Part shown: one piece after another, positions 1-64,000 of the stretch
How the letters are laid out: every line of letters begins with the position of its first letter
Numbering within the stretch: the stretch's first letter is position 1
From: Bugula neritina
Lineage: Eukaryota > Animalia > Bryozoa
Length of the DNA stretch: 64,000 bases
NCBI GenBank assembly: GCA_964035545.1
Contig: CAXIUT010000183.1
Coordinates: 1,736,001-1,800,000, forward strand
Reading direction: 5' to 3'
Notes under the pieces: generated by a model
What the model saw: only the letters and a program-made list of their open reading frames with translations
Database searches by the model: none
What the model was told of the DNA's origin: nothing
Made by a program: the position numbers and the translations under genes

Positions 1-650
1 CTGCGACACATTGCAATATACTGTAACATAACGAAATATGCTCTAGCACACTGAAATACACTGCAACTCACTGAAATATACTGCAACATACTGAAATACA
101 CTGTGACATACTGAAATATACTGCAACATACTGAAATACACTGCTACATACTGAAATATACTGCAACATACTGCAACATACTGAAATACACTGCAGCATA
201 CTACAACATACTGGAATACACTGCAACACATTGAAATATACTGCAACATACCTAAATATACGGTAATATACCGAAATATACTGTAACGCATTGCAAAATA
301 CTGCAACAAACTGAAATACACTGCGACACACTGAAATACGCTGCAAAATACTACAACACACTGAAATAAACTGTAACATATTGAAATACACTGCAACACA
401 TTGAAAAATACTGCAACATACTGAAATATACTGTAACGCACTGAAATATACTGCAACATACTGAAATACACTGTAACATACTGAAATATACTGCAACATA
501 CTGAAATACACTGCTACATACTGAAATATACTGCAACATACTGCAACATACTGCAATACACTGTAACATACTGAAATACACTGCAACATACTACAACATG
601 TTGAAATACACTGCAAAACATTGAAATACACTGCAACTTACCGAATATAT

Positions 651-1660
651 GGTAAACTACTGAAATATACTGTAACGCATTGAAAAGTACTGCAACATAC
701 TGAAATACATTGCGACACATTGCAATAAACTGTAACATACAGAAAAATGCTGTAGCACACTGAAATACACTGCCATTCACTGAAATATACTGCAACATAA
801 TGAAATACACCGCAACATCCTACAACATACTGAAATACACTGTAACATATTGAAATACACTGCAACACATTGAAATATACTGCAACATAACGAAATATAT
901 GGTAAACTACTGAAATATATTTTAACACATTGAAAAATACTGCAACATACTGAAATATATTTCAACACATTGAAAAATACTGCAACATACTGAAATATAC
1001 CGTAACACACTGAAGTACACTGCAACTCACTGAAATATACTGCAATATACTGAAATACACTGCAACATCCTACAAAATGCTGAAATACACTGTAACATAT
1101 TGAAATACACTGCAACACATTGAAATATACTGCAACATACCGAAATATATGGTAAACTACGGAAATATACTGTGACACATTGAAAAAAACTGCAACATAC
1201 TGAAATATACTGCGACACCTAGCAATATACTGTAACATACTGAAATATGCTCTAGCACACTGAAATACAATGCAACTCACTGAAATATACTGCAACATAC
1301 TGAAATACACAGCAACATCCTACAACATGCTGAAATACACTGTAACATATTGAAATACACTGCAACACATTGAAATATACTGCAACATACCGAAATATAT
1401 GGTAAACTACTGAAATATACTGTAACACATTGAAAAATACTGCAACGTACTGAAATATACTGCGACACCTAGCAATATACTGTAACATACTGAAGTATGC
1501 TCTAGCGCACTGAAATACAATACAACTTACTGAAATATACTGCAACATACTGAAATACACTGCAACATCCTACAATATGCTGAAATACACTGTAACATAT
1601 TGAAATACACTGCAACACATTGAAATATACTGCAACATACCGAAATATATCGTAAACTAC
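651..1660 (+). repeat. 250-bp (25-decamer) higher-order repeat run
   Basis: Marker decamer GGTAAACTAC at 651, 901, 1151, 1401 and variant CGTAAACTAC at 1651. GCTCTAGC at 1249 and 1499. Confidence 0.9.
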
Positions 1661-2841
1661 TGCAACATACTACAACATATTGAAAAATACTGCAACATAC
1701 TGAAATATACTGTAACACACCGAAATATACAGCAACATACTGAAATACACTGTAACATATTGAAATACACTGCAACACTTTGAAATATACTGCAACATAC
1801 CTAAATATACGGTAATATACTGAAATATACTGTAACACATTGAAAAATACTGCAACATACTGAAATATACTGTAACACACCGAAATATACAGCAACATAC
1901 TGAAATACACTGTAACATACTGAAATATACTGCAACATACTGAAACACACTGCTACATACTGAAATATACTGCAACATACTGCAACATACTGAAATACAC
2001 TGTAACATACTGAAATAAACTGCAACATACTACAACATATTGAAATACACTGCAACACATTGAAATATACTGCAACATACCTAAATATACGGTAATATAC
2101 TGAAATTCACTGTAACGCATTGCAAAATACTGCAACATACTGAAATTCACTGCGACACACTGAAATACGCTGCAAAATACTACAACATACTGAAATAAAC
2201 TGTAACATATCGAAATACACTGCAACACATTGAAAAACACTGCAACATACTGAAATATACTGTAACACACTGAAATATACTGCAACATACTGAATTACAC
2301 TGTAACATACTGAAATATACTGCGACACCTAGCAATATACTGTAACATACTGAAATATGCTCTAGCACACTGAAATACAATGCAACTCACTGAAATATAC
2401 TGCAACATACTGAAATACACTGCAACATCCTACAACATGCTGAAATACACTGTAACATATTGAAATACACTGCAACACTTTGAAATATACTGCAACATAC
2501 CGAAATATATGGTAAACTACTGCAACACACTACAACATATTGAAATACACTGCAACATACCTAAATATACGGTAATATACTGAAATATACTGTAACACAT
2601 CGAAATATACTGCAACATACTGAAATACACTGTAACATACTGAAATATACTGCAACATACTGAAATACACTGCTACATACTGAAATATACTGCAACATAC
2701 TGCAACATACTGAAATACACTGTAACATACTGAAATAAACTGCAACATACTACAACATATTGAAATACACTGCAACACATTGAAATATACTGCAACATAC
2801 CTAAATATACGGTAATATACTGAAATATACTGTATCACATT

Positions 2842-5800
2842 GAAAAAACTGCAACATACTGAAATACACTGCAACACACTGAAATACATCGCAAAATACT
2901 ACAACATACTGAAATACACTGTAACATATTGAAATCCAGTGCAACACATTTAAATATACTGCAACATACCGAAATATATGGTAAACTAATGAAATATACT
3001 GTAACACAATGAAAAATACCGCAACATACTGAAATATACTGCGACACATTGCAATATACTGTAACATACTGAAATATGCTGTAGCACACTGAAAAACACT
3101 GCAACACCCTACAACATACTGAAATACACTGTAACACATTGAAATACACCGCAAGAAATTGAAATAGACTGCAACACAACAAAATATATGGTAAACTACT
3201 GAAATAGACTTTAACACTTTGAAAAATACTGCAACATACAGAAATATACTGTAACACACTGAAATATACTGCAACATACTGAAATACACTGTAACATACT
3301 GAAATATACTGCAACATACTGAAACATACTGCAACATACTGCAACATACTGCAACATACTGAAATACGCTGTAACATACTGAAATACACTGCAACATACT
3401 ACAACATATTGAAACACACTGCAACACATTGAAATGTACTGCAACATACCGAAATATACGGTAATATACTGAAATATACAGTAACACATTGAAAAATACT
3501 GCAACATACTGAAATACACTGTAACATATTGAAGTACACTGCAACACATTTAAATATACTGCAACATACCAAAATATATGGTAAACAACTGAAATATACT
3601 TTAACACATTGAAAAATACTGCAACATACTGAAATATATTGCGACACATTGCAATATACTGTAACATAACGAAATATGCTCTAGCACACTGAAATACACT
3701 GCAACTCACTGAAATATACTGCAACATACTGAAATACACTGTGACATACTGAAATATACTGCAACATATTGAAATACACTGCTACATACCGAAATATACT
3801 GCAACATACTGCAAAATACTGAAATACACTGCAGCATACTACAACATACTGAAATACACTGCAACACATTGAAATATACTGCAACATACCTAAATATACG
3901 GTAATATACCGAAATATACTGTAACGCATTGCAAAATACTGCAACAAACTGAAATACACTGCGACACACTGAAATACGCTGCAAAATACTACAACACACT
4001 GAAATAAACTGTAACATATTGAAATACACTGCAACACATTGAAAAAAACTGCAACATACTGAAATATACTGTAACACACTGAAATATACTGCAACATACT
4101 GAAATACACTGTAACATACTGAAATATACTGCAACATACTGAAATACACTGCTACATACTGAAATATACTGCAACATACTGCAACATACTGCAATACACT
4201 GTAACATACTGAAATACACTGCAACATACTACAACATACTGAAATACACTGCAACACATTGAAATATACTGCAACATACCTAAATATACGGTAATATACA
4301 GAAATGTACTGTAACATACTGGAACATACTGTAACACACGGAAATATACTACAAAACACTGAAATACACTGCAACATACTGAAATACGCTGTAACATACT
4401 GAAATACACTGCAACATCCTACAAAATGCTGAAATACACTGTAACATATTGAAATACACTGCAACACATTGAAATATATTGCAACATACCGAAATATATG
4501 GTAAACTACTGAAATATACTGTAACACATTGAAAAATACTGCAACATACTGAAATATACTGCGACACCTAGCAATATACTGTAACATACTGAAATATGCT
4601 CTAGCATACTGAAATACAATGCAACATACTGAAATATACTGCAACATACTGAAATACACTGCAACATCCTACAACATGCTGAAATACACTGTAACATATT
4701 GAAATACACTGCAACACTTTGAAATATACTGCAACATACCGAAATATATGGTAAAATACTGCAACATACTACAACATATTGAAATACACTGCAACACATT
4801 GAAATATACTGCAACATACCTAAATGTACGGTAATATACTGAATTATACTGTAACACATTGAAAAATACTGCAACATACTGAAATACACTGTAACATACT
4901 GAAATATACTGCAACATACTGAAATACACTGCTACATACTGAAATATACTGCAACATACTGCAACATACTGAAATACACTGTAATATACTGAAATAAACT
5001 GCAACATAGTACAACATATTGAAATACATTGCAACACATTGAAATATACTGCAACATACCTAAATATACGGTAATATACTGAAATATACTGTAACACGTG
5101 GAAAAAACTGCAACATACTGAAATACACTGCAACACACTGAAATACATCGCAAAATACTACAACATACTGAAATACACTGTAACATATTGAAATCCAGTG
5201 CAACACATTTAAATATACTGCAACATACCGAAATATATGGTAAACTAATGAAATATACTGTAACACAATGAAAAATACCGCAACATACTGAAATATACTG
5301 CGACACATTGCAATATACTGTAACATACTGAAATATGCTGTAGCACACTGAAAAACACTGCAACACCCTACAACATACTGAAATACACTGTAACACATTG
5401 AAATACACCGCAAGAAATTGAAATAGACTGCAACACAACAAAATATATGGTAAACTACTGAAATAGACTTTAACACTTTGAAAAATACTGCAACATACAG
5501 AAATATACTGTAACACACCGAAATATACTGCAACATACTGAAATACACTGTAACATACTGAAATATACTGCAACATACTGAAATATACTGCAACATACTG
5601 CAACATACTGCAACATACTGAAATACGCTGTAACATACTGAAATACACTGCAACATACTACAACATATTGAAATACACTGCAACACATTGAAATGTACTG
5701 CAACATACCGAAATATACGGTAATATACTGAAATATACAGTAACACATTGAAAAATACTGCAACATACTGAAATACACTGTAACATATTGAAGTACACTG

Positions 5801-7400
5801 CAACACATTTAAATATACTGCAACATACCAAAATATATGGTAAACAACTGAAATATACTTTAACACATTGAAAAATACTGCAACATACTGAAATATATTG
5901 CGACACATTGCAATATACTGTAACATAACGAAATATGCTCTAGCACACTGAAATACACTGCAACTCACTGAAATATACTGCAACATACTCAAATACACTG
6001 TGACATACTGAAATATACTGCAACATATTGAAATACACTGCTACATACCGAAATATACTGCAACATACTGCAAAATACTGAAATACACTGCAGCATACTA
6101 CAACATACTGAAATACACTGCAACACATTGAAATATACTGCAACATACCTAAATATACGGTAATATACCGAAATATACTGTAACGCATTGCAAAATACTG
6201 CAACAAACTGAAATACACTGCGACACACTGAAATACGCTGCAAAATACTACAACACACTGAAATAAACTGTAACATATTGAAATACACTGCAACACATTG
6301 AAAAAAACTGCAACATACTGAAATATACTGTAACACACTGAAATATACTGCAACATACTGAAATACACTGTAACATACTGAAATATACTGCAACATACTG
6401 AAATACACTGCTACATACTGAAATATACTGCAACATACTGCAACATACTGCAATACACTGTAACATACTGAAATACACTGCAACATACTACAACATACTG
6501 AAATACACTGCAACACATTGAAATATACTGCAACATACCTAAATATACGGTAATATACAGAAATGTACTGTAACATACTGGATTATACTGTAACACACGG
6601 AAATATACTACAAAACACTGAAATACACTGCAACATACTGAAATACGCTGTAACATACTGAAATACACTGCAACATCCTACAAAATGCTGAAATACACTG
6701 TAACATATTGAAATACACTGCAACACATTGAAATATATTGCAACATACCGAAATATATGGTAAACTACTGAAATATACTGTAACACATTGAAAAATACTG
6801 CAACATACTGAAATATACTGCGACACCTAGCAATATACTGTAACATACTGAAATATGCTCTAGCATACTGAAATACAATGCAACATACTGAAATATACTG
6901 CAACATACTGAAATACACTGCAACATCCTACAACATGCTGAAATACACTGTAACATATTGAAATACACTGCAACACTTTGAAATATACTGCAACATACCG
7001 AAATATATGGTAAAATACTGCAACATACTACAACATATTGAAATACACTGCAACACATTGAAATATACTGCAACATACCTAAATGTACGGTAATATACTG
7101 AATTATACTGTAACACATTGAAAAATACTGCAACATACTGAAATACACTGTAACATACTGAAATATACTGCAACATACTGAAATACACTGCTACATACTG
7201 AAATATACTGCAACATACTGCAACATACTGAAATACACTGTAATATACTGAAATAAACTGCAACATAGTACAACATATTGAAATACATTGCAACACATTG
7301 AAATATACTGCAACATACCTAAATATACGGTAATATACTGAAATATACTGTAACACGTGGAAAAAACTGCAACATACTGAAATACACTGCAACACACTGA
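2842..7400 (+). repeat. Tandem duplication, period 2259 bp (two copies; ends approximate)
   Basis: Rare variants are paired at offset 2259 (GAAATACATCG 2881/5140; TAACACGTGG 5092/7351). ORF-track coordinates are also paired at 2259 (3681/5940, 4152/6411, 4506/6765, 4669/6928). Confidence 0.92.
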
Positions 7401-10400
7401 AATACACCGCAAAATACTACAACATACTGAAATACACTGTAACATATTGAAATACACTGCAACACATTGAAATATACTGCAGCATACCGAAATATATGGT
7501 AAACTAATGAAATATACTGTAACACATTGAAAAATACCGCAACATACTGAAATATACTGCGACACATTGCAATATACTGTAACATACTGAAATATGCTGT
7601 AGCACACTGAAATACACTGCAACATCCTACAACATACTGAAATACATTGTAACATATTGAAATACACTGCAACACATTGAAATATACTGCAACATAACAA
7701 AATATATGGTAAACTACTGAAATAGACTTTAACACATTGAAAAATACTGCAACATACTGAAATATACTGTAACACACTGAAGTATACTGCAACATACTGA
7801 AATACACTGTAACATACTGAAATACACTGCAACATACTACCACATATTGAAATACACTGCAACACATAGAAATGTACTGCAACATACCGAAATATATGGT
7901 AAACTACTAAAATATACTGAAACACATTGAAAAATACTGCAACGTACTGAAATATACTGCGACACCTAGCAATATACTGTAACATACTGAAATATGCTCT
8001 AGCACACTGAAATACAATGCAACTTACTGAAATATACTGCAACATACTGAAATACACTGCAACATCCTACAATATGCTAAAATACACTGTAACATATTGA
8101 AATACACTGCAACACTTTGAAATATACTGCAACATACCGAAATATATGGTAAACTACTGCAACATACTACAACATATTGAAATACACTGCAACACATTGA
8201 AATATACTGCAACATACCTAAATATACGGTAATATACTGAAATATACTGTAACACATTGAAAAATACTGCAACATACTGAAATATACTGTAACACACCGA
8301 AATATACAGCAACATACTGAAATACACTGTAACATACTGAAATATACTGCAACATACTGAAACACACTGCTACATACTGAAATATACTGCAACATACTGC
8401 AACATACTGCAACATACTGAAATACACTGTAACATACTGAAATAAACTGCAACATACTACAACATATTGAAATACACTGCAACACATTGAAATATACTGC
8501 AACATACCTAAATATACGGTAATATACTGAAACTCACTGTAACGCATTGCAAAATACTGCAACATACTGAAATTCACTGCGACACACTGAAATACGCTGC
8601 AAAATACTACAACATACTGAAATAAACTGTAACATATTGAAATACACTGCAACACATTGAAAAATACTGCAACATACTGAAATATACTGTAACACACTGA
8701 AATATACTGCAACATACTGAAATACACTGTAACATACTGAAATATACTGCAACATACTGAAATACACTGCTACATACTGAAATATACTGCAACATACTGC
8801 AACATACTGCAATACACTGTAACATACTGAAATACACTGCAACATACTACAACATATTGAAATACACTGCAACACATTTAAACACACTGCAACTTACCGA
8901 ATATATGGTAAACTACTGAAATATACTGTAACGCATCGAAAAGTACTGCAACATACTGAAATATATTGCGACACATTGCAATAAACTGTAACATACTGAA
9001 AAATGCTGTAGCACACTGAAATGCACTGCCATTCACTGAAATATACTGCAACATACTGAAATACACCGCAACATCCTACAACATACTGAAATACACTGTA
9101 ACATAACGAAACATATGGAAAACTACTGAATTATATTTTAACACATTGAAAAATACTGCAACATACTGAAATATATTTTAACACATTGAAAAATACTGCA
9201 ATATACTGCAATATACTGAAATACACTGCAACATCCTACAAAATGCTGAAATACACTGTAACATATTGAAAAAAACTGCAACATACTGAAATATACTGCG
9301 ACACCTAGCAACATACTGTAACATACTGAAATATGCTCTAGCACACTGAAATACAATGCAACTCACTGAAATATACTGCAATATACTGAAATACACTGCA
9401 ACATCCTACAAAATGCTGAAATACACTGTAACATATTGAAATACACTGCAACAGATTGAAATATACTGCAACATACCGAAATATATGGTAAACTACTGAA
9501 ATATACTGTAACACATTGAAAAAAACTGCAACATACTGAAATTCACTGCGACACACTGAAATACGCTGCAAAATACTACAACATACTAAAATAAACTGTA
9601 ACATATTGAAATACACTGCAACACATTGAAAAATACTGCAACATACTGAAATACACTGTAACACACTGAAATATACTGCAACATACTGAAATACACTGTA
9701 ACATACTGAAATATACTGCAACATACTGAAATACACTGCTACATACTGAAATATACTGCAACATACTGCAACATACTGCAATACACTGTAACATACTGAA
9801 ACACACTGCAACATACTACAACATATTGAAATACACTGCAACACATTTAAACACACTGCAACTTACCGAATATATGGTAATCTACTGAAATATACTGTAA
9901 CGCATTGAAAAGTACTGCAACATACTGAAATATATTGCGACACATTGCAATAAACTGTAACATACTGAAAAATGCTGTAGCACACTGAAATGCACTGCCA
10001 TTCACTGCAATATACTGCAACATACTGAAATACACCGCAACATCCTACAACATACTGAAATACACTGTAACATAACGAAACATATGGTAAACTACTGAAA
10101 TATATTTTAACACATTGAAAAATACTGCAACATACTGAAATATATTTTAACACATTGAAAAATACTGCAACATACTGAAATATACTGTAACACACTGAAG
10201 TACACTGCAACTCACTGAAATATACTGCAATATACTGAAATACACTGCAACATCCTACAAAATGCTGAAATACACTGTAACATATTGAAAAAAACTGCAA
10301 CATACTGAAATATACTGCGACACCTAGCAATATACTGTAACATACTGAAATATGCTCTAGCACACTGAAATACAATGCAACTCACTGAAATATACTGCAA

Positions 10401-13400
10401 TATACTGAAATACACTGCAACATCCTACAAAATGCTGAAATACACTGTAACATATTGAAATACACTGCAACAGATTGAAATATACTGCAACATACCGAAA
10501 TATATGTAAACTACTGAAATATACTGTAACACATTGAAAAAAACTGCAACATACTGAAATATACTGCGACACCTAGCAATATACTGTAACATACTGAAAT
10601 ATGCTCTAGCACACTGAAATACAATGCAACTCACTGAAATATACTGCAACATACTGAAATACACTGCAACATCCTACAACATGCTGAAATACACTGTAAC
10701 ATATTGAAATACACTGCAACACATTGAAATATACTGCAACATACCTAAATATATGGTAAACTACTGCAACACACTACAACATATTGAAATACACTGCAAC
10801 ACATTGAAATATACTGCAACATACCTAAATATACGGTAATATACTGAAATATACTGTAACACACCGAAATATACTGCAACATACTGAAATACACTGTAAC
10901 ATACTGAAATATACTGCAACATACTGAAATACACTGCTACATACTGAAAAACACTGCAACATACTGCAACATACTGAAATACACTGTAACATACTGAAAT
11001 AAACTGCAACATACTGCAACATACTGCAATACACTGTAACATACTGAAATACACTGCAACATACTACAACATACTGAAATACACTGCAACACATTGAAAT
11101 ATACTGCAACATACCTAAATATACGGTAATATACAGAAATGTACTGTAACATACTGGAACATACTGTAACACACGGAAATATACTACAAAACACTGAAAT
11201 ACACTGCAACATACTGAAATACGCTGTAACATACTGAAATACACTGCAACATCCTACAAAATGCTGAAATACACTGTAACATATTGAAATACACTGCAAC
11301 ACATTGAAATATACTGCAACATACCGAAATATATGGTAAACTACTGAAATATACTGTAACACATTGAAAAATACTGCAACATACTGAAATATACTGCGAC
11401 ACCTAGCAATATACTGTAACATACTGAAATATGCTCTAGCACACTGAAATACAATGCAACATACTGAAATATACTGCAACATACTGAAATACACTGCAAC
11501 ATCCTACAACATGCTGAAATACACTGTAACACATTGAAATACACTGCAACACTTTGAAATATACTGCAACATACCGAAATATATGGTAAAATACTGCAAC
11601 ATACTACAACATATTGAAATACACTGCAACACATTGAAATATGCTGCAACATACCTAAATGTACGGTAATATACTGAAATATACTGTAACACATTGAAAA
11701 ATACCGTAACATACTGAAATATACTGCGACACATTGCAATATACTGTAACATACTGAAATATGCTGTAGCACACTGAAATACACTGCAACATCCTACAAC
11801 ATACTGAAATACATTGTAACATATTGAAATACACTGCAACACATTGAAATATACTGCAACATAACAAAATATATGGTAAACTACTGAAATAGACTTTAAC
11901 ACATTGAAAAATACTGCAACATACTGAAATATACTGTAACACACTGAAGTATACTGCAACATACTGAAATACACTGTAACATACTGAAATACACTGCAAC
12001 ATACTACCACATATTGAAATACACTGCAACACATTGAAATGTACTGCAACATACCGAAATATATGGTAAACCACTAAAATATACTGTAACACATTGAAAA
12101 ATACTGCAACGTACTGAAATATACTGCGACACCTAGCAATATACTGTAACATACTGAAATATGCTCTAGCACACTGAAATACAATGCAACTTACTGAAAT
12201 ATACTGCAACATACTGAAATACACTGCAACATCCTACAATATGCTAAAATACACTGTAACATATTGAAATACACTGCAACACTTTGAAATATACTGCAAC
12301 ATACCGAAATATATGGTAAACTACTGCAACATACTACAACATATTGAAATACACTGCAACACATTGAAATATACTGCAACATACCTAAATATACGGTAAT
12401 ATACTGAAATATACTGTAACACATTGAAAAATACTGCAACATACTGAAATATAGTGTAACACACCGAAATATACAGCAACATACTGAAATACACTGTAAC
12501 ATACTGAAATACACTGCAACATACTGAAACACACTGCTACATACTGAAATATACTGCAACATACTGCAACATACTGCAACATACTGAAATACACTGTAAC
12601 ATACTGAAATACACTGCAACATACTACAACATATTGAAATACACTGCAACACATTGAAATATACTGCAACATACCTAAATATACGGTAATATACTGAAAT
12701 CACTGTAACGCATTGCAAAATACTGCAACATACTGAAATTCACTGCGACACACTGAAATACGCTGCAAAATACTACAACATACTGAAATAAACTGTAACA
12801 TATTGAAATACACTGCAACACATTGAAAAATACTGCAACATACTGAAATATACTGTAACACACTGAAATATACTGCAACATACTGAAATACACTGTAACA
12901 TACTGAAATATACTGCAACATACTGAAATACACTGCTACATACTGAAATATACTGCAACATACTGCAACATACTGCAATACACTGTAACATACTGAAATA
13001 CACTGCAACATACTACAACATATTGAAATACACTGCAACACATTTAAACACACTGCAACTTACCGAATATATGGTAAACTACTGAAATATACTGTAACGC
13101 ATTGAAAAGTACTGCAACATACTGAAATATATTGCGACACATTGCAATAAACTGTAACATACTGAAAAATGCTGTAGCACACTGAAATGCACTGCCATTC
13201 ACTGAAATATACTGCAACATACTGAAATACACCGCAACATCCTACAACAAACTGAAATACACTGTAACATAACGACACATATGGTAAACTACTGAAATAT
13301 ATTTTAACACATTGAAAAATACTGCAACATACTGAAATATATTTTAACACATTGAAAAATACTGCAACATACTGAAATATACTGTAACACACTGAAGTAC

Positions 13401-15799
13401 ACTGCAACTCACTGAAATATACTGCAATATACTGAAATACACTGCAACATCCTACAAAATGCTGAAATACACTGTAACATATTGAAAAAAACTGCAACAT
13501 ACTGAAATATACTGCGACACCTAGCAATATACTGTAACATACTGAAATATGCTCTAGCACACTGAAATACAATGCAACTCGCTGAAATATACTGCAATAT
13601 ACTGAAATACACTGCAACATCCTACAAAACGCTGAAATACACTGCAACATATTGAAATACACTGCAACACATTGAAATATACTGCAACATACCGAAATAT
13701 ATGGTAAACTACTGAAATATACTGTAACACATTGAAAAAAACTGCAACATACTGAAATATACTGCGACACCTAGCAATATACTGTAACATACTGAAATAT
13801 GCTCTAGCACACTGAAATACAATGCAACTCACTGAAATATACTGCAACATACTGAAATACACTGCAACATCCTACAACATGCTGAAATACACTGTAACAT
13901 ATTGAAATACACTGCAACACTTTGAAATATACTGCAACATACCGAAATATTTGGTAAACTACTGCAACACACTACAACATATTGAAATACACTGCAACAC
14001 ATTGAAATATACTGCAACATGCCTAAATTTACGGTAATATAATGAAATATACTGTAACACACCGAAATATACTGCAACATACTGAAATACACTGTAACAT
14101 ACTGAAATATACTGCAACATACTGAAATACACTGCTACATACTGAAATACACTGCAACATACTGCAACATACTGAAATACACTGTAACATATTGAAATAA
14201 ACTGCAACATACTACAACATATTGAAATACACTGCAACACATTGAAATATACTGCAACATACCTAAATATACGGTAATATACTGAAATATACTGTAACAC
14301 ATTGAAAAAACTGCAACATACTGAAATACACTGCAACACACTGAAATACACCGCAAAATACTGCAACATACTGAAATACACTGTAACATATTGAAATACA
14401 CTGCAACACATTGAAATATACTGCAACATACCGAAATATATGGTAAACTAATGAAATATACTGTAACACATTGAAAAATACCGCAACATACTGAAATATA
14501 CTGCGACACATTGCAATATACTGTAACATACTGAAATATGCTGTAGCACACTGAAATACACTGCAACACCCTACAACATACTGAAATACACTGTAACATA
14601 TTGAAATACACCGCAAGAAATTGAAATAGACTGCAACACAACAAAATATATGGTAAACTACTGAAATAGACTTTAACACTTTGAAAAATACTGCAACATA
14701 CAGAAATATACTGTAACACACTGAAATATACTGCAACATACTGAAATACACTGTAACATACTGAAATATACTGCAACATACTGAAATACACTGCTACATA
14801 CTGAAATATACTGCAACATACTGCAACATACTGCAACATACCGAAATACGCTGTAACATACTGAAATACACTGCAACACACTACAACATATTGAAATACA
14901 CTGCAACACATTGAAATGTACTGCAACATACCGAAATATACGGTAATATACTGAAATATACAGTAACACATTGAAAAATACTGCAACATACTGAAATACA
15001 CTGCAACACACTGAAACACACCGCAAAAAACTACAACATACTGAAATACACTGTAACATATTGAAGTACACTGCAACACATTTAAATATACTGCAACATA
15101 CCAAAATATATGGTAAACAACTGAAATATACTTTAACACATTGAAAAATACTGCAACATACTGAAATATACTGCGACACATTGCAATATACTGTAACATA
15201 ACGAAATATGCTCTAGCACACTGAAATACACTGCAACTCACTGAAATATACTGCAACATACTGAAATACACTGTGACATACTGAAATATACTGCAACATA
15301 CTGAAATACACTGCTACATACCGAAATATACTGCAACATACTGCAACATACTGAAATTCACTGCAGCATACTACAACATACTGAAATACACTGCAACACA
15401 TTGAAATATACTGCAACATACCTAAATATACGGTAATATACCGAAATATACTGTAACGCATTGCAAAATACTGCAACAAACTGAAATACACTGCGACACA
15501 CTGAAATACGCTGCAAAATACTACAACACACTGAAATAAACTGTAACATATTGAAATACACTGCAACACATTGAAAAATACTGCAACATACTGAAATATA
15601 CTGTAACACACTGAAATATACTGCAACATACTGAAATACACTGTAACATACTGAAATATACTGCAACATACTGAAATACACTGCTACATACTGAAATATA
15701 CTGCAACATACTGCAACATACTGCAATACACTGTAACATACTGAAATACACTGCAACATACTACAACATACTGAAATACACTGCAACATACTGAAATAA

Positions 15800-18700
15800 A
15801 CTGCAACATACTACAACATATTGAAATACACTGCAACACATTGAAATATACTGCAACATACCTAAATATACGGTAATATACTGAAATTCACTGTAACGCA
15901 TTGCAAAATACTGCAACATACTGAAATTCACTGCGACACACTGAAATACGCTGCAAAATACTACAACATACTGAAATAAACTGTAACATATTGAAATACA
16001 CTGCAACACATTGAAAAATACTGCAACATACTGAAATATACTGTAACACACTGAAATATACTGCAACATACTGAAATACACTGTAACATACTGAAATATA
16101 CTGCAACATACTGAAATACACTGCTACATACTGAAATATACTGCAACATACTGCAACATACTGCAATACACTGTAACATACTGAAATACACTGCAACATA
16201 CTACAACATATTGAAATACACTGCAACACATTTAAACACACTGCAACTTACCGAATATATGGTAAACTACTGAAATATACTGTAACGCATTGAAAAGTAC
16301 TGCAACATACTGAAATATATTGCGACACATTGCAATAAACTGTAACATACTGAAAAATGCTGTAGCACACTGAAATGCACTGCCATTCACTGAAATATAC
16401 TGCAACATACTGAAATACACCGCAACATCCTACAACATACTGAAATACACTGTAACATAACGAAACATATGGTAAACTACTGAAATATATTTTAACACAT
16501 TGAAAAATACTGCAACATACTGAAATATATTTTAACACATTGAAAAATACTGCAACATACTGAAATATACTGTAACACACTGAAGTACACTGCAACTCAC
16601 TGAAATATACTGCAATATACTGAAATACACTGCAACATCCTACAAAATGCTGAAATACACTGTAACATATTGAAAAAAACTGCAACATACTGAAATATAC
16701 TGCGACACCTAGCAATATACTGTAACATACTGAAATATGCTCTAGCACACTGAAATACAATGCAACTCACTGAAATATACTGCAATATACTGAAATACAC
16801 TGCAACATCCTACAAAACGCTGAAATACACTGCAACATATTGAAATACACTGCAACACATTGAAATATACTGCAACATACCGAAATATATGGTAAACTAC
16901 TGAAATATACTGTAACACATTGAAAAAAACTGCAACATACTGAAATATACTGCGACACCTAGCAATATACTGTAACATACTGAAATATGCTCTAGCACAC
17001 TGAAATACAATGCAACTCACTGAAATATACTGCAACATACTGAAATACACTGCAACATCCTACAACATGCTGAAATACACTGTAACATATTGAAATACAC
17101 TGCAACACTTTGAAATATACTGCAACATACCGAAATATATGGTAAACTACTGCAACACACTACAACATATTGAAATACACTGCAACACATTGAAATATAC
17201 TGCAACATGCCTAAATTTACGGTAATATAATGAAATATACTGTAACACACCGAAATATACTGCAACATACTGAAATACACTGTAACATACTGAAATATAC
17301 TGCAACATACTGAAATACACTGCTACATACTGAAATACACTGCAACATACTGCAACATACTGAAATACACTGTAACATACTGAAATAAACTGCAACATAC
17401 TACAACATATTGAAATACACTGCAACACATCGAAATATACTGCAACATACCCAAATATACGGTAATATACTGAAATATACTGCAACACATTGAAAAATAC
17501 TGCAACATACTGAAATATAGTGTAACACACCGAAATATACAGCAACATACTGAAATACACTGTAACATACTGAAATATACTGCAACATACTGAAACACAC
17601 TGCTACATACTGAAATATACTGCAACATACTGCAACATACTGCAACATACTGAAATACACTGTAACATACTGAAATAAACTGCAACATACTACAACATAT
17701 TGAAATACACTGCAACACATTGAAATATACTGCAACATACCTAAATATACGGTAATATACTGAAATTCACTGTAACGCATTGCAAAATACTGCAACATAC
17801 TGAAATTCACTGCGACACACTGAAATACGCTGCAAAATACTACAACATACTGAAATAAACTGTAACATATTGAAATACACTGCAACACATTGAAAAATAC
17901 TGCAACATACTGAAATTTACTGTAACACACTGAAATATACTGCAACATACTGAAATACACTGTAACATACTGAAATATACTGCAACATACTGAAATACAC
18001 TGCTACATACTGAAATATACTGCAACATACTGCAACATACTGCAATACACTGTAACATACTGAAATACACTGCAACATACTACAACATATTGAAATACAC
18101 TGCAACACATTTAAACACACTGCAACTTACCGAATATATGGTAAACTACTGAAATATACTGTAACGCATTGAAAAGTACTGCAACATACTGAAATATATT
18201 GCGACACATTGCAATAAACTGTAACATACTGAAAAATGCTGTAGCACACTGAAATGCACTGCCATTCACTGAAATATACTGCAACATACTGAAATACACC
18301 GCAACATCCTACAACATACTGAAATACACTGTAACATAACGAAGCATATGGTAAACTACTGAAATATATTTTAACACATTGAAAAATACTGCAACATACT
18401 GAAATATATTTTAACACATTGAAAAATACTGCATTATACTGAAATATACTGTAACACACTGAAGTACACTGCAACTCACTGAAATATACTGCAATATACT
18501 GAAATACACTGCAACATCCTACAAAATGCTGAAATACACTGTAACATATTGAAAAAAACTGCAACATACTGAAATATACTGCGACACCTAGCAATATACT
18601 GTAACATACTGAAATATGCTCTAGCACACTGAAATACAATGCAACTCACTGAAATATACTGCAATATACTGAAATACACTGCAACATCCTACAAAACGCT

Positions 18701-19300
18701 GAAATACACTGTAACATATTGAAATACACTGCAACACATTGAAATATACTGCAACATACCGAAATATATGGTAAACTACTGAAATATACTGTAACACATT
18801 GAAAAAAACTGCAACATACTGAAATATACTGCGACACCTAGCAATATACTGTAACATACTGAAATATGCTCTAGCACACTGAAATACAATGCAACTCACT
18901 GAAATATACTGCAACATACTGAAATACACTGCAACATCCTACAACATGCTGAAATACACTGTAACATATTGAAATACACTGCAACACTTTGAAATATACT
19001 GCAACATACCGAAATATATGGTAAACTACTGCAACACACTACAACATATTGAAATACACTGCAACACATTGAAATATACTGCAACATGCCTAAATTTACG
19101 GTAATATAATGAAATATACTGTAACACACCGAAATATACTGCAACATACTGAAATACACTGTAACATACTGAAATATACTGCAACATACTGAAATACACT
19201 GCTACATACTCAAATACACTGCAACATACTGCAACATACTGAAATACACTGTAACATACTGAAATAAACTGCAACATACTACAACATATTGAAATACACT
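15800..19300 (+). repeat. Tandem duplication, period 1879 bp; part also present 3188 bp upstream (ends approximate)
   Basis: ORF pairs 16232/18111, 16597/18476 and 17017/18896 (1879), and 13044/16232 and 13829/17017 (3188). The variant CATGCCTAAATTTACGG is shared at ~14018, ~17206 and ~19085. Confidence 0.85.
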
Positions 19301-20566
19301 GCAACACATTGAAATATACTGCAACATACCTAAATATACGGTAATATACTGAAATATACTGTAACACATTGAAAAAACTGCAACATACTGAAATACACTG
19401 CAACACACTGAAATACACCGCAAAATACTACAACATACTGAAATACACTGTAACATATTGAAATACACTGCAACACATTGAAATATACTGCAACATACCG
19501 AAATATATGGTAAACTAATGAAATATACTGTAACACATTGAAAAATACCGCAACATACTGAAATATACTGCGACACATTGCAATATACTGTAACATACTG
19601 AAATATGCTGTAGCACACTGAAATACACTGCAACACCCTACAACATACTGAAATACACTGTAACATATTGAAATACACCGCAAGAAATTGAAATAGACTG
19701 CAACACAACAAAATATATGGTAAACTACTGAAATAGACTTTAACACTTTGAAAAATACTGCAACATACTGCAACATACTGCAACATACCGAAATACGCTG
19801 TAACATACTGAAATACACTGCAACATACTACAACATATTGAAATACACTGCAACACATTGAAATGTACTGCAACATACCGAAATATACGGTAATATACTG
19901 AAATATACAGTAACACATTGAAAAATACTGCAACATACTGAAATACACTGCAACACACTGAAACACACCGCAAAAAACTACAACATACTGAAATACACTG
20001 TAACATATTGAAGTACACTGCAACACATTTAAATATACTGCAACATACCAAAATATATGGTAAACAACTGAAATATACTTTAACACATTGAAAAATACTG
20101 CAACATACTGAAATATACTGCGACACATTGCAATATACTGTAACATAACGAAATATGCTCTAGCACACTGAAATACACTGCAACTCACTGAAATATACTG
20201 CAACATACTGAAATACACTGTGACATACTGAAATATACTGCAACATACTGAAATACACTGCTACATACCGAAATATACTGCAACATACTGCAACATACTG
20301 AAATTCACTGCAGCATACTACAACATACTGAAATACACTGCAACACATTGAAATATACTGCAACATACCTAAATATACGGTAATATACCGAAATATACTG
20401 TAACGCATTGCAAAATACTGCAACAAACTGAAATACACTGCGACACACTGAAATACGCTGCAAAATACTACAACACACTGAAATAAACTGTAACATATTG
20501 AAATACACTGCAACACATTGAAAAATACTGCAACATACTGAAATATACTGTAACACACTGAAATAT

Positions 20567-23500
20567 ACTGCAACATACTGAAATACACTGTAACATACTG
20601 AAATATACTGCAACATACTGAAATACACTGCTACATACTGAAATATACTGCAACATACTGCAACATACTGCAATACACTGTAACATACTGAAATACACTG
20701 CAACATACTACAACATACTGAAATACACTGCAACACATTGAAATATACTGCAACATACCTAAATATACGGTAATATACAGAAATGTACTGTAACATACTG
20801 GAACATACTGTAACACACGGAAATATACTACAAAACACTGAAATACACTGCAACATACTGAAATACGCTGTAACATACTGAAATACACTGCAACATCCTA
20901 CAAAATGCTGAAATACACTGTAACATATTGAAATACACTGCAACACTTTGAAATATACTGCAACATACCGAAATATATGGTAAACTACTGAAATATACTG
21001 TAACACATTGAAAAATACTGCAACATACTGAAATATACTGCGACACCTAGCAATATACTGTAACATACTGAAATATGCTCTAGCACACTGAAATAGAATG
21101 CAACATACTGAAATATACTGCAACATACTGAAATACACTGCAACATCCTACAACATGCTGAAATACACTGTAACATATTGAAATACACTGCAACACTTTG
21201 AAATATACTGCAACATACCGAAATATATGGTAAAATACTGCAACATACTACAACATATTGAAATACACTGCAACACATTGAAATATACTGCAACATACCT
21301 AAATGTACGGTAATATACTGAAATATACTGTAACACATTGAAAAATACTGCAACATACTGAAATACACTGTAACATACTGAAATATACTGCAACATACTG
21401 AAATACTTTGCTACATACTGAAACATACTGCAACATACTGCAACATACTGAAATACACTGTAATATACTGAAATAAACTGCAACATAGTACAACATATTG
21501 AAATACATTGCAACACATTGAAATATACTGCAACATACCTAAATATACGGTAATATACTGAAATATACTGTAACACGTGGAAAAAACTGCAATATACTGA
21601 AATACACTGCAACACACTGAAATATACCGCAAAATACTACAACATACTGAAATACACTGTAACATATTGAAATACACTGCAACACATTGAAATATACTGC
21701 AACATACCGAAATATATGGTAAACTAATGAAATATACTGTAACACATTGAAAAATACCGCAACATACTGAAATATACTGCGACACTTTGCAATATACTGT
21801 AACATACTGAAATATGCTGTAGCACACTGAAATACACTGCAACATCCTACAACATACTGAAATACATTGTAACATATTGAAATACACTGCAACACATTGA
21901 AATATACTGCAACATAACAAAATATATGGTAAACTACTGAAATAGACTTTAACAGATTGAAAAATACTGCAACATACTGAAATATACTGTAACACACTGA
22001 AGTATACTGCAACATACTGAAATACACTGTAACATACTGAAATACTTTGCAACATACTACCACATATTGAAATACGCTGCAACACATTGAAATGTACTGC
22101 AACATACCGAAATATATGGTAAACTACTAAAATATACTGTAACACATTGAAAAATACTGCAACGTACTGAAATATACTGCGACACCTAGCAATATACTGT
22201 AACATACTGAAATATGCTCTAGCACACTGAAATACAATGCAACTTACTGAAATATACTGCAACATACTGAAATACACTGCAACATCCTACAATATGCTAA
22301 AATACACTGTAACATATTGAAATACACTGCAACACTTTGAAATATACTGCAACATACCGAAATATATGGTAAACTACTGCAACATACTACAACATATTGA
22401 AATACACTGCAACACATTGAAATATACTGCAACATACCTAAATATACGGTAATATACTGAAATATACTGTAACACATTGAAAAATACTGCAACATACTGA
22501 AATATACTGTAACACACCGAAATATACAGCAACATACTGAAATACACTGTAACATACTGAAATATACTGCAACACACTGAAACACACTGCTACATACTGA
22601 AATATACTGCAACATACTGCAACATACTGCAACATACTGAATTACACTGTAACATACTGAAATAAACTGCAACATACTACAACATATTGAAATACACTGC
22701 AACACATTGAAATATACTGCAACTTACCTAAATATACGGTAATATACTGAAATTCACTGTAACGCATTGCAAAATACTGCAACATACTGAAATTCACTGC
22801 GACACACTGAAATACGCTGCAAAATACTACAACATACTGAAATAAACTGTAACATATTGAAATACACTGCAACACATTGAAAAATACTGCAACATACTGA
22901 AATATACTGTAACACACTGAAATATACTGCAACATACTGAAATACACTGTAACATACTGAAATATACTGCAACATACTGAAATACACTGCTACATACTGA
23001 AATATACTGCAACATACTGCAATACACTGTAACATACTCAAATACACTGCAACATACTAAAATATATTGAAATACACTGCAACACATTTAAACACACTGC
23101 AACTTACCGAATATATGGTAAACTACTGAAATATACTGTAACGCATTGAAAAGTACTGCAACATACTGAAATATATTGCAACACATTGCAATAAACTGTA
23201 ACATACTGAAAAATGCTGTAGCACACTGAAATACACTGCCATTCACTGAAATATACTGCAACATACTGAAATACACCGCAACATCCTACAACATACTGAA
23301 ATACACTGTAACATAACGAAACATATGGTAAACTACTGAAATATATTTTAACACATTGAAAAATACTGCAACATACTGAAATATATTTTAACACATTGAA
23401 AAATACTGCAACATACTGAAATATACTGTAACACACTGAAGTACACTGCAACTCACTGAAATATACTGCAATATACTGAAGTACACTGCAACATCCTACA

Positions 23501-26500
23501 AAATGCTGAAATACACTGTAACATATTGAAAAAAACTGCAACATACTGAAATATACTGCGACACCTAGCAATATACTGTAACATACTGAAATATGCTCTA
23601 GCACACTGAAATACAATGCAACTCACTGAAACATACTGCAACATACTGAAATACACTGCAACATCCTACAACATGCTGAAATACACTGTAACATATTGAA
23701 ATACACTGCAACACTTTGAAATATACTGCAACATACCGAAATATATGGTAAACTACTGCAACACACTACAACATATTGAAATACACTGCAACACATTGAA
23801 ATATACCGCAACATACCTAAATATACGGTAATATACTGAAATATACTGTAACACACCGAAATATACTGCAACATACTGAAATACACTGTAACATACTGAA
23901 ATATACTGCAACATACTGAAATACACTGCTACATACTGAAATATACTGCAACATACTGCAACATACTGAAATACACTGTAACATACTGAAATAAACTGCA
24001 ACATACTACAACATATTGAAATACACTGCAGCACATTGAAATATACTGCAACATACCTAAATATACGGTAATATACTGAAATATACTGTAACACATTGAA
24101 AAAACTGCAACATACTGAAATACACTGTAACATACTGAAATATACTGCAACATACTGAAATACACTGCTACATACTGAAATATACTGCAACATACTGCAA
24201 CATACTGCAATACACTGTAACATACTGAAATACACTGCAACATACTACAACATACTGAAATACACTGCAACACATTGAAATATACTGCAACATACCTAAA
24301 TATACGGTAATATACAGAAATGTACTGTAACATACTGGAACATACTGTAACACACGGAAATATACTACAAAACACTGAAATACACTGCAACATACTGAAA
24401 TACGCTGTAACATACTGAAATACACTGCAACATCCTACAAAATGCTGAAATACACTGTAACATATTGAAATACACTGCAACACTTTGAAATATACTGCAA
24501 CATACCGAAATATATGGTAAACTACTGAAATATACTGTAACACATTGAAAAATACTGCAACATACTGAAATATACTGCGACACCTAGCAATATACTGTAA
24601 CATACTGAAATATGCTCTAGCACACTGAAATAGAATGCAACATACTGAAATATACTGCAACATACTGAAATACACTGCAACATCCTACAACATGCTGAAA
24701 TACACTGTAACATATTGAAATACACTGCAACACTTTGAAATATACTGCAACATACCGAAATATATGGTAAAATACTGCAACATACTACAACATATTGAAA
24801 TACACTGCAACACATTGAAATATACTGCAACATACCTAAATGTACGGTAATATACTGAAATATACTGTAACACATTGAAAAATACTGCAACATACTGAAA
24901 TACACTGTAACATACTGAAATATACTGCAACATACTGAAATACTTTGCTACATACTGAAACATACTGCAACATACTGCAACATACTGAAATACACTGTAA
25001 TATACTGAAATAAACTGCAACATAGTACAACATATTGAAATACATTGCAACACATTGAAATATACTGCAACATACCTAAATATACGGTAATATACTGAAA
25101 TATACTGTAACACGTGGAAAAAACTGCAATATACTGAAATACACTGCAACACACTGAAATATACCGCAAAATACTACAACATACTGAAGTACACTGTAAC
25201 ATATTGAAATACACTGCAACACATTGAAATATACTGCAACATACCGAAATATATGGTAAACTAATGAAATATACTGTAACACATTGAAAAATACCGCAAC
25301 ATACTGAAATATACTGCGACACTTTGCAATATACTGTAACATACTGAAATATGCTGTAGCACACTGAAATACACTGCAACATCCTACAACATACTGAAAT
25401 ACATTGTAACATATTGAAATACACTGCAACACATTGAAATATACTGCAACATAACAAAATATATGGTAAACTACTGAAATAGACTTTAACAGATTGAAAA
25501 ATACTGCAACATACTGAAATATACTGTAACACACTGAAGTATACTGCAACATACTGAAATACACTGTAACATACTGAAATACTTTGCAACATACTACCAC
25601 ATATTGAAATACGCTGCAACACATTGAAATGTACTGCAACATACCGAAATATATGGTAAACTACTAAAATATACTGTAACACATTGAAAAATACTGCAAC
25701 GTACTGAAATATACTGCGACACCTAGCAATATACTGTAACATACTGAAATATGCTCTAGCACACTGAAATACAATGCAACTTACTGAAATATACTGCAAC
25801 ATACTGAAATACACTGCAACATCCTACAATATGCTAAAATACACTGTAACATATTGAAATACACTGCAACACTTTGAAATATACTGCAACATACCGAAAT
25901 ATATGGTAAACTACTGCAACATACTACAACATATTGAAATACACTGCAACACATTGAAATATACTGCAACATACCTAAATATACGGTAATATACTGAAAT
26001 ATACTGTAACACATTGAAAAATACTGCAACATACTGAAATATACTGTAACACACCGAAATATACAGCAACATACTGAAATACACTGTAACATACTGAAAT
26101 ATACTGCAACACACTGAAACACACTGCTACATACTGAAATATACTGCAACATACTGCAACATACTGCAACATACTGAATTACACTGTAACATACTGAAAT
26201 AAACTGCAACATACTACAACATATTGAAATACACTGCAACACATTGAAATATACTGCAACATACCTAAATATACGGTAATATACTGAAATTCACTGTAAC
26301 GCATTGCAAAATACTGCAACATACTGAAATTCACTGCGACACACTGAAATACGCTGCAAAATACTACAACATACTGAAATAAACTGTAACATATTGAAAT
26401 ACACTGCAACACATTGAAAAATACTGCAACATACTGAAATATACTGTAACACACTGAAATATACTGCAACATACTGAAATACACTGTAACATACTGAAAT

Positions 26501-27664
26501 ATACTGCAACATACTGAAATACACTGCTACATACTGAAATATACTGCAACATACTGCAATACACTGTAACATACTCAAATACACTGCAACATACTACAAT
26601 ATATTGAAATACACTGCAACACATTTAAACACACTGCAACTTACCGAATATATGGTAAACTACTGAAATATACTGTAACGCATTGAAAAGTACTGCAACA
26701 TACTGAAATATATTGCAACACATTGCAATAAACTGTAACATACTGAAAAATGCTGTAGCACACTGAAATACACTGCCATTCACTGAAATATACTGCAACA
26801 TACTGAAATACACCGCAACATCCTACAACATACTGAAATACACTGTAACATAACGAAACATATGGTAAACTACTGAAATATATTTTAACACATTGAAAAA
26901 TACTGCAACATACTGAAATATATTTTAACACATTGAAAAATACTGCAACATACTGAAATATACTGTAACACACTGAAGTACACTGCAACTCACTGAAATA
27001 TACTGCAATATACTGAAGTACACTGCAACATCCTACAAAATGCTGAAATACACTGTAACATATTGAAAAAAACTGCAACATACTGAAATATACTGCGACA
27101 CCTAGCAATATACTGTAACATACTGAAATATGCTCTAGCACACTGAAATACAATGCAACTCACTGAAACATACTGCAACATACTGAAATACACTGCAACA
27201 TCCTACAACATGCTGAAATACACTGTAACATATTGAAATACACTGCAACACTTTGAAATATACTGCAACATACCGAAATATATGGTAAACTACTGCAACA
27301 CACTACAACATATTGAAATACACTGCAACACATTGAAATATACTGCAACATACCTAAATATACGGTAATATACTGAAATATACTGTAACACACCGAAATA
27401 TACTGCAACATACTGAAATACACTGTAACATACTGAAATATACTGCAACATACTGAAATACACTGCTACATACTGAAATATACTGCAACATACTGCAACA
27501 TACTGAAATACACTGTAACATACTGAAATAAACTGCAACATACTACAACATATTGAAATACACTGCAGCACATTGAAATATACTGCAACATACCTAAATA
27601 TACGGTAATATACTGAAATATACTGTAACACATTGAAAAAACTGCAACATACTGAAATACACTG
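20567..27664 (+). repeat. Tandem duplication, period 3537 bp (two near-identical copies)
   Basis: Private variants occur at offset 3537: AAATAGAATG 21091/24628, AAATACTTTGCTAC 21401/24938, AACAGATTGA 21951/25488, GCAGCACATTG 24028/27565. ORF pairs 20631/24168, 21411/24948 and 23753/27290 agree. Confidence 0.95.
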
Positions 27665-28777
27665 CAACACACTGAAATACACCGCAAAATACTACAACAT
27701 ACTGAAATACACTGTATCATATTGAAATCCAGTGCAACACATTGAAATATACTGCAACATACCGAAATAAATGGTAAACTAATGAAATATACTGTAACAC
27801 ATTGAAAAATACCGCAACATACTGAAATATACTGCGACACATTGCAATATACTGTAACATACTGAAATATGCTGTAGCACACTGAAATACACTGCAACAC
27901 CCTACAACATACTGAAATACACTGTAACATATTGAAATACACCGCAAGAAATTGAAATAGACTGCAACACAACAAAATATATGGTAAACTACTGAAATAG
28001 ACTTTAACACTTTGAAAAATACTGCAACATACAGAAATATACTGTAACACACTGAAATATACTGCAACATACTGAAATACACTGTAACATACTGAAATAT
28101 ACTGCAACATACCTAAATATACGGTAATATACCGAAATATACTGTAACGCATTGCAAAATACTGCAACAAACTGAAATACACTGCGACACACTGAAATAC
28201 GCTGCAAAATACTACAACACACTGAAATAAACTGTAACATATTGAAATACACTGCAACACATTGAAAAATACTGCAACATACTGAAATATACTGCGACAC
28301 CTAGCAATATACTGTAACATACTGAAATATGCTCTAGCACACTGAAATACAATGCAACTCACTGAAATATACTGCAACATACTGAAATACACTGCAACAT
28401 CCTACAACATGCTGAAATACACTGTAACATATTGAAATACACTGCAACACATTGAAATATACTGCAACATACCTAAATATATGGTAAACTACTGCAACAC
28501 ACTACAACATATTGAAATACACTGCAACACATTGAAATATACTGCAACATACCTAAATATACGGTAATGTACTGAAATATACTGTAACACACCGAAATAT
28601 ATTGCAACATACTGAAATACGCTGTAACATACTGAAATACACTGCAACATACTACAACATATTGAAATACACTGCAACACATTGAAATGTACTGCAACAT
28701 ACCGAAATATACGGTAATATACTGAAATATACAGTAACACATTGAAAAATACTGCAACATACTGAAATACACTGCAA

Positions 28778-28800
28778 CACAGGATAGTTAAGGGCATCCT
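28778..28800 (+). repeat. Left terminal inverted repeat CACAGGATAGTTAAGGGCATCCT
   Basis: Reverse complement of 29511-29533. The first 19 bp match perfectly, 22/23 overall. Confidence 0.97.
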
Positions 28801-29174
28801 CACTAAGAATATTATAAATTTCTCTCAAAATGTAGTTCAGGTTCTTGAATAATATTGCTCTGCGGGTGGCATGCGTGTTGCCTACTTGTAATTGTTTAGC
28901 CTGAGATCAAACTACAACCAATAAGCAGCAACCTTCGTTAGGGCTGCGAAATCTATCAACATTCCATTATGGGTGCTACATAAACAAAGTACAAAGAGAG
29001 CTATTCATTATAGCCTGCCAGCTAGCTAGCCTGTAATTATTATGTAGGCGCCAATATCTTCTCATCCCTACGTGCTCAGTGAAGTGTGAAGTGCTGCGCG
29101 CTGCTAGTTTCTTATGAGAAAATATGGCATTTTCAGTGTATAAATCACCAATTTATGAGCAATCTAGCAGAGTT

Positions 29175-29462
29175 ATTGAAAAAAGAAAAAAACTTACACT
29201 GGAGAAATATCTCAGGATTCCAGCAGTGCAATTTTTATTCAGATATCAAGCTTTGCTGCTGAGATATTTTACTGGTACTGAAAAGTCAGCTTTTCAGGCA
29301 AAATTGGCCAAAATTCGGCAGTTTTTTGTCTATAACTTCGCAAAAAAAATGAAAATTGAAATTTCCAAAAAACTTACACTGGAGAAAAAGAAGATCTACA
29401 ACATAGTTTTTAAATTTTGACTCTAGCACAATTAGGTGAGATTTTATTTTACTGGTACTGAA
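29175..29462 (+). repeat. Degenerate 180-bp-period internal direct duplication within the MITE
   Basis: AAAAAACTTACACTGGAGAAA at 29187 and 29367, TATTTTACTGGTACTGAA at 29265 and 29445, and ATTGAAA at 29175 and 29355 are all offset by exactly 180 bp. Confidence 0.88.
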
Positions 29463-29510
29463 TTCTTATATGATTACAATGCAAACCTCAGCAAGGCAGT
29501 TGCAGCTAAA

Positions 29511-29533
29511 AGGTTGCCCTTAACTATCCTGTG
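29511..29533 (-). repeat. Right terminal inverted repeat (AGGTTGCCCTTAACTATCCTGTG on + strand)
   Basis: Reads CACAGGATAGTTAAGGGCAACCT on the minus strand. Confidence 0.97.
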
Positions 29534-32500
29534 AACACACTGAAACACACCGCAAAAAACTACAACATACTGAAATACACTGTAACATATTGAAGTACAC
29601 TGCAACACATTTAAATATTTTGCAACATACCAAAATATATGGTAAACAACTGAAATATACTTTAACACATTGAAAAATACTGCAACATACTGAAATATAC
29701 TGCGACACATTGCAATATACTGTAACATAACGAAATATGCTCTAGCACACTGAAATACACTGCAACTCACTGAAATATACTGCAACATACTGAAATACAC
29801 TGTGACATACTGAAATATACTGCAACATACTGAAATACACTGCTACATACCGAAATATACTGCAACATACTGCAACATACTGAAATACACTGCAGCATAC
29901 TACAACATACTGGAATACACTGCAACACATTGAAATATACTGCAACATACCTAAATATACGGTAATATACCGAAATATACTGTAACGCATTGCAAAATAC
30001 TGCAACAAACTGAAATACACTGCGACACACTGAAATACGCTGCAAAATACTACAACACACTGAAATAAACTGTAACATATTGAAATACACTGCAACACAT
30101 TGAAAAATACTGCAACATACTGAAATATACTGCGACACCTAGCAATATACTGTAACATACTGAAATATGCTCTAGCACACTGAAATACAATGCAACTCAC
30201 TGAAATATACTGCAACATACTGAAATACACTGCAACACATTGAAATATACTGCAACATACCTAAATATATGGTAAACTACTGCAACACACTACAACATAT
30301 TGAAATACACTGCAACACATTGAAATATACTGCAACATACCTAAATATACGGTAATATACTGAAATATACTGTAACACACCGAAATATACTGCAACATAC
30401 TGAAATACACTGTAACATACTGAAATATACTGCAACATACTGAAATACACTGCTACATACTGAAATACACTGCAACATACTGCAACATACTGAAATACAC
30501 TGTAACATACTGAAATAAACTGCAACATACTACAACATATTGAAATACACTGCAACACATTGAAATATACTGCAACATACCTAAATATACGGTAATATAC
30601 TGAAATATACTGTAACACATTGAAAAAACTGCAACATACTGAAATACACTGCAACACACTGAAATACACCGCAAAATACTACAACATACTGAAATACACT
30701 GTAACATATTGAAATCCAGTGCAACACATTGATATATACTGCAACATACCGAAATATATGGTAAACTAATGAAATATACTGTAACACATTGAAAAATACC
30801 GCAACATACTGAAATATACTGCGACACATTGCAATATACTGTAACATACTGAAATATGCTGTAGCACACTGAAATACACTGCAACACCCTACAACATACT
30901 GAAATACACTGTAACATATTGAAATACACCGCAAGAAATTGAAATAGACTGCAACACAACAAAATATATGGTAAACTACTGAAATAGACTTTAACACTTT
31001 GAAAAATACTGCAACATACAGAAATATACTGTAACACACTGAAATATACTGCAACATACTGAAATACACTGTAACATACTGAAATATACTGCAACATACT
31101 GAAATACACTGCTACATACTGAAATATACTGCAACATACTGCAACATACTGCAACATACCGAAATACGCTGTAACATACTGAAATACACTGCAACATACT
31201 ACAACATATTGAAATACACTGCAACACATTGAAATGTACTGCAACATACCGAAATATACGGTAATATACTGAAATATACAGTAACACATTGAAAAATACT
31301 GCAACATACTGAAATACACTGCAACACACTGAAACACACCGCAAAAAACTACAACATACTGAAATACACTGTAACATATTGAAGTACACTGCAACACATT
31401 TAAATATACTGCAACATACCAAAATATATGGTAAACAACTGAAATATACTTTAACACATTGAAAAATACTGCAACATACTGAAATATACTGCGACACATT
31501 GCAATATACTGTAACATAACGAAATATGCTCTAGCACACTGAAATACACTGCAACTCACTGAAATATACTGCAACATACTGAAATACACTGTGACATACC
31601 GAAATATACTGCAACATACTGCAACATACTGAAATTCACTGCAGCATACTACAACATACTGAAATACACTGCAACACATTGAAATACACTGCAACTTACC
31701 GAATATATGGTAAACTACTGAAATATACTGTAACGCATTGAAAAGTACTGCAACATACTGAAATATATTGCGACACATTGCAATAAACTGTAACATACCT
31801 AAATATACGGTAATATACTGAAATTCACTGTAACGCATTGCAAAATACTGCAACATACTGAAATTCACTGCGACACACTGAAATACGCTGCAAAATACTA
31901 CAACATACTGAAATAAACTGTAACATATTGAAATACACTGCAACACATTGAAAAATACTGCAACATACTGAAATATACTGTAACACACTGAAATATACTG
32001 CAACATACTGAAATACACTGTAACATACTGAAATATACTGCAACATACTGAAATACACTGCTACATACTGAAATATACTGCAACATATTGCAACATACTG
32101 CAATACACTGTAACATACTGAAATACACTGCAACATACTACAACATATTGAAATACACTGCAACACATTGAAATACACTGCAACTTACCGAATATATGGT
32201 AAACTACTGAAATATACTGTAACGCATTGAAAAGTACTGCAACATACTGAAATATATTGCGACACATTGCAATAAACTGTAACATACTGAAAAATGCTCT
32301 AGCACACTGAAATACACTGCCATTCACTGAAATATACTGCAACATACTGAAATACACCGCAACATCATACAACATACTGAAATACACTGTAACATAACGA
32401 AACATATGGTAAACTACTGAAATATATTTTAACACATTGAAAAATACTGCAACATACTGAAATGTATTTTAACACATTGAAAAATACTGCAACATACTGA

Positions 32501-33156
32501 AATATACTGCGACACATTGCAATATACTGTAACATAACGAAATATGCTCTAGCACACTGAAATACACTGCAACTCACTGAAATATACTGCAACATACTGA
32601 AATACACTGTGACATACTGAAATATACTGCAACATACTGAAATACACTGCTACATACTGAAATATACTGCAACATACTGCAACATACTGAAATACACTGC
32701 AGCATACTACAACATACTGGAATACACTGCAACACATTGAAATATACTGCAACATACCTAAATATACGGTAATATACCAAAATATACTGTAACGCATTGC
32801 AAAATACTGCAACAAACTGAAATACACTGCGACACACTGAAATACGCTGCAAAATACTACAACACACTGAAATAAACTGTAACATATTGAAATACACTGC
32901 AACACATTGAAAAATACTGCAACATACTGAAATATACTGTAACGCACTGAAATATACTGCAACATACTGAAATACACTGTAACATACTGAAATATACTGC
33001 AACATACTGAAATACACTGCTACATACTGAAATATACTGCAACATAGTGCAACATACTGCAATACACTGTAACATACTGAAATACACTGCAACATACTAC
33101 AACATGTTGAAATACACTGCAAAACATTGAAATACACTGCAACTTACCGAATATAT

Positions 33157-34166
33157 GGTAAACTACTGAAATATACTGTAACGCATTGAAAAGTACTGCA
33201 ACATACTGAAATACATTGCGACACATTGCAATAAACTGTAACATACTGAAAAATGCTGTAGCACACTGAAATACACTGCCATTCACTGAAATATACTGCA
33301 ACATAATGAAATACACCGCAACATCCTACAACATACTGAAATACACTGTAACATATTGAAATACACTGCAACACATTGAAATATACTGCAACATAACGAA
33401 ATATATGGTAAACTACTGAAATATATTTTAACACATTGAAAAATACTGCAACATACTGAAATATATTTCAACACATTGAAAAATACTGCAACATACTGAA
33501 ATATACCGTAACACACTGAAATACACTGCAACTCACTGAAATAGACTGCAATATACTGAAATACACTGCAACATCCTACAAAATGCTGAAATACACTGTA
33601 ACATATTGAAATACACTGCAACACATTGAAATATACTGCAACATACCGAAATATATGGTAAACTACTGAAATATACTGTGACACATTGAAAAAAACTGCA
33701 ACATACTGAAATATACTGCGACACCTAGCAATATACTGTAACATACTGAAATATGCTCTAGCACACTGAAATACAATGCAACTCACTGAAATATACTGCA
33801 ACATACTGAAATACACAGCAACATCCTACAACATGCTGAAATACACTGTAACATATTGAAATACACTGCAACACATTGAAATATACTGCAACATACCGAA
33901 ATATATGGTAAACTACTGAAATATACTGTAACACACTGAAAAATACTGCAACGTACTGAAATATACTGCGACACCTAGCAATATACTGTAACATACTGAA
34001 ATATGCTCTAGCGCACTGAAATACAATGCAACTTACTGAAATATACTGCAACATACTGAAATACACTGCAACATCCTACAATATGCTGAAATACACTGTA
34101 ACATATTGAAATACACTGCAACACTTTGAAATATACTGCAACATACCGAAATATATGGTAAACTAC
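33157..34166 (+). repeat. 250-bp higher-order repeat run (paralog of 651-1660)
   Basis: GGTAAACTAC at 33157, 33407, 33657, 33907 and 34157. Confidence 0.9.
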
Positions 34167-34169
34167 TGC

Positions 34170-34810
34170 AACATACTACAACATATTGAAATACACTGCA
34201 ACACATTGAAATATACTGCAACATACCTAAATATACGGTAATATACTGAAATATACTGTAACACATTGAAAAATACTGCAACATACTGAAATATACTGTA
34301 ACACACCGAAATATACAGCAACATACTGAAATACACTGTAACATACTGAAATATACTGCAACATACTGAAACACACTGCTACATAATGAAATATACTGCA
34401 ATATACTGCAACATACTGAAATACACTGTAACATACTGAAATAAACTGCAACATACTACAACATATTGAAATACACTGCAACACATTGAAATATACTGCA
34501 ACATACCTAAATATACGGTAATATACTGAAATATACTGTAACACATTGAAAAATACTGCAACATACTGAAATATACTGTAACACACCGAAATATACAGCA
34601 ACATACTGAAATACACTGTAACATACTGAAATATACTGCAACATACTGAAACACACTGCTACATAATGAAATATACTGCAATATACTGCAACATACTGAA
34701 ATACACTGTAACATACTGAAATAAACTGCAACATACTACAACATATTGAAATACACTGCAACACATTGAAATATACTGCAACATACCTAAATATACGGTA
34801 ATATACTGAA
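34170..34810 (+). repeat. 280-bp tandem duplication
   Basis: GCTACATAATGAA variant at 34378 and 34658. ORF pairs 34227/34507 and 34379/34659. Confidence 0.88.
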
Positions 34811-37800
34811 ATTCACTGTAACGCATTGCAAAATACTGCAACATACTGAAATTCACTGCGACACACTGAAATACGCTGCAAAATACTACAACATACTGAA
34901 ATAAACTGTAACATTTTGAAATACACTGCAACACATTGAAAAATACTGCAACATACTGAAATATACTGTAACACACTGAAATATACTGCAACATACTGAA
35001 ATACACTGTAACATACTGAAATATACTGCAACATACTGAAATACACTGCTACATACTGAAATATACTGCAACATACTGCAACATACTGCAATACACTGTG
35101 ACATACTGAAATACACTGCAACATACTACAACATATTGAAATACACTGCAACACATTGAAATACACTGCAACTTACCGAATATATGGTAAACTACTGAAA
35201 TATACTGTAACGCATTGAAAAGTACTGCAACATACTGAAATATATTGCGACACATTGCAATAAACTGTAACATACTGAAAAATGCTGTAGCACACTGAAA
35301 TACACTGCCATTCACTGAAATATACTGCAACTTACTGAAATACACCGCAACATCATACAACATACTGAAATACACTGTAACATAACGAAACATATGGTAA
35401 ACTACTGAAATATATTTTAACACATTGAAAAATACTGCAACATACTGAAATGTATTTTAACACATTGAAAAATACTGCAACATACTGAAATATACTGTAA
35501 CACACTGAAGTACACTGCAACTCACTGAAATATACTGCAATATACTGAAATACACTGCAACATCCTACAAAATGCTGAAATACACTGTAACATATTGAAA
35601 TACACTGCAACACATTGAAATATACTGCAACATACCGAAATATATGGTAAACTACTGAAATATACTGTAACACATTGAAAAAAACTTCAACATACTTAAA
35701 TATACTGCGACACCTAGCAATATACTGCAACATACTAAAATACACTGTCACATACTGAAATATACTGCAACATACTGAAATACACTGCTACATACTGAAA
35801 TATACTGCAACATACTGCAACATACTGAAATACACTGTAACATACTGAAATAAACTGCAACATACTACAACATATTGAAATACACTGCAACACATTGAAA
35901 TATACTGCAACATACCTAAATATACGGTAATATACTGAAATATACTGTAACACATTGAAAAATACCGCAACATACTGAAATATACTGCGACACATTGCAA
36001 TATACCGTAACATACTGAAATATGCTGTAGCACACTGAAATACACTGCAACACCCTACAACATACTGAAATACACTGTAACATATTGAAATACACCGCAA
36101 GAAATTGAAATAGACTGCAACACAACAAGATATATGGTAAACTACTGAAATAGATTTTAACACATTGAAAAATACTGCAACATACAGAAATATACTGTAA
36201 CACACTGAAATATACTGCAACATACTGAAATACACTGTAACATACTGAAATATACTACAACATACTGAAATACACTGCTACATACTGAAATATACTGCAA
36301 CATACTGCAACATACTGCAACATACTGAAATACGCTGTAACATACTGAAATACACTGCAACATACTACAACATATTGAAATACACTGCAACACATTGAAA
36401 TGTACTGCAACATACCGAAATATACGGTAATATACTGAAATACACAGTAACACAATGAAAAATACTGCAACATACCGAAAAACACTGCAACACACTGAAA
36501 CACACCGCAAAAAACTACAACATACTGAAATACACTGTAACATATTGAAGTACACTGCAACACATTTAAATATACTGCAACATACCAAAATATATGGTAA
36601 ACAACTGAAACATACTTTAACACATTGAAAAATACTGCAACATACTGAAATATACTGCGACACATTGCAATATACTGTAACATAACGAAATATGCTCTAG
36701 CACACTGAAATACACTGCAACTCACTGAAATATACTGCAACATACTGAAATACACTGTGACATACTGAAATATACTGCAACATACTGAAATACACTGCTA
36801 CATACCGAAATATACTGCAACATACTGCAACATACTGAAATACACTGCAGCATACTACAACATACTGAAATACACTGCAACACATTGAATTATACTGCAA
36901 CATACCTAAATATACGGTAATATACTGAAATTCACTGTAACGCATTGCAAAATACTGCAACATACTGAAATTCACTGCGACACACTGAAATACGCTGCAA
37001 AATACTACAACATACTGAAATAAACTGTAACATATTGAAATACACTGCAACACATTGAAAAATACTGCAACATACTGAAATATACTGTAACACACTGAAA
37101 TATACTGCAACATACTGAAATACACTGTAACATACTGAAATATACTGCAACATACTGAAATACACTGCTACATACTGAAATATACTGCAACATACTGCAA
37201 CATACTGCAATACACTGTGACATACTGAAATACACTGCAACATACTACAACATATTGAAATACACTGCAACACATTGAAATACACTGCAACTTACCGAAT
37301 ATATGGTAAACTACTGAAATATACTGTAACGCATTGAAAAGTACTGCAACATACTGAAATATATTGCGACACATTGCAATAAACTGTAACATACTGAAAA
37401 ATGCTGTAGCACACTGAAATACACTGCCATTCACTGAAATATACTGCAACTTACTGAAATACACCGCAACATCATACAACATACTGAAATACACTGTAAC
37501 ATAACGAAACATATGGTAAACTACTGAAATATATTTTAACACATTGAAAAATACTGCAACATACTGAAATGTATTTTAACACATTGAAAAATACTGCAAC
37601 ATACTGAAATATACTGTAACACACTGAAGTACACTGCAACTCACTGAAATATACTGCAATATACTGAAATACACTGCAACATCCTACAAAATGCTGAAAT
37701 ACACTGTAACATATTGAAATACACTGCAACACATTGAAATATACTGCAACATACCGAAATATATGGTAAACTACTGAAATATACTGTAACACATTGAAAA

Positions 37801-37860
37801 AAACTTCAACATACTTAAATATACTGCGACACCTAGCAATATACTGCAACATACTGAAAT
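34780..37860 (+). repeat. Partial duplication at offset 2119 bp (ends approximate)
   Basis: ORF pairs 34813/36932, 35049/37168 and 35353/37472. The private variant AAAACTTCAACATACTTAAA occurs at ~35681 and ~37800. Confidence 0.85.
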
Positions 37861-40025
37861 ACACTGTAACATACTGAAATATACTGCAACATACTGAAAT
37901 ACACTGCTACATACTGAAATATACTGCAACATACTGCAACATACTGAAATACGCTGTAACATACTGAAATACACTGCAACATACTACAACATATTGAAAT
38001 ACACTGCAACACATTGAAATGTACTGCAACATACCAAAATATACGGTAATATACTGAAATACACAGTAACACAATGAAAAATACTGCAACATACCGAAAA
38101 ACACTGCAACACACTGAAACACACCGCAAAAAACTACAACATACTGAAATACACTGTAACATATTGAAGTACACTGCAACACATTTAAATATACTGCAAC
38201 ATACCAAAATATATGGTAAACAACTGAAACATACTTTAACACATTGAAAAATACTGCAACATACTGAAATATACTGCGACACATTGCAATATACTGTAAC
38301 ATAACGAAATATGCTCTAGCACACTGAAATACACTGCAACTCACTGAAATATACTGCAACATACTGAAATACACTGTGACATACTGAAATATACTGCAAC
38401 ATACTGAATTACACTGCTACATACCGAAATATACTGCAACATACTGCAACATACTGAAATACACTGCAGCATACTACAACATACTGAAATACACTGCAAC
38501 ACATTGAAATATACTGCAACATACCAAATATACGGTAATATACCGAAATATACTGTAACGCATTGCAAAATACTGCAACAAACTGAAATACACTGCGACA
38601 CACTGAAATACGCTGCAAAATACTACAACACACTGAAATAAACTGTAACATATTGAAATACACTGCAACACATTGAAAAATACTGCAACATACTGAAATA
38701 TACTGTAACACACTGAAATATACTGCAACATACTGAAATACACTGTAACATACTGAAATATACTGCAACATACTGAAATACACTGCTACATACTGAAATA
38801 TACTGCAACATACTGCAACATACTGCAATACACTGTAACATACTGAAATACACTGAAACATACTACAACATATTGAAATACACTGCAAAACATTGAAATA
38901 CACTGCAACTTACCGAATATATGGTAAACTACTGAAATATACTGTAACGCATTGAAAAGTACTGCAACATACTGAAATATATTGCGACACATTGCAATAA
39001 ACTGTAACATACTAAAAAATGCTGTAGCACACTGAAATACACTGCCATTCACTGAAATATACTGCAACATACTGAAATACACCGCAACATCCTACAACAT
39101 ACTGAAATACACTGTAACATATTGAAATACACTGCAACACATTGAAATATACTGCAACATAACGAAATATATGGTAAACTACTGAAATATTTTTTAACAC
39201 ATTGAAAAATACTGCAACATACTGAAATATATTTTAACACATTGAAAAATACTGCAACATACTGAAATATACCGTAACACACTGAAGTACACTGCAACTC
39301 ACTGAAATATACTGCAATATACTGAAATACACTGCAACATCCTACAAAATGCTGAAATACACTGTAACATATTGAAATACACTGCAACACATTGAAATAA
39401 ACTGCAACATACCGAAATATATGGTAAACTACTGAAATATACTGTGACACATTGAAAAAAACTGCAACATACTGAAATATACTGCGACACCTAGCAATAT
39501 ACTGTAACATACTGAAATATGCTCTAGCACACTGAAATACAATGCAACTCACTGAAATATACTGCAACATACTGAAATACACAGCAACATCCTACAACAT
39601 GCTGAAATACACTGTAACATATTGAAATACACTGCAACACATTGAAATATACTGCAACATACCGAAATATATGGTAAACTACTGAAATATACTGTAACAC
39701 ATTGAAAAATACTGCAACGTACTGAAATATACTGCGACACCTTGCAATATACTGTAACATACTGAAATATGCTCTAGCGCACTGAAATGCAATGCAACTT
39801 ACTGAAAAATACTGCAACATACTGAAATACACTGCAACATCCTACAATATGCTGAAATACACTGTAACATATTGAAATACACTGCAACACTTTGAAATAT
39901 ACTGCAACATACCGAAATATATGGTAAACTACTGCAACATACTACAACATATTGAAATACACTGCAACACATTGAAATATACTGCAACATACCTAAATAT
40001 ACGGTAATATACTGAAATATACTGT

Positions 40026-43000
40026 AACACATTGAAAAATACTGCAACATACTGAAATATACTGTAACACACCGAAATATACAGCAACATACTGAAATAC
40101 ACTGTAACATACTGAAATATACTGCAACATACTGAAACACACTGCTACATACTGAAATATACTGCAATATACTGCAACATACTGAAATACACTGTAACAT
40201 ACTGAAATAAACTGCAACATACTACAACATATTGAAATACACTGCAACACATTGAATTATACTGCAACATACCTAAATATACGGTAATATACTGAAATTC
40301 ACTGTAACGCATTGCAAAATACTGCAACATACTGAAATTCACTGCGACACACTGAAATACGCTGCAAAATACTACAACATACTGAAATAAACTGTAACAT
40401 ATTGAAATACACTGCAACACATTGAAAAATACTGCAACATACTGAAATATACTGTAACACACTGAAATATACTGCAACATACTGAAATACACTGTAACAT
40501 ACTGAAATATACTGCAACATACTGAAATACACTGCTACATACTGAAATATACTGCAACATACTGCAACATACTGCAATACACTGTAACATACTGAAATAC
40601 ACTGCAACATACTACAACATATTGAAATACACTGCAACACATTGAAATACACTGCAACTTACCGAATATATGGTAAACTACTGAAATATACTGTAACGCA
40701 TTGAAAAGTACTGCAACATACTGAAATATATTGCGACACATTGCAATAAACTGTAACATACTGAAAAATGCTGTAGCACACTGAAATACACTGCCATTCA
40801 TTGAAATATACTGCAACATACTGAAATACACCGCAACATCATACAATATACTGAAATACACTGTAACATAACGAAACATATGGTAAACTACTGAAATATA
40901 TTTTAACACATTGAAAAATACTGCAACATACTGAAATGTATTTTAACACACTGAAAAATACTGCAACATACTGAAATATACTGTAACACACTGAAGTACA
41001 CTGCAACTCACTGAAATATACTGCAATATACTGAAATACACTGCAACATCCTACAAAATGCTGAAATACACTGTAACATATTGAAATACACTGCAACACA
41101 TTGAAATATACTGCAACATACCGAAATATATGGTAAACTACTGAAATATACTGTAACACATTGAAAAAAACTGCAACATACTGAAATATACTGCGACACC
41201 TAGCAATATACTGCAACATACTGAAATACACTGTAACATACTGAAATATACTGCAACATACTGAAATACACTGCTACATACTGAAATATCCTGCAACATA
41301 CTGCAACATACTGAAATACACTGTAACATACTGAAATAAACTGCAACATACTACAACATATTGAAATACACTGCAACACATTGAAATATACTGCAACATA
41401 CCTAAATATACGGTAATATACTGAAATATACTGTAACACATTGAAAAATACCGCAACATACTGAAATATACTGCGACACATTGCAATATACTGTAACATA
41501 CTGAAGTATGCTGTAGCACACTGAAATACACTGCAACACCCTACAACATACTGAAATACACTGTAACATATTGAAATACACCGCAAGAAATTGAAATAGA
41601 CTGCAACACAACAAAATATATGGTAAACTACTGAAATAGACTTTAACACATTGAAAAATACTGCAACATACAGAAATATACTGTAACACACTGAAATATA
41701 CTGCAACATACTGAAATACACTGTAACATACTGAAATATACTGCAACATACTGAAATACACTGCTACATACTGAAATATACTGCAACATACTGCAACATA
41801 CTGCAACATACTGAAATACGCTGTAACATACTGAAATACACTGCAACATACTACAACATATTGAAATACACTGCAACACATTGAAATGTACTGCAACATA
41901 CCGAAATATACGGTAATATACTGAAATACACAGTAACACATTGAAAAATACTGCAACATACCGAAAAACACTGCAACACACTGAAACACACCGCAAAATA
42001 CTACAACACACTGAAATAAACTGTAACATATTGAAATACACTGCAACACATTGAAAAATACTGCAACATACTGAAATATACTGTAACACACTGAAATATA
42101 GTGCAACATACTGAAATACACTGTAACATACTGAAATATACTGCAACATACTGAAATACACTGCTACATACTGAAATATACTGCAACATACTGCAACATA
42201 CTGCAATACACTGTAACATACTGAAATACACTGAAACGTACTACAACATATTGAAATACACTGCAAAACATTGAAATACACTGCAACTTACCGAATATAT
42301 GGTAAACTACTGAAATATACTGTAACGCATTGAAAAGTACTGCAACATACTGAAAAATATTGCGACACATTGCAATAAACTGTAACATACTGAAAAATGC
42401 TGTAGCACACTGAAATACACTGCCATTCACTGAAATATACTGCAACATACTGAAATACACCGCAACATCCTACAACATACTGAAATACACTGTAACATAT
42501 TGAAATACACTGCAACACATTGAAATATACTGCAACATAACGAAATATATGGTAAACTACTGAAATATTTTTTAACACATTGAAAAATACTGCAACATAC
42601 TGAAATATATTTTAACACATTGAAAAAAACTGCAACATACTGAAATATACCGTAACACACTGAAGTACACTGCAACTCACTGAAATATACTGCAATATAC
42701 TGAAATACACTGCAACATCCTACAAAATGCTGAAATACACTGTAACATATTGAAATACACTGCAACACATTGAAATATACTGCAACATACCGAAATATAT
42801 GATAAACTACTGAAATATACTGTGACACATTGAAAAAAGCTGCAACATACTGAAATATACTGCGACACCTAGCAATATACTGTAACATACTGAAATATGC
42901 TCTAGCACACTGAAATACAATGCAACTCACTGAAATATACTGCAACATACTGAAATACACAGCAACATCCTACAACATGCTGAAGTACACTGTAACATAT

Positions 43001-46000
43001 TGAAATACACTGCAACACTTTGAAATATACTGCAACATACCGAAATAATTGGTAAACTACTGCAACACACTACAACATATTGAAATACACTGCAACACAT
43101 TGAAATATACTGCAACATACCTAAATATACGGTAATATACTGAAATATACTGTAACACACCGAAATATACTGCAACATACTGAAATACACTGTAACATAC
43201 TGAAATATACTGCAACATACTGAAATACACTGCTACATACTGAAATATACTGCAACATACTGCAACATACTGAAATACACTGTAACATACTGAAATAAAC
43301 TGCAACATACTACAACATATTGAAATACACTGCAACACATTGAAATATACTGCAACATACCTAAATATACGGTAATATACTGAAATATACTGTAACACAT
43401 TGAAAAAACTGCAACATACTGAAATACACTGCAACACACTGAAATACACCGCAAAATACTACAACATACTTAAATACACTGTAACATGTTGAAATCCAGT
43501 GCAACACATTGAAATATACTGCAACATACCGAAATATATGGTAAACTAATGAAATATACTGTAACACATTGAAAAATACCGCAACATACTGAAATATACT
43601 GCGACACATTGCAATATACTGTAACATAACGAAATATGCTCTAGCACACTGAAATACACTGCAACTCACTGAAATATACTGCAACATACTGAAATACACT
43701 GTGACATACTGAAATATACTGCAACATACTGAAATACACTGCTACATACCGAAATATACTGCAACATACTGCAACATACTGAAATACACTGCAGCATACT
43801 ACAACATACTGAAATACACTGCAACACATTGAAATATACTGCAACATACCAAATATACGGTAATATACCGAAATATACTGTAACGCATTGCAAAATACTG
43901 CAACAAACTGAAATACACTGCGACACACTGAAATACGCTGCAAAATACTACAACACACTGAAATAAACTGTAACATATTGAAATACACTGCAACACATTG
44001 AAAAATACTGCAACATACTGAAATATACTGTAACACACTGAAATATACTGCAACATACTGAAATACACTGTAACATACTGAAATATACTGCAACATACTG
44101 AAATACACTGCTACATACTGAAATATACTGCAACATACTGCAACATACTGCAATACACTGTAACATACTGAAATACACTGAAACATACTACAACATATTG
44201 AAATACACTGCAAAACATTGAAATACACTGCAACTTACCGAATATATGGTAAACTACTGAAATATACTGTAACGCATTGAAAAGTACTGCAACATACTGA
44301 AATATATTGCGACACATTGCAATAAACTGTAACATACTGAAAAATGCTGTAGCACACTGAAATACACTGCCATTCACTGAAATATACTGCAACATACTGA
44401 AATACACCGCAACATCCTACAACATACTGAAATACACTGTAACATATTGAAATACACTGCAACACATTGAAATATACTGCAACATAACGAAATATATGGT
44501 AAACTACTGAAATATTTTTTAACACATTGAAAAATACTGCAACATACTGAAATATATTTTAACACATTGAAAAAAACTGCAACATACTGAAATATACCGT
44601 AACACACTGAAGTACACTGCAACTCACTGAAATATACTGCAATATACTGAAATACACTGCAACATCCTACAAAATGCTGAAATACACTGTAACATATTGA
44701 AATACACTGCAACACATTGAAATATACTGCAACATACCGAAATATATGATAAACTACTGAAATATACTGTGACACATTGAAAAAAGCTGCAACATAGTGA
44801 AATATACTGCGACACCTAGCAATATACTGTAACATACTGAAATATGCTCTAGCACACTGAAATACAATGCAACTCACTGAAATATACTGCAACATACTGA
44901 AATACACAGCAACATCCTACAACATGCTGAAGTACACTGTAACATATTGAAATACACTGCAACACTTTGAAATATACTGCAACATACCGAAATATATGGC
45001 AAACTACTGCAACACACTACAACATATTGAAATACACTGCAACACATTGAAATATACTGCAACATACCTAAATATACGGTAATATACTGAAATATACTGT
45101 AACACACTGAAATATACTGCAACATACTGAAATACACTGTAACATACTGAAATATACTGCAACATACTGAAATACACTGCTACATACTGAAATATACTGC
45201 AACATACTGCAACATACTGAAATACACTGTAACATACTGAAATAAACTGCAACATACTACAACATATTGAAATACACTGCAACACATTGAAATATACTGC
45301 AACATACCTAAATATACGGTAATATACTGAAATATACTGTAACACATTGAAAAAACTGCAACATACTGAAATACACTGCAACACACTGAAATACACCGCA
45401 AAATACTACAACATACTTAAATACACTGTAACATATTGAAATCCAGTGCAACACATTGAAATATACTGCAACATACCGAAATATATGGTAAACTAATGAA
45501 ATATACTGTAACACATTGAAAAATACCGCAACATACTGAAATATACTGCGACACATTGCAATATACTGTAACATACTGAAATATGCTGTAGCACACTGAA
45601 ATACACTGCAACATCCTACAACATACTGAAATACACTGTAAAATATTGAAATACACTGCAAGAAATTGAAATAGACTGCAACACAACAAAATATATGGTA
45701 AACTACTGAAATAGACTTTAACACATTGAAAAATACTGCAACATACAGAAATATACTGTAACACACTGAAATATACTGCAACATACTGAAATACACTGTA
45801 ACATACTGAAATACACAGCAACATCCTACAACATGCTGAAATACACTGTAACATATTGAAATACACTGCAACACATTGAAATATACTGCAACATACCGAA
45901 ATGTATGGTAAACTACTGAAATATACTGTAACACATTGAAAAATACTGCAACGTGCTGAAATATACTGCGACACCTAGCAATATACTGTAACATACTGAA

Positions 46001-49000
46001 ATATGCTCTAGCGCACTGAAATACAATGCAACTTACTGAAAAATACTGCAACATACTGAAATACACTGCAACATCCTACAATATGCTGAAATACACTGTA
46101 ACATATTGAAATACACTGCAACACTTTGAAATATACTGCAACATACCGAAATATATGGTAAACTACTGCAACATACTACAACATATTGAAATACACTGCA
46201 ACACATTGAAATATACTGCAACATACCTAAATATACGGTAATATACTGAAATATACTGTAACACATTGAAAAATACTGCAACATACTGAAATATACTGTA
46301 ACACACCGAAATATACAGCAACATACTGAAATACACTGTAACATACTGAAATATACTGCAACATACTGAAATTCACTGCGACACACTGAAATACGCTGCA
46401 AAATACTACAACATACTGAAATAAACTGTAACATATTGAAATACACTGCAACACATTGAAAAATACTGCAACATACTGAAATATACTGTAACACACCGAA
46501 ATATACAGCAACATACTGAAATACACTGTAACATACTGAAATATACTGCAACATACTGAAACACACTGCTACATACTGAAATATACTGCAATATACTGCA
46601 ACATACTGAAATACACTGTAACATACTGAAATAAACTGCAACATACTACAACATATTGAAATACACTGCAACACATTGAATTATACTGCAACATACCTAA
46701 ATATACGGTAATATACTGAAATTCACTGTAACGCATTGCAAAATACTGCAACATACTGAAATTCACTGCGACACACTGAAATACGCTGCAAAATACTACA
46801 ACATACTGAAATAAACTGTAACATATTGAAATACACTGCAACACATTGAAAAATACTGCAACATACTGAAATATACTGTAACACACTGAAATATACTGCA
46901 ACATACTGAAATACACTGTAACATACTGAAATATACTGCAACATACTGAAATACACTGCTACATACTGAAATATACTGCAACATACTGCAACATACTGCA
47001 ATACACTGCAACATACTGAAATACACAGCAACATACTACAACATATTGAAATACACTGCAACACATTGAAATACACTGCAACTTACCGAATATATGGTAA
47101 ACTACTGAAATATACTGTAACGCATTGAAAAGTACTGCAACATACTGAAATATATTGCGACACATTGCAATAAACTGTAACATACTGAAAAATGCTGTAG
47201 CACACTGAAATACACTGCCATTCATTGAAATATACTGCAACATACTGAAATACACCGCAACATCATACAATATACTGAAATACACTGTAACATAACGAAA
47301 CATATGGTAAACTACTGAAATATATTTTAACACATTGAAAAATACTGCAACATACTGAAATGTATTTTAACACACTGAAAAATACTGCAACATACTGAAA
47401 TATACTGTAACACACTGAAGTACACTGCAACTCACTGAAATATACTGCAATATACTGAAATACACTGCAACATCCTACAAAATGCTGAAATACACTGTAA
47501 CATATTGAAATACACTGCAACACATTGAAATATACTGCAACATACCGAAATATATGGTAAACTACTGAAATATACTGTAACACATTGAAAAAAACTGCAA
47601 CATACTGAAATATACTGCGACACCTAGCAATATACTGCAACATACTGAAATACACTGTAACATACTGAAATATACTGCAACATACTGAAATACACTGCTA
47701 CATACTGAAATATCCTGCAACATACTGCAACATACTGAAATACACTGTAACATACTGAAATAAACTGCAACATACTACAACATATTGAAATACACTGCAA
47801 CACATTGAAATATACTGCAACATACCTAAATATACGGTAATATACTGAAATATACTGTAACACATTGAAAAATACCGCAACATACTGAAATATACTGCGA
47901 CACATTGCAATATACTGTAACATACTGAAATATGCTGTAGCACACTGAAATACACTGCAACACCCTACAACATACTGAAATACACTGTAACATATTGAAA
48001 TACACCGCAAGAAATTGAAATAGACTGCAACACAACAAAATATATGGTAAACTACTGAAATAGACTTTAACACATTGAAAAATACTGCAACATACAGAAA
48101 TATACTGTAACACACTGAAATATACTGCAACATACTGAAATACACTGTAACATACTGAAATATACTGCAACATACTGAAATACACTGCTACATACTGAAA
48201 TATACTGCAACATACTGCAACATACTGCAACATACTGAAATACGCTGTAACATACTGAAATACACTGCAACATACTACAACATATTGAAATACACTGCAA
48301 CACATTGAAATGTACTGCAACATACCGAAATATACGGTAATATACTGAAATACACAGTAACACATTGAAAAATACTGCAACATACCGAAAAACACTGCAA
48401 CACACTGAAACACACCGCAAAATACTACAACACACTGAAATAAACTGTAACATATTGAAATACACTGCAACACATTGAAAAATACTGCAACATACTGAAA
48501 TATACTGTAACACACTGAAATATAGTGCAACATACTGAAATACACTGTAACATACTGAAATATACTGCAACATACTGAAATACACTGCTACATACTGAAA
48601 TATACTGCAACATACTGCAACATACTGCAATACACTGTAACATACTGAAATACACTGAAACGTACTACAACATATTGAAATACACTGCAAAACATTGAAA
48701 TACACTGCAACTTACCGAATATATGGTAAACTACTGAAATATACTGTAACGCATTGAAAAGTACTGCAACATACTGAAAAATATTGCGACACATTGCAAT
48801 AAACTGTAACATACTGAAAAATGCTGTAGCACACTGAAATACACTGCCATTCACTGAAATATACTGCAACATACTGAAATACACCGCAACATCCTACAAC
48901 ATACTGAAATACACTGTAACATATTGAAATACACTGCAACACATTGAAATATACTGCAACATAACGAAATATATGGTAAACTACTGAAATATTTTTTAAC

Positions 49001-52000
49001 ACATTGAAAAATACTGCAACATACTGAAATATATTTTAACACATTGAAAAAAACTGCAACATACTGAAATATACCGTAACACACTGAAGTACACTGCAAC
49101 TCACTGAAATATACTGCAATATACTGAAATACACTGCAACATCCTACAAAATGCTGAAATACACTGTAACATATTGAAATACACTGCAACACATTGAAAT
49201 ATACTGCAACATACCGAAATATATGATAAACTACTGAAATATACTGTGACACATTGAAAAAAGCTGCAACATACTGAAATATACTGCGACACCTAGCAAT
49301 ATACTGTAACATACTGAAATATGCTCTAGCACACTGAAATACAATGCAACTCACTGAAATATACTGCAACATACTGAAATACACAGCAACATCCTACAAC
49401 ATGCTGAAGTACACTGTAACATATTGAAATACACTGCAACACTTTGAAATATACTGCAACATACCGAAATAATTGGTAAACTACTGCAACACACTACAAC
49501 ATATTGAAATACACTGCAACACATTGAAATATACTGCAACATACCTAAATATACGGTAATATACTGAAATATACTGTAACACACCGAAATATACTGCAAC
49601 ATACTGAAATACACTGTAACATACTGAAATATACTGCAACATACTGAAATACACTGCTACATACTGAAATATACTGCAACATACTGCAACATACTGAAAT
49701 ACACTGTAACATACTGAAATAAACTGCAACATACTACAACATATTGAAATACACTGCAACACATTGAAATATACTGCAACATACCTAAATATACGGTAAT
49801 ATACTGAAATATACTGTAACACATTGAAAAAACTGCAACATACTGAAATACACTGCAACACACTGAAATACACCGCAAAATACTACAACATACTTAAATA
49901 CACTGTAACATGTTGAAATCCAGTGCAACACATTGAAATATACTGCAACATACCGAAATATATGGTAAACTAATGAAATATACTGTAACACATTGAAAAA
50001 TACCGCAACATACTGAAATATACTGCGACACATTGCAATATACTGTAACATAACGAAATATGCTCTAGCACACTGAAATACACTGCAACTCACTGAAATA
50101 TACTGCAACATACTGAAATACACTGTGACATACTGAAATATACTGCAACATACTGAAATACACTGCTACATACCGAAATATACTGCAACATACTGCAACA
50201 TACTGAAATACACTGCAGCATACTACAACATACTGAAATACACTGCAACACATTGAAATATACTGCAACATACCAAATATACGGTAATATACCGAAATAT
50301 ACTGTAACGCATTGCAAAATACTGCAACAAACTGAAATACACTGCGACACACTGAAATACGCTGCAAAATACTACAACACACTGAAATAAACTGTAACAT
50401 ATTGAAATACACTGCAACACATTGAAAAATACTGCAACATACTGAAATATACTGTAACACACTGAAATATACTGCAACATACTGAAATACACTGTAACAT
50501 ACTGAAATATACTGCAACATACTGAAATACACTGCTACATACTGAAATATACTGCAACATACTGCAACATACTGCAATACACTGTAACATACTGAAATAC
50601 ACTGAAACATACTACAACATATTGAAATACACTGCAAAACATTGAAATACACTGCAACTTACCGAATATATGGTAAACTACTGAAATATACTGTAACGCA
50701 TTGAAAAGTACTGCAACATACTGAAATATATTGCGACACATTGCAATAAACTGTAACATACTGAAAAATGCTGTAGCACACTGAAATACACTGCCATTCA
50801 CTGAAATATACTGCAACATACTGAAATACACCGCAACATCCTACAACATACTGAAATACACTGTAACATATTGAAATACACTGCAACACATTGAAATATA
50901 CTGCAACATAACGAAATATATGGTAAACTACTGAAATATTTTTTAACACATTGAAAAATACTGCAACATACTGAAATATATTTTAACACATTGAAAAAAA
51001 CTGCAACATACTGAAATATACCGTAACACACTGAAGTACACTGCAACTCACTGAAATATACTGCAATATACTGAAATACACTGCAACATCCTACAAAATG
51101 CTGAAATACACTGTAACATATTGAAATACACTGCAACACATTGAAATATACTGCAACATACCGAAATATATGATAAACTACTGAAATATACTGTGACACA
51201 TTGAAAAAAGCTGCAACATAGTGAAATATACCGCGACACCTAGCAATATACTGTAACATACTGAAATATGCTCTAGCACACTGAAATACAATGCAACTCA
51301 CTGAAATATACTGCAACATACTGAAATACACAGCAACATCCTACAACATGCTGAAGTACACTGTAACATATTGAAATACACTGCAACACTTTGAAATATA
51401 CTGCAACATACCGAAATATATGGCAAACTACTGCAACACACTACAACATATTGAAATACACTGCAACACATTGAAATATACTGCAACATACCTAAATATA
51501 CGGTAATATACTGAAATATACTGTAACACACTGAAATATACTGCAACATACTGAAATACACTGTAACATACTGAAATATACTGCAACATACTGAAATACA
51601 CTGCTACATACTGAAATATACTGCAACATACTGCAACATACTGAAATACACTGTAACATACTGAAATAAACTGCAACATACTACAACATATTGAAATACA
51701 CTGCAACACATTGAAATATACTGCAACATACCTAAATATACGGTAATATACTGAAATATACTGTAACACATTGAAAAAACTGCAACATACTGAAATACAC
51801 TGCAACACACTGAAATACACCGCAAAATACTACAACATACTTAAATACACTGTAACATATTGAAATCCAGTGCAACACATTGAAATATACTGCAACATAC
51901 CGAAATATATGGTAAACTAATGAAATATACTGTAACACATTGAAAAATACCGCAACATACTGAAATATACTGTGACACATTGCAATATACTGTAACATAC

Positions 52001-52795
52001 TGAAATATGCTGTAGCACACTGAAATACACTGCAACATCCTACAACATACTGAAATACACTGTAAAATATTGAAATACACTGCAAGAAATTGAAATAGAC
52101 TGCAACACAACAAAATATATGGTAAACTACTGAAATAGACTTTAACACATTGAAAAATACTGCAACATACAGAAATATACTGTAACACACTGAAATATAC
52201 TGCAACATACTGAAATACACTGTAACATACTGAAATACACAGCAACATCCTACAACATGCTGAAATACACTGTAACATATTGAAATACACTGCAACACAT
52301 TGAAATATACTGCAACATACCGAAATGTATGGTAAACTACTGAAATATACTGTAACACATTGAAAAATACTGCAACGTGCTGAAATATACTGCGACACCT
52401 AGCAATATACTGTAACATACTGAAATATGCTCTAGCGCACTGAAATACAATGCAACTTACTGAAAAATACTGCAACATACTGAAATACACTGCAACATCC
52501 TACAATATGCTGAAATACACTGTAACATATTGAAATACACTGCAACACTTTGAAATATACTGCAACATACCGAAATATATGGTAAACTACTGCAACATAC
52601 TACAACATATTGAAATACACTGCAACACATTGAAATATACTGCAACATACCTAAATATACGGTAATATACTGAAATATACTGTAACACATTGAAAAATAC
52701 TGCAACATACTGAAATATACTGTAACACACCGAAATATACAGCAACATACTGAAATACACTGTAACATACTGAAATATACTGCAACATACTGAAA
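40026..52795 (+). repeat. Tandem duplication, period 6424 bp, each copy containing an internal 1947-bp-offset duplication
   Basis: ORF pairs 40145/46569, 41200/47624, 43057/49481, 45308/51732 and 46033/52457. Private variants CGAAATAATTGG 43041/49465 and ATATGGCAAAC ~44994/51418. Internal pairs 42164/44111 and 43057/45004. Confidence 0.95.
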
Positions 52796-55700
52796 CACAC
52801 TGCTACATACTGAAATATACTGCAATATACTGCAACATACTGAAATACACTGTAACATACTGAAATAAACTGCAACATACTACAACATATTGAAATACAC
52901 TGCAACACATTGAAATATACTGCAACATACCTAAATATACGGTAATATACTGAAATTCACTGTAACGCATTGCAAAATACTGCAACATACTGAAATTCAC
53001 TGCGACACACTGAAATACGCTGCAAAATACTACAACATACTGAAATAAACTGTAACATATTGAAATACACTGCAACACATTGAAAAATACTGCAACATAC
53101 TGAAATATACTGTAACACACTGAAATATACTGCAACATACTGAAATACACTGTAACATACTGAAATATACTGCAACATACTGAAATACACTGCTACATAC
53201 TGAAATATACTGCAACATACTGCAACATACTGCAATACACTGTAACATACTGAAATACACTGCAACATACTACAACATATTGAAATACACTGCAACACAT
53301 TGAAATACACTGCAACTTACCGAATATATGGTAAACTACTGAAATATACTGTAACGCATTGAAAAGTACTGCAACATACTGAAATATATTGCGACACATT
53401 GCAATAAACTGTAACATACTGAAAAATGCTGTAGCACACTGAAATACACTGCCATTCACTGAAATATACTGCAACATACTGAAATACACCGCAACATCAT
53501 ACAACATACTGAAATACACTGTAACATAACGAAACATATGGTAAACTACTGAAATATATTTTAACACATTGAAAAATACTGCAACATACTGAAATGTATT
53601 TTAAAACATTGAAAAATACTGCAACATACTGAAATATACTGTAACACACTGAAGTACACTGCAACTCACTGAAATATACTGCAATATACTGAAATACATT
53701 GCAACATCCTACAAAATGCTGAAATACACTGTAACATATTGAAATACACTGCAACACATTGAAATATACTGCAACATACCGAAATATATAGTAAACTACT
53801 GAAATATACTGTAACACATTGAAAAAAACTGCAACATACTGAAATATACTGCGACACCTAGCAATATACTGCAACATACTGAAATACACTGTAACATACT
53901 GAAATATACTGCAACATACTGAAATACACTGCTACATACTGAAATATACTGCAACATACTGCAACATACTGAAATACACTGTAACATACTGAAATAAACT
54001 GCAACATACTACAACATATTGAAATACACTGCAACACATTGAAATATACTGCAACATACCTAACTATACGGTAATATACTGAAATATACTGTAACACATT
54101 GAAAAATACCGCAACATACTGAAATATACTGCGACACATTACAATATACTGTAACATACTGAAATATGCTGTAGCACACTGAAATACACTGCAACACCCT
54201 ACAACATACTGAAATACACTGTAACATATTGAAATACACCGCAAGAAATTGAAATAGACTGCAACACAACAAAATATATGGTAAACTACTGAAATAGACT
54301 TTAACACATTGAAAAATACTGCAACATACAGAAATATACTGTAACACACTGAAATATACTGCAACATACTGAAATACACTGTAACATACTGAAATATACT
54401 GCAACATACTGAAATACACTGCTACATACTGAAATATACTGCAACATACTGCAACATACTGCAACATACTGAAATACGCTGTAACATACTGAAATACACT
54501 GCAACATACTACAACATATTGAAATACACTGCAACACATTGAAATGTACTGCAACATACCGAAATATACGGTAATATACTGAAATACACAGTAACACATT
54601 GAAAAATACTGCAACATACCGAAAAACACTGCAACACACTGAAACACACCGCAAAAAACTACAACATACTGAAATACACTGTAACATATTGAAGTACACT
54701 GCAACACATTTAAATATACTGCAACATACCAAAATATATGGTAAACAACTGAAATATACTTTAACACATTGAAAAATACTGCAACATACTGAAATATACT
54801 GCGACACATTGCAATATACTGTAACATAACGAAATATGCTCTAGCACACTGAAATACACTGCAACTCACTGAAATATACTGCAACATACTGAAATACACT
54901 GTGACATACTGAAATATACTGCAACATACTGAAATACACTGCTACATACCGAAATATACTGCAACATACTGCAACATACTGAAATACACTGCAGCATACT
55001 ACAACATACTGAAATACACTGCAACACATTGAAATATACTGCAACATACCAAATATACGGTAATATACCGAAATATACTGTAACGCATTGCAAAATACTG
55101 CAACAAACTGAAATACACTGCGACACACTGAAATACGCTGCAAAATACTACAACACACTGAAATAAACTGTAACATATTGAAATACACTGCAACACATTG
55201 AAAAATACTGCAACATACTGAAATATACTGTAACACACTGAAATATACTGCAACATACTGAAATACACTGTAACATACCTAAATATACTGCAACATACTG
55301 AAATACACTGCTACATACTGAAATATACTGCAACATACTGCAACATACTGCAATACACTGTAACATACTGAAATACACTGCAACATACTACAACATATTG
55401 AAATACACTGCAACACATTGAAATACACTGCAACTTACCGAATATATGGTAAACTACTGAAATATACTGTAACGCATTGAAAAGTACTGCAACATACTGA
55501 AATATATTGCGACACATTGCAATAAACTGTAACATACTGAAAAATGCTGTAGCACACTGAAATACACTGCCATTCACTGAAATATACAGCAACATACTGA
55601 AATACACCGCAACATCATACAACATACTGAAATACACTGTAACATAACGAAACATATGGTAAACTACTGAAATATATTTTAACACATTGAAAAATACTGC

Positions 55701-58700
55701 AACATACTGAAATGTATTTTAACACATTGAAAAATACTGCAACATACTGAAATACACTGTAACATACTGAAATATACTGCAACATACTGAAATACACTGC
55801 TACATACTGAAATATACTGCAACATACTGCAACATACTGCAACATACTGAAATACGCTGTAACATACTGAAATACACTGCAACATACTACAACATATTGA
55901 AATACACTGCAACACATTGAAATGTACTGCAACATACCGAAATATACGGTAATATACTGAAATACACAGTAACACATTGAAAAATACTGCAACATACCGA
56001 AAAACACCGCAACACACTGAAACACACCGCAAAAAACTACAACATACTGAAATACACTGTAACATATTGAAGTACACTGCAACACATTTAAATATACTGC
56101 AACATACCAAAATATATGGTAAACAACTGAAATATACTTTAACACATTGAAAAATACTGCAACATACTGAAATATACTGCGACACATTGCAATATACTGT
56201 AACATAACGAAATATGCTCTAGCACACTGAAATACACTGCAACTCACTGAAATATACTGCAACATACTGAAATACACTGTGACATACTGAAACATACTGC
56301 AACATACTGAAATACACTGCTACATACCGAAATATACTGCAACATACTGCAACATACTGAAATACACTGCAGCATACTACAACATACTGAAATACACTGC
56401 AACACATTGAAATATACTGCAACATACCAAATATACGGTAATATACCGAAATATACTGTAACGCATTGCAAAATACTGCAACAAACTGAAATACACTGCG
56501 ACACACTGAAATACGCTGCAAAATACTACAACACACTGAAATAAACTGTAACATATTGAAATACACTGCAACACATTGAAAAATACTGCAACATACTGAA
56601 ATATACTGTAACACACTGAAATATACTGCAACATACTGAAATACACTGTAACATACTGAAATATACTGCAACATACTGAAATACACTGCTACATACTGAA
56701 ATATACTGCAACATACTGCAACATACTGCAATACACTGTAACATACTGAAATACACTGAAACATATTATAACATATTGAATTACACTGCAAAACATTGAA
56801 ATACACTGCAACTTACCGAATATATGGTAAACTACTGAAATATACTGTAACGCATTGAAAAGTACTGCAACATACTGAAATATATTGCGACACATTGCAA
56901 TAAACTGTAACATACTGAAAAATGCTGTAGCACACTGAAATACACTGCCATTCACTGAAATATAGTGCAACATACTGAAATACACCGCAACATCCTACAA
57001 CATACTGAAATACACTGTAACATATTGAAATACACTGCAACACATTGAAATATACTGCAACATAACGAAATATATGGTAAACTACTGAAATATTTTTTAA
57101 CACATTGAAAAATGCTGCAACATACTGAAATATATTTTAACACATTGAAAAATACTGCAACATACTGAAATATACCGTAACACACTGAAGTACACTGCAA
57201 CTCACTGAAATATACTGCAATATACTGAAATACACTGCAACATCCTACAAAATGCTGAAATACACTGTAACATATTGAAATACACTGCAACACATTGAAA
57301 TATACTGCAACATAACGAAATATATGGTAAACTACTGAAATATTTTTTAACACATTGAAAAATACTGCAACATACTGAAATATATTTTAACACATTGAAA
57401 AATACTGCAACATACTGAAATTTACCGTAACACACTGAAGTACACTGCAACTCACTGAAATATACTGCAATATACTGAAATACACTGCAACATCCTACAA
57501 AATGCTGAAATACACTGTAACATATCGAAATACACTGCAACACATTGAAATATACTGCAACATACCGAAATATATGATAAACTACTGAAATATACTGTGA
57601 CACATTGAAAAAAGCTGCAACATACTGAAATATACTGCGACACCTAGCAATATACTGTAACATACTGAAATATGCTCTAGCACACTGAAATACAATGCAA
57701 CTCACTGAAATATACTGCAACATACTGAAATACACAGCAACATCCTACAACATGCTGAAGTACACTGTAACATATTGAAATACACTGCAACACTTTGAAA
57801 TATACTGCAACATACCGAAATATATGGTAAACTACTGCAACACACTACAACATATTGAAATACACTGCAACACATTGAAATATACTGCAACATACCTAAA
57901 TATACGGTAATATACTGAAATATACTGTAACACACTGAAATATACTGCAACATACTGAAATACACTGTAACATACTGAAATATACTGCAACATACTGAAA
58001 TACACTGCTACATACTGAAATATACTGCAACATACTGCAACATACTGAAATACACTGTAACATACTGAAATAAACTGCAACATACTACAACATATTGAAA
58101 TACACTGCAACACATTGAAATATACTGCAACATACCTAAATATACGGTAATATACTGAAATATACTGTAACACATTGAAAAAACTGCAACATACTGAAAT
58201 ACACTGCAACACACTGAAATACACCGCAAAATACTACAACATACTTAAATACACTGTAACATATTGAAATCCAGTGCAACACATTGAAATATACTGCAAC
58301 ATACCGAAATATATGGTAAACTAATGAAATATACTGTAACACATTGAAAAATACCGCAACATAGTGAAATATACTGCGACACATTGCAATATACTGTAAC
58401 ATACTGAAATATGCTGTAGCACACTGAAATACACTGCAACATCCTACAACATACTGAAATACACTGTAAAATATTGAAATACACTGCAAGAAATTGAAAT
58501 AGACTGCAACACAACAAAATATATGGTAAACTACTGAAATAGACTTTAACACATTGAAAAATATTGCAACATACAGAAATATACTGTAACACACTGAAAT
58601 ATACTGCAACATACTGAAATACACTGTAACATACTGAAATACACAGCAACATCCTACAACATGCTGAAATACACTGTAACATATTGAAATACACTGCAAC

Positions 58701-61700
58701 ACATTGAAATATACTGCAACATACCGAAATATATGGTAAACTACTGAAATATACTGTAACACATTGAAAAATACTGCAACGTGCTGAAATATACTGCGAC
58801 ACCTAGCAATATACTGTAACATACTGAAATATGCTCTAGCGCACTGAAATACAATGCAACTTACTGAAAAATACTGCAACATACTGAAATACACTGCAAC
58901 ATCCTACAATATGCTGAAATACACTGTAACATATTGAAATACACTGCAACACTTTGAAATATACTGCAACATACCGAAATATATGGTAAACTACTGCAAC
59001 ATACTACAACATATTGAAATACACTGCAACACATTGAAATATACTGCAACATACCTAAATATACGGTAATATACTGAAATATACTGTAACACATTGAAAA
59101 ATACTGCAACATACTGAAATATACTGTAACACACCGAAATATACAGCAACATACTGAAATACACTGTAACATACTGAAATATACTGCAACATACTGAAAC
59201 ACACTGCTACATACTGAAATATACTGCAATATACTGCAACATACTGAAATACACTGTAACATACTGAAATAAACTGCAACATACTACAACATATTGAAGT
59301 ACACTGCAACACATTGAAGTATACTGCAACATACCTAAATATACGGTAATATACTGAAATTCACTGTAACGCATTGCAAAATACTGCAACATACTGAAAT
59401 TCACTGCGACACACTGAAATACGCTGCAAAATACTACAACATACTGAAATAAACTGTAACATATTGAAATACACTGCAACACATTGAAAAATACTGCAAC
59501 ATACTGAAATATACTGTAACACACTGAAATATACTGCAACATACTGAAATACACTGTAACATACTGAAATATACTGCAACATACTGAAATACACTGCTAC
59601 ATACTGAAATATACTGCAACATACTGCAACATACTGCAATACACTGTAACATACTGAAATACACTGCAACATACTACAACATATTGAAATACACTGCAAC
59701 ACATTGAAATACACTGCAACTTACCGAATATATGGTAAACTACTGAAATATGCTGTAACGCATTGAAAAGTACTGCAACATACTGAAATATATTGCGACA
59801 CATTGCAATAAACTGTAACATACTGAAAAATGCTGTAGCACACTGAAATACACTGCCATTCACTGAAATATACTGCAACATACTGAAATACACCGCAACA
59901 TCATACAACATACTGAAATACACTGTAACATAACGAAACATATGGTAAACTACTGAAATATATTTTAACACATTGAAAAATACTGCAACATACTGAAATG
60001 TATTTTAACACATTGAAAAATACTGCAACATACTGAAATATACTGTAACACACTGAAGTACACTGCAACTCACTGAAATATACTGCAATATACTGAAATA
60101 CATTGCAACATCCTACAAAATGCTGAAATACACTGTAACATATTGAAATACACTGCAACACATTGAAATATACTGCAACATACCGAAATATATGGTAAAC
60201 TACTGAAATATACTGTAACACATTGAAAAAAACTGCAACATACTGAAATATACTGCGACACCTAGCAATATACTGCAACATACTGAAATACACTGTAACA
60301 TACTGAAATATACTGCAACATACTGAAATACACTGCTACATACTGAAATATACTGCAACATACTGCAACATACTGAAATACACTGTAACATACTGAAATA
60401 AACTGCAACATACTACAACATATTGAAATACACTGCAACACATTGAAATATACTGCAACATACCTAAATATACGGTAATATACTGAAATATACTGTAACA
60501 CATTGAAAAATACCGCAACATACTGAAATATACTGCGACACATTACAATATACTGTAACATACTGAAATATGCTGTAGCACACTGAAATACACTGCAACA
60601 CCCTACAACATACTGAAATACACTGTAACATATTGAAATACACCGCAAGAAATTGAAATAGACTGCAACACAACAAAATATATGGTAAACTACTGAAATA
60701 GACTTTAACACATTGAAAAATACTGCAACATACAGAAATATACTGTAACACACTGAAATATACTGCAACATACTGAAATACACTGTAACATACTGAAATA
60801 TACTGCGACACATTGCAATATACTGTAACAAAACGAAATATGCTCTAGCACACTGAAATACACTGCAACTCACTGAAATATACTGCAACATACTGAAATA
60901 CACTGGGACATACTGAAATATACTGCAACATACTGAAATACACTGCTACATACCGAAATATACTGCAACATACTGCAACATACTGAAATACACTGCAGCA
61001 TACTACAACATACTGAAATACACTGCAACACATTGAAATATACTGCAACATACCAAATATACGGTAATATACCGAAATATACTGTAACGCATTGCAAAAT
61101 ACTGCAACAAACTGAAATACACTGCGACACACTGAAATACGCTGCAAAATACTACAACACACTGAAATAAACTGTAACATATTGAAATACACTGCAACAC
61201 ATTGAAAAATACTGCAACATACTGAAATATACTGTAACACACTGAAATATACTGCAACATACTGAAATACACTGTAACATACCTAAATATACTGCAACAT
61301 ACTGAAATACACTGCTACATACTGAAATATACTGCAACATACTGCAACATACTGCAATACACTGTAACATACTGAAATACACTGCAACATACTACAACAT
61401 ATTGAAATACACTGCAACACATTGAAATACACTGCAACTTACCGAATATATGGTAAACTACTGAAATATACTGTAACGCATTGAAAAGTACTGCAACATA
61501 CTGAAATATATTGCGACACATTGCAATAAACTGTAACATACTGAAAAATGCTGTAGCACACTGAAATACACTGCCATTCACTGAAATATACTGCAACATA
61601 CTGAAATACACCGCAACATCCTACAACATACTGAAATACACTGTAACATATTGAAATACACTGCAACACATTGAAATATACTGCAACATAACGAAATATA

Positions 61701-64000
61701 TGGTAAACTACTGAAATATTTTTTAACACATTGAAAAATGCTGCAACATACTGAAATATATTTTAACACATTGAAAAATACTGCAACATACTGAAATATA
61801 CCGTAACACACTGAAGTACACTGCAACTCACTGAAATATACTGCAATATACTGAAATACACTGCAACATCCTACAAAATGCTGAAATACACTGTAACATA
61901 TTGAAATACACTGCAACACATTGAAATATACTGCAACATAACGAAATATATGGTAAACTACTGAAATATTTTTTAACACATTGAAAAATACTGCAACATA
62001 CTGAAATATATTTTAACACATTGAAAAATACTGCAACATACTGAAATTTACCGTAACACACTGAAGTACACTGCAACTCACTGAAATAAACTGCAATATA
62101 CTGAAATACACTGCAACATCCTACAAAATGCTGAAATACACTGTAACATATCGAAATACACTGCAACACATTGAAATATACTGCAACATACCGAAATATA
62201 TGATAAACTACTGAAATATACTGTGACACATTGAAAAAAGCTGCAACATAGTGAAATATACTGCGACACCTAGCAATATACTGTAACATACTGAAATATG
62301 CTCTAGCACACTGAAATACAATGCAACTCACTAAAATATACTGCAACATACTGAAATACACAGCAACATCCTACAACATGCTGAAGTACACTGTAACATA
62401 TTGAAATACACTGCAACACTTTGAAATATACTGCAACATACCGAAATATATGGTAAACTACTGCAACACACTACAACATATTGAAATACACTGCAACACA
62501 TTGAAATATACTGCAACATACCTAAATATACGGTAATATACTGAAATATACTGTAACACACTGAAATATACTGCAACATACTGAAATACACTGTAACATA
62601 CTGAAATATACTGCAACATACTGAAATACACTGCTACATACTGAAATATACTGCAACATACTGCAACATACTGAAATACACTGTAACATACTGAAATAAA
62701 CTGCAACATACTACAACATATTGAAATACACTGCAACACATTGAAATATACTGCAACATACCTAAATATACGGTAATATACTGAAATATACTGTAACACA
62801 TTGAAAAAACTGCAACATACTGAAATACACTGCAACACACTGAAATACACCGCAAAATACTACAACATACTTAAATACACTGTAACATATTGAAATCCAG
62901 TGCAACACATTGAAATATACTGCAACATACCGAAATATATGGTAAACTAATGAAATATACTGTAACACATTGAAAAATACCGCAACATACTGAAATATAC
63001 TGCGACACATTGCAATATACTGTAACATACTGAAATATGCTGTAGCACACTGAAATACACTGCAACATCCTACAACATACTGAAATACACTGTAAAATAT
63101 TGAAATACACTGCAAGAAATTGAAATAGACTGCAACACAACAAAATATATGGTAAACTACTGAAATAGACTTTAACACATTGAAAAATACTGCAACATAC
63201 AGAAATATACTGTAACACACTGAAATATACTGCAACATACTGAAATACACTGTAACATACTGAAATACACAGCAACATCCTACAACATGCTGAAATACAC
63301 TGTAACATATTGAAATACACTGCAACACATTGAAATATACTGCAACATACCGAAATATATGGTAAACTACTGAAATATACTGTAACACATTGAAAAATAC
63401 TGCAACGTGCTGAAATATACTGCGACACCTAGCACTATACTGTAACATACTGAAATATGCTCTAGCGCACTGAAATACAATGCAACTTACTGAAAAATAC
63501 TGCAACATACTGAAATACACTGCAACATCCTACAATATGCTGAAATACACTGTAACATATTGAAATACACTGCAACACTTTGAAATATACTGCAACATAC
63601 CGAAATATATGGTAAACTACTGCAACATACTACAACATATTGAAATACACTGCAACACATTGAAATATACTGCAACATACCTAAATATACGGTAATATAC
63701 TGAAATATACTGTAACACATTGAAAAATACTGCAACATACTGAAATATACTGTAACACACCGAAATATACAGCAACATACTGAAATACACTGTAACATAC
63801 TGAAATATACTGCAACATACTGAAACACACTGCTACATACTGAAATATACTGCAATATACTGCAACATACTGAAATACACTGTAACATACTGAAATAAAC
63901 TGCAACATACTACAACATATTGAAGTACACTGCAACACATTGAAATATACTGCAACATACCTAAATATACGGTAATATACTGAAATTCACTGTAACGCAT
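50950..64000 (+). repeat. Further rearranged copies at offsets 6404 and 4626 bp (ends approximate)
   Basis: ORF pairs 51298/57702, 52457/58861 and 53858/60262 (6404), and 56813/61439, 57202/61828, 58136/62762 and 58861/63487 (4626). Confidence 0.85.

What the first reader, a model, noticed from the sequence alone, without database searches (positions are those of the whole stretch)
28778..29533. Solitary intact 756-bp CAC...GTG TIR element with 2-bp TSD inserted in a satellite array
Seen: 23-bp TIRs (one mismatch), an AA duplication resolved by comparison with empty paralogous sites in the same window, and a unique AT-rich interior without a transposase. Established: CAC termini with a 2-3-bp TSD characterise CMC (CACTA/EnSpm, Mirage, Chapaev) elements, and 2-bp TSDs are typical of animal EnSpm and Mirage families. 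Inference: this is a recently mobile non-autonomous family, possibly undescribed, which implies an autonomous partner elsewhere in the genome.
Basis: partly seen in the sequence, partly recalled or inferred. Interest (0 to 1): 0.75.

Follow-up and report, generated by a model that had tools for sequence, protein, structure and literature searches.

The report
Small hitch-hiking jumping gene in satellite
This is one copy of a 756-base jumping-gene remnant that has no enzyme of its own, is present in at least 300 near-identical copies in this invertebrate genome, and borrows the cutting enzyme of a few 11-kb relatives; it is a real and young but ordinary kind of element.

Summary
Window 28778-29533 is a 756-bp insert with 23-nt inverted ends (one mismatch), CAC...GTG tips and an AA duplication. 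It is the only non-satellite DNA in the 64-kb window.

Removing exactly 2 bp recreates a 118-nt sequence found three times, without mismatch, elsewhere in the window.

It is solitary only within the window:
- The genome holds 316 + 312 matching ends, and all 40 scored matches are full-length at 98-100% identity.
- 27 of 29 independent insertions carry an exact 2-bp duplication, mostly A/T-rich and not TA-specific.

The predicted autonomous partner exists. Elements of 11-12.8 kb have the same ends and 2-bp duplications, and about six copies carry an intact transposase exon. The multi-exon gene shows D, D, E plus the CxC, LH and H(4)H motifs that define CMC transposases.

Homologues are unnamed proteins of marine invertebrates with no Pfam family. 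A predicted structure of one homologue matches RAG1 (Z 16) and Transib (Z 14) best.

So this is a non-autonomous member of the CMC/"CMCT" clade, but not of the plant-type Transposase_21 family.

This scan had already found the same transposon system on other DNA of this genome (s1-453677, s1-475745). Interest is low to moderate.

The parts
28778..29533 (+). 756-bp non-autonomous TIR transposon. Its orientation matches that of the transposase gene in the 11-kb partner.
   Evidence: It is the only non-satellite stretch in the window.
28778..28800 (+). Left terminal inverted repeat, starting CACAGGATAGTTAAGGGCA. The first 24 nt are identical to the left end of the 11-kb element.
29511..29533 (-). 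Right terminal inverted repeat. The last 25 nt are identical to the right end of the 11-kb element.
28776..28777 (.). Left copy of the 2-bp target-site duplication (AA)
29534..29535 (.). Right copy of the 2-bp target-site duplication (AA)
28778..28932 (+). Left subterminal region, about 72% identical to the left end of the 11-kb autonomous element
29057..29533 (+). Right 477 bp, about 92% identical to the right end of the 11-kb autonomous element. This marks the element as a deletion derivative.
29175..29462 (+). Internal partial tandem duplication. Two pairs of direct repeats (33 nt and 18 nt) each lie 180 bp apart.
29124..29420 (+). 98-aa ORF, judged not to be a gene. Against the 11-kb element it shows 15 non-synonymous and 4 synonymous codon changes, and its ATG reads ATA there.
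1..28775 (.). Host 20-bp satellite array on the left. It contains exact paralogous empty sites at 14947 and 19894.
29536..64000 (.). Host 20-bp satellite array on the right. It contains an exact paralogous empty site at 31265.

Best explanation
The element is one copy of a young, high-copy, non-autonomous cut-and-paste DNA transposon. It is a short internal-deletion derivative that keeps only the ends of an 11-kb autonomous element.

It makes no enzyme. It is most likely moved in trans by the multi-exon DDE transposase of the roughly six intact 11-kb copies elsewhere in the genome. That enzyme belongs to the CMC/'CMCT' clade (EnSpm-Mirage-Chapaev-Transib) and has a RAG1/Transib-like fold.

The enzyme would bind the 19-23-nt inverted ends, cut at the CAC tips and join the ends to target DNA with a 2-nt stagger. 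Repair of that stagger gives the 2-bp duplication.

This copy landed in a 20-bp satellite. It was later copied passively, together with the surrounding array segment, to give a twin 33.8 kb away.

Shown: the ends, the duplication length, the empty sites, the copy number, the youth of the family, the shared ends with the long elements, the catalytic motifs, and the fold of a homologue.

Inferred: mobilisation in trans by this particular enzyme, and the cutting chemistry (hairpin on the flanking DNA, as in RAG and Transib).
For: Ends and duplication:
- TIR and AA duplication.
- Three exact 118-nt empty sites appear only when 2 bp are removed.
- A second, independent gapless empty site exists for copy L007.
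- 27 of 29 independent insertions have an exact 2-bp duplication: TA 8, TT 5, AA 4, CA 3, AT 2, others 5.

Copy number and age:
- 316 + 312 end matches with at most 1 mismatch, against 0 for the reversed control.
- All 40 scored matches are full-length at 98-100%.
- Mean divergence from the majority sequence is 0.8%.

Partner elements:
- Elements of 11.0-12.8 kb have identical ends and AT, AA and TA duplications. The right 477 bp of the small element is 92% identical to their right end, and its left 155 bp is 72% identical to their left end.
- Their exons carry WHDHS (D1), GDSPA (D2), CMCG, EPLHD, FHCLSVH and AEHAER.
- Five copies of one exon are 100% identical at the protein level and one is 98%.

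The protein family:
- 453 homologues at E <= 0.001, from scallop, amphioxus, acorn worm, mussels, oysters and a sea anemone.
- In the family alignment the H(4)H pair and both E are invariant; D1, D2 and the CxC pair are conserved in the long members that cover that region.
- AlphaFold2 model of homologue P0050: pLDDT 82.4. D440 lies on strand 1 and D541 just after strand 4 of the RNase-H-like fold.
- Foldseek ranks 1-49 are all RAG1, BbRAGL or HzTransib, with best E 2.6e-8.
- VIA-align gives RAG1 Z 16.1 over 431 residues, HzTransib Z 13.8 and the P element Z 10.4.
- The literature definition of the CMC/CMCT motifs, ends and 2-5 bp duplications fits.
Against: - No transposition was observed. 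Trans-mobilisation rests on identical ends and equal duplication length only.
- The left subterminal region is only 72% identical to the 11-kb element. The small element therefore does not descend from the present master copies, and a different, possibly lost, autonomous relative may have founded it.
- There is no sequence-level match to Transposase_21, Plavaka, DUF1258 or RAG1 models or to RAG1/Transib chains in the PDB. The placement within the clade rests on short motifs and on fold.
- No CMC structure appeared among the solved-structure matches, and I know of none, so the fold match cannot separate CMC from Transib.
- The fold was predicted for a homologue about 28-30% identical to the bryozoan exons (tblastn), not for the bryozoan protein itself.
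- In the bryozoan copy the cysteine pair is C-x-C rather than C-x2-C.
Confidence: 0.85

Rival explanations
1. It is a Stowaway-like miniature element of the Tc1/mariner/pogo group, which duplicates TA on insertion.
For: TA is the commonest duplication, at 8 of 27. The element is short and AT-rich.
Against: 19 of the 27 duplications are not TA, including CA, GT, AG and GA. The long elements with the same ends encode a RAG1-fold enzyme with CxC and H(4)H motifs. Tc1/mariner structures match only a 48-residue helix-turn-helix stretch at Z 5.1.
Confidence: 0.02
2. It belongs to the PIF/Harbinger-ISL2EU (PHIS) group, some members of which make 2-bp duplications.
For: The literature reports 0-, 2- or 3-bp duplications among elements related to Harbinger.
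Against: No DDE_Tnp_4 domain appears in the exons or in the 78 family members. The single weak hit is in a chimeric gene model. The partner's motifs and fold are CMCT-type.
Confidence: 0.02
3. It is a true Transib/RAG-like family member that has shifted from 5-bp to 2-bp duplications, rather than a CMC lineage.
For: RAG1, BbRAGL and HzTransib are the best structural matches. The end CACAGGA shares 5 of 7 bases with the RSS heptamer CACAGTG (for the end; the heptamer is from general knowledge). A 2026 preprint reports Transib relatives with 3-bp and TA duplications. ESM features place RAG1 clusters at 0.90.
Against: Profile and single-sequence searches find no RAG1 or Transib chain in the PDB even at E <= 10. 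The Pfam RAG1 model does not match. Structure-based identity is only 11-13%. Transposase_21 and Plavaka clusters score about the same as RAG1 in the ESM features.
Confidence: 0.2
4. It is dead DNA. The family is no longer mobile, and its uniformity comes from segmental duplication and gene conversion rather than from recent transposition.
For: This very copy has a twin made by duplication of the satellite, with identical flanks.
Against: 28 other copies have unrelated flanks, each with its own 2-bp duplication, on at least 11 contigs. Copies with an intact transposase exon exist.
Confidence: 0.08

Closest known systems
CMC superfamily (CACTA/EnSpm, Mirage, Chapaev), within the wider 'CMCT clade' of Kojima 2025 (PMC12730594)
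   Same: CAC...GTG termini. A short duplication, 2 bp as reported for Mirage and animal EnSpm. [quoted passage not shown] Abundant non-autonomous derivatives.
   Different: No match to Pfam Transposase_21, DUF4218 or Plavaka. The cysteine spacing varies from C(1)C to C(3)C. There is only one CxxC pair in the N-terminal part and no cysteine-rich 'Chapa' finger. Many members carry a SAP domain inside the catalytic region. The sub-lineage was not determined.
Transib transposons, RAG1 and ProtoRAG (BbRAGL)
   Same: The best structural match covers about 430 residues of the catalytic core (Z 13-16). The zinc-binding C...C / H...H arrangement is the same, as is the E-x2-E at the third catalytic position. 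The ends begin with CAC.
   Different: The duplication is 2 bp, not 5 bp. There is no sequence-level similarity detectable by HMMER. No heptamer-spacer-nonamer architecture was shown, and no RAG2-like partner was looked for.
Miniature and short non-autonomous TIR elements such as Hopper/Kodama of Drosophila Transib (preprint 10.64898/2026.08.26.747230)
   Same: A short deletion derivative far outnumbers a few long autonomous masters and shares only their ends.
   Different: At 756 bp it is longer than classic MITEs. Its left subterminal region has diverged from that of the current masters (72% identity).

Membership tests
CMC / CMCT clade | 5'-CAC...GTG-3' (CA..TG) termini | tested here: met
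   seen in all 30 copies and in the long elements. The definition comes from PMC4079192 and PMC12730594.
CMC / CMCT clade | Target-site duplication of 2-5 bp (2 bp for Mirage and animal EnSpm) | tested here: met
   27 of 29 independent loci have an exact 2-bp duplication. Empty sites confirm it.
CMC / CMCT clade | [quoted passage not shown] | tested here: met
   Seen in the exons of the 11-kb partner and in the family alignments. The cysteine spacing is 1-3 rather than strictly 2.
CMC / CMCT clade | Phylogenetic placement among curated EnSpm, Mirage, Chapaev and Transib transposases | not testable with these tools
   Repbase, Dfam and RepeatPeps sequences are not on hand.
CACTA/EnSpm proper (Pfam Transposase_21, PF02992) | Match to the Transposase_21 / DUF4218 models | tested here: not met
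   No hit in the exons, in 10 long homologues or in the 78 family members at E <= 1. The whole-genome scan was silent, but so was its control.
Chapaev | 3-4 bp duplication (TWA in Chapaev3) and an N-terminal cysteine-rich 'Chapa' zinc finger | tested here: not met
   The duplication is 2 bp and not TWA. The N-terminal regions hold few cysteines, typically one CxxC pair. The Chapa domain itself could not be modelled, so that half of the test is weak.
Transib / RAG1 | 5-bp duplication | tested here: not met
Transib / RAG1 | Sequence similarity to the RAG1 core or to HzTransib | tested here: not met
   PF12940 gives no hit. PDB phmmer and profile searches find no RAG1 or Transib chain at E <= 10.
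Transib / RAG1 | RAG1-type catalytic core fold | tested here: met
   Foldseek ranks 1-49, best E 2.6e-8. VIA-align gives Z 16.1 over 431 residues. The model is of homologue P0050, not of the bryozoan protein.
Non-autonomous (MITE-like) element | No transposase of its own, ends shared with an autonomous element, many uniform copies | tested here: met
Tc1/mariner-Stowaway | TA-specific duplication | tested here: not met
   TA in 8 of 27
PHIS / ISL2EU | DDE_Tnp_4-type transposase | tested here: not met

The most novel reading that the evidence does not exclude
The enzyme that moves this element may belong to a deep branch of the CMCT clade that is still unnamed. That branch is confined to marine invertebrates and is structurally closer to RAG1 than any solved transposase except Transib, yet it makes 2-bp rather than 5-bp staggers. 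With about six intact masters and at least 300 uniform 756-bp substrates, this genome would be a natural system for asking how RAG-type enzymes set end recognition and stagger length.
Probability: 0.3. Interest if true: 0.5.

Novelty: new member of a known kind. Interest (0 to 1): 0.3.

Why it matters
On its own the element is a routine repeat annotation for a bryozoan genome.

Its value is as a clean, well-supported example. Exact empty sites fix the duplication at 2 bp. It also points to an active-looking transposon family whose enzyme links the CACTA/Mirage/Chapaev group with Transib and RAG1.

That family has no Pfam model and no named member in the protein databases searched. A curated description would improve repeat annotation of mollusc, cnidarian, amphioxus and bryozoan genomes.

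The copy in the satellite, with its duplicated twin, also gives a dated marker for how fast this satellite array is rearranged.

Tried and rejected
- Rfam on the element: no match, so it is not a tRNA- or RNA-derived repeat.
- Pfam on ten exon ORFs of the 11-kb element: only noise.
- Whole-genome scans with PF12940 and PF02992: silent, but the controls were silent too, so they carry no information. PF26100 is not in the local library.
- PDB sequence searches with the exon and with the family profile: only a weak SAP-domain match.
- Pfam on chimeric gene models that carry DUF7869, SWIM or THAP labels: these domains lie outside the transposase part.
- A 98-aa ORF inside the element was considered as a possible gene and rejected.
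- A longer duplication, such as the 5-nt AACAC repeat that overlaps the CAC tip, was considered and rejected by the empty-site test.
- The Yuan and Wessler 2011 paper could not be read. Its criteria are quoted second-hand from PMC4079192 and PMC12730594.
- The spliced transposase was not joined into one protein. Exons were searched one by one by reference, so neither a full-length bryozoan protein nor its fold was examined.
- Nothing in the window looked human.

Full report
**What is at the coordinates**

Window 28778-29533 is a 756-bp insert. Its ends, 28778-28800 and 29511-29533, are 23-nt inverted repeats with one mismatch. They are the only inverted pair in 28600-29700. The first 19 nt are perfect and begin with CAC.

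The whole 64-kb window is otherwise a 20-bp (two 10-bp halves) AT-rich satellite of uniform composition. A k-mer scan shows the insert to be the only non-satellite stretch. AA flanks the insert on both sides.

**Duplication length**

I joined the 60-nt flanks and removed 0-7 bases at the junction. Only removal of exactly 2 gives a 118-mer that recurs with zero mismatches, at window 14947, 19894 and 31265. Every other length gives at least 25 mismatches.

A 400-nt reconstructed empty site matches seven paralogous places with 9-16 mismatches. The alternative 5-nt AACAC repeat that overlaps the CAC tip is excluded.

**The element is not solitary in the genome**

The window is contig C192:1736001-1800000 of a 216-Mb, 321-contig assembly. 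Earlier notes of this scan take the assembly to be a bryozoan with a ciliate contaminant; I did not check that.

- The 756 bp gives 40 scored matches, all full-length at 98-100%, out of 765 first-look candidates.
- The 19-nt end occurs 316 times forward and 312 times reverse with at most one mismatch. The reversed control occurs 0 times.
- Among the first 100 listed ends I counted by hand, about 37 pairs spaced 723-759 bp, three pairs of 11.0-12.8 kb, two of intermediate size, and about 18 ends whose partner is missing or more diverged.

In the 30 fetched loci the ends are identical. Of 29 independent insertions, 27 have an exact 2-bp duplication and none has a longer one: TA 8, TT 5, AA 4, CA 3, AT 2, and one each of GT, AC, TG, AG and GA. 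The target is A/T-rich but not TA-specific.

Copy L007 lies inside another repeat family. A paralogue of that repeat (L041) aligns without a gap only if 2 bp are removed.

Copies differ from the majority sequence by 0.8% on average. The window copy differs at 10 sites.

**The twin copy**

L002 (C192:1731002) has the same flanks as the window copy and shares 9 of its 10 private differences. It is therefore the same insertion, copied with the surrounding satellite to a place 33,776 bp away.

Since that duplication the two copies have gained 5 differences inside the element but only 1 in 2.2 kb of ungapped flank. I could not explain this (note 3).

**The autonomous partner**

Three long elements carry the same ends and their own 2-bp duplications (AT, AA, TA):
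- C1:13964138-13975164, 11,027 bp
- C2:24996230-25007188
- C3:1146574-1159371

This is shown.

The right 477 bp of the small element is 92% identical to their right end. Its left 155 bp is 72% identical to their left end. The terminal 24-25 nt are identical. The small element is thus a deletion derivative of this lineage, though not of the present master copies.

The long element has a multi-exon gene on the same strand. Open stretches carry these motifs:
- WHDHS
- FFSGDSPARQLEAGQQ
- FPCMCG
- EPLHD
- PFHCLSVHLPE...VAEHAER

Homologous proteins map by tblastn to exons at 1765-2418, 2778-2981, 4749-5015, 5267-5500, 6306-7061, 7394-7654 and 7948-8094. The CxC exon aligns to the family profile with E 3.9e-5.

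The exon holding H(4)H and E occurs five times at 100% and once at 98% protein identity. About ten further, decayed relatives exist.

They were searched one by one by reference.

**Which family the enzyme belongs to**

Sequence searches:
- Pfam finds nothing in the exons, in ten long homologues or in 78 family members at E <= 1. The only recurrent hit is a SAP domain, in 16 members.
- An exhaustive HMMER search with the 153-aa exon finds 453 proteins at E <= 0.001.
- The named hits are uncharacterised proteins of a scallop, amphioxus and an acorn worm. A profile search adds mussels, oysters, a pearl oyster and a sea anemone; none of these has a relevant Pfam label.
- The H(4)H pair and both E are invariant in the family alignment. 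D1, D2, the CxC pair and the LH histidine are conserved in the long members that cover them.

Published definitions:
- PMC4079192 gives C(2)C, LH and H(4)H, with CAC...GTG ends, as the hallmarks of Chapaev/CMC.
[quoted passage not shown] - PMC4411706 places Chapaev inside a broad Transib superfamily.

Structure:
- An AlphaFold2 model of homologue P0050, built with the 78-sequence alignment, has pLDDT 82.4 and pTM 0.73. The core is above 90.
- D440 lies on the first strand and D541 just after the fourth strand of the RNase-H-like fold.
- Foldseek ranks 1-49 are all RAG1, amphioxus BbRAGL or HzTransib, with best E 2.6e-8. The next family is the P element at 3.4e-2.
- VIA-align gives RAG1 Z 16.1 (431 residues, rmsd 5.1), HzTransib 13.8, BbRAGL 12.9, P element 10.4, ISCth4 8.7 and Hermes 6.7.
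- At sequence level there is no detectable similarity to RAG1 or Transib chains.
- Protein-language-model features put the core equally near RAG1, Transposase_21 and Plavaka clusters, at 0.87-0.90. These are leads only.
- The N-terminal parts have few cysteines, unlike the complex 'Chapa' finger described for Chapaev and RAG1.

**Reading**

The element is a non-autonomous member of a CMC/CMCT-type transposon family. Its sub-lineage is not EnSpm as Pfam defines it. It is not Transib or RAG1 by sequence, and it is not Chapaev3 by duplication type. Whether it is Mirage-like or unnamed cannot be decided without Repbase or Dfam.

The mechanism is inferred from the family. The transposase binds the inverted ends, cleaves at the CAC tips and integrates with a 2-nt stagger. 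A hairpin on the flanking DNA, as in RAG and Transib, is plausible but untested.

A 2026 preprint shows that duplication length varies even within Transib relatives. Duplication length alone therefore cannot decide the sub-lineage.

**The interior**

There is no Rfam match. A partial 180-bp tandem duplication is present. A 98-aa ORF is intact in 27 of 30 copies. Against the 11-kb element, however, it shows 15 non-synonymous and 4 synonymous codon changes, and its ATG reads ATA there, so it is not a gene.

**Earlier notes of this scan**

The same system was already reported on other DNA of this genome. The 11-kb element is s1-453677 and a 5.4-kb gene-less relative in satellite DNA is s1-475745.

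My tests were run independently and agree with both. They add that the enzyme meets the published CMC motif definition, so 'RAG1-fold' and 'CMC' are two views of one placement.

**Verdict**

The element is a new member of a known kind, of low to moderate interest.

Noticed in passing
window 28778-29533 versus L002 (G000:C192:1731002-1731757): The window copy and its twin, made by segmental duplication, differ at 5 sites within the 756-bp element but at only 1 site in 2,204 bp of ungapped flanking satellite. Either the insert mutates faster, or the satellite flanks are being homogenised.
   Followed up: partly
window 1-64000; exact paralogous sites at 14947, 19894 and 31265: The whole window is a 20-bp satellite with irregular higher-order structure. 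118-nt stretches recur exactly, and 400-nt stretches recur with 9-16 mismatches at seven positions.
   Followed up: partly
L035+L036 (G000:C3:1146574-1159371), about 9846-10484 of the joined element: The 12.8-kb autonomous-type element carries a nested, diverged relative of the 756-bp element (72-84% identity). This points to an older sister family of short elements.
   Followed up: no
L007 / L039-L041 (G000:C119:32852-33452 and paralogues on C5, C3, C2, C8, C6): One copy of the element is inserted in a different repeat family that has at least six copies at 97-99% identity. That family was not identified.
   Followed up: no
Family alignment A2; for example P0206 residues 248-277: 16 of 78 homologues of the transposase carry a SAP DNA-binding domain inserted between the second catalytic D and the LH motif.
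   Followed up: partly
G000: C6:7091386, C2:20954679, C3:12191851, C4:15509091, C5:6919437 and others: About ten older, stop-containing relatives of the transposase exon (34-83% identity) show that the lineage has been in this genome for a long time.
   Followed up: no
L015, L016, L022, L028 (C192:249054, C239:713809, C192:263788, C1:15524529): At least four further, independent insertions of the same element lie in the same type of 10/20-bp satellite.
   Followed up: no
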